Source: Alphaproteobacteria bacterium | GTDB taxonomy: Bacteria > Pseudomonadota > Alphaproteobacteria > Rs-D84 | Length of the DNA: 64,000 nucleotides | Assembly: GCA_033345235.1 (NCBI GenBank) | Contig: JAWPOC010000014.1 | Location: forward strand, 73,085 to 137,084 | Reading direction: 5' to 3' | Shown here: positions 1-64,000 of the stretch, one piece after another | Layout of the letters: the number at the start of each line of letters is the position of its first letter | Numbering within the stretch: position 1 is the stretch's first letter | Position numbers and translations under genes: made by a program | The notes under the pieces: generated by a model | The model's database searches: none | What the model was told of the DNA's origin: nothing | The model's input: only the letters and a program-made list of their open reading frames with translations

Positions 1-235
1 GAATTTTGATGTGGTGTTTTGTTCCGAGACACAAAAAGATAAACCATGGAAATATGACTTTTTGTGTTATGGCGCTAACAAGGTACGCAAAATGGATGAA
101 TGGGCGGCGGCCAATAAAATAATTCCGCACGTTGTTCGTGCATATTCTGACAGTAAATCAGATTTGCCAATGATGGAAATCGCAGATGAACAAGTTTGGA
201 TTGATGCCAAAACAGGTCTAAGAAAAGAAGCTTAG
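1..235 (+). CDS. HAD-superfamily hydrolase, C-terminal fragment (phosphoserine-phosphatase-like); 5' end lies outside the window
   Basis: The reading frame is open to the window edge. The C-terminal HAD motif is present (AYSDSKSDLPMM, equivalent to GDxxnDlpml). Confidence 0.45.
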   Translation, partial: NFDVVFCSETQKDKPWKYDFLCYGANKVRKMDEWAAANKIIPHVVRAYSDSKSDLPMMEIADEQVWIDAKTGLRKEA

Positions 236-268
236 TGAATATTTGTTCAGGTTTGGTAAAGTGTATCT

Positions 269-532
269 ATGGCTTTGATAGATACACTTTTTGATGTGCT
301 AAGTGCGTCGTTTGGTGCGATTTGTGGCGCGGTTTTTGCGTTCTTTTTGAACCGTCGTCGTAATCGTCGTATGGCGAATGAGCAGATAATCAGTCGTCGT
401 GAATTAGATACAATACGTCAAGAAAATCAGCGATTGTTACAAGAAATTAAAGATAAAGAAAATATAATATTAAAAATGCAAATTCAGTTGCTGGAATTAA
501 CTTCGCAAAAGAAAAAAAGTACAAAGAAATAA
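269..532 (+). CDS. hypothetical membrane-anchored coiled-coil protein (FtsB-like architecture)
   Basis: 87 aa. It has an N-terminal hydrophobic helix, an RRRNRR stretch and then a heptad-like Q/L/I-rich segment. A hairpin plus T-run terminator follows at ~530-552. Confidence 0.35.
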   Translation: MALIDTLFDVLSASFGAICGAVFAFFLNRRRNRRMANEQIISRRELDTIRQENQRLLQEIKDKENIILKMQIQLLELTSQKKKSTKK

Positions 533-552
533 AAATCCCCAAACGGGGAATT

Positions 553-1431
553 TTATTCTTCGCCAAAATCCATCGCCCGCAGTTTTTCTGCACGTGGTGT
601 GATTTTTGATACAGATGTTTGCAGCAATTCAATGTCGTTTTGTGTTTGTGCAAAATGTCTGGAAACATTTTCTGCGCGATCAGATAAACGCGATAAATCT
701 GACAACAGTAAATCCAGTTCTTTTTTTATTTTTGACGCGACGCGCTTTATTTTGATGTCAGATAACACTGCGCGAATTGTATTCAGCGTTGCCCACAATG
801 TCGACGGCGATACAATAAATACTTTACGCTTGGCGGCATATTCAATTGTATTTGGAAATTCACGATGCAGTGTTTCAAATATAGACTCAGAAGCAATAAA
901 CATCATTGCAGATTCTGCGGTTTTACCTGGGATAATATATTTTTCTCCGATTGCGTCAATATGCTTGCGTACGTCCAGCTCAAATTGTTTTTTTGCGCCG
1001 CCATCGTTTGTGTCAGATATCATACGATTATAGCTTTCCAAGGGGAATTTACTGTCGATAATCATATCACCTGGGGGGTATGGCAGTCTGATTATGCAAT
1101 CTGGTCTGACACCTGTATCCAGTACAGATTGAAATGCGTATGTTTCAGGTGGCATAACGTCTGTAACTAAATCTTCCAGTTGTCTTTCGCCAAATGTGCC
1201 GCGTGCTTGCTTGTTTCCCATAAGGATGTTTTTAAAATTCGCGATATCGCTGCTGATATTTTTTAGTTCAATTGCATTTTGGGTTAATGCCCCCAAGCGC
1301 TCTGCCAGACGTTCACGCAAGCGTATATTATCTTCACGCAGGGATGATATATCAATGGCCGGTTTGCGCAGTAATATCGCAACTAATAAAACAATAATTA
1401 TTCCCAACAATACAAAAATATAAGTTGTCAT
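553..1431 (-). CDS. rmuC: DNA recombination protein RmuC
   Basis: 292 aa. It has an N-terminal TM helix, a coiled coil and a conserved RmuC core (GERQLEDLV, PPETYAFQ, RPDCIIRLP, IDSKFPLESY). Confidence 0.75.
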   Translation of the reverse strand: MTTYIFVLLGIIIVLLVAILLRKPAIDISSLREDNIRLRERLAERLGALTQNAIELKNISSDIANFKNILMGNKQARGTFGERQLEDLVTDVMPPETYAFQSVLDTGVRPDCIIRLPYPPGDMIIDSKFPLESYNRMISDTNDGGAKKQFELDVRKHIDAIGEKYIIPGKTAESAMMFIASESIFETLHREFPNTIEYAAKRKVFIVSPSTLWATLNTIRAVLSDIKIKRVASKIKKELDLLLSDLSRLSDRAENVSRHFAQTQNDIELLQTSVSKITPRAEKLRAMDFGEE

Positions 1432-1472
1432 TTTGTAATCCTTTGCTATGATTATTATAAGAGGTTTTATAA

Positions 1473-1973
1473 ATGTTGCAAATGAAACTTTGTGGTGATT
1501 TAGTTTTGCGTACGAAATGTGCGCCTGTGGATAATATCACATCAGAAATATTGTCTACCATGGACGAGATGGTTCATATGATGGCAGAGCAAAATGGTGT
1601 TGGTTTAGCGGCGCCTCAGGTTGGAATCTTGTCTCGCTTTTTGGTGATGATGGATCCTGATACAGAAACAGTGTACAGAATGATAAATCCACGCATATTG
1701 GAATATGGAACAGAACTGTGTACAATGGAAGAAGGTTGTTTGTCTGTCTTGGGAAATGATGGATTGCCTGTTTACGCAAATGTGTCACGTCCATCCAGTG
1801 TTATTGTCGAATGGACAAATGAATCAGGTGCATTACAGACGGCAAAAATGTCTGGATTGCCTGCGCGTATTGTGCAACATGAAACAGATCATCTGGATGG
1901 AAAATTGTTTGTCGACCATTTGTCGCCTGTCCGTCGTGAAATGCTGATGCGCAAGGTAAGGAAACGTAAATGA
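1473..1973 (+). CDS. def: peptide deformylase
   Basis: The motifs GVGLAAPQVG, EGCLSV and QHETDHLDG (HExxH) are present. An AAGAGG RBS lies upstream. Confidence 0.92.
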   Translation: MLQMKLCGDLVLRTKCAPVDNITSEILSTMDEMVHMMAEQNGVGLAAPQVGILSRFLVMMDPDTETVYRMINPRILEYGTELCTMEEGCLSVLGNDGLPVYANVSRPSSVIVEWTNESGALQTAKMSGLPARIVQHETDHLDGKLFVDHLSPVRREMLMRKVRKRK

Positions 1974-2776
1974 AGTTAGTTTTAATGGGAACAAACGCGT
2001 TTGTTGTCCCGATGTTTGACGCGATAAAAAATGCAGGCCATGAAATAATGGCTGTATTTACGCGTGCACCGAAACCTGTCGGTCGCAAGCAAGTCTTAAC
2101 ACCATCGCCTGTTCATATTTGGGCAAATGAAAATAACTTGCCGGTTTATACTAATATAAATCAGTATAATTTTGCGCCAGATATGGTTGTTGTTGTGTCT
2201 TATGGTGTGATATTACGTGATAATGTTTTGTCCAGTGCGCCTGTTATAAATATTCACCCCAGTGATTTACCAAAATATCGTGGGCCGTCTCCAATTCGTA
2301 GTGCGATTTATAATGGTGATACAAAGTCCGCAGTGTGTTTAATGCAGATAACCTCAGAAATGGATGCAGGGGATGTTTATATACGTCGTGAATTTGATAT
2401 TACATCAGATGATACAAATGATATTGTCGAAAGTCGCGTATCATCAATTGGTGCTGAAATGTTACTGGAATATCTGTCGAATCCAGATGCGTATACTGCA
2501 GTGCCACAGGTCGGTATACCAACGTTTACCAGAAAGTGGACAGGTGCCGATGAAATTATTGACTGGTCGCGTGGTGACGTGGCTGTTCATAACCAAGTGC
2601 GTGCGTTGGGCTGTGGTCGAACCAAGATAAATGGAATAGATGTAAAAATCTTGGGAACAAAATTAAATGACGGAAAATTGGAAATCACGCAATTGCAACC
2701 GTCTGGGAAAAAAACAATGGATTGGCGCAGTTTTATAAACGGTCTGCGTGGTGCAGAAATAAAGATAGGTGAGTAA
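1970..2776 (+). CDS. fmt: methionyl-tRNA formyltransferase
   Basis: The ATGA start overlaps the def stop. It has an N-terminal formyltransferase fold with the INIHPSDLPKYRGPSPI motif. Confidence 0.9.
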   Translation: MKLVLMGTNAFVVPMFDAIKNAGHEIMAVFTRAPKPVGRKQVLTPSPVHIWANENNLPVYTNINQYNFAPDMVVVVSYGVILRDNVLSSAPVINIHPSDLPKYRGPSPIRSAIYNGDTKSAVCLMQITSEMDAGDVYIRREFDITSDDTNDIVESRVSSIGAEMLLEYLSNPDAYTAVPQVGIPTFTRKWTGADEIIDWSRGDVAVHNQVRALGCGRTKINGIDVKILGTKLNDGKLEITQLQPSGKKTMDWRSFINGLRGAEIKIGE

Positions 2777-2779
2777 AGT

Positions 2780-2929
2780 ATGTGTGCAATTACAGAAAAT
2801 TGTAAAAACTGTGCAAAATATGATAAGGGCGGTTGTTACCATGGCCCAAAAGTGATTGTTAAAATTTTTGGTCCAATGTGGGTGCCTGCAACGGCGTGGT
2901 GTAATCGCTTTATGGGAAAGGCACGTTAA
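2780..2929 (+). CDS. small Cys-rich protein (49 aa, CxxC plus 2 Cys), hypothetical
   Basis: A GGTGA RBS-like sequence lies 8 nt upstream. The stop overlaps the truA start as TAATG, suggesting translational coupling. It is not in the ORF track because it is shorter than 60 aa. Confidence 0.35.
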   Translation: MCAITENCKNCAKYDKGGCYHGPKVIVKIFGPMWVPATAWCNRFMGKAR

Positions 2930-3678
2930 TGACACGATATAAAGTAAATCTTGAATACGATGGAACAGATTTAATTGGTTGGCAAGAAAATCGCCAAGGT
3001 CCATCTGTACAATCTATTGTCAAAGACGCAATATATGGATTTTGTGGTGTGCGTCCAGATGTTGTCGGTGCAGGACGCACAGACGCAGGTGTTCATGCGA
3101 TTTCTATGACGGCGCATTTTGATTTGCCGGATTCCGCACATGATGCAAACACTGTTATGCGCGCGCTGAATTTTTATATGGCGGAAAAACCTGTCTCGGT
3201 ATTGGATTGTGAAATTGTATCAGATGATTTTAATGCACGTTTTGCGTGCAGTGCGCGTCATTACAAATATCGTGTTTTGAATCGCAGTGCATCACCAGTA
3301 TTGGAAAAAAATCGTGTTTATTGGGTGCCGCGTTCATTGGATGTTGATGCAATGCGTGCCGCTGCGGCCAAGTTGTTGGGAAATCATGATTTTACCAGTT
3401 TTCGTGCAACCCAGTGTCAGGCAAAATCTCCGATAAAAACATTGGATAAAATCGAGATAACAAAAATCGGTGATGAAATTATTTTTGAATTTTCTGCCCG
3501 TTCTTTCTTGCATCATATGGTGCGAAATATTGTTGGAACATTATTGGAAATTGGCTTGGGAAAACCATACGATATTGATGAAATATTAAATGCGAAAAAT
3601 CGTAGTGCCGCCGGTCCAACCGCACCGGCATGTGGGCTGTATTTTATTCGTGCGGATTATAATGCCAGCGACGATTAA
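2929..3678 (+). CDS. truA: tRNA pseudouridine(38-40) synthase TruA
   Basis: The GAGRTDAGVHA catalytic-Asp motif is present. The length is 249 aa. Confidence 0.9.
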   Translation: MTRYKVNLEYDGTDLIGWQENRQGPSVQSIVKDAIYGFCGVRPDVVGAGRTDAGVHAISMTAHFDLPDSAHDANTVMRALNFYMAEKPVSVLDCEIVSDDFNARFACSARHYKYRVLNRSASPVLEKNRVYWVPRSLDVDAMRAAAAKLLGNHDFTSFRATQCQAKSPIKTLDKIEITKIGDEIIFEFSARSFLHHMVRNIVGTLLEIGLGKPYDIDEILNAKNRSAAGPTAPACGLYFIRADYNASDD

Positions 3679-5590
3679 TTGGCGTATATTTAATATCTTT
3701 GTTTGGGTAAATTACAAAACCGCCACGCAGTACTTTGTGTGCGCACTGTTCTGAGTCTATATTAAAATAAGACACAACAAAATCGATGTTATCATCGTTA
3801 CATATCCGTTCAATATTATTCATCAGTGGGACAAATTTCTGGATGTATACCAGATTGAAATGTTCAGTGTTATATTCGTATATGCCTTTGTTATGTTTGC
3901 GGCGTTTGTTCTTTGATGTAATAGGCTCGTTATTTATTTTCTTCCATGTATCAAAAGCAAAATAATGATTTGATGCGCGCGATTTATTAAATTCCAACAG
4001 ACCGTCTGTACCAACGAAAGCAACCAATTCATTGTCGTGTGAAGAATAAAATACTGGTTTTGGCGTAATGTACGTAACAGTACATCCCAGAATAATAAAG
4101 ATTGTAAATATGATATAATTAACTTTGATTTTAATTGGCTTGATTAATATCAAAAATATAAATGCCGATATAAAACACATCAATGCAAAATTTGGAATAA
4201 ACGGAGTATTTATTTGTGCCATTGGTAATTGTGATATATGCTTTGCGATGCTAAAAGTTGTGTTATAAACACTGTCTGCCAGTGTTAATGGACAGACGAT
4301 TCCGAATGTTGCGGTTATCGTTCCGATTAAAATCAGTGGCATAATTATAAAAGAAAATATTGGTAATAATATCAAGTTGCCAAACAAACCGTATGTTGGC
4401 AGCTGACCAAAATGTACTGCAATAAAAGGCGCAGTAAATAACGATGCCACAGCAGATGTTAATAATGTCGCATAAATGATTTTCATTGTTTTACTGTGCG
4501 GCATTTTTGGTTTTGCATCCGTATATAACCAAACCAATCCAAATACTGCTGCAAAAGATAGTTGGAATCCAGCCTGCATCACGCAATGTGGGTTTATTAA
4601 AAAGATTATACAAAATGCCAATGCGATATTACGCATTGAAATTGCGCTGCGACCGATTATAAATGCAGCGAACACCAGTGTTGTCATTAAAAATGCGCGC
4701 ATTGTTGCGATGTCTGTACCAGATAAAAACAAGTAAAGCATCAGTCCAAACCATGCGCAAATTAATGCCGGAATTTTGGCAGGAATTCTGCGAGTGATAT
4801 ATGGTATCGAGCGAAAAATTAAATAAAATATCGCAAATAACCATCCACCAACCAGTGTCATATGAAATCCACTGATTGACCAGACGTGTCCGATGCCAGT
4901 TGCGTTCCATATTTCAGTGTCTGTGTCCGGAATTGCGCCTTTGTATCCCAGTACCAAAGTATCTACTAAAACAGAATTTGCCGCGTTGTGTAAATAATCG
5001 CGCACAGAATTTATATTATGTGAATCGCTGTGATTAATAACTGTAATTTCTTTTGCATAGCCTGTTGCAGTCAAGTTGTTAAAATATGCCCATCTTGCAT
5101 AATCAAATGTTTCTGGTGCGTACAAAGTGCTGGGGCGAAATAAAGTTGCTTTTAATTTAACTGTGTCACCGATGTTTGGGATGGTAATGTCACTATCCCC
5201 AGATACACGTATTGTTGCGTTACCTGTGCCTGCATTTATGTCATTGGCAGGAATGCGTATGTATATTCTGGATTTGTCCGCGGTATAGTCAATTGCATGC
5301 ACGCGCCCAGTCAAAGTTATATCACTAAAGCCATGTTTTATTTGCGGAGTGTTTATAACATCTGTAAAAGTCGCGGCATAAAAGAATCCGAATATAAAAA
5401 TTAATATAGTCCGAATAATATACGGTATTTTATTGATAAACAGACAAATAAATAATACAGGCGTTATAATATATGGGTATGGTAACACAGGTTCGTACGC
5501 CAGTGAAAAATACAATGCTGCGCCAGCCGCCATTATAAAAGGCAGGTACATAAATAAATTTTCTTGTTGAAAATCCAGCCATTTTTTCAT
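3644..5590 (-). CDS. comEC: ComEC/Rec2-family DNA internalization membrane protein (no C-terminal metallo-beta-lactamase domain)
   Basis: It is polytopic with many TM helices. It has a central extramembrane domain and an ISGFHMTLVGG motif matching the ComEC competence domain. Confidence 0.6.
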   Translation of the reverse strand: MKKWLDFQQENLFMYLPFIMAAGAALYFSLAYEPVLPYPYIITPVLFICLFINKIPYIIRTILIFIFGFFYAATFTDVINTPQIKHGFSDITLTGRVHAIDYTADKSRIYIRIPANDINAGTGNATIRVSGDSDITIPNIGDTVKLKATLFRPSTLYAPETFDYARWAYFNNLTATGYAKEITVINHSDSHNINSVRDYLHNAANSVLVDTLVLGYKGAIPDTDTEIWNATGIGHVWSISGFHMTLVGGWLFAIFYLIFRSIPYITRRIPAKIPALICAWFGLMLYLFLSGTDIATMRAFLMTTLVFAAFIIGRSAISMRNIALAFCIIFLINPHCVMQAGFQLSFAAVFGLVWLYTDAKPKMPHSKTMKIIYATLLTSAVASLFTAPFIAVHFGQLPTYGLFGNLILLPIFSFIIMPLILIGTITATFGIVCPLTLADSVYNTTFSIAKHISQLPMAQINTPFIPNFALMCFISAFIFLILIKPIKIKVNYIIFTIFIILGCTVTYITPKPVFYSSHDNELVAFVGTDGLLEFNKSRASNHYFAFDTWKKINNEPITSKNKRRKHNKGIYEYNTEHFNLVYIQKFVPLMNNIERICNDDNIDFVVSYFNIDSEQCAHKVLRGGFVIYPNKDIKYTPINRRWHYNPHE

Positions 5591-5667
5591 ATTTCCAGTA
5601 TAGGAATTTATTCAATTGCACTGCAACGAAAAATTTCGTAATATGATTCCACATAAGGGGGCATCTT

Positions 5668-7233
5668 ATGGCGAAATATATATTCATTACAGGTGGTGTT
5701 GTTTCTAGTTTAGGTAAGGGCGTCGCAGCTGCAAGTTGCGGCGCTCTTCTTCAATCGCGGGGATACAGCGTGCATGCGCGTAAATTTGACCCGTATTTGA
5801 ACATAGATCCCGGAACAATGTCACCGTTTCAACATGGTGAAGTTTATGTAACAAACGATGGTTATGAAACAGATTTAGATTTGGGGTATTACGAACGATT
5901 TTTAGGTGCGCGTTTGACACGAAACGATTCGGTTTCTGGTGGCCGAATTTATTGGGATGTCTTAAACGCAGAACGTCATGGGGATTATCTGGGGGCAACA
6001 GTTCAGATGATTCCGCACGTTACAAACAAGATTAAAGAATATATCGCTGCACCAACGGATACAGATTTTGTAGTATGTGAAATCGGTGGTACTGTTGGCG
6101 ATATCGAAGGTAAAGTTTTCTTGGAATCAATACGTCAATTTGCAAATGATGTTGGCCGTAAAAATGTTATGTTTGTACATTTGACTTTGGCACCTTATTT
6201 GGAAAAGTCAGGTGAATTAAAAACCAAGCCAACGCAAATGTCTGTTCGTAACTTACTGGAAAACGGAATTCAGGCAGATATGTTGATTGTGCGTACCCCC
6301 AGAATGCTGACTGCGTCAGAGCGTGATAAAATCGGTATGTTCTGTAACCTGCCATCAAAAAGTGTTATCAGTGGGATAGACGTTGATAATATTTACAAAA
6401 TACCAATGGCATACGAGGCGCAACATGTATTTGATATAATCGCAGATCATTTTAATCTGCCGCATGCACGTGGTGATATGACGCGATTTGAAAGAATTGA
6501 AAAATATCTGTCGTCTGATATTCCAAACGTTACGATTGGTGTTGTTGGGAAATACTTTGATGTTCCAGATGCGTATAAATCTTTGAACGAAGCCTTGTTC
6601 CACGCAGGACTGCAAAACAATGTGCGTGTAAAGATAAAGAAAATAAATGCAGAAAAATTTTCAGAATCGGATTGTGTGGACGTTGATGGAATTTTAGTTC
6701 CTGGTGGCTTTGGTGAACGTGGGGTTAATGGAAAAATTGCGGCTGCGAAATATGCGCGTGAAAATAATATTCCATATATGGGAATTTGTTTAGGAATGCA
6801 GGTGGCTGTTATTGAATTTGCCCGAAATGTTCTGAGAATTGAAAATGCATATTCTGGTGAGTTTTCCAAGAACTGTACGCCTGTGATTGACATTATCGCA
6901 GATTGTGATTCTGAAAATTATGGTGGTACATTGCGCTTGGGGGCGTATCCTTGTCAGATTACGCCGAATACATTAGCAGAAAAAATTTATTCTGCGCAAA
7001 GTATCAGCGAACGTCATCGTCACAGATATGAAATGGATATCTCTTTAGAAGACCGCTTTGCGGCTGCGGGTATGATAATATCTGGGCGCAGTCCGGACGG
7101 TCGCTTGCCAGAAATTATCGAATTAAAGAATCATCCATTCTTTATTGCAGGGCAATTTCATCCGGAATTTCAGTCCAGTCCATATTCTGGGCATCCGATG
7201 TTCAATGCATTTATTGCTGCGTCAAAACACTGA
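5668..7233 (+). CDS. pyrG: CTP synthase
   Basis: It has an N-terminal GGVVSSLGKG synthetase domain and a C-terminal glutamine amidotransferase domain (GICLGMQ). A strong bidirectional terminator follows at 7236-7262. Confidence 0.95.
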   Translation: MAKYIFITGGVVSSLGKGVAAASCGALLQSRGYSVHARKFDPYLNIDPGTMSPFQHGEVYVTNDGYETDLDLGYYERFLGARLTRNDSVSGGRIYWDVLNAERHGDYLGATVQMIPHVTNKIKEYIAAPTDTDFVVCEIGGTVGDIEGKVFLESIRQFANDVGRKNVMFVHLTLAPYLEKSGELKTKPTQMSVRNLLENGIQADMLIVRTPRMLTASERDKIGMFCNLPSKSVISGIDVDNIYKIPMAYEAQHVFDIIADHFNLPHARGDMTRFERIEKYLSSDIPNVTIGVVGKYFDVPDAYKSLNEALFHAGLQNNVRVKIKKINAEKFSESDCVDVDGILVPGGFGERGVNGKIAAAKYARENNIPYMGICLGMQVAVIEFARNVLRIENAYSGEFSKNCTPVIDIIADCDSENYGGTLRLGAYPCQITPNTLAEKIYSAQSISERHRHRYEMDISLEDRFAAAGMIISGRSPDGRLPEIIELKNHPFFIAGQFHPEFQSSPYSGHPMFNAFIAASKH

Positions 7234-7235
7234 AA

Positions 7236-7262
7236 AAAAACAGCCCCAATTTGGGGCTGTTT
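7236..7262. terminator. bidirectional rho-independent terminator (pyrG and the convergent RNHCP gene)
   Basis: The hairpin CAGCCCCAATTTGGGGCTG is flanked by an A-run and a T-run. Confidence 0.8.
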
Positions 7263-7577
7263 TTAATTTCCGAAAATAAAATGTTTGTTGTTTGATATTT
7301 CTATGATTGCATCAATATTATCTTCGTCTGATGTTCGTTGACGTTTAATTTTGCCGCAGATTTCGCATTTGTGTGTGATTATAAATCGCGCACCATCAGG
7401 CTCTACTGCCACAGGTCGCATCATACCGCCGCATGTTGCACCGCGGTCGCCAGGATTGTTATCGACGTGCTTTGACCATAAACAGTTTGGGCAGTGGTTT
7501 GTGTAACCATTTCCATGAACAACTGTGCCGCAATGGGCACAGTTAAAATCTTCGACGGTTTTTGTAAAGCCTTTCAT
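7263..7577 (-). CDS. RNHCP-domain zinc-ribbon protein
   Basis: It contains the literal TNHCPNCLWSKHVD motif plus additional CxxC pairs. Confidence 0.55.
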   Translation of the reverse strand: MKGFTKTVEDFNCAHCGTVVHGNGYTNHCPNCLWSKHVDNNPGDRGATCGGMMRPVAVEPDGARFIITHKCEICGKIKRQRTSDEDNIDAIIEISNNKHFIFGN

Positions 7578-7825
7578 TACAAGCCCAATGCATTACGATA
7601 CATTTGTGTTAATTCATCTGCTTCGTCCAATTCGTCTGGATCTAACTTGCGCAGGCGTATCATCTGGCGAATATATTTTGGGTCAAAACCGGCAGATTTT
7701 GCTTCGCTATAAATTTCTTTGATGTCTGCGGCAATTGCGGCAGTGTCTTCGTTTAATTTTTCAATGCGTTCGATAATGCTGACCAGTTGTTGATTATCCA
7801 GTGCGCCATGATTTGCTTGTTTCAT
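7577..7825 (-). CDS. gapR: GapR / UPF0335 (DUF2312) nucleoid-associated protein
   Basis: 82 aa. The LVSIIERIEKLNEDTAAIAADIKEIYSEAKSAGFDPKYIRQMIRLRK pattern is typical of the alphaproteobacterial DUF2312 family. Confidence 0.8.
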   Translation of the reverse strand: MKQANHGALDNQQLVSIIERIEKLNEDTAAIAADIKEIYSEAKSAGFDPKYIRQMIRLRKLDPDELDEADELTQMYRNALGL

Positions 7826-7913
7826 ATCTGTTTTCCCCTTGTTTATTTAACAACTTTATGATATACCATAAAAGACAAAAATCAAGAAAAACAAAAACAC
7901 TCAGGACAAAGAA

Positions 7914-9284
7914 ATGAATAAATATACAAAAATAACAGCGTCTATTGGACCAAAATGTGAAGATCGTGAAACTTTGACTCGTATGATAAAAGCTGGCGTA
8001 AATATGTGCCGTATGAATTTTAGTCATGATACAGGCGATGTCCAAGGTCGCAAGATTGATATGATACGTGAAATTTCCGCTGAATTAGATATGCCGGTTG
8101 CGATAATGATTGATTTGCAAGGTCCAAAACATCGTATTGGTAACTTTGAAACCGAAGGCGTATATCCATTGACAATTGGTCAAAAGTTCAGATTTGATTC
8201 AGATGATACGCCTGGAAATTCTTCGCGTGTCCAGTTGCCTGATGCGGATGTGTTGTCATCTTTAAATGTTGGGGACAGAATTTTATTAAATGACGGTAAA
8301 ATTGAAATGCAAGTTGATGTGGTTGGTGATGGCTTTGTTGATACAACTGTATTGCGCGGTACAGAAATTTGGTCGCGTCGTGGCTTTAATTTGCCGGACA
8401 CAGAAATATCAACATCTGTTTTGACACCAAAAGACAGAAATGATTTAGAATATGCAATTACAAAAAATCCAGATTATGTTGCGATATCTTTTGTTCAGCG
8501 TCCCGAAGATATTGCCGAAGTGCGTGACTTTATCACCCAGCGTACATCACATCCGATTAAAATTATTGCCAAGATTGAACGTCCAAATGCGGTTGAACGT
8601 ATTACAGATATCGCCAGTGCTGCAGATGGTATAATGATTGCGCGTGGTGACTTGGCGGTCGAAGTGCCTTATGCCGAAGTTCCTGCGATTTCACGTCATA
8701 TTATTCGTGAATGTCGTAAAATGAACAAGCCTGTTATCGTTGCAACACAAATGTTGTGTTCAATGGTGAACAGTGAATTTCCAACACGTGCAGAAATTAC
8801 AGACGTTGCAAATGCTGCGTACTTGCGTGCGGATTCTACGATGACCAGTGAAGAAACAACAATTGGTATGAATCCTGTTAACGTGATTGAAACAATGTAT
8901 AATATATTGGCATACGCAGACAGTGACGCAATCGCAAATCCATATGATTGGTCACGTGTAGAAAATATTCCAGAAAATGATTGGTCGCGTTCTGTTGCGT
9001 CAATGGCATATTTGAACAAAGCGTCTGCAATTGTTGTTTTTGCGCGCGATACAATCGCGACAACGCAAATATCTTGCCGCAAACCAGATATCCCTGTTAT
9101 TGCAGTATGTAACGAAGCTGTTATTGCAAATCAGTTATGTTTATGTCGTGGTGTATTCCCAATATATGATACAGAATTGTTTGGTATGCGCGACGGTTTT
9201 AATGCTGCCCGCAGGTTTAATATAAATTCTGGTAAACTGGTAATCGTAGATGAAGAAAAAATAAGTCTTCGTACATTGGATTAA
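7914..9284 (+). CDS. pyk: pyruvate kinase
   Basis: It contains MNFSHDTGD and the PK barrel, and is 456 aa long. A terminator follows at ~9285-9312. Confidence 0.9.
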   Translation: MNKYTKITASIGPKCEDRETLTRMIKAGVNMCRMNFSHDTGDVQGRKIDMIREISAELDMPVAIMIDLQGPKHRIGNFETEGVYPLTIGQKFRFDSDDTPGNSSRVQLPDADVLSSLNVGDRILLNDGKIEMQVDVVGDGFVDTTVLRGTEIWSRRGFNLPDTEISTSVLTPKDRNDLEYAITKNPDYVAISFVQRPEDIAEVRDFITQRTSHPIKIIAKIERPNAVERITDIASAADGIMIARGDLAVEVPYAEVPAISRHIIRECRKMNKPVIVATQMLCSMVNSEFPTRAEITDVANAAYLRADSTMTSEETTIGMNPVNVIETMYNILAYADSDAIANPYDWSRVENIPENDWSRSVASMAYLNKASAIVVFARDTIATTQISCRKPDIPVIAVCNEAVIANQLCLCRGVFPIYDTELFGMRDGFNAARRFNINSGKLVIVDEEKISLRTLD

Positions 9285-9307
9285 AAAATGCCCCATTGGG
9301 GCATTTT

Positions 9308-10243
9308 TTATTGTTGTTGTAATTCTTTAATACGTTGTTGTCTTTGTTCTGCTTCTTCCTTTTGTTTTCTGTATTGTTGCAAGGTTAATCCTTGTGCTTT
9401 TGCTGCTTTTCGTTCAGCTTCTAAATCGTCTTTTTTTGTTTGACGATCATTTTTCTTTTTTTCTTTTTCTTGTTGTTTTTTTGTTCTTTCTTCTTGTGCG
9501 CGACGTGCTTCTTCTTCGGCCAGTAACAAGTCCGATAATTCTTTTTCTCTTTTTAATCTCTCGTACCGTTCTTCGTCTGTTTCTTTTGGAACAGCAACAC
9601 CTACTTCATCTGGTACAGGTTTTGCATCGACAATATCTACGTTAGATTCAGTGGTATTGCACCATCCTTGGGATTCGCCTTTGGCGTTTTTTTGTAGATA
9701 GTAACCAGATTCGCATTCTGTCGCAGCGCATGATATTGTATCTGTGGTTTTGTTTTTACAGATGTATCTTCCAGCAGTTGCGTGTGCATTCTTTGCCAAA
9801 TCATCAGGTAAACATGGCTTGCCGCTATATAATGCACAGTTTGATGTTTGACCGGATTTTGTGTTTACTGTGCCACTGGCCTCTGTATTGTCATAACGGT
9901 TATTTTGGTTTTCTACCATTTCGTATAAGAAGTCGTCGCATAGCTTTTCGCTGGCAAATTCAGGTAGACTATATTGCTTTTTAGTCTTCAAAATGTTGCG
10001 ATATTCACAGCTGGATTTACAACATGCCCCCAGATCATACATATCGTGCACAGTGCCTTCATTTGCGGCTAAGCAGGCTAAAAATCGTGCTTTAAAGTCT
10101 TGTGGGTATTTGTATGCAGTCCAATTGAAAGTGTCAAATGTGTACAAAATAGTTTCTGTAGTTATTGCAGCTGTTGCAGGTGTTGCAAGTATGCTGCCCG
10201 CAATCAGACCAGATAAAATCATTGGTGTAAATTTCTTTTTCAT
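9308..10243 (-). CDS. secreted Cys-rich protein with Lys/Glu-rich coiled-coil C-terminus, hypothetical
   Basis: The start is MKKKFTPMILSGL with an AAGGAG RBS 8 nt upstream. It has a signal peptide and about 12 Cys. It ends in a charged KE-rich tail (EERTKKQQEKEKKKNDRQTKK). A TAATG overlap links it to the upstream gene. Confidence 0.5.
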   Translation of the reverse strand: MKKKFTPMILSGLIAGSILATPATAAITTETILYTFDTFNWTAYKYPQDFKARFLACLAANEGTVHDMYDLGACCKSSCEYRNILKTKKQYSLPEFASEKLCDDFLYEMVENQNNRYDNTEASGTVNTKSGQTSNCALYSGKPCLPDDLAKNAHATAGRYICKNKTTDTISCAATECESGYYLQKNAKGESQGWCNTTESNVDIVDAKPVPDEVGVAVPKETDEERYERLKREKELSDLLLAEEEARRAQEERTKKQQEKEKKKNDRQTKKDDLEAERKAAKAQGLTLQQYRKQKEEAEQRQQRIKELQQQ

Positions 10244-18668: not shown

Positions 18669-21173
18669 ATGATGTTACGTAAAATATTATTTGTGATTTT
18701 TGGGTTGTTTATATCTGTTAACGCATATGCGATTAAACCTGCATACATAGACCCCAATGGTCATGCAATAAATGTTCAATGGCTGCATGAATTTATAAAA
18801 CAAGAACATGGTATCGATATTCCATATGGTTCGGACTTAGATTCCCCGAAACAAGTTGTAAATATGGAATATATGTTGAAAATCGTGGACATTGCGAACC
18901 AGTATTTAAACAAAGATGCGCCGAATTGGGTTCGAACGACGTATGGGGAAAATCCGGAATATGCGACAAAACAGGTTGCAAACACTGCCGCCGGTATATA
19001 TTGTGTTCGTAATTTGATAGAGCATTATTATTTCACTGTAACGACGACGGCAGACACGACCAGTTTTGAATTTAAAATTGGTGCCGCCGGCACATATCAT
19101 GTTGATTGGGGGGATGGTACACGCGACCATTATGATAAAACAGATACAAATCTGCGAACGATATCACACACATTTGCGTCTGCAGGTGCTCATAAAATTC
19201 GCATTGGCGGATATTCCCGCGCATATGGTGGTAACGCCGCGATAAGTTTTTCAGGAAATGTCCAATTGGCGGGTATCGCAGGCAGTTTAGGCAAGATTTT
19301 TTCAACATTAAAACCATCTTCCAGCCCAAGATTTACCGCAACATTTCTAAATTGTTCTAATTTAGAAAGTGAAATCCCACCGGAATTATTTAGCGGTATT
19401 CATACTTATGCAGCCACAGCAATTTTTCAACACACATTCCAAAATTGTTCTAAATTAAGTGGTGAATTACCGTCAAAATTATTCAGCGGTATCAAAGGTA
19501 CTGCATCATGGATGTTTGCATATACTTTTTACGGTTGTCGCGGGTTATCTGGATCTATACCGCCCAGATTTTTTGGGAATTTATCTGGTTCATTACAGTT
19601 TTGTATGTTCCGAGGCGTATTTTATGGTTGTTCTGGATTAACAGGCACAATCCCAAATGATTTGTTTCATGGATTAACACAGCGTCCATCATGGCATTAT
19701 GAGTTGGGCTATGTTTTTGAAAGTGCTTTTATGTATTGTTCTGGTTTAAGCGGTTCAATCCCACCCGATTTATTCAGATTCAAAGATAATGTTCCCCCAG
19801 AACAAGTTATGTTTACAGATACTTTTAGCGGGTGCACAGGATTGTCAGGTGAAATCCCAGGCGAATTATTTGCATCGATACGTGGTGCACCTAAAAATTC
19901 TACGTTTGCGGCAACCTTTGCAGGGTGTAAGAATTTGACTGGAATCCACAAGGATTTATTCAAGTACATAGAAGGTGTCCCTGCAGCAAATATGTTTTCG
20001 GCTACGTTTTCAAATTGTTCCGGATTACAAGGCAGTATTCCGCCAGAACTGTTTGCAAAAATTTCAGGTAAACCAGCATCTGGTATGTTCCAATATACAT
20101 TTCGTGGATGTTCGAGCATAAGTGGTACAATACCGGCAAATTTATTCGGTACATATAATTTACCAGAACATGTTCCAGCACCAAGTATGTTTGCATATAC
20201 TTTTAGTGGGTGTAAAAATCTGACAGGTATTTCGCCCGATTTATTTCGCGGGATTCAGGGCGCACCTGCCGCTGATATGTTTTCAAACACGTTCGCAGAT
20301 TGTACAAATCTGCAGGCTATCCCAGTTGGACTATTTGATGACATATCTGGGCCGGCCGCCATCAGAATGTATCAAGCAACGTTCAAAGGTTGCACTAATA
20401 TGCAAGGGTATATACCTTCAAAATTCTTTGGTACTTTTACAGATGGTGTATCACAAGAAAGTGTCCCACAAATTAATATGTTTAATTCGACCTTTAGTGG
20501 TTGTACAAATCTGGGAAAACCCCTGTCGGATTCTGTGACCCCAGAATATATTTTGGCAGGTTATGCAATCCCAGCAGACTTATTCTGGGGTATCAAGGGA
20601 CAACCGGTCGGTGCAATGTTTGCAAGTACTTTTAGCGGTTGTGCAAATTTATCTGGTAACATACCAGAACTGTTATTTAAAGATATCCAAGGAACCCCAG
20701 CAGATAGTATGTATCAAGGTACGTTTGGCGGGTGTTCTGGGTTAAATGGTTCTATACCGCGCAAATTGTTTGGCGATATTGATGGTAATCCAATAAATAT
20801 GATGTTCCATGGTACTTTTAAGGGGTGCAGTGGTTTAAGTGGCGCAATCCCAGGGGATTTATTTGGAAATTTATGGGGTGCGCCTGCAACTTATATGTTT
20901 TACGATACATTTAACGGTTGCAGCGGATTGGAATCTGTCGAAGATGGTTTGTTTGGCTCTATTTCTGGCGATATGAAGTATTATATGTTTGCATGGACAT
21001 TTAATGGTTGTACGTCTTTGACGGGGGCGTCCCCAAAAGTATATGTCGCAGAAGAGGGCGTATACAAGTATATGTACGAAGTTTGGCCCAATGCCACAAA
21101 TGGGCAAGTCCCAGCAGCCTACAGGGGTACCAAATTTACAGACTGGGCACAAATTCCGGCCATATGGAAATAA
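18669..21173 (+). CDS. secreted protein with ~17 tandem ~30-aa BspA/LRR_5-like repeats
   Basis: It has a signal peptide MMLRKILFVIFGLFISVNAYA. The repeat consensus is TFsGCsnLsGsIPxxLFxxIxGxPAxxMFxx. The gene starts 11 nt after paralog A behind a GGGGGTGG RBS. A terminator follows at 21176-21200. Confidence 0.7.
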   Translation: MMLRKILFVIFGLFISVNAYAIKPAYIDPNGHAINVQWLHEFIKQEHGIDIPYGSDLDSPKQVVNMEYMLKIVDIANQYLNKDAPNWVRTTYGENPEYATKQVANTAAGIYCVRNLIEHYYFTVTTTADTTSFEFKIGAAGTYHVDWGDGTRDHYDKTDTNLRTISHTFASAGAHKIRIGGYSRAYGGNAAISFSGNVQLAGIAGSLGKIFSTLKPSSSPRFTATFLNCSNLESEIPPELFSGIHTYAATAIFQHTFQNCSKLSGELPSKLFSGIKGTASWMFAYTFYGCRGLSGSIPPRFFGNLSGSLQFCMFRGVFYGCSGLTGTIPNDLFHGLTQRPSWHYELGYVFESAFMYCSGLSGSIPPDLFRFKDNVPPEQVMFTDTFSGCTGLSGEIPGELFASIRGAPKNSTFAATFAGCKNLTGIHKDLFKYIEGVPAANMFSATFSNCSGLQGSIPPELFAKISGKPASGMFQYTFRGCSSISGTIPANLFGTYNLPEHVPAPSMFAYTFSGCKNLTGISPDLFRGIQGAPAADMFSNTFADCTNLQAIPVGLFDDISGPAAIRMYQATFKGCTNMQGYIPSKFFGTFTDGVSQESVPQINMFNSTFSGCTNLGKPLSDSVTPEYILAGYAIPADLFWGIKGQPVGAMFASTFSGCANLSGNIPELLFKDIQGTPADSMYQGTFGGCSGLNGSIPRKLFGDIDGNPINMMFHGTFKGCSGLSGAIPGDLFGNLWGAPATYMFYDTFNGCSGLESVEDGLFGSISGDMKYYMFAWTFNGCTSLTGASPKVYVAEEGVYKYMYEVWPNATNGQVPAAYRGTKFTDWAQIPAIWK

Positions 21174-21588
21174 TAAAAATGCCCAAATTGGGCATTTTTA
21201 TTTTATTGTTTTATATAATCCAGATGGGGTTTGGATGGTTATATTGCGCAGTCCAATCGCGCGCTTGCACAATTGTACGCATGTCCAAATATCGCGTGTA
21301 TTTATATTGTTTAACATATCACCCGTCAGATATACAAATCGCCATCCATATCGCTGTAAGATTCTTATATCTCGCATATTTAATTTGATTTTTACGATAT
21401 TATTATGTGATACAAATTGATGCATTACCAATGTGTTATTATGCACAGATATTGGCGCACAGTGCTTTATTTTCCCGCATAATATTTTCGGCAGTATTTT
21501 CGATGTTTTATCAGAAAAAGCGATGATTATCATATTTTATCCTTAGTTTTAAAAGTATCGCCGGTGTATTTGCCGGCGATGTTTTCAA

Positions 21589-21930
21589 TTAATCAATCCA
21601 GCCATGTTTTTGTGCTGCGTTTTGCAGAACTTGCATTGCGCGATTCCATTGATCCGCAGCGCGATTTTCACTCCATATATGCTGATGTGGGGCGCGACGT
21701 TTATCGCCGAATTTTTTCATTACACATAATTGTTCTTCGGTAATTTTCCCAGACAGATATAATTTTGTAATCATTGTTTCCACATCTAATATTTCACATG
21801 GGCGGCGTGTTTGTGTTGCGTGCATTCTGGTAAAATTATTTCGAACAGATTTGGAATATAAAAACCAAAACCACATTTGTTCGGCTGATTGAAATTTTTC
21901 GACAGATGCTATTGTCATTGCAGAGTTCAT
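21589..21930 (-). CDS. hypothetical protein (113 aa, no signal peptide)
   Basis: The ORF has its own terminator hairpin at 21550-21585. I recognise no motif. Confidence 0.35.
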   Translation of the reverse strand: MNSAMTIASVEKFQSAEQMWFWFLYSKSVRNNFTRMHATQTRRPCEILDVETMITKLYLSGKITEEQLCVMKKFGDKRRAPHQHIWSENRAADQWNRAMQVLQNAAQKHGWID

Positions 21931-22218
21931 TTTTTCTTTCTCCTTTGGTTAATTTAATTCGTTTACATATATAGTCTAAGAAAAGATTCCTGTTAATCAC
22001 TACAACCGTCAGTTGAAACGTGAATCGGAAAATAGATTCGGTTTTGAAATTTATGTGTGTGTGCACGAATCGTTGTTTTCTTGTTGACCATATGTTTTGA
22101 TTTAATAAAAAAAAGTGCGCGATATTGCGCACAAAAAGTATTGTTTTTTGTATGTTTTTATATTGTGTTTTATCCTTTTGGTTTGTATATTAAATAACCC
22201 GCCGTTCGGCGGGTTTTG

Positions 22219-24669
22219 TTATATCAACGGCGGGAAACAGTCGCCACTGCCTTCGGGACAGCACGCATATTGACTGCCGGTTGCTTCATCGATATATCCC
22301 ATATCTGTGTAGACTTCGCCTGCACAGCAACCATTTGCATCAGGTAAATTACCATCTGTGCATGTCAGTGTACCTGCGCCTGCAGATTCTTCGGCCGGTA
22401 TATCTGACGCAGCTGGTTTTGGTGCAGGTTCAAATGGATTTTGAATACTGCCATCTTGGTTATATGTCAGATCCAAAATTTGTTCATTATAAGTCTTTGA
22501 ATATTTACCGCCTGTGGCTGCAACACTTTTTTCATTCGAGCTGTCTTGTTGATTTTGGAACAGCGCTTCTTGTTTTGCATTATTTTTCGCCTGATATTGT
22601 GACGACTGGCAATAGAACAAGATTGTTCGATAATCGTATCCATCGCAGCTGCTGGGGTTGCATCTGCTTTGATTAACTGTACCGTCATCATTACAATATT
22701 CATTAACTGCAAACGAACGAACCTGACCAACCCAAGAGCCATCATCGGCTGGGGTTGTACTATGTGCCCACCCATCCAATCGACTTTCGTTTCCATAGCC
22801 CAAAGAACATTTTTTTCCATCACTTTCTGGGCCACAAGATGCGATTAAATCAACAGGTGAATATACTGTGATACGTGTGCCAGCCGCGATTGTAAATGGT
22901 GGAACAGTGTTATCCATCATATCGACCAATAATTTTTGTGCAACCTGATTCCATGCAGTTATAATCTGATTTTTTGCCAATTCAGAAGAACGTACCGTAC
23001 CGCTTTGCACAACAGTATTGTTATCCAAGTCAATTTGATTAACAAATGCATCTGACACCGGGGCAATCAAATTTACTGCCGCAGGCACAATTGCTGTTAA
23101 CATTGGCATAAAGAATTGTTCCAGATAATCTGAACTGCCATAACCTGGGATACCTGTGCGGCCTTGGGCGTCGCCTGAAAAAGGAGAGTTCCCATCTTTA
23201 AAATTATATTCAACACCATTTGGCAATATAAATTGGTACCAATTTATATTCATACGTCCCACAGATGTATATGGCCCTGGCAATTCACCAGAAATATACC
23301 CCATTAATAATGTTCCGGTTGGGATTATAACATTGCGTCCATCATCAGAATAAACGTTTCTGTCGACGGTTGCACGAACAGGCAAGTGGTTGTTTTTTAA
23401 TGCCTGTGGATCTGCGCGAACATCTGACACAATTGTTGCAGGAATTGGTTTGAATTGACGCAATATAAATTGTCTGTCGAATGCGCGTGTTGATTTTACG
23501 GCGGACCCCATACCAGACCCAAGGTATTTTTTGTTATCTTCTTCTGTTTTGCGAACAAATTCAGACAGTGGTCTGTCATCGCCAATATGTCTGGCGCCCG
23601 CGGATGCAGGCAATTCGTCGGGCGTGACATCCAATTGTTGTGCGCGATATTCTGTTTTTACTGCGGGTGCATTAGATAATGTTGGCAATATTCCAGATAT
23701 AACAGTACTGAAACCCATATGTTCTGCATCTGTGCCAATTTTTTTCCCAGGGTTATTAATATCTGTGATAATACCATTGTCCGGATTATAGATACCGGTT
23801 GGTCTGGTACAATTTGTGTCAGAGAAAGGATGGAACTTATATGTTCCCGCCTCTGGCTTAATCCAGCCAATTTGACGACCGAAATTGTCATATCCTGCAA
23901 ATGCGAAATCAGAACATGCCTCTGGTGGGCGGGTATACACAGGTTCTGCGGGACGTCCAAAAGACCCAACCGATGGCGCAATAGATTCTATTTCGTTTTT
24001 GATTGTGCGTTTTATATTGCTTGGTTCATATTCTTCTTCATAAGATGCGTCGTATGAAAAATCATCATATGAATCAATTGGTTCATCTTCGTATTCTGTA
24101 TCGTATGTCGATGTGTACGAAGATTTATAGTCTGGTTCTTTTTCCACAGGTGCAGGCTGTGATGTTACAGGCGCTGTTGCACCCAATGTAACGACAATCT
24201 TAGATGTTTTTTTCATTGCATCTGTTTCATCTGCGTCATGCCATGTAACATAAATAATAGTCTGTTCCACAGGGGATGCCACAGTTGGTTCATACTTTAA
24301 ATTTATTGTACAATATTGCTGCGGTGTGACCAAGAAATCATTACAAATGTTCATCACAGTCAGACCTTTGATAGCCCTTTCTTGTTTTACATCGATAACT
24401 TTAACAGGCGCAGTTGCAGATATATTGATTTTTTTTTCTTGGATTTGATTAACCAACATATCAGACCAATTTATAACATCTGGGATAATATTTATCTCTG
24501 CTGCGGCGCGGTTAATGTTTGCAAGTTCTGTTTTTTTATTGTTTTTTCCAGACATTAACAAAGTTATCAATATTATCACCACAACAAACGCTGCAACCAG
24601 CAATAACCACTGGACGCGTTTAGGTGTATTTGCGCGCATATCTGAAAACTGTTTTTTTAATTTTCCCAT
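22219..24669 (-). CDS. VirB10/TrbI-like type IV secretion protein with long N-terminal region and Cys-rich C-terminal extension
   Basis: It has an N-terminal TM anchor and an acidic Y/D/E-rich linker. The core RATVDRNVYSDDGRNVIIPTGTLLMGYISG...GRMNINWYQFILPNGVEYNF...VPPFTIAAGTRITVYSPVDL aligns to the A. tumefaciens VirB10 C-terminal barrel. It is 816 aa, versus about 380-480 typically. A terminator hairpin follows at 22196-22216. Confidence 0.75.
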   Translation of the reverse strand: MGKLKKQFSDMRANTPKRVQWLLLVAAFVVVIILITLLMSGKNNKKTELANINRAAAEINIIPDVINWSDMLVNQIQEKKINISATAPVKVIDVKQERAIKGLTVMNICNDFLVTPQQYCTINLKYEPTVASPVEQTIIYVTWHDADETDAMKKTSKIVVTLGATAPVTSQPAPVEKEPDYKSSYTSTYDTEYEDEPIDSYDDFSYDASYEEEYEPSNIKRTIKNEIESIAPSVGSFGRPAEPVYTRPPEACSDFAFAGYDNFGRQIGWIKPEAGTYKFHPFSDTNCTRPTGIYNPDNGIITDINNPGKKIGTDAEHMGFSTVISGILPTLSNAPAVKTEYRAQQLDVTPDELPASAGARHIGDDRPLSEFVRKTEEDNKKYLGSGMGSAVKSTRAFDRQFILRQFKPIPATIVSDVRADPQALKNNHLPVRATVDRNVYSDDGRNVIIPTGTLLMGYISGELPGPYTSVGRMNINWYQFILPNGVEYNFKDGNSPFSGDAQGRTGIPGYGSSDYLEQFFMPMLTAIVPAAVNLIAPVSDAFVNQIDLDNNTVVQSGTVRSSELAKNQIITAWNQVAQKLLVDMMDNTVPPFTIAAGTRITVYSPVDLIASCGPESDGKKCSLGYGNESRLDGWAHSTTPADDGSWVGQVRSFAVNEYCNDDGTVNQSRCNPSSCDGYDYRTILFYCQSSQYQAKNNAKQEALFQNQQDSSNEKSVAATGGKYSKTYNEQILDLTYNQDGSIQNPFEPAPKPAASDIPAEESAGAGTLTCTDGNLPDANGCCAGEVYTDMGYIDEATGSQYACCPEGSGDCFPPLI

Positions 24670-24703
24670 TACAATAACCCACCGATTTAGTTTTTATTAT
24701 GCT

Positions 24704-26257
24704 TTATTGCATTCTGACAACACTGCATGTTTCTTGGCCACCAGTGTACTTTATCAGTTTGTCACATAATGTTTGTGCAGCACTAATATCAGATATTGGG
24801 CCAATGCGCAGACGGTACATTCTGGCGGCAGATGATGCAGTACCTAAATCGCCGACACCTTCGGCATCAACTGCAAAGAATACCATATCTTTGTACGGTG
24901 TTAATATACCGCTGCCTTCACTGCCGCTAAATTTAGCCAACAGATTTGTCCAATGATCTTCTAAGGCTTTGACGTTTGTATCAGACTTTAATTCAACTGC
25001 AACGCCAACCTGGTTACTGGAAATCAAAGGAATGTTTGTTTGTGGTAAATATGAACCCGCAGTATTTCTGACAGTTGGCAACATATTTACAACACTGCCC
25101 GAAGAGGTTGTTGGTTGTGGCGCGGTATACGTGCCATAGCCCGCAGGCATATAGTAACCTGCACCTGTTACAGGGTTAACAGTTCCTGTATTTCCCATAT
25201 ACATTGGTGTGCCGGTATAATTCATACCCATGCTCATTGCGGCCATATCTTGTGTGTATGCGATGTTGTTCAAAGATTGACCAGATAACATACTTTGTGC
25301 AACATTTGCTTCGGCCAAGGCCATAACAGATGCAGTGTCCGCAATCAAGAATGGTTTTTCGCGTCTTTTGATACAGACAATTCTTTGACCGCTGCGCAAA
25401 ACCATATCGCCAACAGCTTCGACGATTAACAGTCTGCCATCTTCGCCATCTGTACGGAATCCAACAGGTGATTCCCCACCTTCGACCAGCAATGAAACAA
25501 CCGGTCTTTGTGTCATAGATATAACCTTGTCACCAAAGTCAATATATGTAAAGATTCTGTCGCGCCATACGCGTTCTGGGGCAATGACATAATCATCTGG
25601 ATTTGGAACAAATATATCTAAATCAAAACGGAATTCAGATGGATCGATTTTCATAGATTTAATCCAACCATAATCTTCGCCATCGACACCAACTGTATTT
25701 GTTGTTTTTGCCGCCTTGTTAAAGATTGACTTTGCACTGCCTGTTGCAGATGTTGTTGCAGCCATCGGCAATTTGCCGTTGCCATCCAATGTGATGTCAA
25801 CCTGAGAATATGTGATTTCACTGGAATTAGATGGTTCGCTGCGTAAATAAAATATATATTTGTTACCAGATTGACCTGTTACAATCATATTTGTGTCAGA
25901 ACCCTGATTTGACCCTTCTGGTGATATAAACATTGTGCGATCGCCTGGGGTGGCTTGGATGTCGAATAAACCGCTGTTACCGACAATTGCGTCAGAAATT
26001 TGTTCGCCATTTGGCAAGTTAATCATCGTAACCATACCGTTACGTAACTTGATTGGTAATACAGAACCCGCAGACCAAGCCAATTGAGCGTATCCAGGTT
26101 TTACACTGCCGGCAGCCATATTTGCATTTGGGTTATCCCACGCAGATTGAATACCGTAATTCATACCGTACTCATTTGCGTTTGCGCCACATATAACCAA
26201 TGCACCCATCATGCAAAATAATGGTAAATTAAATCTGATTCTATTTAACAAAGTCAT
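24704..26257 (-). CDS. VirB9/TrbG-like secretion protein fused to a C-terminal SPOR peptidoglycan-binding domain
   Basis: The signal peptide is MTLLNRIRFNLPLFCMMGALVICGANA, and the start is chosen at 26257 with a GGAAGGA RBS. The N-domain motif is TNMIVTGQSGNKYIFYLRS (VirB9 TNLxVxTxxRxYxFxL). The C-domain is RVWRDRIFTYIDFGDKV...LLIVEAVGDMVLRSG. A Ser/Gly/Thr-rich linker precedes a terminal SPOR-like segment MYRLRIGPISDISAAQTLCDKLIKYTGGQETCSVV. Confidence 0.75.
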   Translation of the reverse strand: MTLLNRIRFNLPLFCMMGALVICGANANEYGMNYGIQSAWDNPNANMAAGSVKPGYAQLAWSAGSVLPIKLRNGMVTMINLPNGEQISDAIVGNSGLFDIQATPGDRTMFISPEGSNQGSDTNMIVTGQSGNKYIFYLRSEPSNSSEITYSQVDITLDGNGKLPMAATTSATGSAKSIFNKAAKTTNTVGVDGEDYGWIKSMKIDPSEFRFDLDIFVPNPDDYVIAPERVWRDRIFTYIDFGDKVISMTQRPVVSLLVEGGESPVGFRTDGEDGRLLIVEAVGDMVLRSGQRIVCIKRREKPFLIADTASVMALAEANVAQSMLSGQSLNNIAYTQDMAAMSMGMNYTGTPMYMGNTGTVNPVTGAGYYMPAGYGTYTAPQPTTSSGSVVNMLPTVRNTAGSYLPQTNIPLISSNQVGVAVELKSDTNVKALEDHWTNLLAKFSGSEGSGILTPYKDMVFFAVDAEGVGDLGTASSAARMYRLRIGPISDISAAQTLCDKLIKYTGGQETCSVVRMQ

Positions 26258-26285
26258 ACCAATCCTTCCCATTTTTTGTTTTCTT

Positions 26286-26951
26286 TTAGTTCTGCATAAA
26301 TCCTGTATCCAACGGGTCGCCATTTTCAGATATTATCTCATATTCTGAAACACGCATGCCCAACGGATTTTCGATTTTGTTAGCCCATTTTATTTTTGTG
26401 TTATCTTGTGTCTCAATTTTTATACGTATTGTATAATCTTTTTGCGTTGCAGGTCTAGTAGAATCTTTACAAAAATAGCGAAAAGTTACCTGATAAGTAT
26501 CTTTGCTGATTGGTAACGGTTCGCCATCAAAGAAAACGTCGCATTGTAAATTGTAACTCGGCGTATCGTTCATAATAGTATTAAATGCAGATGTGTTGAT
26601 AAAATCAGTGTACACGCCATCCGTAGACATGTTTCTGACAAAGCCATCAACGCTGTTCCATTTTTTTGTCATTACCTTAGCATTACTGCGGATTTCGTTT
26701 CTGTGTTTTACATATTCGCGCACCAAAGATTTCTTGTAAATATCCAAATGTTCACTTTTTGGCGGCATTTGTACCAGCTTTATATCCTGATCAGCGCGCG
26801 TTGTGGTTGTTAAAAAGAATATTTGTGGTCTGTTCAGTGGAAACATTTTGTCCAGTGTAAACACCAATGCGCCCAATACAACCAATGACATTGCAAGCAC
26901 GAATGTTAACAGTCTTGATATTAAAACTGGCGGTTTTACGCGGTTTTGCAC
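26286..26951 (-). CDS. VirB8-like protein (bitopic, NTF2-like periplasmic domain)
   Basis: It has a short cytoplasmic N-terminus, one TM helix and a ~170-aa periplasmic domain containing LVREYVKHRNEI. The architecture and gene order (B8-B9-B10) support the call. Confidence 0.5.
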   Translation of the reverse strand: MQNRVKPPVLISRLLTFVLAMSLVVLGALVFTLDKMFPLNRPQIFFLTTTTRADQDIKLVQMPPKSEHLDIYKKSLVREYVKHRNEIRSNAKVMTKKWNSVDGFVRNMSTDGVYTDFINTSAFNTIMNDTPSYNLQCDVFFDGEPLPISKDTYQVTFRYFCKDSTRPATQKDYTIRIKIETQDNTKIKWANKIENPLGMRVSEYEIISENGDPLDTGFMQN

Positions 26952-27183
26952 GAAATTCTCCCCTTTGTATGGGTTGATTGTAGAAAAAAATGCACGTGTT
27001 ATGCAAGGAAAATTTTTGGTTAAATCAATTAAATAAAATAATTGTAAATATGATTTTGTGCTTGCTCTGGAATAGTAAAAATATTATAATATTTCCGCTT
27101 GATTTTTTGTATTCGTGTGCTATCCTGACGCAGACTATTGTATGGCATGCGGTACATTGACGGGTGTTGTATACTGTTATAAT

Positions 27184-27257
27184 AGGGGCATAGTTCAACG
27201 GTAGAATATCGGTCTCCAAAACCGCGGATGAGGGTTCGATTCCTTCTGCCCCTGCCA
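27184..27257 (+). tRNA. tRNA-Trp (anticodon CCA)
   Basis: The cloverleaf folds by hand. The acceptor is AGGGGCA/UGCCCCU. The anticodon loop is CUCCAAA. The T-loop is UUCGAUU. A TTGACG...TATAAT promoter lies upstream. Confidence 0.9.
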
Positions 27258-27299
27258 CGAAATAGTTAGTAAAAACAATGTAATAATTGGGCGATTTTT

Positions 27300-27479
27300 A
27301 TGAAAAAAGTGCTGGATTTTTTAAAGACGGTTCGCAGTGAGTGGTTTAAAATTGTGTGGCCATCACGCGACACTGTTATTAACGCAACGATAAAGATTTT
27401 AGTGTTTTCCGCTGCGGCGACATTATTCTTTTTTGTTGTGGATAGTTTGTTGAACGCACTTGTTGGGTGGATTTTCTAA
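27300..27479 (+). CDS. secE: preprotein translocase subunit SecE
   Basis: 59 aa with a single TM helix. The sequence is MKKVLDFLKTVRSEWFKIVWPSRDTV. The position between tRNA-Trp and nusG is canonical. Confidence 0.8.
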   Translation: MKKVLDFLKTVRSEWFKIVWPSRDTVINATIKILVFSAAATLFFFVVDSLLNALVGWIF

Positions 27480-27500
27480 AACGGGCAAAGGAAGTGTAAA

Positions 27501-28034
27501 ATGGAAGAAAAAATGCAGTGGTTTGTCGTTAATGTTCACAGTGGTTGTGAAGATAAAGTTGCGCGTGGTTTGCGCGAGCAGATTGATAAGCGTCGTTTGA
27601 ATGCTTTCTTTGGTGAAATTTTGGTTCCTACACGTGAAGTTACTGAGATTAAGGCCGGTAAGCGTGTTAAGGCAGAAAGAAAATTTTTCCCAGGCTACAT
27701 TGTTGTTCAAATGGTAATGAATAATGAAACTTTCTCGTTGGTAAAGTTGATGCCTCAGGTTGTTATGTTCTTGGGTGCGAAACAAAAGCCAATCCCAGTT
27801 AGCGAAGAAGAAGCGCGTCGTTTGCTAAAGCAGGTTGAAGAAGGTGCGGTGGCTATGGACGATGTTGTATACGAAGTTGGTCAAGAAGTTCATGTTATTG
27901 ATGGGCCTTTTGCTGGGTTTAATGGTATTGCGTCCGAAGTTGATAATGTAAAACAAAAAATGACTGTAACGATATTGGTGTTCGGTCGTGAAACATCTGT
28001 TGAATTGGACTTTGAACAGGTTGAACGGGTATAA
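27501..28034 (+). CDS. nusG: transcription termination/antitermination factor NusG
   Basis: It has an NGN domain and a KOW domain, with MQWFVVNVHSGCEDKV at the N-terminus. Confidence 0.95.
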   Translation: MEEKMQWFVVNVHSGCEDKVARGLREQIDKRRLNAFFGEILVPTREVTEIKAGKRVKAERKFFPGYIVVQMVMNNETFSLVKLMPQVVMFLGAKQKPIPVSEEEARRLLKQVEEGAVAMDDVVYEVGQEVHVIDGPFAGFNGIASEVDNVKQKMTVTILVFGRETSVELDFEQVERV

Positions 28035-28036
28035 GG

Positions 28037-28201
28037 ATGCAAAAATTTCTGTCGTTTGATGATAGTCCTGTAAAAGAAAAAGTGGAAATACCGACAGAAT
28101 ATAGTGCGTATTTGGAAAAATGCTGGGATGAGGCAAGAAAACGACAAATGCGTGCATGGCAAGAATTAGGAAATAAATTAATTGTGTTTTATACGAGGTA
28201 A
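28037..28201 (+). CDS. small ORF (54 aa), hypothetical, inserted between nusG and rplK
   Basis: A TAAGGA RBS lies upstream. I recognise no motif. It is not in the ORF track because it is shorter than 60 aa. Confidence 0.25.
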   Translation: MQKFLSFDDSPVKEKVEIPTEYSAYLEKCWDEARKRQMRAWQELGNKLIVFYTR

Positions 28202-28208
28202 AAATAGA

Positions 28209-28355
28209 ATGCAGTTAATAAGAACAGAAGATGGTAAATTAAAAGTCGTATGTTCTAAGGATTTTGTGTCCAGATTGGTTAAACAATATAAAATTGTTCA
28301 AAGATATAAACCGATTGTGCACGATGCTTTGTTGCGACAGGTAAGAGAAAGATAA
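28209..28355 (+). CDS. small ORF (48 aa), hypothetical, inserted between nusG and rplK
   Basis: A GAGGT RBS lies upstream. The protein is basic. I recognise no motif. Confidence 0.25.
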   Translation: MQLIRTEDGKLKVVCSKDFVSRLVKQYKIVQRYKPIVHDALLRQVRER

Positions 28356-28458
28356 AGTTTTTTGTGGTTTTCTGAAAAAAATGCAGTAAAATCACAACAA
28401 ATCGTGGTAGATACGCCATATCGTACCACGGACACTAACAAAAAAATGGAGTGAAAAA

Positions 28459-28890
28459 ATGGCAAAAAAAGAAGTAAAGGGATTGGTTAAATTAGTCGTC
28501 CCTGCAAAACAAGCAAATCCTGCGCCACCAATTGGTCCAGCGTTGGGTGCTGCTGGTGTAAATATCGCAGAATTCTGCAAACAGTTTAATGACAAAACAG
28601 CAGATAAAGAACCAGGAATGCCAATTCCATGTATTATCACTGTTTATACAGACCGCAGTTTCGAATTTATTATGAAATTGCCACCTGTGTCATATTACAT
28701 TAAAAAAGCACTGAAATTGAAAATTGGTTCTCATAAACCAGGTCGTGATTTCGTTGGCACGTTGTCGAAAGCGCAAGTCAAAGAAATTGCCGAAGCAAAA
28801 ATGCCAGACTTGAATTGTTCTTCTGTTGAATCTGCAATGAATATCGTTGCGGGTCAATGCCGTTCAATGGGCGTAAAGGTAGAGGAGTAA
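28459..28890 (+). CDS. rplK: 50S ribosomal protein L11
   Basis: The [14 protein letters not shown] motif is present. Confidence 0.95.
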
Positions 28891-28894
28891 TATC

Positions 28895-29569
28895 ATGAAA
28901 CTGACAAAAAAACAGCAGACTTGGAAAAATTTGGACACAGATAAGGTTTATACTTTGTCTGATGCAATCGACGCATTGCGTGAATATGCATCCAAGAAAT
29001 TTGATGAAACATTGGAAATCGCTATCCGTTTGGGTATTGATGTAACCAAGGCTGATCAAAATATTCGTGGTATGTTGTCTTTGCCAAACGGCACAGGTAA
29101 AACAGTTCGTGTTGCGGTCTTTACAGCAAATGCACAAGACGAAGCCAAAAAAGCAGGTGCAGATGTTGTTGGTGGCGAAGAATTGATTGACGCAGTTGCT
29201 GCGGGTAATATCAATTTTGATCGCGTTATTGCGACACCTGATATGATGCCAAAAATGTCAAAGATTGCACGTGTTTTGGGGCCAAAAGGTTTGATGCCAA
29301 ATCCAAAATTGGGTACGGTTACAAACAATGTTGCCGAAGCGGTTGCAACAGCCAAGGCAGGCCAGATTGAATATCGCGCGGAAAAGAAAGGTATCATTCA
29401 CGCGGGTATTGGTAAAATGTCATTTGAAACTGCAAAGTTGGTTGAAAATGCAAATGCCTTGATTGAACAATTGAAAAAGGTAAAACCTGCATCCGCCAAG
29501 GGTCAATATATCTTGGGTATATCCGTTGCGACAACCCAAGGCCCAGGTCTGAAAGTAGATGCAAAATAA
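28895..29569 (+). CDS. rplA: 50S ribosomal protein L1
   Basis: The L1 fold is present with NGTGKTVRVAVF. Confidence 0.95.
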   Translation: MKLTKKQQTWKNLDTDKVYTLSDAIDALREYASKKFDETLEIAIRLGIDVTKADQNIRGMLSLPNGTGKTVRVAVFTANAQDEAKKAGADVVGGEELIDAVAAGNINFDRVIATPDMMPKMSKIARVLGPKGLMPNPKLGTVTNNVAEAVATAKAGQIEYRAEKKGIIHAGIGKMSFETAKLVENANALIEQLKKVKPASAKGQYILGISVATTQGPGLKVDAK

Positions 29570-29755
29570 TTAAATGCGATTGGTGGTATAAACCGCCAGT
29601 CGCATAACAAGATTTCTGTCCAAGACTGATGGTGCGGCGACGCTTAATTTCCATCATAGACAAAGAAAAATTCTTTGGGGCAGGAACCAAAGCCCCACCC
29701 AAGGGCAACCTTGGATGGAAAGTTAAACAAAACAGAAGCTTGAAGGAAAAAACAG
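29570..29755 (+). promoter_or_regulatory. probable L10(L12)4 autoregulatory leader upstream of rplJ
   Basis: This 186-nt untranslated region contains several hairpins, for example GGGGCAGGAACCAAAGCCCC. The position matches the conserved rplJ leader. Confidence 0.35.
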
Positions 29756-30235
29756 ATGAAACGCGAAGAAAAATCAGATCTGATTTCAGCGTTGCAGTCG
29801 TCCCTGAAAGAAGCGAACGGTGTTTTCGTTATTGAAAACCATGGCTTGACTGTAAAAGAATTTGAAACATTGCGCAATGAATTGCGTCCATTGGTTTCTT
29901 TATTCAAGGTCGTCAAAAACCGTTTGATGAAGTTGGCGTTAAAAGACACTGACTTTGAACCTGTATCTGAAATGATGAAACGTCCAACCGCAGTTGCAAT
30001 TGCAACAGATGGTTTGGCAGTTACCAAAGTTTTGGCCAAATTTGCAGAAGAACATCCAAATTTGACAATCTTGGGCGGTAAAATGGATGCAGACGTTCTG
30101 GATACGGACGGCGTATTGCAATTATCCAAGCTTCCTTCGCTGTTGGAAATCCGCGGCACAATCGCACGCATTTTGGTCGAACCGGCGTCACGTTTGGCAC
30201 GTGTTTCAGCAGAGTATGGAAAAAAAGAACAATAA
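29756..30235 (+). CDS. rplJ: 50S ribosomal protein L10
   Basis: 159 aa with the L10 fold. Confidence 0.93.
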   Translation: MKREEKSDLISALQSSLKEANGVFVIENHGLTVKEFETLRNELRPLVSLFKVVKNRLMKLALKDTDFEPVSEMMKRPTAVAIATDGLAVTKVLAKFAEEHPNLTILGGKMDADVLDTDGVLQLSKLPSLLEIRGTIARILVEPASRLARVSAEYGKKEQ

Positions 30236-30283
30236 AATCAGAATAGCAATATTCTGACCTACCTAACAAATAGGAGTAAAAAA

Positions 30284-30649
30284 ATGGCAGACATTCAAAA
30301 ATTAGTTGAAGAATTGTCAAAATTGAGCGTTTTGGAAGCAGTTGAACTGTCCAAAGCATTGGAAGAAACATGGGGCGTTAGCGCTGCTGCTGCTGTTGCA
30401 GTTGCTGCTGGTCCTGTTGCTGCTGCTGCAGAAGAAAAAACAGAATTTGACGTTGTATTGGCCGAAGCTGGTGCAAACAAATTGGCTGTTATCAAAGCAG
30501 TTAAAGATATCACAGGTTTAGGTTTGGGCGAAGCGAAAGCTTTGGTTGAATCTGCACCAAAGGCAGTAAAAGAAGCTGTATCCAAAGATGATGCTGAAAA
30601 AATGAAAGCAACATTAGAAGCAGCTGGTGCCAAAGTTGAATTGAAATAA
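30284..30649 (+). CDS. rplL: 50S ribosomal protein L7/L12
   Basis: It has an Ala-rich hinge and a conserved C-terminal domain ([19 protein letters not shown]). Confidence 0.95.
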
Positions 30650-30832
30650 TTCAATATTGGAACCGTATGGTTCTGTAAAAAATCGTCATATACAAATATG
30701 ACAAATACGCCGCCCGTGTGAGATAAAAATCTCATACGGGCACAAAGGCGTAAAAGAAAGAACAAGAGAAAGTCGTGGCGTCTGGCGTCACAACCGTTTG
30801 CACGAAACGCATAAAAAAAAGGATTAAAACCG

Positions 30833-34969
<4,137 letters not shown>

Positions 34970-35040
34970 TGGTTAGTGACCTGTCCCCTGTTCACAGTGG
35001 GACAGGTGCTAGCAACTAATACTAACCACTAACAACTCTT
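34970..35040 (+). promoter_or_regulatory. structured rpoB-rpoC intercistronic element (nested hairpins; probable processing or attenuation site)
   Basis: An outer stem TAGTGGTTAGTG...ACTAACCACTA encloses an inner 9-bp stem ACCTGTCCC/GGGACAGGT. Confidence 0.5.
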
Positions 35041-35065
35041 AAGCGACTGAAAGGAGCGAAATATA

Positions 35066-38000
35066 ATGAGCAATATGTTGCAAAAGATATTTGGACAAAT
35101 TGAAACCAAGGAACAATTTGATGCCTTGCGCATTACAATTGCATCCCCCGAAGAAATTTTGTCCTGGTCTCATGGCGAGGTTAAAAAACCAGAAACCATA
35201 AACTATCATTCTATGAAACCAGAATCCGAAGGTTTGTTCTGCCAACAAATTTTTGGGCCGGTCAAGGATTATGAATGTGCGTGTGGTAAATATAAAAGAA
35301 TAAAATTCCGCGGCGTTGTTTGTGAACGCTGTGGGGTCGAAGTTGGTTCTTCGGCTGTTCGTCGTGAACGTATGGGGCATATCAAGTTGGCAATGCCTGT
35401 TGCGCATACTTGGTTCTTACGCGAAGGTAAAATTGCGACATTGTTGAATAATCTGCCACAAAAGAAATTGGAACAGGTTATTTCATACGATGCGTATATC
35501 GTTATTGAACCAGGGCTGACAAATTTGAAACAATATGATGTTATCAGCGAAGATGAATATCAAGCTGCGGTCGAAGAATTTGGTGCAGATGCATTCCATG
35601 TTGGTATCGGTGCCGAAGGTATACGTTCGATTATCTCTAATTTGGATATGGGCGATGAACGTACACGTCTGCGTGCGGAATTAAGCGAAACGAAATCCGA
35701 AGCAAAACGCAAAGGTATCATCAAACAATTAAAATTGGTCGAAGCTTTCTTGGAATCCAAGACAGAACCTGCGTGGATGTTACCGGATATTATCCCAGTC
35801 ATTCCACCAGATATGCGCCCATTGGTAACATTGGATGCGGGTCACGTTGCGGCGTCTGACTTGAATGATTTGTATCGTCGTGTAATTATCCGTAACAATC
35901 GTTTAAAACGTTTTATGGAAATGCATGCACCTGATATTATTATCCGTAATGAAAAGCGTATGTTGCAAGAAGCAGTTGATTCTTTGTTCGATAATGGACA
36001 TAAAGCACGTCCAATGGTTTCACAAAATCGTCGTCCATTGAAATCATTATCTGATTCTTTGCGTGGTAAGTCTGGCCGTTTCCGTATGAATATGTTGGGT
36101 AAACGTGTTGACTATTCTGGTCGTTCAGTTATCGTATCTGGGCCAACATTAAAATTACATCAGGTTGGTTTGCCAAAAACAATGGCATTGGAATTGTTCC
36201 GTCCATTTGTTTATGCGCGTTTGATGGCCGGTGATCATGCAAATACGTTAAAGACAGCACGTAAAATGGTTGAAAATGGCGAAGATATTGTATGGGAAAT
36301 CTTGGAAAAAGTTATCCACGAACATCCAGTATTGTTAAATCGTGCGCCATCTTTGCACAGATTGTCATTGTTGGCCTTTGAACCTGTATTGATTGAAGGT
36401 AAGGCAATCCGTTTGCATCCATTGGTATGTAAGGGCTTTAATGCTGACTTTGACGGTGACCAGATGGCTGTTCACGTTCCAATTTCATTAGAAGCACAAT
36501 TGGAAGCACGCACATTAATGTTATCATCAAATAACGTGTTGTCGCCTGCGAATGGTGAACCTATGATTGTGCCTTCTCAAGACATGGTATTGGGTGTTTA
36601 CTATATATCATTGATAAATGGTGAACATACAGACAAATCACCACGTTTTGCGAACATGGACGAAGTTAAATTGGCGCTGGAAAACAAGACAATTACATTA
36701 CATACACCGATTGTTGCACGTATCAAGGGAAAAACATACAAAACAACAGCTGGCCGTATGATTTTGGGTGAATTGTTACCAGATTGTGACAATATGCCAT
36801 TTGATTTGGTAAACAAAGTTATGCCAGTAAAAGAAATCAAAGCATTGTTGGCAACAACATATGAACGTTGTGGCGACAAAGAAATGATTTTGTTGGCAGA
36901 CGCATTGAAAAATACAGGCTTTGAACAGGCTGCACACAGTGGTATTTCAATTGGTTATGACGACATCGTTATTCCAGAAGAAAAGAAAACATTGATTGCA
37001 GAATCTGAAGAAGCTGCAAAAGAAATCGAAGAACAGTATCAAAACGGTTTGTTATCTGGTGGTGAACGTCACAATAAATTGATTGACTTGTGGCAGAAAA
37101 CAACAGATAAACTGGGTGATATGGCGTATGCTGCGCTGGGTAAATCCGAAGGCGACAATTGGAATTCTGTATACATGATGGCATTATCTGGTGCACGTGG
37201 TTCCAAACGTCAGGTTCAACAGTTGGCCGGTATGCGTGGTATGATGCAGAAACCAGACGGTTCTATTATCGAAGTTCCAATTATTTCGAACTTTAAAGAA
37301 GGTCTGACTATGTCTGAATACTTTACATCTACCCACGGTGCACGTAAAGGTATGTCGGACACTGCGTTGAAGACTGCTGACGCTGGTTACTTGACACGTC
37401 GTTTGGTTGAATTATCACAAAATACAGTTATTACAGAACATGACTGTGGAACAACTGAATTCATTACTGCAAAACCAGTATATCAGGGTTCAACATTGGC
37501 TGTTCCATTGGGTGACGTTGTTTTGGGACGTACTGCGGCACAGGATGTTGTACATCCTTTGACCAAGGAATTGATTGTACCTGCGGGCGAATTGATTACC
37601 AAGGCGATTTCCAAGAAAATTAATGAATCAGGCTTGCCATCTGTTGACGTTCGCAGCGTTTTGACATGTTGCAGTGACGGTCTGTGTGCAAAATGTTATG
37701 GTATGGATTTGTCCAGAAATGCATTAGTACACGTTGGCGAAGCGGTTGGTGTTGTCGCAGGTCAGTCTATTGGTGAACCTGGTACCCAGTTGACATTGCG
37801 TACTTTCCATATTGGTGGTGTTGCATCTGGTGGTGCAGAAAACCACTTTATCGAAGTACCTGTTGCAGGTAAGGTTAAATTGTCTGGCGTAAATACAATC
37901 AAAAACAGTGCGGGTCGTGTTGTTGTTCTGTCACGTAACGGTAAAATCAACATCGTTGATGACGAAGACAAAGAACTGTTCAGTCGTCCATTGCCATATG

Positions 38001-39175
38001 CGTCTATGTTGATTGTAAACGATGGTGACACTGTGGAAAAAGGTGCCAAGGTTGCAGAATGGGATCCTTATTCCAATACAATTATCGCCGAAGCCGATGG
38101 TATTGTGAACTTTAATGACTTGGTTGAAAACGTTTCTTATCAAGAAGAAGTGGATTCAATGACAGGTATTGTTTCACGTAAAGTTATTAACTGGAAAACA
38201 AATACTAAAAAGGCTTTGAAACCTGCTGTTACATTGGTCGATGCTAAGGGTAATGTAATATCATTGGGTGGCAAAAAGATTGCAGAATATCTGTTGCCAA
38301 TCTATTCAGTATTGAATGTTGCGAATGGTGACAAGGTTGTTGCGGGTGACGTTTTGGCACGTATCCCTGTTCAAGCGAAACGTACAGGCGACATTACAGG
38401 TGGTTTGCCACGTGTTAATGAATTGCTGGAAGTACGTCGTCCAACAAATCCTGCGCTGTTGGCAGAAATTGATGGTACTGTTGAACTGGAAGATGCGAAA
38501 TCCAAGATTATCGTTCGTATCGAACCAACAGATGGTACTGCGCCTGTTGAATATGCTGTGCCAAAGGGTACAAACTTGTTGGTACGCAGTGGTGATATCG
38601 TACGCAAGGCAGATAAACTGGTTGATGGCGATCCTGTTCCACAAGATATTTTACGCATCTTGGGTCAAAAGGCCTTGGCAACCTTTATGGTTGAACAGAT
38701 TCAGCAAGTTTATCGTTTGCAAGGTGTGACTATCAATGACAAGCATATCGAAATTTTGATACGTGAAATGACACGTCGCGTTGAAATCACAAACCCAGGT
38801 GACACAGGATTCTTGATGGGTGCTGTTGTTGACCGCGTTGATTTCGAAGAAGAAAATGCACGTGTTGCGCGTGACGGTGGTAAATTGGCCGAAGCATCTC
38901 AGGTTTTGGTCGGTCTGACCCGCGCGTCTTTGACATCACGTTCATTTATATCGAACGCATCGTTCCAACAGACAACTAAAGTATTGGTTGATGCCGCAAT
39001 CAGTGGTGCAACTGACAAATTGGTTGGTATAAACGAAAACTTAATCGTTGGTCGTTTGATTCCATTGGGAACAGGTGCATATGTTCGTCGCGTACGTGAA
39101 ATCGCACGTGAAGAAGAAAAAGCAGAAAAGTTGGCTCGCGAAGGCAACGGTCAACAGCAACTGTTGGATATCTAA
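35066..39175 (+). CDS. rpoC: DNA-directed RNA polymerase subunit beta'
   Basis: 1369 aa. It has the Zn-binding Cys cluster, the NADFDGD catalytic motif and the trigger loop. Confidence 0.97.
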   Translation: MSNMLQKIFGQIETKEQFDALRITIASPEEILSWSHGEVKKPETINYHSMKPESEGLFCQQIFGPVKDYECACGKYKRIKFRGVVCERCGVEVGSSAVRRERMGHIKLAMPVAHTWFLREGKIATLLNNLPQKKLEQVISYDAYIVIEPGLTNLKQYDVISEDEYQAAVEEFGADAFHVGIGAEGIRSIISNLDMGDERTRLRAELSETKSEAKRKGIIKQLKLVEAFLESKTEPAWMLPDIIPVIPPDMRPLVTLDAGHVAASDLNDLYRRVIIRNNRLKRFMEMHAPDIIIRNEKRMLQEAVDSLFDNGHKARPMVSQNRRPLKSLSDSLRGKSGRFRMNMLGKRVDYSGRSVIVSGPTLKLHQVGLPKTMALELFRPFVYARLMAGDHANTLKTARKMVENGEDIVWEILEKVIHEHPVLLNRAPSLHRLSLLAFEPVLIEGKAIRLHPLVCKGFNADFDGDQMAVHVPISLEAQLEARTLMLSSNNVLSPANGEPMIVPSQDMVLGVYYISLINGEHTDKSPRFANMDEVKLALENKTITLHTPIVARIKGKTYKTTAGRMILGELLPDCDNMPFDLVNKVMPVKEIKALLATTYERCGDKEMILLADALKNTGFEQAAHSGISIGYDDIVIPEEKKTLIAESEEAAKEIEEQYQNGLLSGGERHNKLIDLWQKTTDKLGDMAYAALGKSEGDNWNSVYMMALSGARGSKRQVQQLAGMRGMMQKPDGSIIEVPIISNFKEGLTMSEYFTSTHGARKGMSDTALKTADAGYLTRRLVELSQNTVITEHDCGTTEFITAKPVYQGSTLAVPLGDVVLGRTAAQDVVHPLTKELIVPAGELITKAISKKINESGLPSVDVRSVLTCCSDGLCAKCYGMDLSRNALVHVGEAVGVVAGQSIGEPGTQLTLRTFHIGGVASGGAENHFIEVPVAGKVKLSGVNTIKNSAGRVVVLSRNGKINIVDDEDKELFSRPLPYASMLIVNDGDTVEKGAKVAEWDPYSNTIIAEADGIVNFNDLVENVSYQEEVDSMTGIVSRKVINWKTNTKKALKPAVTLVDAKGNVISLGGKKIAEYLLPIYSVLNVANGDKVVAGDVLARIPVQAKRTGDITGGLPRVNELLEVRRPTNPALLAEIDGTVELEDAKSKIIVRIEPTDGTAPVEYAVPKGTNLLVRSGDIVRKADKLVDGDPVPQDILRILGQKALATFMVEQIQQVYRLQGVTINDKHIEILIREMTRRVEITNPGDTGFLMGAVVDRVDFEEENARVARDGGKLAEASQVLVGLTRASLTSRSFISNASFQQTTKVLVDAAISGATDKLVGINENLIVGRLIPLGTGAYVRRVREIAREEEKAEKLAREGNGQQQLLDI

Positions 39176-39240
39176 GTGGCAAGGTGCACAGTGGTTAGTG
39201 ATATAGACATTTATTCACTAGCCACATGCCACTGATAAAA
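39176..39240 (+). terminator. nested stem-loop terminator after rpoC
   Basis: The structure is GTGGCA-[CAGTGGTTAGTGA...TCACTAGCCACA]-TGCCAC followed by an A/T-rich stretch. It reuses the AGTGGTTAGTGA motif seen at 34971. Confidence 0.5.
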
Positions 39241-39308
39241 AACTTTTGCTTGCAAATCTGGAATATTTGAATAAAATAGTCATTCAGAAAATATAAAAAG
39301 GATTAAAA

Positions 39309-39458
39309 ATGGCAACGCCAAAAAGTAAAACAAGTAAAGCACGCAGCGCACAACGTCGTTCACATGATGCATTGTCTGTTATGCCATGTGGTGTATGCAA
39401 AACATGCGGCGAAAAGAAACGTCCACATCATGTATGTCCTGCATGTGGTGCGAAATAA
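39309..39458 (+). CDS. rpmF: 50S ribosomal protein L32 (zinc-ribbon form)
   Basis: 49 aa. The sequence is MATPKSKTSKARSAQRRSHDAL followed by CxxC...CxxC. Confidence 0.85.
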   Translation: MATPKSKTSKARSAQRRSHDALSVMPCGVCKTCGEKKRPHHVCPACGAK

Positions 39459-39535
39459 GATAACAAAACAAAATGGATATATAGCAGGAAAGGCATCACG
39501 TCACGTTGTGGGCTTTTTCTGCTTTTTTTTATAAA

Positions 39536-40600
39536 ATGTCAGAAGATAAGAAAATAATAGCAATTGATACCATGGGCGGGGACAAAGGGCCGAACGCTGT
39601 ACTGGGTGGTATGAATCAGTTTTTATATCAAAATGGCGAAGATAATATATTCTTTCGCATTTTTGGTGATGAAAAATTATTGCGCAGACTGTTGGCGAAA
39701 TATCCACGTGTCGCACGTAATTGCGAAGTAATTCATTCTCCAAATGTCATCAAAGGTACTGACAAAGTTATGGATGTGTTGCGACACTCTCAAGACACGT
39801 CAATGTATATGGCAATCAAAGATGTTCGCGAAGGTAATTCTGCGGCGGTTATCAGTGCTGGTAATACAGGAATGTTGATGTCTTTGTCTAAATTAGCGCT
39901 AAAGACAATTGATGGTATATCGCGTCCTGCGATTACAACTATGTTGCCGTCTGGTGCAGGGGACAGTCGTGTTGTTGTGCTGGATTTGGGTGCAAATGTT
40001 CATTGCGATGAAACGATATTATTTGATTTTGCAGTATTGGGCAGTGTTTATGCCGAAGTAGTCGGAAAAATGCCAAAGCCAAAACTGGGGGTATTAAATA
40101 TCGGTTCCGAAGAAACCAAAGGTAATGAAACACTGGTTCACTTGAACAAAGTTCTGACAGAAAACAAAGATAAATTGCCGTACGATTATATCGGTTTTGT
40201 AGAGGCAAACGATATCAGTGCCGGTAAAGTTCAAGTTGTTGTGACTGATGGTTTTACAGGCAATATTGTGTTAAAAACAGTCGAAGGAACGGCAAAGTTA
40301 ATTAAACGTGTAATTGTTGAAAATTTCAAGAAGTCTATCTTGGCGATAATTGGTGCGTTTTTCTTGGTTCATGTTTTCAAGCGTCTAAAGAACAAGATTG
40401 ATCCTCGGTCGTATGCGGGTGCAACATTCTTAGGTTTGCGTGGGTTCGCATTTAAAACACATGGTAACAGTGATGCATTGGCATTTGCGAATTCTATTAA
40501 GTATGCGGCTGATTTAACCAAGGCTAATTTAAATGGGTTAATTGAAGAGCGGGCACGTTCGTTGGCGCCTGTTCGTGCAAAATTACAAGAAAGTGAATAA
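39536..40600 (+). CDS. plsX: phosphate acyltransferase PlsX
   Basis: It starts MSEDKKIIAIDTMGGDKGP. The rpmF-plsX arrangement is canonical. A terminator follows at 40601-40626. Confidence 0.9.
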   Translation: MSEDKKIIAIDTMGGDKGPNAVLGGMNQFLYQNGEDNIFFRIFGDEKLLRRLLAKYPRVARNCEVIHSPNVIKGTDKVMDVLRHSQDTSMYMAIKDVREGNSAAVISAGNTGMLMSLSKLALKTIDGISRPAITTMLPSGAGDSRVVVLDLGANVHCDETILFDFAVLGSVYAEVVGKMPKPKLGVLNIGSEETKGNETLVHLNKVLTENKDKLPYDYIGFVEANDISAGKVQVVVTDGFTGNIVLKTVEGTAKLIKRVIVENFKKSILAIIGAFFLVHVFKRLKNKIDPRSYAGATFLGLRGFAFKTHGNSDALAFANSIKYAADLTKANLNGLIEERARSLAPVRAKLQESE

Positions 40601-40667
40601 CAATCGCCCAATGGGCGATTTTTTTATGCTTGTGTACAGCGGGTAAATATTTGTATCAAAAAACGTC

Positions 40668-40951
40668 TTGCCAGTTTTATGGATATCAGTTATAATTTGA
40701 GTGTCACTGGGGTCATCCAGTGATGGGGTGTAACGACCCGTACACTAAGCGTCTGATGCGTAATCAGTGCGCCACTGGCGTATTTTTTATACTCAGATGA
40801 AAAAAACCTCCTGACAATGTAAAGGGTCAGGAGGGCTGCGAATATATTGAATAAGCACACAGTTCTTAGTGATTGTCGTTAACCTCCTGACCACATTGAA
40901 TAATTAATGCGTGTGGTTTCTTTTTTTAAGATAAAAGAAAGGAATCAGGGG
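40668..40951 (+). promoter_or_regulatory. sigma70-type promoter plus conserved structured 5' leader (copy B)
   Basis: The -35 TTGCCA (40668-40673), a 17-nt spacer and the -10 TATAAT (40691-40696) are present. It has the same hairpin set as copy A. Its loop sequences differ but the stems are kept. Confidence 0.5.
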
Positions 40952-41155
40952 ATGAGACTGTTTATATTTTTAATTCTAATTTTCACATCATCGGCATCGG
41001 CCGCCAGTGTGGCATCTGTGCGTTATGTTGACGAATGCGTCGCAACCAAGGTCAGTAAACTGGAGGGTACAGAAAACGAAATGGCCGGCACATATAATGT
41101 TGGTGGTAAAATAACTGTCAACAGCCCCAAAACGCCATCGTTAGAATCTTTATAG
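40952..41155 (+). CDS. small secreted protein, paralog B
   Basis: It begins MRLFIFLILIFTSSASAASVASVRYVDECVATKVS, near-identical to the N-terminus of paralog A. The C-terminus has diverged. Confidence 0.6.
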   Translation: MRLFIFLILIFTSSASAASVASVRYVDECVATKVSKLEGTENEMAGTYNVGGKITVNSPKTPSLESL

Positions 41156-41168
41156 TATGGGGGGTGTA

Positions 41169-41270
41169 ATGTTACGAAAAATATTATTTGCGTTTTTTGG
41201 TTTGTTTATATCATTATATAAATCAAACAACCCAAGGAAATGTATATCGTGGGGCAACCGGCCTTTCTGA
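41169..41270 (+). pseudogene. 33-codon remnant of a repeat-protein paralog (signal-peptide stub only)
   Basis: MLRKILFAFFGLFISLYKS... matches the first ~17 residues of the 834-aa protein at 18669, then diverges and stops. It sits 13 nt after paralog B behind the same GGGGGGTG RBS. Confidence 0.45.
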
Positions 41271-41307
41271 CTATGCGGAAATTCCGGTCGCGTGGATATA
41301 GGGTAAA

Positions 41308-41410
41308 AAAAGTAACCGCCGGCAATTGCTTGACGGCGGGTGCTCCCTTCCTTCCGGATAGCCGGAAACTGTTTGTCCTGATACGCGCTGTGCCTTGGGC
41401 CTTAGGCGGC
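41308..41410 (-). ncRNA. ffs: putative signal recognition particle RNA (4.5S / ffs)
   Basis: The minus-strand RNA contains AUCCGGAAGGAAGGGAGC, matching the conserved SRP domain IV sequence UCCGGAAGGAAGCAGC with its GGAA tetraloop. A 5' GCCGCC can pair with a 3' GGCGG(U). A U7 run follows. The region is an unusually GC-rich ~100-nt island in an AT-rich intergenic stretch. Confidence 0.5.
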
Positions 41411-41743
41411 TTTGGCAACGCTGTCTGCGGACTGAATTGTTGTGTCTGCTGCGTCCAGTGCTTTTTTGGCTTCGGTAAATACCATTTCTTTTACGCGCAT
41501 TGCCAATGTTTTTGTGTCCAAGCTTTCAGCAGCTGTTTCAAAATTATCTGTACGAATTTGCAGTGATACATATGCGCCAATCAATGATGCGCGTGACAAA
41601 TCTTCGATAGAGCGTGGTGTGTTGTTGTGGCCGATTTTCAATTCGTCAGCCAAAGATACGATTTGACGATCTGCATTAACCCAAACTGTGGTTGTCAGGA
41701 CTTGATTCAAAGCAATCATAATTTCTTTAATGTTTTTTTGCAT
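41402..41743 (-). CDS. hypothetical protein (113 aa, helical)
   Basis: I recognise no motif. Its stop overlaps the predicted 5' end of the SRP RNA by a few nt, so one of the two boundaries is imprecise. Confidence 0.3.
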   Translation of the reverse strand: MQKNIKEIMIALNQVLTTTVWVNADRQIVSLADELKIGHNNTPRSIEDLSRASLIGAYVSLQIRTDNFETAAESLDTKTLAMRVKEMVFTEAKKALDAADTTIQSADSVAKAA

Positions 41744-42132
41744 GCGCGTTTCCCCTCCTTTCGGGTGTGTTGTAAAATTCTTCCGTTTTTTTGTAAATAC
41801 CGACGTATTTACAAAATTAACAAGAAAAATTTTGTTATCTTTTTTATTTTCCCAAAAAACCGGTGTTCTGCGGAAATCTGGGTTTTTTATTTCTTTTTCC
41901 CTTGTCTATACAAACATCTTAGAACAAAAACGAATCGCAGGTCAAGCATAAAATGTAAATATTTTAATTTTATTTTCATTTTTATTAATTTTACTTGGAA
42001 ATCTGCCAAAAACCATAAAATCCCATAAAATAATTATAGTTTGTCATTGACAACCATAAAATCCCGTGCTACGTTTTGTGTGAAGCAGGAAAACACAAAG
42101 GTACGTTCTGAACAAAAAAGAAAAATCATAAA

Positions 42133-42582
42133 ATGTCATTGTTTCTCTCATCTTATGAAAATCGTTTGGATACCAAGGGGCGTATATCTGTGCCTGCTTC
42201 ATTTCGTGCGTCTGTTACGAACGAAAACTTTATGGGCGTTGTTTTGTACCGTTCGTTTACAAATAACTGTATCGAAGGTCTGACAATGTCGCGTATGGAG
42301 CAAATGGCATCCGCAGCGGATAAAATCGGCGTTTTCGACACCCAACTAGATGATTTGTCTGCGATGTTGTTTGCTGATGCGCGTCCCTTGACATTTGACG
42401 TAACAGGTCGTATAGTAATTCCATCTGATTTGTTGGCGCACGCTGGTATTACGGACAAGGCTGTATTTGTTGGGCGTGGCAACAGTTTTCAGATATGGAA
42501 TCCTGATTCGTTTCGTGCAGCTCAGGAAAAATCGTTACAAAATCTGCGCGCAGCACGCCCAAATTTAACAATCGCAGATTAA
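42133..42582 (+). CDS. mraZ: transcriptional regulator MraZ
   Basis: It has two SpoVT/AbrB-type halves with LDTKGRISVPASFR and FDVTGRIVIPSDL (DxxGR motifs). A terminator follows at 42585-42622. Confidence 0.8.
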   Translation: MSLFLSSYENRLDTKGRISVPASFRASVTNENFMGVVLYRSFTNNCIEGLTMSRMEQMASAADKIGVFDTQLDDLSAMLFADARPLTFDVTGRIVIPSDLLAHAGITDKAVFVGRGNSFQIWNPDSFRAAQEKSLQNLRAARPNLTIAD

Positions 42583-42623
42583 TCAGTTCCCTTCTTAGTA
42601 AAAGCCCCATCTGGGGCTTGTTT

Positions 42624-43178
42624 TTATAATTGTAACGCTTTGACGGCGTCTTTAAAGTTTTTAGCTTTGTTGCCTTTGGCGTCGATTTCAGAGAATTTGA
42701 TGTTTGGCGCATCGCGCAGCCAGTCAATCGCAGGCATTGTTTCAGTATAGAAATTGTTCAGGCGTCTGTTTATTACATCCATACATTTGTCGTCAGTACG
42801 GTTTTCTTTATCAGCGCGTTTGGTTATGCGCTGAATCAGTAATTCTCTGTCTGCGTATAAATACAAGACGTGTATGTCATAGATTTCCGCATAGTTTGCT
42901 AACAGCCATTTTGCCTGTGATAACTTACGCGGGAATCCATCCAATATAATATTTTGTTTTGGGTTTAATTTAGTGCTTATTATATCGAACAGCAGATTAT
43001 CTGGAACTAAATTGCCATTGGTAATTATTTTGTATATTTCAGATTCAGGTGGCATTGCACGCAACAGTGCACCTGTTTCGATATGTGTAAAGTCATAAGA
43101 ATCCACCAGCATTTTTGCCAGTGAACCTTTGCCAACACCTTGACCGCCCATAATTACAACAAGTTCTTTTTTACTCAT
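42624..43178 (-). CDS. adk: adenylate kinase (short, lid-less form)
   Basis: It has the P-loop GGQGVGKGS, the NMP-binding TGALLR motif and ILDGFPR. Confidence 0.75.
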   Translation of the reverse strand: MSKKELVVIMGGQGVGKGSLAKMLVDSYDFTHIETGALLRAMPPESEIYKIITNGNLVPDNLLFDIISTKLNPKQNIILDGFPRKLSQAKWLLANYAEIYDIHVLYLYADRELLIQRITKRADKENRTDDKCMDVINRRLNNFYTETMPAIDWLRDAPNIKFSEIDAKGNKAKNFKDAVKALQL

Positions 43179-43231
43179 ACGTGGATTATAGCATAAAAAA
43201 AGCCCCCCGACAAGGTCGGGGGAAGGGGAGT

Positions 43232-43984
43232 TTATCTGGATGGTTGTAATAATTGCGAAGTTATTTTTCCTAAGAATTTTGTAAATGTATTAGGTACAAC
43301 AATTTTTTGTTTGTCTTTTGGTTTTTTGTTGTCAGATATAATATCGCCTTGGACGTTACCTGGAACCTTGAAATTTTCAGGTAATTTGTTACCTTTGCAT
43401 ATCATATCGCCATATATCATACTTGGCATATCGTCCAGATTTACAAGCAGGTTATAAGAGCAATCAAATGTAGAGTATACAACATCCAGATGTCCGCCCA
43501 GATTGATTATTTTATTGTTTGAACAATTAAAGCACCCTGTGCATTCAGATGCGCCGTAAGACAAGTCTACTAATTCGTTATAGGAGCAATTAATATCGCC
43601 AGCAACACCATCAGATAAATAACGCAAGTCTTTAATTTTGTTGTGTGAGCAATCTAAACCGTTGCCAATATGCTTTGGAAGGTGGCGCAGGCTTTTAATT
43701 TTGTTGCGTGCGCAATTTAATTTTCCATTAATTTGGTTTGGAATCCCTTTTAATGAGTTTAAAGCATTATTTTGGCACAAGAAATCGCCGTACAATGTTA
43801 CATTTGACATATCTGGTAATTTCTTTAATCCTTTGCTGGATAGGTCAATGTCGCCGAAAATCACTGGATTATCCAATGTTTTTAATTCGTCCAGTGTTAC
43901 TGTTTTAAAATCAATGCTAGACACCAACAATGTTAGTGTTCCAGATACAACAATACCATCTTTGATAACAAATTCATTTCTCAT
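43232..43984 (-). CDS. leucine-rich-repeat protein (7-8 repeats of ~22 aa, LxCSxNKIxxLxxLP), no signal peptide
   Basis: Repeats such as LNCARNKIKSLRHLPKHIGNG, LDCSHNKIKDLRYLSDGVAGD and INCSYNELVDLSYGASECTGC are present. A terminator follows at ~43186-43230. Confidence 0.65.
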   Translation of the reverse strand: MRNEFVIKDGIVVSGTLTLLVSSIDFKTVTLDELKTLDNPVIFGDIDLSSKGLKKLPDMSNVTLYGDFLCQNNALNSLKGIPNQINGKLNCARNKIKSLRHLPKHIGNGLDCSHNKIKDLRYLSDGVAGDINCSYNELVDLSYGASECTGCFNCSNNKIINLGGHLDVVYSTFDCSYNLLVNLDDMPSMIYGDMICKGNKLPENFKVPGNVQGDIISDNKKPKDKQKIVVPNTFTKFLGKITSQLLQPSR

Positions 43985-44105
43985 ATTTTTTCCTCTGTTA
44001 CTACTATATTAGTACAAAAAATACAAATGTCAAGAGGGTGTGGGTTTTTTAGTATAAAAAAACTGCCCATCATATGACGGGCAGAATTTTATATCGACTG
44101 ATATA

Positions 44106-45812
44106 TTATTTTTTACTGTTTTCGATTGCAGCGCCCAAGATATCGCCCAAAACAGAACCGCTGTCTGCTTCGTTTGCGAATTCTTTAACCGCTTGTTTTT
44201 CCAATGTTACCTGCAATGCGCGGATAGACAATTTAACAGTGTTGTCTTCGACGGAAACAACAGATGCTTCGACGGCGTCGCCAACGTTAAATTTGCTTGT
44301 ATCCTGTTCTGATTTTTCGCGTGACAGGTCTGTACGGCGGATGATACCGCGTGCATCGCCTGGCAATGCCAAAATCAGTTCATCAGGTGTAACTTCGGAT
44401 ACAGTACCGCATACCACAGCGCCTTTCTTTAATGCAACAGCGTTGTTTTCTGCGCCTGCAGTCAGTTGTTTGATACCCAATGTAACGCGTTCTTTTTCTG
44501 GATTGATGTCCAAAATTTTTGCAGTTACTTCTTGGCCGCGAACGAATTTTTTCAATTCTTCTTCGTCCAGCTTGTTCCAAGACAAATCAGAGATATGTAC
44601 CATACCGTCTAATTCTGGTGTCAAAGCAACAAACAAACCGAATTCAGTTGTGTTTTTAATTGGGCCTGTGATTACATCGCCAACGTTGTGTGTTTCTGCG
44701 AACTGTTTCCATGGATTTGGTTGCAGTTGTTTATAACCCAACGAGATACGACGTTTGTCTTGATCGATGCCCAGAACAACAACGTTAATATCTTGACCGT
44801 TTTGCAATACTTTGCTTGGGTGGATATTTTTGTTTGTCCAAGACAATTCAGACATATGTACCAGACCTTCGATATTGTTGCCCAAATCGATGAATGCACC
44901 GTAATCTGTCAAAGAAGAAACTTTACCGGATACTGTATCGCCAACATTGAATGCGCGTGATGCAGTTTCCCATGGGTCTTCTTCCAGTTGTTTTGCACCC
45001 AGTGATATACGATGTGATTCTGGGTCGAATTGGATAACTTTGACTTTGATTTTTTCGCCGACATGAACCAATTCACGTGGATGGTTTACACGTTTCCAAG
45101 ACAAGTCTGTTACGTGCAACAAGCCATCAATTCCGCCCAAGTCGATAAATACACCGTAATCAGTGATGTTTTTAACTGTACCTTCGATAACAGCGCCCAA
45201 TTCGATATTTTTCATTGCTTCTTTTTGTGCAGCAGCGATTGTATCAGACTGGATTGCGCGGCGAGATACAATTGCGTTTGTGCGCAATGCATCCATTTTC
45301 AGTACGCGGAATTTGTCTTTCAAGCCAATCAAAGACTTTGCGTCGCGGATTGGTTTATGATCAACCTGTGAAGATGGCATAAATGCGAACACGCCATTGA
45401 TATCAACAGTAAATCCGCCACGTACAACATCGATAATTGTACCTTCGGGGTCGATACCTTCGGCAACTGTCTTTTCCAGTTCTTTCCATGCTTTTTCTGC
45501 ACGTGCCTTTGTATAAGACAGAACTGCTGTACCTTCGCGGGATTCATAGCGTTCAACGAACACGTCAATGATATCGCCAACAGATGGGACAGATGCGCCA
45601 AATTCTTTTAATGGGACGCGACCTTCGGATTTCAAGCCAACATCAACCATTGCGAAATCGCCGCGGATATCTTTAACAGTACCCTTGGTTGCATAGCCCT
45701 GTAATGTTTCCTGAGAACCATAGTTTGCGTCAAACATCTGGACAAAATCTTCGCCAGACAGTGGATTGAATAAATCTTTGGATAAATCTTTCATAAGAAA
45801 AATATTCATCAA
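44106..45812 (-). CDS. rpsA: 30S ribosomal protein S1
   Basis: 568 aa with six S1 domains. Confidence 0.9.
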   Translation of the reverse strand: MMNIFLMKDLSKDLFNPLSGEDFVQMFDANYGSQETLQGYATKGTVKDIRGDFAMVDVGLKSEGRVPLKEFGASVPSVGDIIDVFVERYESREGTAVLSYTKARAEKAWKELEKTVAEGIDPEGTIIDVVRGGFTVDINGVFAFMPSSQVDHKPIRDAKSLIGLKDKFRVLKMDALRTNAIVSRRAIQSDTIAAAQKEAMKNIELGAVIEGTVKNITDYGVFIDLGGIDGLLHVTDLSWKRVNHPRELVHVGEKIKVKVIQFDPESHRISLGAKQLEEDPWETASRAFNVGDTVSGKVSSLTDYGAFIDLGNNIEGLVHMSELSWTNKNIHPSKVLQNGQDINVVVLGIDQDKRRISLGYKQLQPNPWKQFAETHNVGDVITGPIKNTTEFGLFVALTPELDGMVHISDLSWNKLDEEELKKFVRGQEVTAKILDINPEKERVTLGIKQLTAGAENNAVALKKGAVVCGTVSEVTPDELILALPGDARGIIRRTDLSREKSEQDTSKFNVGDAVEASVVSVEDNTVKLSIRALQVTLEKQAVKEFANEADSGSVLGDILGAAIENSKK

Positions 45813-46052
45813 AGCTTGCCACCCTTCGCTGAGTTTTTTTGGTGGTGTGCCACCTAAAATCCTCTCTGGGGGACTTGTGGGGTTAATCGGACTGACTTTG
45901 CGCCCACCCGCAAAATCGTACTGATTATACAGTGTTTTTTGTTTTATGCAAGTAAAAATCTGTATTTGCGGGTTCTAGGAGCAGATTTTACTTGTGTAAT
46001 AACGGTATTTTTTATAGAATATAAGCGACTATTATAATAGACAGGGGACAGC

Positions 46053-46316
46053 GTGAGGGTAATTGTATCGATTTTTGCCATACTGTTATCGGTGCCGGCG
46101 TTTGCTGCCGACCCATTGGATGTTATTATTGATGCGGTTGCCGGCAAGAGTTACGCTGACAACAGTACAAATAACAAGGTTGATGTCCGCGAAGGTACCG
46201 TAAACAATATGCTGGGGCAATATGATGTTGTTAAACCCGGCATAATGACCGTAGAAATGCCGACATTGCCTGAAATATTAATCCTTGAAGAAGTTACAGA
46301 AGAAGCAACTGCATAA
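46053..46316 (+). CDS. small secreted protein, paralog C (divergent)
   Basis: It has a signal peptide MRVIVSIFAILLSVPAFAA. The motif EGTVNNMLGQYDVVKPGIMTVEMPTLPE aligns with EGTNNQMKGIYNVTGSGYMDVPTPDLPD of paralog A. Confidence 0.55.
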   Translation: MRVIVSIFAILLSVPAFAADPLDVIIDAVAGKSYADNSTNNKVDVREGTVNNMLGQYDVVKPGIMTVEMPTLPEILILEEVTEEATA

Positions 46317-46339
46317 AAAAATCCCCTTGTGGGACTTTT

Positions 46340-47296
46340 TTAATGCATACGTGATATTCGTGCCAAGCGAAATTGTGCGATTAGCTTTACAAGTCTCATT
46401 TCTTTGCGGGCGGCGTTTTCGGTATCGTGGTTATTTTTACGCAAGGTAGATTTTTGTATTGTTTGTGCGCGCATAAAATCCCATTTTTCTTGGCGGTGGC
46501 GGTTCAAAGCCTGTTGAAAATTTTCAAATGTTTTTTGTGATGCCAATTCGGTATCTTGCTTTGCCAACAGTTTTTTATATTCTGTGTTATAGTGTTGGCA
46601 GAATGCGCTTATAGATTCGCGGGCTGTTTTATACAGTTTTGCGCGTTCTTTGGCAGCTGTTTTTACAATATCAAATGATGTTGCGATATTATATTCATTC
46701 AGTAACACCATAGAGCCTGATTCCAAGACTTGGTTTACATTGCGTTGTGGCGCACGTACGACGGCGGATGTTTGAACCAGTTTTAACAGTTCTGAATATA
46801 ACTCGTTCAACAAGTTTTGTTGTTGTATCTTGTCTGTTACTGGGTTGCCTTCGATTTTGTATATCACAGAATAGGTTTGCATAACTTGCTGCATAAATTG
46901 CACAGATTTTCCGCGTTCAGGCTTTACGATAAAGTTTTTATCATATGGGTGTCTGTATGCTTTATTTTTGTGATTCAGTACACCATGCAAATATCGTGGT
47001 ATTTTTTTGTATTCTGGGTCACTTGGTATTGTTTGAAACAATGCGCGGGCTGTCCAGTGTATATTATGATGGTTCGGATTGTTTATATATTGTGATTGAG
47101 ATGGGTAATACAGTTGAAATACCTGATAGAAAAATCGCATTACATCCCAAAAGTCAATTTTTGTGTTGGGCACAGATTTTGTTTTAAAAGCAATATCAAA
47201 AAACTCGCGAAAAGTATTTTTAGTATATTCGTCCATATTCGCAGTCAGTTCTGCAAAGATATTTTCTGGGTTTGATAAGTTTAATGTTTGTGTCAT
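46340..47296 (-). CDS. hypothetical protein (318 aa, no signal peptide, helical)
   Basis: The ORF has an RBS. I recognise no motif. Confidence 0.4.
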   Translation of the reverse strand: MTQTLNLSNPENIFAELTANMDEYTKNTFREFFDIAFKTKSVPNTKIDFWDVMRFFYQVFQLYYPSQSQYINNPNHHNIHWTARALFQTIPSDPEYKKIPRYLHGVLNHKNKAYRHPYDKNFIVKPERGKSVQFMQQVMQTYSVIYKIEGNPVTDKIQQQNLLNELYSELLKLVQTSAVVRAPQRNVNQVLESGSMVLLNEYNIATSFDIVKTAAKERAKLYKTARESISAFCQHYNTEYKKLLAKQDTELASQKTFENFQQALNRHRQEKWDFMRAQTIQKSTLRKNNHDTENAARKEMRLVKLIAQFRLARISRMH

Positions 47297-47383
47297 CGGA
47301 TACCTTGTTATCAGCCTAAAGATAATACATAAACGTAAATATGCAACAAAAAACCGCCATTTGGCGGTTTTTTATATTTTTAC

Positions 47384-48691
47384 TTATCTGACGGCGGCTT
47401 GTTTAAACAATTCGTCTGCAGATACTTTTTTTTCTTTTGTTTTGACGTGTGTCAGCATTGCGTCCAACGCCTTGCGTTCAAACAGCATGCCGCGCAACAT
47501 TGCCAATGCATTTTGGTTTTTGTTATAGAATTCAAAGACCTGTTTTGGATCTGGGTATCTGGATGCTTCGGCCCAGATTGCCTGTTGCAAATCTTCGCGT
47601 GAAATTTCGACTTTGTTTTGTGTGCCCCATTCGGCCAAGATAAGTCCTAATTTAACGCGGCGTTCTGCGTCTTTGCGTTCTTGTTTTTCGTCCCATTTAT
47701 GTTCGCATTTTTCATCGTGGCAATGTGAGTGTGCACGATCGAATTCAGATTTTGCCATTTCCAATTCTTGGGTGACCAAAGATTCTGGCAAATCTAATTT
47801 AACTTTATCTGCCAAAGCGTCCAACAATTCGTTACGCATTTCACGTTGTGCTGCATCAGCATATTGTTCATTCAAGATATTGCGAATATGTTGTTTTAAC
47901 GCATCTACAGATTCTTGACCGACTGTTTTTGCCAATTCGTCATTTAATTCAGGCAGTATATGTTTGCGAATTTCGTGTACTTCGACAGCAAAGCGTGCAT
48001 CTTTACCGGCCAAGTTTTCTGCATGATAATCAGATGGGAATTTAACATTTACATCAAATTTATCACCGATTTTGTGACCGATAATTTGATCTTCGAACCC
48101 AGGGATAAAAGAACCAGAGCCCAAGATTAAGTGATGTTTTTTTGCGGCGCCGCCTTCGAACGCTTCGTCACCGACAAATCCTGTAAAGTCGATAACTGCG
48201 ACGTCACCATTTGCGGCCTTGTACTTTTCGTCTTGTTTTTCTGCGACGCTGCGGCTTTTGCGGATGTTTTCCAGTGCTGTATCAACTTCTTTTTCATCCA
48301 AGTCGGCAACTTTCTTTGTAACTGTGATTTTAGACAAATCGATTTCAGGCAAAGTTGGCAATATATCAAATTCCAAAGAATATTCGGCATCTTTACCGAT
48401 TTCCCAACCGGCCAAGTCAGCTTTTGGCGCACCGGCCAGACGGATTTTTTTATCTGCGACGTATGCGTCTAAATCTTTGTTCATTAATTTATCAATGGCT
48501 TCGCCATATGCAGACGCGTTATATTTCTGGCGCAGTATGGACAAAGGCACCTTGCCGGCGCGAAAACCGGCCATTTTTACTTTTTTGCCATATTCCAGCA
48601 AAATTTCATCAGCGACCGCCTGTAATTCGGATGTGGCCAGTGTGCCATTAACGACGTAATGTAAATCTTTGATTTTTTCTTTTGTGAACAT
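47384..48691 (-). CDS. tig: trigger factor
   Basis: It has an N-terminal ribosome-binding domain (GFRAGKVP) and a PPIase domain. It is 435 aa. A terminator follows at 47343-47378. Confidence 0.9.
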   Translation of the reverse strand: MFTKEKIKDLHYVVNGTLATSELQAVADEILLEYGKKVKMAGFRAGKVPLSILRQKYNASAYGEAIDKLMNKDLDAYVADKKIRLAGAPKADLAGWEIGKDAEYSLEFDILPTLPEIDLSKITVTKKVADLDEKEVDTALENIRKSRSVAEKQDEKYKAANGDVAVIDFTGFVGDEAFEGGAAKKHHLILGSGSFIPGFEDQIIGHKIGDKFDVNVKFPSDYHAENLAGKDARFAVEVHEIRKHILPELNDELAKTVGQESVDALKQHIRNILNEQYADAAQREMRNELLDALADKVKLDLPESLVTQELEMAKSEFDRAHSHCHDEKCEHKWDEKQERKDAERRVKLGLILAEWGTQNKVEISREDLQQAIWAEASRYPDPKQVFEFYNKNQNALAMLRGMLFERKALDAMLTHVKTKEKKVSADELFKQAAVR

Positions 48692-48915
48692 ATGTTTTTC
48701 CCTATTGTAAATTAAAATGCCAGATGATTATACAATGTTTTAAAATGAAAGCAATAATAAAAAAATCCCCTGTTTGGTGACAAGTGACTGGTGTAAGTAA
48801 AGGATGGTTTTTCTTTTTTTTTTGTCATCTCTGTGCCCCCCTTTTTTTTAATATATGAAAATTGTTCAAGAATAAACTTTAAAAAAATCCCCCAAACGGG
48901 GGATGATTTAAATGA

Positions 48916-51678
48916 TTAGGGCATCGTTGCTTCGCCTCCAACAAGATCTTCTCTGTTTGTCTCGCCTGCTTCAACCTTCGGTGTATCTGGATTGACCACC
49001 CCCCCTCCTGCAACTGTTTTTGGGATGCAGGTATTAGTAAATTCGTTCAGCTCATACCCAGAATTACACTTAATTTTCGCGGTCAAGGTTGCGCCTGCGG
49101 TTAATTGTTTGTTTGTGAAATAACCTTGTTCATCCACGTAACAATTGTCTCTAGCGTCGCAATACCCTTCAAAAGATCCGTTGGCAACAACATTTGTTGG
49201 GACAGTTACCTTGTTTATTTTTGATGTACAAGTAGCATTTGAATGGTATGCATCCGTATTCAAATGATAGTAAATAGTTTGTGCGTTTGTGTCGCCTGAT
49301 TTTGCTTGTAACTCAACCGCTACGCATTTGCCTGATTCTGCGATACACGTTTTGCTGTTGGCGGTATAACCGTCAATGCATTCAAAACCGTCATCGGTGA
49401 GTTCAGCATAATCAACTGGTTCACATGAGGAGCCTGTGTTTGTCGACAAATTCGGGCATTTGCATTCATAGTTATTCATATTGAATGTGCCACCACTGGT
49501 TTCGCAACGTTTTTGCAAGCTGTCCTCGGACACATAGATAACTTGTGTGTTATGCACCCATTCACGCATAGATGCAGGTGTTGGTTCAGTTGATGCCGCG
49601 CCATTTACAGACATACATGTTGTAATCTGTGCTTTACATGCGTTAACTGCGATATTGCTCTTTGGTGAAGAACCGTTTTCCCAATCGTAATTGTTATTCT
49701 GCAGGCACTTTGTAACGTCGGTGATACATTCTTCGGCGTGTTCTGCCAACAGGTTATCTTGCGCAACCTTTATCTTGGTCAATGTGCGTTGCAAGTATTC
49801 TTTGATAACACGATTGTCTGGCATATATTCTTCGCCATCTTCGTCAAATGTGTATGCCTGACATGTTTTTAAATGGTCGGCGCACATACCATAACTTTTA
49901 CCATCCTCGCCGATATAGCCAATCTTGTTTTGCAAGAATTTTGCCATATTTGTTTCTGTGCCTATATTTTCATCTGTTATGGTTTCATTGATATATTCTG
50001 TTAATGTGCCACTTACCCATGGGGATTCGTTGTTGCCGTACGCCCATGTTTTATACAGACCGGTTTCCCATTGGATAGGTTTTGATTTTAAGTCTGTGCC
50101 ATCTTCAACCGCATATCCTGGGGTTGAACCGACAACCAATTCGCCATCAACGATATATTTACCTGTTGGATCCAGACAGTATTCGTAATCAGCCCCACAG
50201 ATAAATTCGTCTTGCATACATGAATCCAACGCGTTTATACAACCGCGCAAGTCATTAGAATTCTTGTTACGAGAAATGCCAACACGCGCATTTTGCAGTG
50301 CGACTTCGGCGACCAAAACACGGTTCTTCATTTCTTCGTTTTTCTCTTCCAGCAAGCGTTCGTATGCGATACAGTCTTTGTCAATCGCGATATCGTATGA
50401 ATTTGTGATAACTGCGATATCAACACCCTTGGATTGTGCTTCGTTTAACACAGCGGCCTTGCAACGTGCACTGGCTGTTTTGTACAGCTGTTCCCCACGT
50501 TGGTTGTTAATGCTGCTGGTGTCAGCGGTGTTGGTGCTGGTACCGAACAGGTTAAATCCACCCAATAATCCATCAAGCCCTTCGCCATTCAGTAATGCAG
50601 ATGGGTTAAAGAACGATGTGGTGGTTGTGTTTGTGTATGTTGCAGACGAACTGGCCTTTGGTGTTTCGATTTCACGCATTGATTTTCTGACCGCTTCGAT
50701 ATCAGCAGCCAAATCAGAATTGTCGGTTTTACCGCTCATCGCTAATTCAGCACCTGTTTCTTCGAATATCGCTTCGATATCAGATGGATCCAGTTCCAAG
50801 TAACTTAATTTAATAACTGCGTCAATATATTCGTCGTTTGCGACTTTCAGTGCATTTTCAATTTCTGCATAACTTTTGATGTTCTTTGAACAAGTACAAC
50901 GATTTTGTTGATCGTCCAGTTTGTTACAATAGTTATCCATACAGTTTTGATAACGTTCTTTGTAAACCGTTGTCAAAGATTCCATATATTCCAGCTGTTC
51001 TGCTGTTGTAATTGCATCTTCGGCAGAAACACTGGTGGTTACACTGCTTGTAGTTGCGCCGGCAGATGGCGAGCGCGCCATAACCGCCGAAGAACGTGTG
51101 CTGACGCGGCCGGTGTACAATGGTGTGTTAACAGTGTCTGTTTGAACCAGTGAACCTGCGCGTGCAGTTCTGGCACCACCTGTTGTTGTCGCAGCACGAC
51201 GAGCCGCCGTAACCGTAGATGGTGTCGTCGCAGATGTTGCTGCCGCGCGTACAGGACGCAATACTAAACGATTCGATGTTGCCGCACGTGATGATGTAGC
51301 GCCTGCGCGGGATGTGGTTGCACGTGGTGTAACCGTTGCAGTGCGTGGTGCGACCCCTGTGCGTGCAGTTGTTGCCGCACGCGATGCGGTTGCAGTACGT
51401 GTACTGACGTTGCGTGTGCTGGCATTACGTGTGTTGCCAGTCGCAGAATTTGTGTTCGGGATATTTCTGGCCGCTGCGCGTCCGCCAACAGTTGAACGTG
51501 GGCTGACACTGGATGGTTGGGCAACCGGTTGCACAACCGCAGGCGATGTTTCTGCAGCATTTGCATCCGAAATTTCATCTTCGGCGTATTCTATAATTTC
51601 GTCATAGTAAATCGGCGCAACCTCAGCAAATGCGGGCAAAACCAACAGACTACTTAATACTGCAACAAATCTTTTCAT
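48916..51678 (-). CDS. large secreted Cys-rich protein (920 aa) with N-terminal Arg/Ala/Thr/Ser low-complexity region
   Basis: It has a signal peptide MKRFVAVLSSLLVLPAFA. About 150 aa of (R/A/T/S)n repeats follow. It contains about 45 Cys, including repeated C-x-(S/D)GY-x-L modules near the C-terminus (CNSGYELNEFTNTC, CIDGYTANSKTC). A terminator follows at 48885-48912. Confidence 0.6.
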   Translation of the reverse strand: MKRFVAVLSSLLVLPAFAEVAPIYYDEIIEYAEDEISDANAAETSPAVVQPVAQPSSVSPRSTVGGRAAARNIPNTNSATGNTRNASTRNVSTRTATASRAATTARTGVAPRTATVTPRATTSRAGATSSRAATSNRLVLRPVRAAATSATTPSTVTAARRAATTTGGARTARAGSLVQTDTVNTPLYTGRVSTRSSAVMARSPSAGATTSSVTTSVSAEDAITTAEQLEYMESLTTVYKERYQNCMDNYCNKLDDQQNRCTCSKNIKSYAEIENALKVANDEYIDAVIKLSYLELDPSDIEAIFEETGAELAMSGKTDNSDLAADIEAVRKSMREIETPKASSSATYTNTTTTSFFNPSALLNGEGLDGLLGGFNLFGTSTNTADTSSINNQRGEQLYKTASARCKAAVLNEAQSKGVDIAVITNSYDIAIDKDCIAYERLLEEKNEEMKNRVLVAEVALQNARVGISRNKNSNDLRGCINALDSCMQDEFICGADYEYCLDPTGKYIVDGELVVGSTPGYAVEDGTDLKSKPIQWETGLYKTWAYGNNESPWVSGTLTEYINETITDENIGTETNMAKFLQNKIGYIGEDGKSYGMCADHLKTCQAYTFDEDGEEYMPDNRVIKEYLQRTLTKIKVAQDNLLAEHAEECITDVTKCLQNNNYDWENGSSPKSNIAVNACKAQITTCMSVNGAASTEPTPASMREWVHNTQVIYVSEDSLQKRCETSGGTFNMNNYECKCPNLSTNTGSSCEPVDYAELTDDGFECIDGYTANSKTCIAESGKCVAVELQAKSGDTNAQTIYYHLNTDAYHSNATCTSKINKVTVPTNVVANGSFEGYCDARDNCYVDEQGYFTNKQLTAGATLTAKIKCNSGYELNEFTNTCIPKTVAGGGVVNPDTPKVEAGETNREDLVGGEATMP

Positions 51679-51862
51679 AGAAAAATCTCCCTTTCAATTA
51701 TGTTTATTTTATCACATAAGCAAAAATATTACAAACGAAAAAATGAGTATATCGAATGTGTTTTGGTATAAATTCCTAAAACGTTAAAAAATATAATGAA
51801 TTTTCTTGCGGGGTATTGTCTTTTGATTTATAATCGCAGACGAAACGCAAAAAGGAAAGATT

Positions 51863-53458
51863 TTGTCAGTATTAAAAAAAGTTGCTTTTTGGATTTTTTC
51901 TTTACCGCTGATGGGCTGTACAACAGTGCCAACATCAATGAATGATAATGATGCCAGACTGGAAAACTATGCGCCAAAGATTACCAAGGCTGATTTTGCC
52001 TATAATCCGTATGAAACGCCAATTGCGCGTGTTTATGCCACAGAGTTAAAGTCTGGGGATGATGTATCTGGGGCGACCCTTATCCAAGATGGTCTGTCTG
52101 CATTTGTGGTTCGATCTGCGTTTGCGCGTATGGCAACCAAGACAATCGATTTGCAGACGTATATATACAGTAATGACTTTTCATCGAAAATATTAATCGC
52201 AGAATTAAAAAATGCTGCTGATCGCGGGGTCAAGGTCAGAATACTGTTGGATGATTATGGAACCAAGTCTGATATTGTCGACGTTATGTTGCTGAATCAG
52301 CATCCTAATATCGAAGTCAAAGTCTTTAACGCAGTACCAAATCGTACCAAGATTTTATATTATCCGCAATTTTTGACTGATTTTAATCGACTGAATTCGC
52401 GTATGCATAATAAATTGTTTATCGTTGATAATGTTGCATATATCACAGGCGGCAGAAATGTCGGCAGTAATTATTTTTATCCAGAAACAGCGTCTAACTT
52501 TTCAGATACAGATGTTTTGTTTATCGGTGATATGACGCGCTTTGCGACGGACAGTTTTAATGAATATTGGCAACATCATTTGTCGATTCCTGCGTCTGTG
52601 TTCCCAAAGGCCACATCCAAGAAAGCGCTGTATAAACTGGAAAGGTCGTTTACAGAAATCAGTCGCAAAAATATGGATAATGCACAAATGTACAATAACA
52701 TTATCAATATGGCGCAACAAGAATATCAAGACAGAAAATTTGATTTTTCATGGGGACGTGGAAAATTCTTGGCTGATCCGCCTGAAAAAGTCGAAATGAA
52801 AATGGCTGAAAAAGAATGTTATCGTGGCGATATTATCAAGGCATTACAGCATTTGTGGGCCCAGACAACAGATTCTGTGTATATGTCTGCGGCGTACTTT
52901 GTCCCGGGGCAGGGCGGTTTAGAACATATCTTGCGTGAGGAAAATTCAGGTGTGCATATGACGATTGTTACAAATTCTTTGGCGTCAACAAATGCACCAA
53001 CTGTGTATGCTAAATGGGAAAAATACAGAAAGCGTCTGATTGAATCTGGGGCAGATGTATATGAATTTATGGTGTCGGCAGAAAACTTGCGCGGGAAAGA
53101 ACATGATCGTGAACGTAAACAGTCCAGTTTTTCTGTCTTGCATAGTAAAACGATGGTCTTTGATGATGATATTTCATGGATTGGCAGTTTTAATTTGGAT
53201 CCACGCAGCGCGTATTATAATACTGAAAACGTGGCGATATTTGAAAGTCGTGAATTTGCAGATAAATTACGCACGATGATTGTCGAAGATACTCAAACAT
53301 CATGGCATGTGACATTGGATGGTAATGGCAATCCAGTATGGTCTGGATTTCGTGGCAATGAAACAAAACCGCGTGTTTATAACTATGCCCCAGATACCAG
53401 TATATTCAGACGTATTTGGAAATCGATTTGTAATTTGGTACCAGAAAAATTTGTATAA
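51863..53458 (+). CDS. phospholipase D-family lipoprotein (two HKD motifs; cardiolipin-synthase-like)
   Basis: It has a lipobox-like LPLMGC and two HxK(x)4D motifs (HNKLFIVD, HSKTMVFD). Confidence 0.75.
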   Translation: MSVLKKVAFWIFSLPLMGCTTVPTSMNDNDARLENYAPKITKADFAYNPYETPIARVYATELKSGDDVSGATLIQDGLSAFVVRSAFARMATKTIDLQTYIYSNDFSSKILIAELKNAADRGVKVRILLDDYGTKSDIVDVMLLNQHPNIEVKVFNAVPNRTKILYYPQFLTDFNRLNSRMHNKLFIVDNVAYITGGRNVGSNYFYPETASNFSDTDVLFIGDMTRFATDSFNEYWQHHLSIPASVFPKATSKKALYKLERSFTEISRKNMDNAQMYNNIINMAQQEYQDRKFDFSWGRGKFLADPPEKVEMKMAEKECYRGDIIKALQHLWAQTTDSVYMSAAYFVPGQGGLEHILREENSGVHMTIVTNSLASTNAPTVYAKWEKYRKRLIESGADVYEFMVSAENLRGKEHDRERKQSSFSVLHSKTMVFDDDISWIGSFNLDPRSAYYNTENVAIFESREFADKLRTMIVEDTQTSWHVTLDGNGNPVWSGFRGNETKPRVYNYAPDTSIFRRIWKSICNLVPEKFV

Positions 53459-53480
53459 AAAAACGGGGAAACCCCGTTTT

Positions 53481-54761
53481 TTATTTGCCTAGCAATTTTA
53501 ATATTGTATCCACAGTTTCAGACATATATGTGTCCAGTCCGAATGTGGTTTTCATATCTGTTGTATCAACATCGTTCACACGATATTTTACCTCTATCGC
53601 GTTGTTTGCTAAATTTTTGGCTGATACAATCAATCGAATTGGCGCGGCGACCAAATCTGCGTCAGCAAACTTTTCACCCGCGCGTGCATCACGATTATCT
53701 AAAATAACTTCAATCCCTGCGGATTTTAAGTCATTGTATATTTTTTCTGCCAGTGGCAATGTTTTGCCTTCTTTGTCAGGCAGACCGATAACTTCGACAG
53801 CAAAAGGCGCGGTTGCCATATTCCAAATAGGCCCTTTGTCATCTGCGCTTTCTTCCATAATCGCGGCCATTGTACGTCCAACGCCAATACCATAACAGCC
53901 CATAATTGGATGCTTTGATTCACCATCAGGTGCAGTATATGTTAAATTCATGGAATCAGAATATTTTGTTCCCAATTGGAAGATGTTTCCGATTTCAATT
54001 CCACGAACTTTGTTTAATTTTTTACCGCACTTTGGGCATGTTTCTGTGTCGTCTTCGATAAGTTCTTTATTTGTACTAAAACCGCATTCACAAAGATAAA
54101 TTGTGTCTTCGCCCATATCGTTTATTAGTTGGAATTCGTGGGCAACACTGCCGCCCATATCACCAGTAGAAGACAATACACTGACAACGTTCTTTAAACC
54201 GCAACGTGCAAAAATACGATTGTATGCATCTAAACAGCGATTGTAATATTGTTCTAAATCAGACTGTGTTTCGTGAAAAGAATATGCGTCTTTCATAATA
54301 AATTCACGTGTGCGAATTAATCCTGCACGCGCACGCAATTCGTCACGGAATTTCGTTTGAATCTGATAAACCATAAAAGGCATTTGACGATATGTTTCTA
54401 ATACAGATTTTACGAAATCGACAACAACTTCTTCGTGTGTTGGATTCAAAACATAATCTGTGCCAGAACGACCTTTGAATTTCGCCAAAACATCAACAGT
54501 GTCATAACGACCGCTTTCACGCCAGATGTCTGCGCCAGATACCACAGGCATCAAAATTTCTTGGCCGTCAATTGCGTCCATTTCGCTGCGAATTATGTTT
54601 TCAATATTGCGAACAACACGCCATCCCAATGGTGTTAATGTATAACCACCTTGGAAAGTTTGATATATATAGCCACCTTTCAAAGCTATCTTATGACCAT
54701 GTGTTGTTGCACCAGATACATCACCAATTAAACGACGAACACATAAATTTTCGATTTTCAT
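53481..54761 (-). CDS. proS: proline--tRNA ligase (short, archaeal/alpha-type)
   Basis: It has the class II aaRS motifs and a C-terminal anticodon-binding domain. It is 426 aa. Confidence 0.9.
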   Translation of the reverse strand: MKIENLCVRRLIGDVSGATTHGHKIALKGGYIYQTFQGGYTLTPLGWRVVRNIENIIRSEMDAIDGQEILMPVVSGADIWRESGRYDTVDVLAKFKGRSGTDYVLNPTHEEVVVDFVKSVLETYRQMPFMVYQIQTKFRDELRARAGLIRTREFIMKDAYSFHETQSDLEQYYNRCLDAYNRIFARCGLKNVVSVLSSTGDMGGSVAHEFQLINDMGEDTIYLCECGFSTNKELIEDDTETCPKCGKKLNKVRGIEIGNIFQLGTKYSDSMNLTYTAPDGESKHPIMGCYGIGVGRTMAAIMEESADDKGPIWNMATAPFAVEVIGLPDKEGKTLPLAEKIYNDLKSAGIEVILDNRDARAGEKFADADLVAAPIRLIVSAKNLANNAIEVKYRVNDVDTTDMKTTFGLDTYMSETVDTILKLLGK

Positions 54762-54787
54762 TTTTATAACTCTTTTATTTTTTTCAT

Positions 54788-55621
54788 TTATTTTTTATCT
54801 TTTAATTCCATATATTTTTCTGAAACGATTTTTTGCAGTACATCTGCAATTTGTTTTCTGTCCATGCCCGCCAATGGCGGTGGTGGCAACAATGTAATTT
54901 CAACCATAAATCCGCCCAGCATCATTATATGAAAGACTTGACCAAATGCACTGCGTTCGCGCTTGCATAATGGGCCTGTATCCATCTTTGCATTTGAGAA
55001 ATATGCAAAATGATCTGCCAATGTTTGGTCGTCAATAACGCTGCCGTCGCGATATCTATAATGCATAGTCATTGGTTGAACTGTGACATTCGAATTTTCA
55101 ACAAAGTTAAACAATGAACTTTTAAATAGTTTTACATACGCGCCATTTGTTGTTGTGCCTTCTGGAAATAATATCATTGGATATTGTACGTTTTGTACGG
55201 TCTTTTGTACCACAGCCAATGCATCACGTGCATGCGAAGGACGACGGTCAACAAAAATAACACCGAACTTTTTTGCAACCCATCCGACCAAAGGCCAATT
55301 TTCCATTTCTTTTTTTGCGATAAAGCTGCCATGAAATGCCAATGGAAAAGTCGCCAATTCAAATACAGATATATGGTTTGACACAATCATCAATGGACGT
55401 TTGTCAGACAGTTTTCCATGAACGACAATCTTTATACCGGCTAACTTTATCAAGAACCACATAAATATCGGCATATATCGTACGGACAGCTTACTGCCAG
55501 TTGGTAATAGAAAAATTATTGGCACTTGTATAACAACCAGCAGCCAAAATGTTACAAATTTAATTGTGGCTGTTATTGTATTGAAAATATTTTGTTTTCT
55601 TGGCTGTTTTGTTTTAGTCAT
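54788..55621 (-). CDS. olsA: lyso-ornithine-lipid O-acyltransferase (PlsC family)
   Basis: The HxxxxD/E block NHISVFE and FPEGTTTNG are present. The ATG at 55621 overlaps the olsB stop (ATGACTAA). Confidence 0.55.
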   Translation of the reverse strand: MTKTKQPRKQNIFNTITATIKFVTFWLLVVIQVPIIFLLPTGSKLSVRYMPIFMWFLIKLAGIKIVVHGKLSDKRPLMIVSNHISVFELATFPLAFHGSFIAKKEMENWPLVGWVAKKFGVIFVDRRPSHARDALAVVQKTVQNVQYPMILFPEGTTTNGAYVKLFKSSLFNFVENSNVTVQPMTMHYRYRDGSVIDDQTLADHFAYFSNAKMDTGPLCKRERSAFGQVFHIMMLGGFMVEITLLPPPPLAGMDRKQIADVLQKIVSEKYMELKDKK

Positions 55622-56570
55622 CTGTGTCTGCTTTTTGTGAATCTTCGATATATTCTGCATCTTCTGCATCTTCGCGTAACAAGAATTCAACAAACGCGCG
55701 AACGACTTTAAAAGGGCCAACCACAGGGAATGTTATAATCTTGCCAACAGTTTTCATAATGTTTTCTTTTTCTTCGGGGTTACCCAGTGCGTTTTCACGA
55801 CCCAAGAAATGTTTTTGATATGTTGCATTCATCTTGCGTGTTTCAATCATTACGAACACGTCATAAGAATTAAAAGGCGCGTCAATAAATACACCACGAC
55901 CAAATGTTGCGCCCAAACGTAAATAGCCTTTAATCAAAGGTGTCATTTCAGATTTTGCATCTGCTTCGTCAACAAAGTCGCGTGGCAATATATTCATACG
56001 TGACATTTTTGGATTGACGCCTTCGGCAAAATTTTCGGATAACACAGTTGCACGTAAACGCAAAGGTGTTAAATGATTATAATACAAATATGAAATCGCC
56101 TGTGCAGAGCGTGCAGGCTTTGAGCCAACAAAAGATGCGACGCCAAACAAGATTTCAATTTTACGGCGCAAAATCATTTCACCCAGCCCTGCCCATAATA
56201 AACGCATTACCAACGCATTATCGCGATAAGATTTTTCAACGCACGCGCGTGACATTTCTGCGATATTGCCATGGTATTTTTTTATTTTAGAGATATTAAA
56301 TTCGTTTTCTGTATAAAATCCGCCCATTTTTTCTGCGGCATTTCTGTCGATAATTCTATAAGTCCCAACAACGCGCCCATTATGAAATACAGCCATATAT
56401 TCTGCATATCTGTCATAAGAATCGTACTCTTCGCCCAATGCACGTTGTTCTTCGGTTGTTGCGGCGCCTTCTTCTTCGACAAACACTGCATAACGTAGTT
56501 GACGTACCTGCTTGCGTTCTTCTTTGTTACGTGTTAATCGTACTTCATAATCGCGGACTTTAATAGCCAT
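55614..56570 (-). CDS. olsB: ornithine N-acyltransferase (hemolysin-like GNAT)
   Basis: It contains QLRYAVFVEEEG...DSYD...FHNGRVVGTYRI, the OlsB-family pattern. It lies just upstream of olsA. Confidence 0.6.
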   Translation of the reverse strand: MAIKVRDYEVRLTRNKEERKQVRQLRYAVFVEEEGAATTEEQRALGEEYDSYDRYAEYMAVFHNGRVVGTYRIIDRNAAEKMGGFYTENEFNISKIKKYHGNIAEMSRACVEKSYRDNALVMRLLWAGLGEMILRRKIEILFGVASFVGSKPARSAQAISYLYYNHLTPLRLRATVLSENFAEGVNPKMSRMNILPRDFVDEADAKSEMTPLIKGYLRLGATFGRGVFIDAPFNSYDVFVMIETRKMNATYQKHFLGRENALGNPEEKENIMKTVGKIITFPVVGPFKVVRAFVEFLLREDAEDAEYIEDSQKADTDD

Positions 56571-56638
56571 AATATATATCCTTTATATAATACATACTGG
56601 GAAGAATATCAAAGAAATGTCCAATTTTCAACGAATTT

Positions 56639-57679
56639 TTATTTCAATTCGTCTGCCAGTGTTGCAATTGCAATGGCGTACCAATTTGAACTGTTCCATT
56701 TCTTGATTCTATAGAAATTCGGGTATGTCAAATACGCAGTTATAACAGGTTGAGACGCAATGTTTGTATCTGTTTCTGTTTGATTAGTTGTATCTTTGAT
56801 TGCGCGTACGTCTGCGACCAAACCTGCAACCATATCGTTTTGTGGAATTGGTGTGCCGTCTGGATTTGTGACGCCCATTGCAGACCATTCTGGCAAAGTC
56901 TTTTTTGTTTTGCCGTCCAGCAAATCTGTATCGAAATCAGCCGGTAATACCACGCGTCTTACAATACGTTCATTTGGATTCCATCCCAGTTTATTTAAGT
57001 AATTGCCAGCGCTGAACATTGCGTCGCCAACACTGTTAATTATATCGACGCGTCCGTCACCATTGCCGTCAACACCGTATTCGGCCAATGTGGTTGGGAT
57101 GAATTGAAAGTGTCCCATTGCGCCCGCCCAAGAGCCATGTATGTTAGTAATATCTAGCTTGTTTTTATCCGCTGTTTTCATCAATGATAATAATTGATTT
57201 GTAAAGAAAGTTTCGCGTCTACCGTCATACATTAATGTTAAAAAAGCGTCTGTTAACTTATGACGTGATTTTACCGCACCATAATTTGATTCCAGTCCCC
57301 AAAAGGCCAGTATGACATGAGGCTGAATTCCAAATTTTTTTTCAACGCGTGATAACATTGTTGGATACTTTGCGCGCATTTTTTTGCCGCCAGCAATTCT
57401 GGTTTTGCTGACTGTGCGATTTAAGTATTCGTCCAGTGTTAATTTAAATTCGGATTGATTTTTATCGCTTTTAACGATAGATGGTATAAAAGCAGGGTTA
57501 CGCAAAGTTTCACGAATTGTGTCTTCGGAAATATTTTCTGTTGCGGCGCGTGTGCGAACAGAATCAATTAATTCATACCAACGTTCAATATCGAATGTGC
57601 CGCTTTGTGCATTGGCGGTCAGTGGTACACAAAACATAGCTGTCATCAGCAGTCTGAATAATCTATTCATATATATCAT
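56639..57679 (-). CDS. mltB: lytic murein transglycosylase (MltB/Slt35 family)
   Basis: It has a signal peptide and the motifs ILAFWGLESNYG and GAMGHFQFIPTT. Confidence 0.75.
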   Translation of the reverse strand: MIYMNRLFRLLMTAMFCVPLTANAQSGTFDIERWYELIDSVRTRAATENISEDTIRETLRNPAFIPSIVKSDKNQSEFKLTLDEYLNRTVSKTRIAGGKKMRAKYPTMLSRVEKKFGIQPHVILAFWGLESNYGAVKSRHKLTDAFLTLMYDGRRETFFTNQLLSLMKTADKNKLDITNIHGSWAGAMGHFQFIPTTLAEYGVDGNGDGRVDIINSVGDAMFSAGNYLNKLGWNPNERIVRRVVLPADFDTDLLDGKTKKTLPEWSAMGVTNPDGTPIPQNDMVAGLVADVRAIKDTTNQTETDTNIASQPVITAYLTYPNFYRIKKWNSSNWYAIAIATLADELK

Positions 57680-57694
57680 CCTGTTTTTATATTG

Positions 57695-59215
57695 TTAAAA
57701 AGCGATTTTTACGCCCAGATGCAAGCCAAAAGATTGCCATGTTGCGCGTTTTAATGAGTCAGACACTTGTTCCGTATGTGCCGGTACTTGGTCTATTTCA
57801 GGAATATAGGCAATAATATTACCATAATCATCATAAACAGGGTTCATAATATATTGTCCGTTTTCATCCATTACATAGTAGCTGTATTCTGCGACATATA
57901 GTTCCCCAGGGATGTTGCCAACATGGAACAGGTTTGTATCGACTTTTAATGATAATTGCAGTCTGTCAGACAGTTTGTAATTGTATTCTAATTCTGCGGC
58001 ATATGAATAAGATCCGTTGCTGCCTTCGTCCAAAAAGCTGGGGTTTTGTTGCCAGTCTGTACGATTGGGCCAAATACCTTCGGATGAATATTTCGGCAGA
58101 CCGAATTGCATATATAAACGCAGCTTATCTTTTAAAGTCATCTGTTTTTCAACTTCCAGACCGACGTAAAAGCCGCTCCACGTTGTGTTATAAATATGTG
58201 TTGTTCCTTCGACAACAATTGGGCCATCGCCACCAATTATAACACATTCGCCTTGGTTAACGCCCCATGGAATTGTACCTAAATCAGATGTATAATCATT
58301 CGTTGTCAAAGAATCACCCAAGATTCCAAATATTCCATCCATTCCGGTATAGCTATTTGTAACAATCTTGATATCTTCGGGTGACATACAAACCTGATAC
58401 CAATCTTCTGGTGGTGTAGAACCGATTGGTACTGAATAATAATATCCGTTTTCATCGCCGAATACATAGTCGCCCTTGTTTGTCATCAAAGGTAAATATA
58501 TCCCCGGGTTCGGATAGTAATGATTAGACATTTCTAGGTTATGCTTGAATATTTCATAACCAAATGTTGGTGATAATTTCCATCCTGCGATATCCCAGAT
58601 ATGATGCGCTGCAACCCCAAATCGGAAATAGTTGCTGCGACCAGATTGTGCGCCAACCGAAACAGTAAATATGCCGTATTCTGGGTATGCTTCATCAAAT
58701 GGCTTTAAGTCATAGTCCATTGATAAACCCGCATGTGACATTTTGCCATACGCATAGTCACCGTAAATATACATATCAAAATCACGTAAACTGAAATTAT
58801 GACGTGCACCGACGCGTATTTCGTCAAATAACATGTCGTCCCATTCCAGAACAGAATTAACACCGGTTTCGAATTCAAAGTCCGCAAATCTGCGCGCATA
58901 AGATGCATACATTGATGTTGCAGGTTCTGCCTGTGGGGGTAATGCAACGCCATTTGTTGTCATTGTGCCTAAAAAAGTCGGGACAGGCGCGGGACGTGGC
59001 ACTTGGTACGAGTACGATCTGGCGCCAACGACCTGTTTGCTGCCAGATTGACCGACGTATTTAGTATAACCTTGGTTGGCGTATTGACCATATGCCATTT
59101 GATTTGCGTTCGGGGCAGTGGATGTTTGATAATATGATGGTACCCCCTCGTTCACAGCAAATGCCGCCAAAGGTGCACAAATTAACGAAAAAAATGAAAA
59201 AATCCCAGCCTTCAT
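57695..59215 (-). CDS. putative outer-membrane beta-barrel protein
   Basis: It has a signal peptide (LAAFA). Amphipathic beta-strands alternate throughout. The C-terminal residue is aromatic (LHLGVKIAF). Confidence 0.45.
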   Translation of the reverse strand: MKAGIFSFFSLICAPLAAFAVNEGVPSYYQTSTAPNANQMAYGQYANQGYTKYVGQSGSKQVVGARSYSYQVPRPAPVPTFLGTMTTNGVALPPQAEPATSMYASYARRFADFEFETGVNSVLEWDDMLFDEIRVGARHNFSLRDFDMYIYGDYAYGKMSHAGLSMDYDLKPFDEAYPEYGIFTVSVGAQSGRSNYFRFGVAAHHIWDIAGWKLSPTFGYEIFKHNLEMSNHYYPNPGIYLPLMTNKGDYVFGDENGYYYSVPIGSTPPEDWYQVCMSPEDIKIVTNSYTGMDGIFGILGDSLTTNDYTSDLGTIPWGVNQGECVIIGGDGPIVVEGTTHIYNTTWSGFYVGLEVEKQMTLKDKLRLYMQFGLPKYSSEGIWPNRTDWQQNPSFLDEGSNGSYSYAAELEYNYKLSDRLQLSLKVDTNLFHVGNIPGELYVAEYSYYVMDENGQYIMNPVYDDYGNIIAYIPEIDQVPAHTEQVSDSLKRATWQSFGLHLGVKIAF

Positions 59216-59316
59216 TTTCGATTTCTCTGGTTTATTATAGCATAATTTTCCATCAGATAAAAGTGTTTTAATTTATCGCTTGCGTCCCCAGAAACATTTA
59301 ATAAAATATACGTCAA

Positions 59317-60375
59317 ATGAAACAGATTGCGCATAATATTTACATTCATGTACCGTTTTGTATGTCAAAGTGCAATTATTGCGCGTTTTTCTCGCGCGCG
59401 TGCAGTGCGCCGGACTGGGGGCAATATACAAATGATATCTGTGCCGAGATTGTATCTTGGTCAAATCGTATGGGGCGTATAGATGTGCCGACGATATTTT
59501 TTGGTGGCGGAACACCGTCATTGATGCCGGTTGAATGTTTTGACAGAATAATGAACACAATTCGGCATAATTTTAACACAGATGTATGCCAAGAAGTGAC
59601 GCTGGAATCAAATCCAAAAACATTAAATAAACAAAAATTAACCGATTTTATTAATGCGGGTATGTCCAGATTGTCTGTTGGAATTCAAAGTTTAAATGAT
59701 GAAAAATTAAAGTTTTTGGGACGTCGTCATAGTGTATCAGATGCGTTGGATTTGTTGAGTGTGGCACAAAATATAGGTGTAAATGTATCTGCGGATTTTA
59801 TATATGGCTTGCCAAATGAAACGGTTGATGATGTTATTGATTTATGCCATCAGATAAATAAATTGGGTTTGTTACATTGCTCTTTGTATGAGTTGACAAT
59901 TGAAGAAAATTCTGTGTTTGGAAAAATGAACTTAAATATGCCAACGAATTCAGAAATGGCAAAAATGTATTCGGCGATTGCGACGCACTTGGATTTGCCC
60001 AGATATGAAGTTTCTAATTATGCAACAGATGGTTATCATTGCTTGCATAATGAAAATATTTGGGATGGGGACGCGTACATTGGAATTGGTCTTGGTGGGG
60101 CGGGGCGTGTTAACATAGATGGGCAATGGTATGAACAAATGGGTGCCGGCCAGCATTGGGCTAAAATGTCAGGTGATGCACGTTCTGTTGAAAAAATTAT
60201 CACAGGAATGCGAACTGTTCGTGGTTGTCGATTGACAGACGATGTAAAAAACGCTATTGATATGAACTGGGTAAGTAAAAAGCCTGAATTGGTTCAGATA
60301 CAAGATGGCCGTATCAAGGTAACAGATGCGGGTATGTTGATTTTGGACGATGTTTTGTTAAAATTGGTACGATAA
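59317..60375 (+). CDS. hemW: radical-SAM heme chaperone HemW (HemN-like)
   Basis: The CxxxCxxC motif is FCMSKCNYCAF. The length and architecture fit HemW rather than the longer HemN. Confidence 0.8.
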   Translation: MKQIAHNIYIHVPFCMSKCNYCAFFSRACSAPDWGQYTNDICAEIVSWSNRMGRIDVPTIFFGGGTPSLMPVECFDRIMNTIRHNFNTDVCQEVTLESNPKTLNKQKLTDFINAGMSRLSVGIQSLNDEKLKFLGRRHSVSDALDLLSVAQNIGVNVSADFIYGLPNETVDDVIDLCHQINKLGLLHCSLYELTIEENSVFGKMNLNMPTNSEMAKMYSAIATHLDLPRYEVSNYATDGYHCLHNENIWDGDAYIGIGLGGAGRVNIDGQWYEQMGAGQHWAKMSGDARSVEKIITGMRTVRGCRLTDDVKNAIDMNWVSKKPELVQIQDGRIKVTDAGMLILDDVLLKLVR

Positions 60376-60377
60376 AG

Positions 60378-62369
60378 ATGAAAAATAAAATATGGAATAT
60401 TTTTGGAATTTTCGCAGTAATTGCTGCGTTGGTATGGTCTAATAAAACAAAAAATATAACAAGGGAGGTCGAAGTGACATCAGGAATCAAAATAGAAAAT
60501 ATGGACACAACTGTCAAAGCAGGCGATGATTTTTATGCGTATGCTGCACGTGGTTGGCAGAACGCAAATCCGATTCCTGATGATTACTCTAGATACGGCG
60601 TGTGGGAAACATTGGATGAAACTAATTTAGAACGCACCAGAAAAATTGCAGAAACAGATGCTGGAAAAATCGGAATGTTGTATAAAATTGCGATGGACGC
60701 AGATAAATTAAATTCAGATGGGATACAGCCAGTATCTGCAAGAATTGCGCAAATTAACAATCTGACGCGCGGCGATTTAGAAACATATCTGGGGAAAATG
60801 CATCGTTTTTCTAATGCATTTTGGGGCGATGGTGTCGCGCTGGATGAAAAAGACAGTGAACATTATTTATATAATATCGGTCAGGCTGGTATTGGTCTGT
60901 CACGTGATTACTTTTTTGATACAGATGCGAAATCTGTTGAAATTCGCAAGAAATATAAAGAGTTTATATCTGCACAGATGAAAAATTTTGGTATAGATAC
61001 AGATGTTGAAAAATTGTATGCGCTGGAAGAACGTATGGCAAAATCTTTCTATCCAAAAGAAAAATTACGTGATCCACATGCGAACTATCACAAAATGTCA
61101 GTAAATGAAATCAAAGAAAAATTTACAGGCTTTGATTGGAATAAATATTTTATTGCGCGTGGTGTACAGGCGGCAGATTATATAAATATTAATCAGCCAG
61201 AAGTTATCGCAGAATCAATTGCAATAATGAATGATACAGATTTTGAATTAATAAAAACTTATTTGAAATATCGTGTTGTTTGTGGTGCTGATGGTTTACT
61301 GGATGACAAAACATATGAAATTATGTTTGATTTTTATAATCGTACAATGGCAGGACAAAAAGAACAAAAACCACGTTGGAAACGCGCAATTGGAATGCTG
61401 AATGGTGCGCTGGGCGAAGAAATTGGCCGCTTGTACGTAAAAGAATATTTCCCAGAAAGCGCAAAAAAACGTATGCAGACATTGGTTAAAAACTTGCAGC
61501 GTGCATATGCGCAGCGTATTGAAAATCTGGATTGGATGAGTGTTGATACAAAATCCAAAGCATTGGAAAAATTATCAACATTTACGGCCAAAATCGGATA
61601 TCCAGATAAATGGCGCGATTATTCTGGACTGGAAATCAAAAATGATTCTTTGTATGAAAATATGATGCGTGTCGCACAATTTGAAGATGAATTTTGGTTG
61701 GCAAAAATAGGTCAGAAAAAAGACCCAACAATCTGGTATATGAATGCGCATGAAATAAATGCGTACTATGACCCATCTGCAAATGAGATTTGTTTTCCAG
61801 CTGGTATATTGCAGTATCCATTCTTTGATATGAATGCGGATGATGCATTTAACTATGGTGCGATTGGTGCGGTTATTGGTCATGAAATGACGCATGGTTT
61901 TGATGATTCTGGTCGTCATTTTGACAAAGATGGTAATATGACTGATTGGTGGACCAAAGACGATGCTGCAGGATTTGACGTGCGCGCCAAAACGATGAAA
62001 GAATTCTTTGATAAAATAAAAATTAATGACGAAGTAAATGCAAACGGTGAGTTTACACTGGGTGAAAATTTGGCTGATTACGGCGGTGTAACAATTTCAT
62101 TTGATGCGTACAAGAAATTTGGTGTCAAGACAGATACGATATATGGTCTGACATCCGATATGCGTTTCTTTGTTGCGTATGCAGGTGTGTGGGCGCAAAA
62201 TATTCGTCCAGCCGAAGAATTACGTTTAACCAAAGTGGATGAACATTCATTAAGTAAAAATCGTGTTAATGGTATATTGCCTCATATAAATGCGTGGTAT
62301 GACGCGTTTGGTATAGAACCATCAGATAAAATGTACATTGCACCAGAAAATCGTGTAAAGTTATGGTAA
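60378..62369 (+). CDS. M13-family zinc metallopeptidase (PepO/neprilysin-like)
   Basis: It has a signal anchor and the zinc motifs HEMTHGFDD (HExxH) and ENLADYGG. Confidence 0.85.
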   Translation: MKNKIWNIFGIFAVIAALVWSNKTKNITREVEVTSGIKIENMDTTVKAGDDFYAYAARGWQNANPIPDDYSRYGVWETLDETNLERTRKIAETDAGKIGMLYKIAMDADKLNSDGIQPVSARIAQINNLTRGDLETYLGKMHRFSNAFWGDGVALDEKDSEHYLYNIGQAGIGLSRDYFFDTDAKSVEIRKKYKEFISAQMKNFGIDTDVEKLYALEERMAKSFYPKEKLRDPHANYHKMSVNEIKEKFTGFDWNKYFIARGVQAADYININQPEVIAESIAIMNDTDFELIKTYLKYRVVCGADGLLDDKTYEIMFDFYNRTMAGQKEQKPRWKRAIGMLNGALGEEIGRLYVKEYFPESAKKRMQTLVKNLQRAYAQRIENLDWMSVDTKSKALEKLSTFTAKIGYPDKWRDYSGLEIKNDSLYENMMRVAQFEDEFWLAKIGQKKDPTIWYMNAHEINAYYDPSANEICFPAGILQYPFFDMNADDAFNYGAIGAVIGHEMTHGFDDSGRHFDKDGNMTDWWTKDDAAGFDVRAKTMKEFFDKIKINDEVNANGEFTLGENLADYGGVTISFDAYKKFGVKTDTIYGLTSDMRFFVAYAGVWAQNIRPAEELRLTKVDEHSLSKNRVNGILPHINAWYDAFGIEPSDKMYIAPENRVKLW

Positions 62370-62394
62370 AAAAAACCGCCTTTTGGCGGTTTTT

Positions 62395-62685
62395 TTATTT
62401 CTTGGTTGCGACGCGTTCGCGGAATTCATTGCTGGGGCGGAAAGATGCAACCCGTCGTGCAGATATCACAGCCGATGCGCCTGTTTTTGGATTGCGTCCC
62501 ATGCGCGCATTTTTTTCCAAAATTTTAAATGTTCCAAAGCCTGCGAATTTAACTTCTTCGCCATGAATCAAGGATTCAGTAATTTCTTCAAAAATAATAT
62601 CAACCAGTTTATAAGAATCCGCAGATGTTAAACCAAAACGTTCACGTAATCTGTCTGCAAAGTCACTGCGTGTTATTGTTGCCAT
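62395..62685 (-). CDS. ihfA: integration host factor subunit (HU/IHF family; alpha-like)
   Basis: It contains GFGTF and ARMGRNPKTG. It is 96 aa. A bidirectional terminator follows at 62370-62400. Confidence 0.75.
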   Translation of the reverse strand: MATITRSDFADRLRERFGLTSADSYKLVDIIFEEITESLIHGEEVKFAGFGTFKILEKNARMGRNPKTGASAVISARRVASFRPSNEFRERVATKK

Positions 62686-62810
62686 ATTTATCTTCCTATA
62701 CTTTTATATTAAATCGTGCTTATTATACAGGCAGAGAAGAAAACTTGCAATATTTAAATAAAATAAAAAACATTGAACATAAACTTATTTTAATTTAATA
62801 TTGACACACT

Positions 62811-62886
62811 GTCCCCATAGTTCAACAGGATAGAACAAATTCCTCCTAAGAATTAGATGCAGGTTCGAGTCCTGCTGGGGACGCCA
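62811..62886 (+). tRNA. tRNA-Arg (anticodon CCU)
   Basis: The cloverleaf folds by hand. The acceptor is GUCCCCA/UGGGGAC. The anticodon loop is CUCCUAA. The T arm is GCAGG-UUCGAGU-CCUGC. The encoded end is G-CCA. Confidence 0.85.

Positions 62887-64000: not shown

What the first reader, a model, noticed from the sequence alone, without database searches (positions are those of the whole stretch)
22219..26951. Isolated virB8-virB9-virB10-like operon with non-canonical domain architectures
Three co-directional genes have VirB8-like, VirB9-like and VirB10-like cores. I see no VirB4, VirB11, VirD4, VirB6, VirB2 or relaxase within the window. The terminator sits 22 bp past the VirB10 stop, and the operon abuts the tRNA-Trp-secE-nusG block. 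The VirB10 homolog is 816 aa, versus 380-480 typically. It has a ~200-aa acidic/Tyr-rich spacer (YTSTYDTEYEDEPIDSYDDFSYDASYEEEYE) and a ~200-aa Cys-rich C-terminal extension beyond the barrel. Either this is a scattered Rickettsiales-style rvh T4SS with a modified core complex, or it is a repurposed outer-membrane-core sub-assembly.
Basis: partly seen in the sequence, partly recalled or inferred. Interest (0 to 1): 0.7.

Follow-up and report, generated by a model that had tools for sequence, protein, structure and literature searches.

The report
Stand-alone VirB8-VirB9-VirB10 operon in Enterousia
A tiny-genome, uncultured gut bacterium (Candidatus Enterousia) keeps only the envelope-spanning scaffold genes (VirB8, VirB9, VirB10) of a type IV secretion system at a fixed housekeeping site, with unusual added domains and no motor genes nearby; whether the motors sit elsewhere in the genome could not be tested here.

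Summary
Three tightly spaced minus-strand genes (26951..22219) encode VirB8-, VirB9- and VirB10-like proteins, all above Pfam thresholds and with VirB9/VirB10 folds.

The window is chromosomal core of Candidatus Enterousia (order Rs-D84, Alphaproteobacteria; genomes about 0.75-1.0 Mb). The trio is intact in all 85 sequences examined, and 209 species-representative genomes carry a relative. It nearly always lies between tRNA-Trp-secE-nusG and yidC. B9 is as conserved as RecR and KsgA.

No VirB2/3/4/6/7/11/D4 was found in the 64-kb window or within 10 kb in 84 related loci.

B10 has a TM helix, an Ig-like (ASH/PapD) domain, a short variable acidic linker (about 55 aa, not 200), a two-Cys beta domain, a barrel with near-invariant antenna helices, and an Enterousia-only tail with 10 invariant Cys. 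B9 carries a SPOR-like C-terminal domain that is ancestral to its rare subfamily.

Relatives outside the clade form a series: full conjugative clusters (Microvirga, Sphingosinicella), then chromosomal B7-B8-B9-giantB10-B11, then the bare trio.

Most likely this is the core of a split, domesticated T4SS. An ATPase-less derivative is not excluded, because whole genomes could not be read. I rate it a new variant of a known kind.

The parts
26286..26951 (-). virB8-like gene (221 aa; N-terminal TM helix plus VirB8/NTF2-like periplasmic domain); GTG start behind RBS AAAGGGGAG
   Evidence: Pfam VirB8 E=1.2e-9, 38.8 bits above cut-off 23.2; start and RBS read directly; present in 82/85 Enterousia sequences, the 3 missing being contig ends; median 51% identity
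24704..26257 (-). virB9-like gene (517 aa from Met23): signal peptide, conserved QxAWDNP..NM..GS.KPGY motif, VirB9 NTD and CTD, conserved linker, SPOR-like C-terminal domain
   Evidence: Pfam CagX 1.1e-21; NCBI protein P0121 is 100% identical and starts at Met23; RBS GGGAAGGA; Foldseek TrwF VirB9-NTD TM 0.77 at 2.4 A, plus Xanthomonas VirB9, DotH, CagX; median 75% identity across species
24707..25003 (-). SPOR-like C-terminal domain of VirB9 (residues 419-517; beta-alpha-beta-beta-alpha-beta; two conserved Cys)
   Evidence: Pfam SPOR 22.3 bits vs cut-off 21 when scanned alone; precomputed SPOR in P0127, P0229, P0240; AF2 topology; RlpA SPOR 6i09 TM 0.61; hhalign of the diverse profile vs the Dac SPOR profile gives 74% probability, E=2.7e-5, 73 columns. 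The shallow Enterousia-only profile gave no support.
22219..24669 (-). virB10-like gene (816 aa)
24550..24621 (-). VirB10 inner-membrane TM helix (residues 17-40), preceded by a conserved 16-residue cytoplasmic tail
   Evidence: AF2 helix 17-40; P16, W21, L23, A27 invariant in 92 sequences
24160..24501 (-). VirB10 Ig-like (ASH/PapD/MSP-type) beta-sandwich, residues 57-170
23980..24147 (-). acidic/Tyr-rich linker (residues 175-230), species-specific; stands in for the canonical Pro-rich region
   Evidence: Disordered in the model; not conserved and Pro/Glu-rich in the consensus of relatives; composition
23716..23922 (-). small two-Cys beta domain of VirB10 (residues 250-318; C252 and C287 invariant)
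   Evidence: pLDDT about 85; invariant columns; HMM found only in Enterousia and the L091/L092 lineages
22840..23502 (-). VirB10 beta-barrel (residues 390-610) including the antenna helices (512-547 and 562-587; nt 22909-23136)
   Evidence: AF2 secondary structure; structural matches to outer-membrane core complex VirB10s; residues 514-608 nearly invariant
22222..22839 (-). Cys-rich C-terminal tail of VirB10 (residues 611-816; 10 invariant Cys; terminal CC..CCP..C motif), specific to Enterousia
   Evidence: Invariant Cys columns; HMM hits only Enterousia B10s; no Pfam family; low to moderate model confidence
22115..22215 (-). two hairpins ending the operon (22215..22196 without a T-tract; 22132..22115 followed by T8)
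21589..21930 (-). orf113: conserved small cytoplasmic protein of unknown function with its own RBS; usually travels with the trio
   Evidence: 67% median identity; directly downstream of B10 in 14/17 loci where yidC is not adjacent; no Pfam, NCBIfam or PHROG hit
21198..21533 (-). orf111: second conserved small ORF of unknown function downstream of orf113
   Evidence: 50% median identity in 60 loci; stays with B10 in 13/17 rearranged loci; no family hit

Best explanation
This is the envelope-spanning scaffold of a chromosomally domesticated, vertically inherited type IV secretion system. It belongs to a rare alphaproteobacterial VirB/Trb-like (P-type) subfamily. Shown: the three proteins are VirB8, VirB9 and VirB10 homologues, intact and under strong purifying selection at a fixed housekeeping locus throughout Ca. 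Enterousia. Inferred from the anatomy: VirB10 is anchored in the inner membrane by its TM helix and crosses the periplasm through an Ig-like domain, a flexible linker and a small disulfide-bonded domain. It forms the outer-membrane channel with its two near-invariant antenna helices. VirB9 builds the surrounding ring and ties it to peptidoglycan through its SPOR-like C-terminal domain. VirB8 forms the inner-membrane-proximal ring. No VirB7 lipoprotein is encoded nearby; the Enterousia-specific Cys-rich tail of VirB10 may take over its stabilising role (speculative). Inferred and not shown: the channel is powered by a VirB4-type ATPase and an inner-membrane VirB3/6 platform encoded elsewhere in the roughly 0.9-Mb genome, as a split system in the way of Rickettsiales. 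It probably serves contact-dependent exchange with a partner cell or host, or DNA uptake.
For: Homology and fold. Operon structure with 28- and 34-nt gaps and RBSs. Clade-wide conservation: 209 species genomes; the trio is intact in all 85 sequences examined apart from three loci cut by a contig end; fixed synteny; B9 at 75% identity against RecR/KsgA at 80% and YidC at 64%. Conserved cytoplasmic tail and TM of B10, and retention of VirB8 (an inner-membrane-complex component), argue for an inner-membrane partner. Descent from complete systems: Microvirga yunnanensis, GCA_036704275.1 and Sphingosinicella p1 clusters run VirB2-B3-B4-..-B8-B9-B10-B11-D4. Splitting already exists in the nearest relative whose flanks are held: L094 has B7-B8-B9-B10-B11 with no B2-B6 or D4 within the 9-10 kb held on either side; the L089 contig shows the same B8-to-B11 order but carries no flanking sequence. 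VirB4 of this subfamily often escapes annotation (no Pfam hit in L088; 'hypothetical protein' in Sphingosinicella), so silence in the genome papers is weak evidence of absence. All T4SSs described so far have VirB4 (PMC12857230).
Against: No VirB2/3/4/6/7/11/D4 in 64 kb here or within 10 kb in 84 species. The closest out-group lineage with readable downstream sequence (L092/L093) also lacks an adjacent B7 and B11; L091 lacks an upstream B7 and B8, and its contig ends just after B10. This fits progressive loss as well as it fits relocation. The two genome surveys of Enterousia/Rs-D84 mention no secretion system. The rest of the genome was not seen.
Confidence: 0.55

Rival explanations
1. ATPase-less derivative. 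The lineage has lost VirB4, VirB11, VirD4, VirB7 and the pilus genes, and kept only VirB8/9/10 as a stand-alone trans-envelope conduit or anchor. The channel would be gated or energised by something else, for example a type-IV-filament-like system, ComEC, or the proton-motive force acting through the TonB-like VirB10. It would be used to import DNA or metabolites from a partner or to hold cells together.
For: Local absence of every other T4SS gene in 85 sequences. There is a reduction series across relatives: full cluster, then B7-B8-B9-B10-B11, then B8-B9-B10. The new B10 domains appear in step with the loss of adjacent B7 and B11. Genomes of 0.75-1.0 Mb lack standard transporters and a partner-dependent lifestyle has been proposed (PMC12306168). 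Prepilin-like proteins lie next to the trio in L033 and L067.
Against: VirB4 is the signature subunit of every T4SS described (PMC12857230). VirB8 normally belongs to the VirB3/4/6 inner-membrane complex. Only about 7% of the genome was inspected. The known chimeric systems keep VirB4/VirD4 and replace the outer parts, not the reverse.
Confidence: 0.25
2. ComB-like DNA-uptake machine. The trio is the B8-B9-B10 part of a competence T4SS (VirB4 elsewhere, no VirB11 or VirD4) that brings double-stranded DNA into the periplasm. ComEC then carries it across the inner membrane, supplying nucleotides to a cell with poor biosynthesis.
For: ComEC is encoded 17 kb away (3644-5590; TIGR00361 at 3.4e-38) and stays syntenic in relatives. 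In out-group L094 the B7-B11 cluster lies between comM and comEC. ComB10 is among the sequence and fold matches. No VirB11 or VirD4 is adjacent, as in ComB (PMC12857230). Two JGI annotators named homologues 'ComB9'.
Against: The ComB10 matches are weaker than the generic VirB10, CagY or TraF matches. ComEC is nearly universal and the whole region is syntenic housekeeping, so proximity says little. L094 retains VirB11, unlike ComB. No ComB2-4 or ComB6-7 was seen. Prepilin-like genes suggest another possible uptake route.
Confidence: 0.15
3. Decaying remnant of an integrated conjugative element that inserted next to tRNA-Trp, with no present function.
For: Adjacency to a tRNA gene; the ancestors are conjugative clusters.
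Against: The ORFs are intact in all 85 sequences examined apart from contig-end truncations. B9 is as conserved as RecR and KsgA. GC is 40-42%, like the genome. No integrase, relaxase or repeats are present. The trio lies on the 5' side of the tRNA. The same site is used across more than 60 species.
Confidence: 0.02

Closest known systems
Conjugative VirB/Trb-like T4SS clusters of alphaproteobacterial plasmids and ICEs (Microvirga yunnanensis chromosome locus L086; Sphingosinicella sp. BN140058 plasmid p1, NZ_CP035502.1)
   Same: Same rare VirB9 subfamily: 32-39% identity over the core, a long VirB9 and, in Microvirga (P0282), the two-Cys SPOR-like C-terminal domain. Same B8-B9-B10 gene order. 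Only 14 of 72,556 plasmids and 464 representative clusters carry this subfamily.
   Different: Those clusters are complete (VirB2, B3, B4, B6-like and VirB11, VirD4, with a KSPCAC VirB7-like lipoprotein in Microvirga and a relaxase or helicase) and sit on mobile elements. Their VirB10 is 548-631 aa, and the VirB10 tested (L086, 588 aa) gave no hit to the Ig-like, two-Cys or Cys-rich-tail models.
Rickettsiales vir homolog (rvh) T4SS
   Same: A chromosomal, vertically inherited T4SS in reduced-genome Alphaproteobacteria, with genes split over several loci (established knowledge). Out-groups L089 and L094 show a similar B8(-B8)-B9-B10-B11 block.
   Different: In rvh, virB8-9-10-11-virD4 are contiguous and several components are duplicated. 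Here B11 and D4 are not adjacent, no duplication is seen at this locus, and the host is order Rs-D84 rather than Rickettsiales.
Helicobacter pylori ComB DNA-uptake T4SS (ComB8-ComB9-ComB10 with ComEC)
   Same: B8-B9-B10 are contiguous without VirB11 or VirD4. The ComB10 fold and sequence are among the matches. ComEC is present in the genome.
   Different: comB6-comB7 precede comB8 in H. pylori, and comB2-4 form a second operon; neither was seen here. ComB9 and ComB10 lack the SPOR-like, Ig-like and Cys-rich domains.
Helicobacter pylori Cag T4SS CagX (VirB9) and CagY (VirB10)
   Same: Best PDB sequence hit and top Foldseek hit for B10. Oversized VirB9 (522 aa) and VirB10 homologues with added domains.
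   Different: No Cag-specific partners (Cag3, CagT, CagM). The added domains are unrelated. Cag is a complete, ATPase-driven effector system on a pathogenicity island.
Xanthomonas citri X-T4SS core complex (VirB7 with an extra N0 domain)
   Same: An example of an outer-membrane core complex decorated by an extra periplasmic domain. Its VirB9 and VirB10 are among the best structural matches.
   Different: The decoration is on VirB7 rather than on VirB10 or VirB9, and the system is complete.

Membership tests
Type IV secretion system (Gram-negative VirB/D4 type) | VirB4 ATPase, the signature subunit of all described T4SSs | not testable with these tools
   None in the 64-kb window or within 10 kb in 84 loci.
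Type IV secretion system (Gram-negative VirB/D4 type) | VirB9 homologue with NTD and CTD | tested here: met
   Pfam CagX 78 bits; NTD fold TM 0.77 to TrwF. The CTD is supported by sequence only, because the model is poor there.
Type IV secretion system (Gram-negative VirB/D4 type) | VirB10 homologue: N-terminal TM, periplasmic linker, C-terminal barrel with a two-helix antenna | tested here: met
Type IV secretion system (Gram-negative VirB/D4 type) | VirB8 homologue | tested here: met
   Pfam VirB8 38.8 bits above cut-off 23.2. No PDB sequence hit.
Type IV secretion system (Gram-negative VirB/D4 type) | VirB7 lipoprotein completing the outer-membrane core complex | tested here: not met
   No small lipoprotein ORF in or around the operon. 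The subfamily's KSPCAC[LI]Q motif and out-group VirB7 sequences find nothing in the window or 84 loci. A copy elsewhere in the genome is not excluded.
Type IV secretion system (Gram-negative VirB/D4 type) | VirB11 and VirD4 ATPases; VirB2/3/5/6 | tested here: not met
   Not in the window or flanks. These are optional in some T4SSs (ComB, Ptl, Trw; PMC12857230). The genome-wide status is unknown.
Rickettsiales rvh T4SS | Contiguous rvhB8-B9-B10-B11-D4 block | tested here: not met
   B10 is followed by terminators, orf113, orf111 and yidC.
Rickettsiales rvh T4SS | Host in the order Rickettsiales; duplicated B4/B6/B8/B9 genes | tested here: not met
   The host is Ca. Enterousia, order Rs-D84. Single B8 and B9 at this locus. 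Paralogues elsewhere are untestable.
ComB DNA-uptake T4SS | comB6-7-8-9-10 operon plus comB2-3-4; no VirB11 or VirD4; ComEC partner | tested here: inconclusive
   B8-9-10 are contiguous without B11 or D4, and ComEC is present. No B6 or B7 lies upstream, and B2-4 were not seen. The ComB10 model scores 44 bits against a cut-off of 300.
SPOR domain (PF05036) in VirB9 | Score above the Pfam gathering threshold | tested here: inconclusive
   19.4 bits in the full protein (below the cut-off of 21); 22.3 bits for the isolated C-terminus; precomputed hits in 3 of 120 relatives.
SPOR domain (PF05036) in VirB9 | beta-alpha-beta-beta-alpha-beta RNP-like fold and profile similarity to genuine SPOR domains | tested here: met
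   AF2 topology at pLDDT 55-75; RlpA SPOR TM 0.61, although PII-like folds score similarly; hhalign 74% probability, E=2.7e-5, over 73 of 85 columns. Peptidoglycan binding was not tested.

The most novel reading that the evidence does not exclude
Enterousia and its sister lineages have no VirB4 at all. Under that reading the VirB8-VirB9-VirB10 trio, with its Ig-like, two-Cys and Cys-rich additions and a peptidoglycan-anchoring SPOR-like VirB9, is the first T4SS-derived envelope machine that works without the T4SS ATPases. It would be the mirror image of the known chimeras that keep VirB4/VirD4 and swap the outer parts. It would serve as the import, export or attachment conduit of an ultra-reduced, partner-dependent gut bacterium that lacks ordinary transporters.
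Probability: 0.25. Interest if true: 0.85.

Novelty: new variant of a known kind. Interest (0 to 1): 0.55.

Why it matters
Enterousia (order Rs-D84) is a widespread, uncultured gut and rumen lineage. Its genomes are about 0.75-1.0 Mb, it has no respiration or standard transporters, and its lifestyle is unknown but presumably depends on a partner. A T4SS scaffold that is as conserved as core housekeeping genes is one of the few concrete leads to how these cells interact with a partner or host.

For T4SS biology the finding gives three things:
- A natural reduction series, from a full conjugative cluster, through B7-B8-B9-B10-B11, to B8-B9-B10.
- A little-noticed VirB9 subfamily with a SPOR-like domain that may anchor the complex to peptidoglycan.
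- A VirB10 that gained three domains of different evolutionary ages.

If VirB4 proves to be absent, this would break the rule that every T4SS has VirB4.

Tried and rejected
Tried without result:
- Literature searches for VirB8/9/10 with SPOR, RF32, Rs-D84 and Enterousia found no description of this system.
- The Enterousia genome paper has no supplements held and mentions no secretion system. The 2023 Enterousia paper is not held.
- Extending the window with edge proteins gave only 4.8 kb beyond the right end, with no T4SS genes (sodB, mdh/ldh, cvpA). The left end is not on record.
- The metagenome scan with out-group VirB11 failed with a tool error and still consumed the cap.
- Looking up P0121 to name the source record failed.
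- A shallow-profile hhalign of the B9 C-terminus against SPOR gave no support. It was superseded by the diverse profile.
- The B9 AF2 model is poor (pLDDT 48) because the alignment is too conserved.

Considered and rejected:
- Decaying ICE remnant: the ORFs are intact (truncated only at contig ends), strongly conserved and compositionally like the rest of the genome.
- Membership of Rickettsiales rvh: the gene order and the taxon do not fit.
- The 834-aa LRR gene as part of the system: it is a strain-specific insertion, absent from the 84 Enterousia loci compared.
- Large unknown ORFs next to the trio in rearranged loci as hidden T4SS parts: eight of the ten tested are AcrB, an outer-membrane efflux protein, an ABC transporter, NrdD, GyrA, a weak PilV-like hit, a weak phage tape-measure hit and a long secreted protein; two of about 400-450 aa have no family hit and turned out to have prepilin-like N-termini.
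- Rfam found no regulatory RNA.
- No VirB7 candidate in the intergenic gaps.


Full report
**What is there.** Three minus-strand ORFs occupy 26951..22219. Pfam assigns them to VirB8 (38.8 bits, cut-off 23.2), CagX/VirB9 (78 bits, cut-off 34.2; residues 80-320) and TrbI/VirB10 (64.2 bits, cut-off 35; residues 409-604). NCBIfam agrees, but far below its equivalog cut-offs, so the proteins are divergent. The junctions read as an operon:
- B8 starts at GTG 26951, behind AAAGGGGAG.
- B9 starts at ATG 26257, 28 nt after the B8 stop, behind GGGAAGGA. An identical NCBI protein of 517 aa (P0121) starts there too, which removes the apparent overlap with B8.
- B10 starts at ATG 24669, 34 nt after the B9 stop.

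A hairpin begins 4 nt after the B10 stop but has no T-tract. A stem followed by T8 lies at 22132..22115.

**Isolation.** The window is ordinary chromosomal core. On one side lie def, fmt, truA, comEC, pyrG, gapR, pyk, a Dac-SPOR carboxypeptidase, recR, ksgA, kefB, lspA and yidC. On the other lie tRNA-Trp, secE, nusG, rplKAJL, rpoBC, plsX, mraZ, adk, rpsA, tig and proS. Family scans of every unassigned ORF found no T4SS component. No ORF has a secretion-type P-loop. tblastn with out-group VirB2/3/4/6-position/7/11/D4 proteins found nothing in the window or in 84 related loci. Rfam adds only tRNAs.

**Organism and conservation.**
- *Homologues.* The B10 protein has more than 120 full-length homologues of 771-835 aa at 50-74% identity in uncultured Alphaproteobacteria MAGs.
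- *Species spread.* A scan of one genome per species found 209 genomes with a relative. The best 80 are 'Candidatus Enterousia' and unnamed gut or rumen Alphaproteobacteria.
- *Host biology.* Enterousia (order Rs-D84) has genomes of about 0.75-1.0 Mb without a TCA cycle, respiration, flagella or standard transporters. A partner-dependent lifestyle has been proposed, and no secretion system is mentioned (PMC12306168).
- *Synteny.* The order nusG-secE-tRNA-Trp | B8-B9-B10 | orf113 | orf111 | yidC-lspA-kefB-ksgA-recR holds in 62 of 84 loci. The 834-aa LRR gene in this window is a local insertion.
- *Integrity.* B10 and B9 are present in all 85 sequences. B8 is missing only from the three loci that a contig end cuts inside B9.
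- *Identity to the window.* Median identity is 75% for B9, 52% for B10 and 51% for B8, against 80% for RecR and KsgA, 68% for LspA and 64% for YidC.
- *Conclusion.* This is not a decaying island.
- *Small downstream ORFs.* orf113 (67% identity) and orf111 (50%) stay directly downstream of B10 in 13 of 17 loci where yidC is no longer adjacent (orf113 alone in a fourteenth), and are absent in three species. They have no family assignment.

**Anatomy of B10** (alignments; AlphaFold2 model, mean pLDDT 64):
- A conserved cytoplasmic tail and a TM helix (residues 17-40).
- A disordered linker (172-244). Its acidic/Tyr-rich part is only about 55 residues, is not conserved, and is Pro/Glu-rich in relatives, so it corresponds to the canonical Pro-rich region.
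- A small beta domain (250-318, pLDDT about 85) with invariant C252 and C287.
- A second disordered stretch.
- A tail (611-816) with 12 Cys, 10 of them invariant, ending in a CC..CCP..C motif. The tail has no Pfam match and is modelled with low confidence.

**Anatomy of B9.** The N-terminal domain matches the VirB9 NTD of R388 TrwF (TM 0.77, 2.4 A). It also matches Xanthomonas VirB9, DotH and CagX. The model is poor for the rest of the protein, because the alignment is 79% identical on average.

The last roughly 100 residues fold as beta-alpha-beta-beta-alpha-beta. The evidence that this is a SPOR-like domain is:
- Pfam SPOR scores 22.3 bits (cut-off 21) on the isolated segment.
- Three relatives carry a precomputed SPOR hit.
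- The RlpA SPOR domain is a fold match at TM 0.61, though PII-like folds score about the same.
- A diverse profile of this domain aligns with the SPOR profile of the neighbouring carboxypeptidase over 73 columns, at 74% probability and E=2.7e-5.
- The shallow Enterousia-only profile had given nothing.

I call the domain SPOR-like with moderate confidence. Peptidoglycan binding is inferred, not shown.

**Where it comes from.** An exhaustive search of 1.84 billion representative proteins found only 464 with E<=1e-3 to B9, so this is a small, distinct VirB9 subfamily. Many members, including ones from high-GC organisms, end in the same two-Cys C-terminal domain. Only 14 of 72,556 plasmids carry a relative, almost all from Alphaproteobacteria. 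The genomic contexts form a series:

| Lineage | B9 identity to window | Gene content at the locus |
|---|---|---|
| Microvirga yunnanensis (L086), GCA_036704275.1 (L087, L088), Sphingosinicella plasmid p1 | 32-39% over the core (tblastn against Microvirga sp. VF16 and Sphingosinicella plasmids) | TrbC, VirB3, VirB4, two ORFs, B8, B9, B10, VirB11, VirD4, plus a helicase (relaxase in Sphingosinicella); a small KSPCAC lipoprotein precedes B8 in Microvirga and an ORF of similar size in L087 |
| L094 | 46% | comM, B7, B8, B9, B10 (1507 aa), B11, gltX, comEC; no B2-B6 or D4 within the 9-10 kb held on either side |
| L089 | 40% | B8, B7, B8, B9, a 997-aa ORF, B10 (1628 aa), B11 |
| L092/L093 | 51% | rpsB-tsf, then B8, B9, B10 (733 aa) and a small secreted ORF; no B7 or B11 |
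| L091 | 44% | B9 and B10 (663 aa) among housekeeping genes, then the contig ends |

HMMs of the B10 sub-domains date the additions:
- The Ig-like domain is shared with the B10 proteins of L094, L092 and L091 and with the 997-aa protein next to B10 in L089.
- The two-Cys domain is shared only with L091 and L092.
- The Cys-rich tail is Enterousia-only.

The VirB7-like lipoprotein shared by L086, L089 and L094 is absent, in six-frame searches, from all Enterousia sequences held.

**Interpretation.** It is shown that the trio consists of VirB8/9/10 homologues, that it descends from complete T4SSs, that it is fixed at a housekeeping locus, and that it is under strong constraint. From the anatomy I infer the following:
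- B10 spans from the inner membrane to an outer-membrane pore made by its antenna helices.
- B9 forms the surrounding ring and anchors it to the cell wall.
- B8 forms the inner-membrane-proximal ring.

The conserved cytoplasmic tail of B10 and the retention of B8 point to an inner-membrane partner. VirB4 is the signature subunit of every T4SS described (PMC12857230). The nearest B11-bearing relative whose flanks are held (L094) already has a split system. VirB4 of this subfamily often goes unannotated. So the most likely reading is a split, domesticated T4SS whose ATPase and inner-membrane genes lie elsewhere (confidence 0.55).

The rival readings are:
- *ATPase-less derivative (0.25).* This fits the reduction series and the step-wise gain of B10 domains just as well.
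- *ComB-like DNA uptake feeding ComEC (0.15).* This is a plausible function. ComEC lies 17 kb away, the L094 cluster sits between comM and comEC, and no B11 or D4 is adjacent. The support is circumstantial.
- *Non-functional remnant.* This is effectively excluded.

**Limits.** Only about 7% of one genome, plus 10 kb on each side of the trio in 84 others, was seen. The metagenome scan was lost to a tool error. The whole-genome T4SS census is therefore the decisive missing test.

**Verdict.** I rate this a new variant of a known kind, of moderate interest. The interest would be high if VirB4 proves to be absent.

Noticed in passing
L067:11119-15994 (minus) and L033:17339-22209 (minus): In two rearranged Enterousia species, a cluster lies about 2.8-3.9 kb downstream of B10. 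It encodes three 397-451-aa proteins with type-IV-prepilin-like N-termini (..RG|SMLVELLL.., ..RG|ASVMEVLL.., ..RG|NFLLQALL..). One has a weak PilV/Shufflon_N hit. A 1058-1163-aa secreted protein lies directly next to B10. The published survey reports no type IV pili in Rs-D84.
   Followed up: partly
window 21589-21930 and 21198-21533 (minus): Two small conserved ORFs of unknown function (orf113 at 67% identity, orf111 at 50%) follow the operon. They mostly stay attached to it when the locus is rearranged. Neither has a family hit or a signal peptide.
   Followed up: partly
window 18451-21173 (plus): A 68-aa secreted ORF and an 834-aa BspA-type leucine-rich-repeat protein are inserted between yidC and orf111 in this strain only. 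The small ORF has a near-identical paralogue at 40907-41155 and a more distant one at 46053-46316.
   Followed up: partly
L094:7164-21015: In an out-group alphaproteobacterium the B7-B8-B9-B10-B11 cluster lies between comM (Mg-chelatase-like) and comEC. This is suggestive of a link to DNA uptake. In the window, comEC (3644-5590) is 17 kb from the trio.
   Followed up: partly
L094:11563-16086; L089:3622-11535: The out-group VirB10 homologues are giant (1507 and 1628 aa). The L089 one is preceded by a 997-aa protein that carries the TM helix and the Ig-like domain. They have faint 'Bflower' repeat hits, reminiscent of the repeat-expanded CagY.
   Followed up: no
L088:6309-8753; L095 (NZ_CP035502.1):5994-8414: The proteins at the VirB4 position in this T4SS subfamily (814 and 806 aa) have no Pfam hit on record or are annotated 'hypothetical protein'. 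Standard annotation can therefore miss VirB4 in these systems.
   Followed up: no
window 51863-53458 (plus): A PLD-family lipoprotein (lipobox LMGC) hits cardiolipin synthase models and, more weakly, the NucT nuclease of Helicobacter.
   Followed up: no
window 48916-51678, 9308-11265, 57695-59215 (minus): Several large secreted or outer-membrane proteins have little or no family assignment: a 920-aa protein with a Cys-rich C-terminal half, adjacent 317- and 340-aa secreted proteins, and a 506-aa OMP with a Protochlamydia Pom hit. These are possible surface-interaction proteins of this reduced-genome bacterium.
   Followed up: no
L086:7189-7365; L089:1022-1237; L094:9028-9219: Small lipoproteins upstream of VirB8 share a ..DP.GIG..P..LKKSPCAC[LI]Q.. 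motif. This looks like the VirB7 equivalent of this T4SS subfamily.
   Followed up: partly

What the first reader, a model, noticed from the sequence alone, without database searches (positions are those of the whole stretch)
24704..24960. VirB9 homolog carries a C-terminal SPOR peptidoglycan-binding domain
After the two VirB9 beta-domains and a Ser/Gly/Thr/Pro-rich linker, the last ~80 residues read VAVELKSDTNVKALEDHWTNLLAKFSGSEGSGILTPYKDMVFFAVDAEGVGDLGTASSAARMYRLRIGPISDISAAQTLCDKLIKYTGGQETCSVV. This matches the SPOR fold signature (...yRvrvGPf...A...C..L...G..C.vv) and resembles the SPOR tail of the DD-carboxypeptidase at 11571-12737 in the same window. SPOR domains bind denuded glycan at division septa. 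Fused to the outer-membrane secretin-like VirB9, a SPOR domain would tether a T4SS core to peptidoglycan or septal sites. I am not aware of this combination.
Basis: partly seen in the sequence, partly recalled or inferred. Interest (0 to 1): 0.6.

Follow-up and report, generated by a model that had tools for sequence, protein, structure and literature searches.

The report
VirB9 carrying a SPOR-like tail
The outer-membrane ring protein (VirB9) of a type IV secretion machine in a tiny-genome gut alphaproteobacterium ends in an extra domain related to the SPOR cell-wall-binding module; this probably ties the machine to the cell wall, is undescribed in the papers I could search, and recurs across a whole branch of VirB9 proteins.

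Summary
ORF 24704-26323 (-) is a divergent VirB9, sitting between virB8 and virB10. It has a signal peptide, two VirB9 beta-sandwich domains, a disordered linker of about 115 residues, and a C-terminal domain of about 100 residues (24707-25006).

Four lines of evidence place the tail in the SPOR superfamily:
- Pfam SPOR scores above threshold on the isolated tail, matches 21 of 21 close relatives, and reaches 4.5e-7 in diverse ones.
- A profile-profile alignment to the window's own DacA SPOR domain gives E 6e-5 over the whole domain.
- AlphaFold predicts a beta-alpha-beta-beta-alpha-beta fold.
- The best Foldseek match in the PDB is the RlpA SPOR domain.

The tail is not canonical. The glycan-contacting Gln is Glu in all 121 close homologues, the usual aromatic residue is missing, the R-x-R patch is kept, and two Cys are invariant.

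The fusion is widespread:
- It is in all 80 retained Candidatus Enterousia-type genomes.
- At least 30 VirB9 cluster representatives have it.
- It occurs on plasmid T4SSs of cultured Sphingosinicella and Erythrobacter.

I found no paper describing it. Cell-wall anchoring is the likeliest function (about 0.55). Septal or polar targeting is unproven.

Verdict: a new variant of a known kind, of moderate interest.

The parts
26286..26951 (-). virB8, first gene of the virB8-virB9-virB10 operon
   Evidence: Pfam VirB8 1.2e-9
24704..26323 (-). virB9 ORF of 539 codons. The likely true start is M23 at 26257, giving the 517-aa protein P0001
   Evidence: NCBI names the identical 517-aa protein TrbG/VirB9 family
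26174..26257 (-). Signal peptide (P0001 residues 1-28, ending ...CGANA/NE)
   Evidence: Read from the sequence. A hydrophobic helix at residues 11-25 appears in the model. The cleavage site is inferred
25778..26140 (-). VirB9 N-terminal beta-sandwich (P0001 residues 40-160)
   Evidence: pLDDT above 90. Foldseek matches TrwF NTD 7o3t_B and 8rt6_v with TMt 0.78-0.83
25646..25777 (-). Gly/Ser/Thr/Ala-rich loop between the two VirB9 domains (P0001 residues 161-204); variable among relatives
   Evidence: Low pLDDT; variable columns in alignment A2
25358..25645 (-). VirB9 C-terminal beta-sandwich (P0001 residues 205-300), the O-layer domain
   Evidence: pLDDT above 90. Foldseek matches TraO 3jqo_B, TrwF 7o3j_B and 2ofq. 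99% column conservation
25007..25357 (-). Linker (P0001 residues 301-417), predicted disordered. Its first ~40 residues and the last 'GSYLPQTNIPLISSNQ' are nevertheless conserved
   Evidence: pLDDT below 50 at residues 303-413; conservation profile
24707..25006 (-). SPOR-like domain (ORF residues 440-538/539). Order of elements: beta1 VAVELKSD, alpha1, beta2, a 15-residue loop, beta3 YRLRIGP, alpha2, beta4 CSVVR. Key residues in ORF numbering: E444 (in place of the SPOR Gln), R504/R506, C520/C533
22219..24669 (-). virB10 (816 aa; TrbI domain at residues 409-604, followed by a Cys-rich C-terminal extension)
   Evidence: Pfam TrbI 1.8e-17; NCBIfam VirB10 1.3e-15
22196..22215 (-). GC-rich hairpin immediately after the virB10 stop codon; likely end of the operon
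   Evidence: No virB11 or virD4 downstream
12519..12728 (+). Comparator: the canonical SPOR domain (GVQFGAF...FRVR...) at the C-terminus of the DacA-like DD-carboxypeptidase (gene 11571-12737)
   Evidence: Pfam SPOR 2.2e-6 over profile positions 2-74 of 76; Gln and Phe are invariant in its homologues

Best explanation
The gene encodes a VirB9 outer-membrane core-complex subunit that carries a divergent SPOR-superfamily domain on a flexible periplasmic tether of about 115 residues. In solved VirB-type core complexes, VirB9 is present in about 14 copies. On that basis, each machine would hang a ring of these domains down towards the peptidoglycan layer. There they would most likely bind glycan strands through the exposed face of the beta-sheet (Glu444, Arg504, Arg506 and backbone atoms). 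This would fasten the secretion channel to the cell wall around the hole it passes through.

Shown here: VirB9 identity, domain order, SPOR-type fold and homology, strong conservation, and wide vertical inheritance with the VirB9 core.

Inferred: peptidoglycan binding, copy number, and anchoring. A possible extra effect is delivery of new machines to division sites, which become poles, as happens with the AMIN domains of the PilQ secretin. That is a weaker inference, because the Gln that reads denuded glycan is replaced by Glu.
For: - VirB9 identity and operon.
- SPOR homology: Pfam; hhalign over the whole domain, in register with 'VQFGAF' and 'FRVR' of a canonical SPOR domain; fold; RlpA SPOR as best PDB match for the tail model (prob 1.00, TMt 0.68-0.71), recovered again at rank 29 with the full-length model.
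- The R-x-R equivalent of RlpA R309/R311 is kept in 120-121 of 121 close homologues and in most representatives. Most glycan contacts in SPOR domains come from backbone atoms (PMC6895207).
- A disordered low-complexity linker is the usual context of SPOR domains (PMC6895207).
- The tail is under constraint and tracks the VirB9 core phylogeny.
- It is present in 80 of 80 retained genomes, in at least 30 cluster representatives, and in plasmid T4SSs of Sphingosinicella and Erythrobacter.
- The same genome keeps a canonical SPOR domain on DacA, so SPOR-type wall recognition is in use in this organism.
- Precedent: PilQ AMIN domains bind peptidoglycan and position the pilus machine (PMC5285504).
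Against: - The Gln that is highly conserved in SPOR domains, and that hydrogen-bonds NAM(1) lactyl and NAG(2) N-acetyl, is Glu here (121 of 121). It is Glu or Asp in relatives. The aromatic at position 12 is missing. A carboxylate cannot donate those hydrogen bonds and would repel the lactyl carboxylate.
- Pfam matches only the second half of the profile in the window protein, and falls below threshold on the full-length protein.
- The hhalign probability is only 65%.
- Sequence searches of the PDB found no SPOR match. The bona fide DacA SPOR domain also found none, so this negative carries little weight.
- No binding data exist.
Confidence: 0.55

Rival explanations
1. The SPOR fold has been repurposed. 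The tail no longer binds peptidoglycan and instead serves as a protein-protein module within the T4SS. For example, it could form or dock onto a periplasmic ring, bind the unusually long VirB10, or stand in for a VirB7 lipoprotein.
For: - The Gln-to-Glu/Asp change and the loss of the aromatic are fixed across the clade, while the same genome's DacA SPOR domain keeps both.
- Two invariant Cys and an invariant Trp in alpha1 define a distinct subfamily.
- Parts of the 'linker' are almost 100% conserved, which hints at partner contacts.
- No VirB7-like 'SPCAC' lipoprotein was found in the window or near virB9 in 80 Enterousia genomes, although relatives have one upstream of virB8.
- VirB10 is expanded in this lineage.
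Against: - The conserved charged residues (Glu, Arg-x-Arg) lie where SPOR domains bind glycan.
- Relatives that do have a VirB7-like gene also keep the tail, so it is not simply a VirB7 substitute.
- AlphaFold does not dock the tail on the VirB9 domains (pTM 0.37, independent modules).
Confidence: 0.3
2. The tail is mainly an address label. By recognising septal (denuded or otherwise modified) peptidoglycan, it recruits VirB9 monomers to division sites, so that machines end up at the new poles. Anchoring would be secondary.
For: [quoted passage not shown]
- PilQ AMIN domains do exactly this for type IVa pili (PMC5285504).
- Many T4SSs are polar (my own knowledge).
Against: - The residue that reads denuded glycan is changed.
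- There are no localisation data.
- The tail is also present on plasmid conjugation systems, where polar placement is not known to matter.
Confidence: 0.25
3. The tail is not a SPOR relative at all. It is an unrelated small ferredoxin-like beta-alpha-beta-beta-alpha-beta domain whose 'YRLRIGP' motif mimics SPOR by chance.
For: - The Pfam match in the window protein covers only about 28 residues.
- The A1-versus-A5 hhalign comparison is not significant.
- Foldseek also lists many generic ferredoxin-like folds at E about 1e-2.
Against: - SPOR is the only recurrent Pfam family over 73 tails, best 4.5e-7.
- With a diverse profile, hhalign aligns all six secondary-structure elements in register at E 6e-5.
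- RlpA SPOR is the top PDB hit for the tail model and is recovered again (prob 1.00) with the full-length model.
- Beta1 'i.iELGS' parallels 'v.vQlGAF'.
Confidence: 0.07

Closest known systems
SPOR domains of RlpA, FtsN, DamX and DedD (Pfam PF05036)
   Same: - A periplasmic beta-alpha-beta-beta-alpha-beta module of about 75-100 residues at the end of a disordered linker.
- The 'yRvRvGP' beta3 motif with the two Arg that form the basic patch.
- A Gly after beta1.
- A Cys in beta4, as in FtsN.
- Best Pfam and PDB matches.
   Different: - Glu (or Asp) replaces the conserved Gln.
- There is no aromatic at HMM position 12.
- There is a 15-residue insertion between beta2 and beta3, an invariant Trp in alpha1, and an invariant Cys pair linking alpha2 and beta4.
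- It is attached to a secretion-system subunit rather than to a division protein or wall enzyme.
Canonical VirB9 / TraO / TrwF / X. citri VirB9
   Same: Signal peptide, N- and C-terminal beta-sandwich domains, and virB8-virB9-virB10 gene order.
   Different: - The solved VirB9 chains matched here are 223-258 residues long and end after the C-terminal sandwich. This protein adds a linker of about 115 residues and a domain of about 100.
- It scores far below the NCBIfam VirB9 equivalog cut-off (55 against 217.7 bits).
AMIN domains of the PilQ secretin (type IVa pili)
   Same: A peptidoglycan-binding module built into the outer-membrane channel subunit of a trans-envelope machine. In PilQ it is shown to bind peptidoglycan and to recruit the machine to future division sites and poles (PMC5285504). 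It is the best functional analogy.
   Different: Unrelated fold, N-terminal rather than C-terminal, and a different machine. The function is demonstrated for PilQ but only inferred here.
DotK in the Legionella Dot/Icm core complex
   Same: A component of a T4SS outer-membrane core complex (listed in PMC12857230). I recall it having an OmpA-type peptidoglycan-binding fold (my own knowledge, not tested here).
   Different: It is a separate lipoprotein rather than a VirB9 fusion, has an OmpA-like rather than a SPOR fold, and belongs to a type IVB system.
The DacA-SPOR DD-carboxypeptidase in the same window (11571-12737)
   Same: Both are periplasmic proteins with a C-terminal SPOR-family domain. 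The two families align at the profile level.
   Different: The DacA domain is canonical (GVQFGAF, full-length Pfam match). The VirB9 tail is the Glu-type variant. Pairwise similarity is limited to 14 residues.

Membership tests
SPOR domain (PF05036) | Match to the Pfam SPOR profile at or above the gathering score | tested here: met
   - Isolated tail: 22.6-22.8 bits against 21.
- 21 of 21 close tails and 19 of 52 diverse tails match, best 4.5e-7.
- Caveats: 19.4 bits on the full-length protein, and only profile positions 38-66 are aligned.
SPOR domain (PF05036) | RNP-like fold: four-stranded antiparallel sheet backed by two helices (beta-alpha-beta-beta-alpha-beta) | tested here: met
   - AlphaFold models: tail alone pLDDT 79.6; within the full-length model pLDDT about 90.
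- Foldseek top PDB hit for the tail model is RlpA SPOR 6i09/6i05: prob 1.00, TMt 0.68-0.71.
- The structure is predicted, not experimental.
SPOR domain (PF05036) | Conserved Gln on beta1 (RlpA Q270, FtsN Q251, DamX Q351) that hydrogen-bonds the glycan | tested here: not met
   Glu in 121 of 121 close homologues. Among 30 representatives: Glu 21, Asp 7, Gln 1, Val 1. Register taken from hhalign. Residue role from PMC6895207.
SPOR domain (PF05036) | Aromatic residue at HMM position 12 (RlpA F274) | tested here: not met
   Asp in the close clade; Gly, Asp, Asn, Ala, Ser or His in representatives. Some more distant VirB9 tails do have 'GPY' or 'GAF'.
SPOR domain (PF05036) | Basic patch on the sheet (RlpA R309/R311, FtsN R285) | tested here: met
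   R504 and R506 (tail R70 and R72) are conserved in 120-121 of 121 close homologues, and in 21 and 25 of 30 representatives.
SPOR domain (PF05036) | Binds denuded peptidoglycan glycan strands and localises to the septum | not testable with these tools
   Needs sacculus pull-down or ITC, and localisation experiments.
VirB9 / TrbG / CagX (PF03524) | Pfam CagX match above the gathering score | tested here: met
   78 bits against 34.2, residues 80-320.
VirB9 / TrbG / CagX (PF03524) | Two beta-sandwich domains superposable on solved VirB9 N- and C-terminal domains | tested here: met
   Foldseek: 8rt6_B 5.5e-17, 6gyb_B 1.1e-16; N-domain TMt 0.78-0.83; C-domain TMt 0.58-0.80.
VirB9 / TrbG / CagX (PF03524) | Equivalog-level match to NCBIfam TIGR02781 (P-type VirB9) | tested here: not met
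   55.2 bits against a cut-off of 217.7. This is a divergent subfamily member, not a P-type equivalog.
VirB9 / TrbG / CagX (PF03524) | Encoded between virB8 and virB10 | tested here: met
   The same order is seen in relatives and plasmids.
VirB9 / TrbG / CagX (PF03524) | Part of a complete T4SS (VirB4, VirB6, VirB11/VirD4, VirB7 partner) | tested here: inconclusive
   None of these is in the 64-kb window. Relatives have VirB11 downstream and a VirB7-like lipoprotein upstream. The rest of the genome could not be searched.

The most novel reading that the evidence does not exclude
The tail could be a previously unrecognised 'Glu-type' branch of the SPOR family with altered ligand chemistry. It might, for example, read a modified or de-N-acetylated glycan, or a different envelope polymer. 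On this reading it was acquired once by an ancestral alphaproteobacterial VirB9 and has been kept ever since as a built-in positioning and anchoring device. It would decide where in the envelope T4SS machines are installed (division site, then new pole), in plasmid conjugation systems as well as in the host-dependent, tiny-genome Enterousia lineage.
Probability: 0.2. Interest if true: 0.7.

Novelty: new variant of a known kind. Interest (0 to 1): 0.5.

Why it matters
How VirB/D4-type secretion machines are fixed in, and positioned along, the cell envelope is poorly understood. Known links to peptidoglycan are lytic enzymes (VirB1) or separate accessory proteins. A wall-binding-type domain built into the core ring subunit would give a simple, testable mechanism for anchoring and perhaps for polar placement. 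It would parallel the AMIN domains of pilus secretins.

The domain is conserved across hundreds of uncultured gut alphaproteobacteria with genomes under 1 Mb. The published genome analyses of this lineage propose a partner-dependent lifestyle but do not mention a T4SS. Because the same tail occurs on plasmids of cultured Sphingosinicella and Erythrobacter, the idea can be tested experimentally. The fixed Gln-to-Glu change also gives SPOR biochemists a natural variant for probing ligand specificity.

Tried and rejected
- A PDB sequence search with the tail profile found only noise (antibody chains). The control with the bona fide DacA SPOR domain also found no SPOR structure. I therefore discarded this negative as uninformative.
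- hhalign of the shallow tail alignment A1 against DacA SPOR was not significant (Neff 1.6). Only the diverse alignment A4 gave a usable result.
A narrower one (A3) worked.
- Cluster look-ups for 20 distant representatives gave almost no organism names.
- The Duncan 2013 and Williams 2013 mutagenesis papers are not held. Residue roles are cited through PMC6895207 instead.
- A search for a VirB7-like lipoprotein in the window and in 80 loci found nothing. This does not prove it is absent from the genome.
- The iterated tail HMM did not reach significance for about 20 more distant two-Cys tails. I therefore do not claim those as proven homologues.
- I rejected the idea that the tail is a recent copy of the DacA SPOR domain.
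- I rejected the idea that it replaces VirB7, because tail-bearing relatives also have a VirB7-like gene.
Full report
WHAT IS THERE

The minus strand between 22219 and 26951 carries three genes in a row:
- virB8 (26286-26951; Pfam VirB8 1.2e-9)
- a 539-codon ORF (24704-26323; Pfam CagX/VirB9 1.1e-21 over residues 80-320)
- virB10 (22219-24669; TrbI 1.8e-17)

A GC-rich hairpin follows the virB10 stop codon at 22196-22215. Neither virB11 nor virD4 follows. The rest of the window is chromosomal housekeeping: tRNA-Trp, secE, nusG, rplKAJ, rpoBC, S1, ComEC, DacA and an SLT-type transglycosylase.

The identical protein, starting at M23 (517 aa), is in NCBI as 'TrbG/VirB9 family' from an alphaproteobacterial MAG. 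A scan of one genome per species returned 572 loci that encode relatives. The best 80 are 71-84% identical and are mostly named Candidatus Enterousia or 'Alphaproteobacteria bacterium' from animal and human gut. Enterousia belongs to the order Rs-D84. Its genomes are under 1 Mb and lack most biosynthetic pathways, and the authors infer a partner-dependent lifestyle. That paper does not mention secretion systems (PMC12306168).

CHECKING THE OBSERVATION

The quoted peptide is correct. Three corrections apply:
- The stated coordinates (24704-24960) miss the first strand and half of the first helix. The domain runs 24707-25006.
- The quoted string is 97 residues, not about 80.
- The linker is rich in Met, Tyr, Asn and Ala as well as Ser, Gly, Thr and Pro.

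A full-length AlphaFold model built on a 62-sequence alignment shows three confident modules:
- N-terminal sandwich, P0001 residues 40-160, pLDDT above 90
- C-terminal sandwich, residues 205-300, pLDDT above 90
- the tail, residues 418-516, pLDDT about 90 apart from one loop

A stretch with pLDDT below 50 (residues 303-413) separates the C-terminal sandwich from the tail. The overall pTM of 0.37 indicates independent modules.

Foldseek with the full model returns TrwF/VirB9 of R388 (5.5e-17), X. citri VirB9, DotH, F-plasmid core-complex chains, TraO and CagX. For the tail it returns the RlpA SPOR domain at probability 1.00 and TMt 0.71.

IS THE TAIL A SPOR DOMAIN?

Pfam:
- SPOR scores 19.4 bits on the whole protein, below the cut-off of 21. 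It scores 22.6-22.8 bits on the isolated tail, covering only profile positions 38-66 of 76.
- All 21 non-redundant close tails match, best 9.5e-7.
- Of 52 diverse VirB9 tails, 19 match, best 4.5e-7. No other family recurs.

- I built a SPOR reference from homologues of the window's own DacA SPOR domain. All are PF05036 proteins, with GVQFGAF and RVR invariant.
- The shallow tail alignment gave nothing.
- The diverse one gave E 6.2e-5 and probability 65% over 69 columns. All six secondary-structure elements were in register: VAVELKS with GVQFGAF, YRLRIGP with FRVRLYG, and CSV with SYV.

Structure:
- A model of the tail alone (pLDDT 79.6) has the beta-alpha-beta-beta-alpha-beta order.
- Its two best PDB matches are RlpA SPOR 6i09 and 6i05 (E 7.8e-4 and 1.2e-3, probability 1.00). 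DedD SPOR appears further down the list.

A sequence search of the PDB found nothing. The canonical DacA SPOR domain also found nothing, so that negative is uninformative. SPOR domains share less than 20% identity with one another (PMC6895207).

I conclude, at about 0.9 confidence, that the tail belongs to the SPOR superfamily.

HOW IT DIFFERS FROM CHARACTERISED SPOR DOMAINS

In RlpA, four side chains contact the denuded glycan: Q270, R302, R309 and R311. Q270 is the only one highly conserved across SPOR structures (it corresponds to FtsN Q251 and DamX Q351). HMM position 12 is usually Phe. Most other contacts come from backbone atoms (PMC6895207).

In the VirB9 tail:
- The Gln position is Glu in 121 of 121 close homologues. 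Among 30 representatives it is Glu 21, Asp 7, Gln 1 and Val 1.
- The Phe position is Asp in the close clade and never aromatic in this clade.
- The two Arg of 'YRLRIGP' (the R309 and R311 equivalents) are kept.
- A Trp in helix 1 is nearly invariant and a Cys pair (alpha2 and beta4) is invariant. The pair is likely a periplasmic disulfide, which is an inference.

The DacA SPOR domain in the same genome keeps Gln and Phe. The change is therefore specific to the VirB9 tail, not a drift of the whole lineage. Pairwise, the two domains share only a 14-residue match, so the tail is not a recent copy.

HOW WIDESPREAD IS IT?

- An exhaustive search of 1.84 billion cluster representatives found 464 VirB9 relatives.
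- An HMM of the tail detects it at the extreme C-terminus of about 26 representatives that are only 33-51% identical overall. One iteration confirms about 30 full-length representatives.
- Half (50 of 100) of the long representatives end in the same 'A..C..L...G..C.v' motif. For about 20 of these, homology is only suggestive.
- On a neighbour-joining tree of the VirB9 core, tail-bearing proteins cluster together and tail-less ones form a separate clade. This points to an old acquisition with occasional loss.
- The tail is also present on T4SS gene clusters of plasmids from cultured bacteria:
  - Sphingosinicella sp. BN140058 p1 (430 aa; cluster includes a relaxase, VirB8-VirB11 and VirD4)
  - an Erythrobacter aureus plasmid (432 aa)
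  - Microvirga VF16, in a more divergent 'GPY' form
  - by contrast, Azospirillum argentinense p5 lacks it
- In all 80 retained Enterousia-type genomes the match runs to the last residue. Within the clade, the tail is as conserved as the N-terminal VirB9 domain (0.85 in both).

MECHANISM

Shown: a periplasmic (signal-peptide-bearing) VirB9 with a flexible linker and a conserved SPOR-fold domain.

Inferred: VirB9 forms the outer-membrane core ring, with about 14 copies in solved VirB-type systems (my own knowledge). The C-terminal sandwich sits just under the outer membrane. A linker of about 115 residues is long enough to let the tails reach the peptidoglycan layer. Multivalent binding there would fasten the channel to the wall.

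The conserved Glu and Arg-x-Arg lie on the sheet face that SPOR domains use for glycan binding, which favours a ligand-binding role at the canonical site. The Gln-to-Glu change argues against simple denuded-glycan recognition. This leaves two options open: altered specificity, or a protein-binding role.

I rate the options as follows:
- peptidoglycan anchoring: 0.55
- a repurposed protein-protein module: 0.3
- septal or polar targeting as the main role: 0.25 (overlaps with anchoring)
- no true SPOR relationship: 0.07

The best functional precedent is the AMIN domains of the PilQ secretin. They bind peptidoglycan and recruit the pilus machine to future division sites (PMC5285504).

COMPARISON WITH WHAT IS KNOWN, AND NOVELTY

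The solved VirB9 chains matched here are 223-258 residues long and end after the second sandwich. This protein falls far below the NCBIfam VirB9 equivalog cut-off (55 against 217.7 bits), so it is a divergent subfamily member.

Full-text searches found no paper that combines 'SPOR domain' with VirB9, TrbG, CagX, RvhB9 or 'conjugal transfer protein'. Nine papers mention both 'SPOR domain' and T4SS, but judging from their titles and abstracts none concerns such a fusion; only one of them, the PilQ study, was read. A 2025 review of T4SS diversity discusses peptidoglycan only in relation to hydrolases and Gram-positive walls (PMC12857230).

A few database entries already carry both Pfam labels (P0007, P0109, P0120). 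The architecture is therefore visible in databases but, as far as I can tell, undescribed.

It is a new variant of a known kind: a trans-envelope machine with a built-in wall-binding-type module. It is not a new category. Interest is moderate (0.5). The idea is plausible, widespread and testable in cultured hosts, but analogous solutions are known in other secretion and pilus systems, and the key function is unproven.

Noticed in passing
window 22219-24669 (-): VirB10 is 816 aa, but the TrbI domain covers only residues 409-604. There is a long N-terminal region and a Cys-rich C-terminal extension of about 200 residues, ending ...CTDGNLPDANGCCAGEVYTD...ACCPEGSGDCFPPLI. Distant relatives with tailed VirB9 have giant proteins of 1507-1563 aa in the VirB10 position; only the 1507-aa one has a recorded TrbI hit (L085, L086).
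   Followed up: partly
window 18669-21173 (+): An 834-aa protein with a signal peptide and about 20 repeats of 'F.GC..L.G.IP..LF'. It has no significant Pfam or NCBIfam match and lies convergent with the virB operon. It could be a surface or secreted protein.
   Followed up: partly
L082 407-613, L083 175-351, L084 165-353, L085 9087-9275, L086 9028-9219, L081 ~7898-8074: A small lipoprotein (58-68 aa; lipobox followed by a conserved 'P..LK.SPCAC' motif) sits just upstream of virB8 in distant relatives and in the alphaproteobacterial plasmids. It is probably the VirB7 of this subfamily. No equivalent was found in the window or within 10 kb of virB9 in 80 Enterousia-type genomes.
   Followed up: partly
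window 25238-25357 (-), P0001 residues 301-340: The first ~40 residues of the 'disordered linker' (KPFLIADTASVMALAEANVAQSMLSGQSLNNIAY) are almost 100% conserved in 121 homologues, although AlphaFold gives pLDDT below 50. The 'GSYLPQTNIPLISSNQ' stretch just before the tail is also conserved, and it recurs in distant relatives. Unexplained; possibly a partner-binding segment.
   Followed up: no
window 26258-26323 (-): The mechanical ORF starts 22 codons upstream of the start used by database homologues (M23) and overlaps the end of virB8. The true start is probably 26257.
   Followed up: yes
window 3644-5590 (-); L086 18865-21015: A ComEC competence channel gene is in the window. Another lies about 7 kb downstream of the virB8-virB11 cluster in a distant relative. 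VirB10 also gives a weak ComB10 match, far below the cut-off. A DNA-uptake (ComB-like) role for this T4SS cannot be excluded.
   Followed up: no
L085 8136-8852 and 9286-9993: One distant relative has two VirB8 paralogues flanking the small lipoprotein gene. This recalls the duplicated rvh genes of Rickettsiales.
   Followed up: no
window 48916-51678 (-): A 920-aa ORF with no Pfam family and no meaningful NCBIfam match.
   Followed up: partly
window 57695-59215 (-): A 506-aa protein matching the Pom (Protochlamydia outer membrane protein) family at 4.5e-9. This is an unusual porin type for an alphaproteobacterium.
   Followed up: no
window 9308-11265 (-): Two adjacent, overlapping ORFs (317 and 340 aa) with signal-peptide-like N-termini and no Pfam family. 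One has a Lys/Glu-rich coiled C-terminus. They lie immediately upstream of, and divergent from, the DacA-SPOR gene.
   Followed up: no

Follow-up and report, generated by a model that had tools for sequence, protein, structure and literature searches.

A lineage-restricted, cysteine-rich candidate surface protein with a conserved arginine-rich tract and a variable C-terminal module

Within the 64,000-nucleotide stretch of DNA analysed here (hereafter the window) lies a gene whose predicted product joins a signal peptide, a tract rich in Arg, Ala, Thr and Ser and a large Cys-rich body. An earlier note on this DNA had picked out the tract as a candidate for slipped-strand length variation and the protein as a candidate for a surface or host-interaction role. 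The locus raises two questions: which part of the protein varies between strains, and what such a protein might be doing in the bacteria that encode it.

The gene, its product and its family

The open reading frame is a genuine gene. It begins with ATG, occupies positions 48916-51678 of the minus strand and encodes 920 residues, just as had been noted. It is a monocistronic unit, as judged from a predicted promoter-like site, of a kind no commoner in this region than in shuffled sequence, and from a terminator-like hairpin beyond which tig is the next gene (Table 1). At the N-terminus, the n-region, h-region and A-x-A of MKRFVAVLSSLLVLPAFA, followed by EV, make up the pattern of a Sec signal peptide, in keeping with the previous description of the protein as secreted. 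This peptide is nearly invariant in an alignment of Enterousia-clade homologues (M1 K2 R3 F4 ... P15 A16 F17 A18), and E19, V20, P22, Y25 and E30 of the mature N-terminus are invariant among the aligned homologues. Neither a lipobox nor a C-terminal β-barrel nor a known sorting signal was seen in the 920-residue protein. The query has no autotransporter Pfam domain, its C-terminus consisting of the Cys-rich module and then a disordered tail rich in Gly, Glu and Pro, and no dedicated secretion system adjoins the gene within the 64-kb window. Charge is strongly segregated, with +21 on the Arg tract and -58 on the remainder of the mature protein.

The protein contains 28 Cys residues rather than the roughly 45 claimed before, although they do occur in spaced pairs, with C-x6-C at 480/487, 494/501, 599/606, 651/658, 681/688 and 778/785. 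Taken with the signal-peptide pattern, the 18 Cys columns conserved in the family suggest export to an oxidising compartment. Natural loss of Cys is confined to C239 and C414, which are missing jointly from the same four sequences and never one without the other, as a disulfide pair would be. The core that contains them is predicted by AF2 (129 sequences) to form long helices, with pLDDT above 90 over most of its length.

Database searches failed to place the protein in any known family. Pfam (searched with the query, 59 family members and 5 long members), NCBIfam (searched with the query) and sequence profiles against the PDB yielded only sub-threshold noise, namely DUF1283, DUF4215, FTA4 and protein G. 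DUF1283 reached 13.0 bits where the cut-off is 25 (PF06932) and 16.1 where it is 129 (NF010180), while DUF4215 (PF13948) scored 13.2 against 27. For the core there is no Pfam or NCBIfam match, no sequence match among the PDB profiles and, in Foldseek searches of the PDB and BFVD, no relative below E = 0.1. A match to a well-characterised family, which the earlier note had said would overturn its reading, was therefore not found.

The family itself is large. It comprises more than 1127 word-index matches, all unannotated, and 673 clusters at 50% identity, with profile scores reaching 888 bits, and 463 stretches of species-representative genomes contain a relative. Its members have a common architecture, in which the signal peptide is followed by a polycationic disordered tract of around 160 residues in (S/T/A)4R-like units, a helical core of around 490 and, at the C-terminus, a Cys-rich extension whose length varies. 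The signal peptide, the R/S/T/A tract and the core motifs CMDN(Y/F)CN...RC(T/S)CS, IDK.C..YE, LRGC..ALD.CMQD..CG.DYE.CLDPTGKY and C...I.TCMSV.G, by which the family is defined, are all found in alignments A1-A4. When the search was started from the distant member P0256, only 7 proteins were retrieved. The best 80 of the 463 loci are labelled as Ca. Enterousia or as Alphaproteobacteria or Rickettsiales MAGs, or carry names that are more generic or evidently the result of mis-binning, and the record titles of many of these 80 refer to animal-gut samples. The family is seen only in gut Alphaproteobacteria of the Ca. Enterousia / Rs-D84 type. An origin in mobile elements was considered and rejected, as tblastn found no homologue in plasmids or phages.

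The bacteria carrying the gene are gut Alphaproteobacteria with genomes of less than 1 Mb and, probably, a partner-dependent lifestyle. According to one study, Ca. Enterousia and the wider Rs-D84 order are widespread in animal and human guts, with genomes below 1 Mb that lack lipid and metabolite biosynthesis, and a dependence on other cells has been proposed (PMC12306168). Those portions of the Enterousia / Rs-D84 literature that were covered hold no mention of the protein family.

Among the neighbouring genes only one is conserved. A gene for a PLD-family protein is found upstream, in the opposite orientation, at 69 of the best 80 of the 463 related loci, with a GalE-like epimerase gene intervening in 15 of the same 80; the downstream position of tig is not conserved. 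In NCBIfam the PLD-family protein falls short of the cut-offs set for cardiolipin synthase. Nearby genes encode a lytic transglycosylase and an outer-membrane protein of Pom type. Elsewhere, one distant family member comes immediately after an OEP-MFP-MacB operon, encoding a pump of a type that exports substrates from the periplasm.

Table 1. Features of the locus, with positions in the window. Amino acid (aa) numbers refer to the 920-residue protein.
Feature	Position	Strand	Remarks
Terminator-like hairpin (intrinsic type)	48887..48904	-	ATCCCCC-GTTT-GGGGGAT then T7; 12 nt past the stop codon
Variable C-terminal module, aa 713-920	48919..49542	-	Cys-rich and beta-rich, 12 Cys; from strain divergence
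Conserved core, aa 216-712	49543..51033	-	Cys-rich, mostly helical; 16 Cys in query, 18 conserved Cys columns in family
Variable loop in core, aa 516-585	49924..50133	-	Divergence hot spot between strains
Conserved hydrophobic segment in core, aa 338-386	50521..50667	-	Asp- and Gly-rich; two 'FDL' motifs in family consensus; low-confidence prediction
Polycationic disordered tract, aa 56-215	51034..51513	-	Degenerate (S/T/A)4-6-R units; 22 Arg, 0 Lys, net +21
Invariant motif QTDTVNTPLYTGRVSTRSSAVMARSP, aa 179-204	51067..51144	-	Tract end; Q179 to P204 largely invariant in 14 homologues
Conserved mature N-terminus EVAPIYYDEIIEY and acidic block, aa 19-55	51514..51624	-	Net charge -9
Predicted signal peptide MKRFVAVLSSLLVLPAFA, aa 1-18	51625..51678	-	Predicted cleavage after A-F-A, mature start EV
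Putative ribosome-binding site AAGGGAGA	51686..51693	-	7-8 nt before ATG at 51678; read from sequence
Promoter-like site TTGTAA-17-TAAAAT with TG extension	51706..51734	-	Upstream of the ORF; consensus match only
PLD-family protein gene	51863..53458	+	Divergent; Pfam PLDc_2 and PLDc; lipoprotein-type signal LPLMG/C, lipobox read from sequence

The arginine-rich tract and the C-terminal module

The Arg/Ala/Thr/Ser-rich tract is present much as described, at about residues 56-215, and its DNA is indeed GC-rich, at 0.57-0.60 compared with about 0.40 for the window. All of the excess resides in the first and second codon positions (0.675 versus 0.44), while GC3 is 0.40 both in the tract and in the remaining gene, so that the high GC content follows from amino-acid composition. 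The agreement in GC3 also led us to reject foreign or compositionally anomalous DNA as its source. The imperfect short tandem repeats previously reported can scarcely be made out in the DNA: TRF yields a single 15-nt array (2.8 copies, 70% match, score 49), a repeat search gives no more than in-frame copies that are 60-85% identical and lie 18, 54 or 93 nt apart, and an SSR scan finds no microsatellite of at least four units. Periodicity at the DNA level, on which the proposal of hypervariability had been made to depend, is thus essentially lacking. At the protein level, on the other hand, periodicity is real. Across the family, the distance between Arg residues peaks at 5, with 205 cases where shuffled sequences give 67, and distances of 1-3 are under-represented, in tracts containing 11.8% R, 1.9% K and 3.3% D+E.

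It is, of course, a low-complexity, quasi-periodic and compositionally distinct tract of this kind that brings to mind a contingency repeat, by which slipped-strand events would vary the length of a surface protein between cells or strains, and the length preceding the core does range from about 45 to 262 residues among distant family members. Nevertheless, we consider this explanation very improbable, given the single short and imperfect TRF array, repeat copies no more than 60-85% identical, the lack of any microsatellite of at least four units, the mixture of synonymous codons within the tract and a GC3 like that of the remaining gene. Comparison of alleles tells against it too. A single inserted Ala and a handful of substitutions are all that distinguishes the tracts of five alleles from near-identical strains, and dN/dS of the tract between such strains is 0.08-0.16. 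At greater distance, homologues of about 50% identity all retain R61, 67, 71, 100, 112, 124, 141, 161 and 173 (alignment A1). The claim of slipped-strand hypervariability consequently finds no support. With its invariant Arg residues, their non-random spacing, low dN/dS and unremarkable GC3, the tract, modelled by AF2 at a pLDDT of only 25-30, is a conserved functional low-complexity region rather than a slipped-strand contingency tract.

The truly hypervariable part of the protein is instead the C-terminal module. In strain comparisons the tract shows 4-17 differences per 300 nt and the C-terminal region 106-127, the figure of 127 coming from a strain otherwise about 99% identical. In the comparison with L081, dN/dS in the module is 1.37, a value above 1 that derives from 55 substitutions in one strain pair, while the core has 12 synonymous changes and no nonsynonymous ones. 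The high ratio could partly reflect recombination tracts and not point-wise positive selection. The comparison with L083, in which dS is 1.02 in the module and 0.04 in the core, indicates allele replacement in the module. A second hot spot is the loop within the core, where 37 and 22 differences per 300 nt stand out from a background of 0-8, dN/dS is 0.72-1.07 and two alternative indel variants are shared among alleles in mosaic fashion. The alleles as a whole are mosaic, the Cys scaffold being kept while the exposed Cys-rich part varies. No neighbouring gene evolves as fast as the C-terminal tip, which strains also exchange. In the same genomes, a 90% cluster holds 3 members for the Cys-rich protein, compared with 79 for tig and 285 for ProRS.

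The module is correspondingly hard to trace. Searched alone, it retrieves only one close relative, a fragment of 75% identity, and its best Pfam match, to DUF4215 at E = 0.12, is not significant. AF2 gives 10-residue block means of mostly 53-78 in its folded part and below 50 at about residues 825-867 and 898-920. Across the family, anything from 0 to about 1670 residues may be found at this position. The 687-residue forms, the most frequently recovered of all, have almost no extension while keeping tract and core. In the tails of other relatives Pfam recognises Flg_new (3.1e-8, in 1 of 59 members) and Ephrin_rec_like (3e-6, in one), and canonical Listeria-Bacteroides repeat motifs are present in those of P0149, P0173, P0224, P0227 and P0234. 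Neither silent cassettes nor paralogues were found within the 64-kb window. The locus offers a caution, since a GC-rich low-complexity tract that gives an impression of hypervariability may turn out to be the best conserved element of its kind in the gene while the real variability lies in a region of ordinary appearance.

Possible roles of the protein

On balance, and with slightly better than even confidence, we regard the protein as a Sec-exported, disulfide-stabilised modular envelope or surface protein of Ca. Enterousia / Rs-D84 with a recombining C-terminal tip. The original suggestion of a surface or host-interaction protein remains the best reading in the light of the export signal, the wealth of potential disulfides, the fast-evolving, recombining C-terminal module and the surface-type modules of relatives. 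That it functions in surface display or partner binding is what we infer from these features. The signal peptide would deliver a mature protein beginning with a conserved acidic N-terminus, after which the disordered tract, its charge pattern kept by purifying selection, would most likely serve as a flexible electrostatic tether to anionic polymers of the envelope or of a partner's surface. The helical core, locked by perhaps 8-9 disulfides, may act as a conserved scaffold or stalk, and the Cys-rich beta module as the exposed recognition end, either binding a ligand or being seen as an antigen. Between strains, this module is diversified by recombinational replacement and positive selection.

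Several features would also suit a protein that never leaves the envelope. The acidic, disulfide-rich body and the polycationic tract might self-associate or bind peptidoglycan or outer-membrane components and so stiffen the envelope, in functional analogy to the Cys-rich envelope proteins of chlamydiae, the variability of the tail arising from weak constraint or from phage or predator pressure. The segregation of charge, the many conserved disulfides and the want of a recognisable outer-membrane translocation signal all accord with this, as do the 687-residue forms that retain tract and core. The conserved neighbour, an envelope lipid enzyme in the form of a PLD-family lipoprotein, and the nearby genes for the Pom-type protein and the lytic transglycosylase can be counted on the same side. 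However, the elevated dN/dS and the allele replacement are limited to loop and tail, next to a core with zero nonsynonymous changes, a pattern more readily explained by exposure to selection from outside than by a relaxation of constraint. Moreover, relatives have built their extensions from modules typical of cell-surface proteins, and neither sequence nor fold resembles chlamydial OmcB or OmcA. We therefore judge a purely structural role rather unlikely.

More doubtful still is a membrane-active effector, in which the conserved segment at residues 338-386 would form an amphipathic 'FDL...FDL' hairpin inserted into a partner membrane while the PLD-family lipoprotein helped to obtain lipids or metabolites. 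This segment is hydrophobic, Asp- and Gly-rich and modelled with low confidence between long helices, and the PLD-family gene is the one conserved neighbour. A lineage without lipid or metabolite biosynthesis of its own, for which dependence on other cells has been proposed (PMC12306168), would fit such an arrangement, and the MacB context of the distant member is compatible with it. Yet the best Foldseek match to a ClyA-type or other pore-former is not significant (E = 8), the segment includes conserved Asp residues and may be too short to span a membrane, adjacency to the PLD-family gene may simply be genus-wide synteny, and the MacB context comes from a single locus. The combination of a conserved N-terminal region with a strongly variable C-terminal one that recombination swaps might also recall polymorphic toxins, whose N-terminal region serves delivery and whose C-terminal toxin domain is paired with an immunity gene. 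That identification is hardly credible here: the gene has its own terminator followed by tig, with no small immunity-type ORF downstream, the most commonly recovered forms lack an extension, the long tails consist of repetitive Cys-rich or Listeria-Bacteroides-repeat modules with no Pfam toxin match, and the signal is of Sec type rather than a T5, T6 or T7 delivery motif.

Returning to the exported modular surface protein, one may go further and imagine the family as the principal device by which Rs-D84 / Enterousia engage partner cells. A previously unseen disulfide-locked helical fold would carry an Arg-rich disordered arm gripping anionic surfaces and an FDL hairpin inserting into the partner membrane, the cell would feed on its partner with the PLD-family lipoprotein, and the C-terminal module would set partner specificity. 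We give this elaboration little credence as it stands. Even so, the family occurs across hundreds of species-level genomes, is predicted to be exported and has no detectable relative elsewhere; this breadth and lineage restriction, combined with a fast-evolving, exchanged tip, make it a concrete candidate for a molecule facing a partner, the host or phages. For bacteria thought to live off other cells, it would provide a practical marker for strain typing and a bait with which to seek the partner.

Comparison with known systems

Contingency loci of Neisseria, Haemophilus and Campylobacter share with this gene a surface-protein candidate, a low-complexity tract and a host-associated bacterium. 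They differ in that the present locus lacks both DNA repeats of high identity and length polymorphism, and its tract is subject to purifying selection.

The chlamydial 60-kDa CRP, OmcB, is a Sec-exported, Cys-rich envelope protein of a host-dependent Gram-negative bacterium with a reduced genome, and a basic region near its N-terminus binds anionic host glycosaminoglycans. By analogy, the present protein would combine a Sec-type signal and abundant Cys in a similarly reduced, dependent bacterium, with a much longer N-terminal polybasic tract (+21) ahead of the disulfide-rich body. OmcB is not known to have a long modular variable C-terminal extension. The present protein is related to OmcB and OmcA in neither sequence nor fold: its core is helical, it matches none of the chlamydial OMP families in Pfam, and Foldseek gives nothing below E = 0.6 in the PDB.

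A likeness to modular surface proteins made of Listeria-Bacteroides (Flg_new) repeats (PF09479; InlB B-repeat type) is confined to the C-terminal extension, where several family members have canonical repeats. Although the query has no Flg_new match at E ≤ 1, its residues 785-870 keep the strand and Gly-aromatic pattern of such repeats (...V.L....G....IYY...VP....F.GY......TLTA..., read from alignment A1). The tract and helical core have no counterpart in Flg_new proteins.

Finally, there are parallels with Cys-rich variable surface proteins that carry furin-like or ephrin-receptor-like repeats, such as the VSP type of Giardia (Pfam Ephrin_rec_like, DUF4215). The present protein is bacterial, without a VSP-type membrane anchor or silent copies in the 64-kb window, and its variation is seen between strains. 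Like VSPs, though, its family has C-x-C and C-x6-C knots, for example 'C.TSGGT(W/F)....C.C', recurring in the variable extensions, and in both cases it is mainly the exposed Cys-rich part that varies, on a Cys scaffold that is retained.

A conserved polycationic tract

The Cys-rich gene is a real ORF of 920 aa with an ATG start, whose product begins with a classic Sec signal peptide pattern (MKRFVAVLSSLLVLPAFA followed by EV, read from sequence). The gene looks to be a self-contained transcription unit, since it has a ribosome-binding site, a promoter-like site and a strong terminator-like hairpin of its own, as the table shows. An identical protein from an 'Alphaproteobacteria bacterium' MAG is held at NCBI as MDW2994900.1, 'hypothetical protein R8N24_02645'.

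Features of the Cys-rich gene and its surroundings; divergence is in differences per 300 nt from contigs L081 and L083 of near-identical strains, unless stated
Feature	Position	Strand	Details
ComEC-type competence protein	3644-5590	-	
BspA-like protein	18669-21173	+	834 aa
Type IV secretion gene cluster	22219-26951	-	
Leucine-rich-repeat protein	43232-43984	-	250 aa
Hot spot in leucine-rich-repeat gene	43579-43878		14, in one near-identical strain
ORF between tig (trigger factor) and S1 gene	46340-47296	-	318 aa
3' end of that ORF plus spacer	46279-46578		28 vs L081, background 0-5
C-terminal module	48679-49578		up to 36 (L081), 127 (L083)
Terminator-like hairpin	48904-48887		ATCCCCC-GTTT-GGGGGAT then T run; 12 nt past stop
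Cys-rich gene	48916-51678	-	ATG-started ORF
C7 run	48999-49005	+	coding-strand G7, within codons 892-894 (GGG)
Loop, aa 516-585	49879-50178		37 and 22
Arg/Ala/Thr/Ser tract, aa 56-215	51034-51513		4-17
Ribosome-binding site	7-8 nt 5' of ATG	-	AAGGGAGA, read from sequence
Promoter-like site	51734-51706	-	TTGTAA-17-TAAAAT, motif match
PLD-family gene	51863-53458	+	
OlsB-like GNAT and OlsA-like acyltransferase pair	54788-56570	-	
Pom-type protein	57695-59215	-	'Protochlamydia outer membrane protein' family

An earlier note had drawn attention to the Arg/Ala/Thr/Ser tract as hypervariable-looking, in a protein credited with about 45 Cys; the count is in fact 28. The tract itself exists: its residues include 22 Arg and a single Asp but no Lys, its net charge is +21, and its DNA is GC-rich as claimed (0.57-0.60 vs approximately 0.40 for the window). 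Its supposed tandem repeats largely dissolved under a TRF check, which reported a single array (15-nt unit, 2.8 copies, 70% match). A repeat search found in-frame copies that are 60-85% identical and lie 18, 54 or 93 nt apart, and an SSR scan found no microsatellite of at least four units. The GC excess is confined to codon positions 1 and 2 (0.675 vs 0.44); the tract and the remainder of the gene share a GC3 of 0.40, with a mixture of synonymous codons, so that the encoded amino acids account for the composition, which is no sign of a distinct DNA element.

Purifying selection acts on the tract, which is conserved: its dN/dS against L081 is 0.08 (Nei-Gojobori). Arg is invariant at positions 61, 67, 71, 100, 112, 124, 141, 161 and 173 among sequences only around 50% identical, and the alignments show the tract to close with the invariant motif QTDTVNTPLYTGRVSTRSSAVMAR.P. 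Mean composition across 64 cluster representatives is 11.8% R, 1.9% K, 3.3% D+E and 48% S+T+A, with Cys absent and aromatic residues almost so. Spacing between Arg residues peaks sharply at 5 (205 observed vs 67 in shuffles), while spacings of 1, 2 and 3 are depleted (41, 18 and 24 vs 108, 96 and 85). Composition, Arg invariance and spacing together therefore define the tract as a conserved quasi-periodic (S/T/A)4R polycation, which AlphaFold models as disordered (pLDDT 25-30).

Strain variation in the loop and C-terminal module

The gene does merit the interest shown in it, but the wrong part had been singled out: variability sits in the C-terminal module and one loop, which are hypervariable and recombine between strains. 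The same locus is found on three contigs from other samples, two of which, L081 and L083, match the window over 14.7 kb at approximately 98-99% identity, with a background of 0-8 differences per 300 nt. By Nei-Gojobori estimates against L081, all 12 changes in the core are synonymous, and dN/dS is 0.72 in the loop and 1.37 in the C-terminal module (45.5 nonsynonymous, 9.5 synonymous). Against L083, dS is 1.02 in the C-terminal module vs 0.037 in the core, which shows that recombination has brought in a segment of a divergent allele.

Mosaicism is also visible in an alignment of five close alleles, where loop (variants 'DE----NIGTET' and 'DEIPSDNTDTEK'), tract and tail variants occur in differing combinations, and family member P0002 has a tail like that of P0003, a more distant one. 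Two more results point the same way. Within the same genome population, the query's cluster at 90% identity has 3 members, that of the PLD-family protein 9, that of trigger factor 79 and that of prolyl-tRNA synthetase (ProRS) 285. Searched alone, the C-terminal module retrieves one fragment only, 75% identical. No paralogue or silent cassette of the gene lies within the 64-kb window, and the ComEC-type protein is consistent with the uptake of DNA and the homologous recombination that allele swapping would require. A frameshift at the C7 run, around 28 codons before the stop, would change only the disordered C-terminal tip; no sign of variation is seen there among the five alleles.

Two other divergent spots lie in the window. 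One is in a leucine-rich-repeat gene whose product weakly matches internalin J (5.6e-8, far under the cut-off); the other, a further strain-variable spot, is the 3' end of an ORF whose product has no Pfam or NCBIfam match.

An unannotated family and its predicted architecture

Searching 5.8 billion proteins retrieved more than 1127 hits, every one without a Pfam domain or name, and a core profile run on 1.84 billion cluster representatives matched 673 clusters at E <=1e-3 and 216 at E <=1e-30. Members span 212-2338 aa, complete ones running from approximately 645 aa upward. When a single genome was scanned for each species, 463 stretches encoding members emerged. The best 80 of these are labelled Candidatus Enterousia, 'Alphaproteobacteria bacterium', 'Rickettsiales bacterium' or uncultured (proteo)bacterium MAGs, with one record bearing a Muribaculaceae MAG title; many titles name gut samples of cattle, yak, sheep, goat, deer or buffalo, and several isolate names contain 'Hadza'. 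The query is a member of a large family without annotation, seen in the Enterousia/Rs-D84-type lineage alone. A few genomes hold two copies, one family-bearing record is a 958,618-base chromosome with an isolate name saying circular, and plasmid and phage collections yielded no homologue. Ca. Enterousia and the Rs-D84 order are described in one account as having genomes of roughly 0.75-1.0 Mb, without respiration and with most biosynthesis missing, and as probably dependent on other cells (PMC12306168).

Part order is identical in all aligned members: signal peptide, mature N-terminus, tract, core and C-terminal extension. The mature N-terminus is invariant in the Enterousia clade (EVAPIYYDE(V/I)IEY, then an acidic block, net charge -9). 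The core, of approximately 490 aa (216-712), has 18 conserved Cys columns, many paired as C-x6-C. Its sole natural Cys losses, C239 and C414, go together: four sequences, which form the query's clade, lack both, and none lacks just one. Such joint loss is the mark of a disulfide pair and of a protein that folds in an oxidising compartment; the Cys pattern as a whole fits disulfide bonding.

A full-length AF2 model from 14 sequences was poor (mean pLDDT 51.6). A second, of aa 215-920 with 129 diverse members, reached a mean of 75.6, the core lying largely above 90, and has long core helices (222-251, 267-293, 396-416, 421-471 with 51 residues, and 623-661) separated by short beta elements. The internal segment 338-386 is conserved (consensus G(L/M)sFDLSGLLDFsIDStGFDLssLFG) yet of low confidence. 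The tools applied found no known family or fold for the query, and the core appears to be a new fold in an uncharacterised family.

C-terminal extensions range from 0 to around 1670 aa; the query's, of 208 aa with 12 Cys, is modelled as beta-rich at moderate to low confidence. The Pfam profile Flg_new, for the Listeria-Bacteroides repeat, is matched by one member at 3e-8, and Ephrin_rec_like by a different one at 3e-6; both module types are characteristic of cell-surface proteins. Canonical '...NGG...GY.F.GW....LYA.W' repeats occur in the tails of P0149, P0173, P0224, P0227 and P0234, and short 'C.(S/T)SGGTW....C.C' knots recur. The query tail retains the Flg_new-type pattern but is too divergent for a Pfam score.

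Neighbourhood and possible function

Neighbours in the window are housekeeping or envelope genes, among them trigger factor, ribosomal protein S1, ProRS and a lytic transglycosylase. The OlsB/OlsA-like pair, which suggests ornithine-lipid synthesis, and the Pom match are unusual envelope features for a reduced-genome alphaproteobacterium. The type IV secretion cluster, which could be its cell-contact machinery, encodes a VirB10/TrbI-like protein that is unusually long (816 aa) and has 16 Cys and an acidic N-terminal region rich in Tyr, Glu and Asp; it also contains genes for a VirB9/CagX-like protein of 539 aa and for a product of 221 aa, possibly VirB8. The BspA-like protein, which has 20 Cys, a signal peptide, BspA-like leucine-rich repeats ('F..C..L.G.IP..LF') and no Pfam match at 1e-4, is a candidate further surface or host-interaction protein. 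Elsewhere, at a single locus (L089, 5109-12391), the gene for the distant member P0256, from a 'Rickettsiales bacterium' MAG, lies directly 3' of outer-membrane factor (OEP), membrane-fusion protein and MacB-type ABC ATPase/permease genes on the same strand; MacB-type pumps expel periplasmic substrates.

We lean slightly towards a surface or partner-binding protein. The C-terminal module would be its exposed recognition end, acting as adhesin or antigen, with the helical core as scaffold and the Arg tract as an electrostatic tether, the mature query outside the tract having a net charge of -58 vs +21 within it. A purely structural envelope role is rather unlikely.

The sole conserved neighbour, the divergent PLD-family gene, adjoins the family gene at 69 of 80 related loci, a GalE-like epimerase gene being inserted between the two in 15. 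Its product combines a pair of PLD domains with a lipoprotein-type signal (…SLPLMG-C) and falls under cardiolipin synthase cut-offs; the adjacency may connect the Cys-rich gene functionally with membrane lipids, in a lineage unable to synthesise lipids. A membrane-active role exercised jointly with this protein is improbable. Slipped-strand variation of the tract, with its imperfect repeats and purifying selection, is very improbable, and we give equally little credence to a polymorphic toxin, which would share the variable C-terminus. However new its core fold may be, the family is of a familiar kind: exported and modular, with a body that is conserved and a tip that diversifies.
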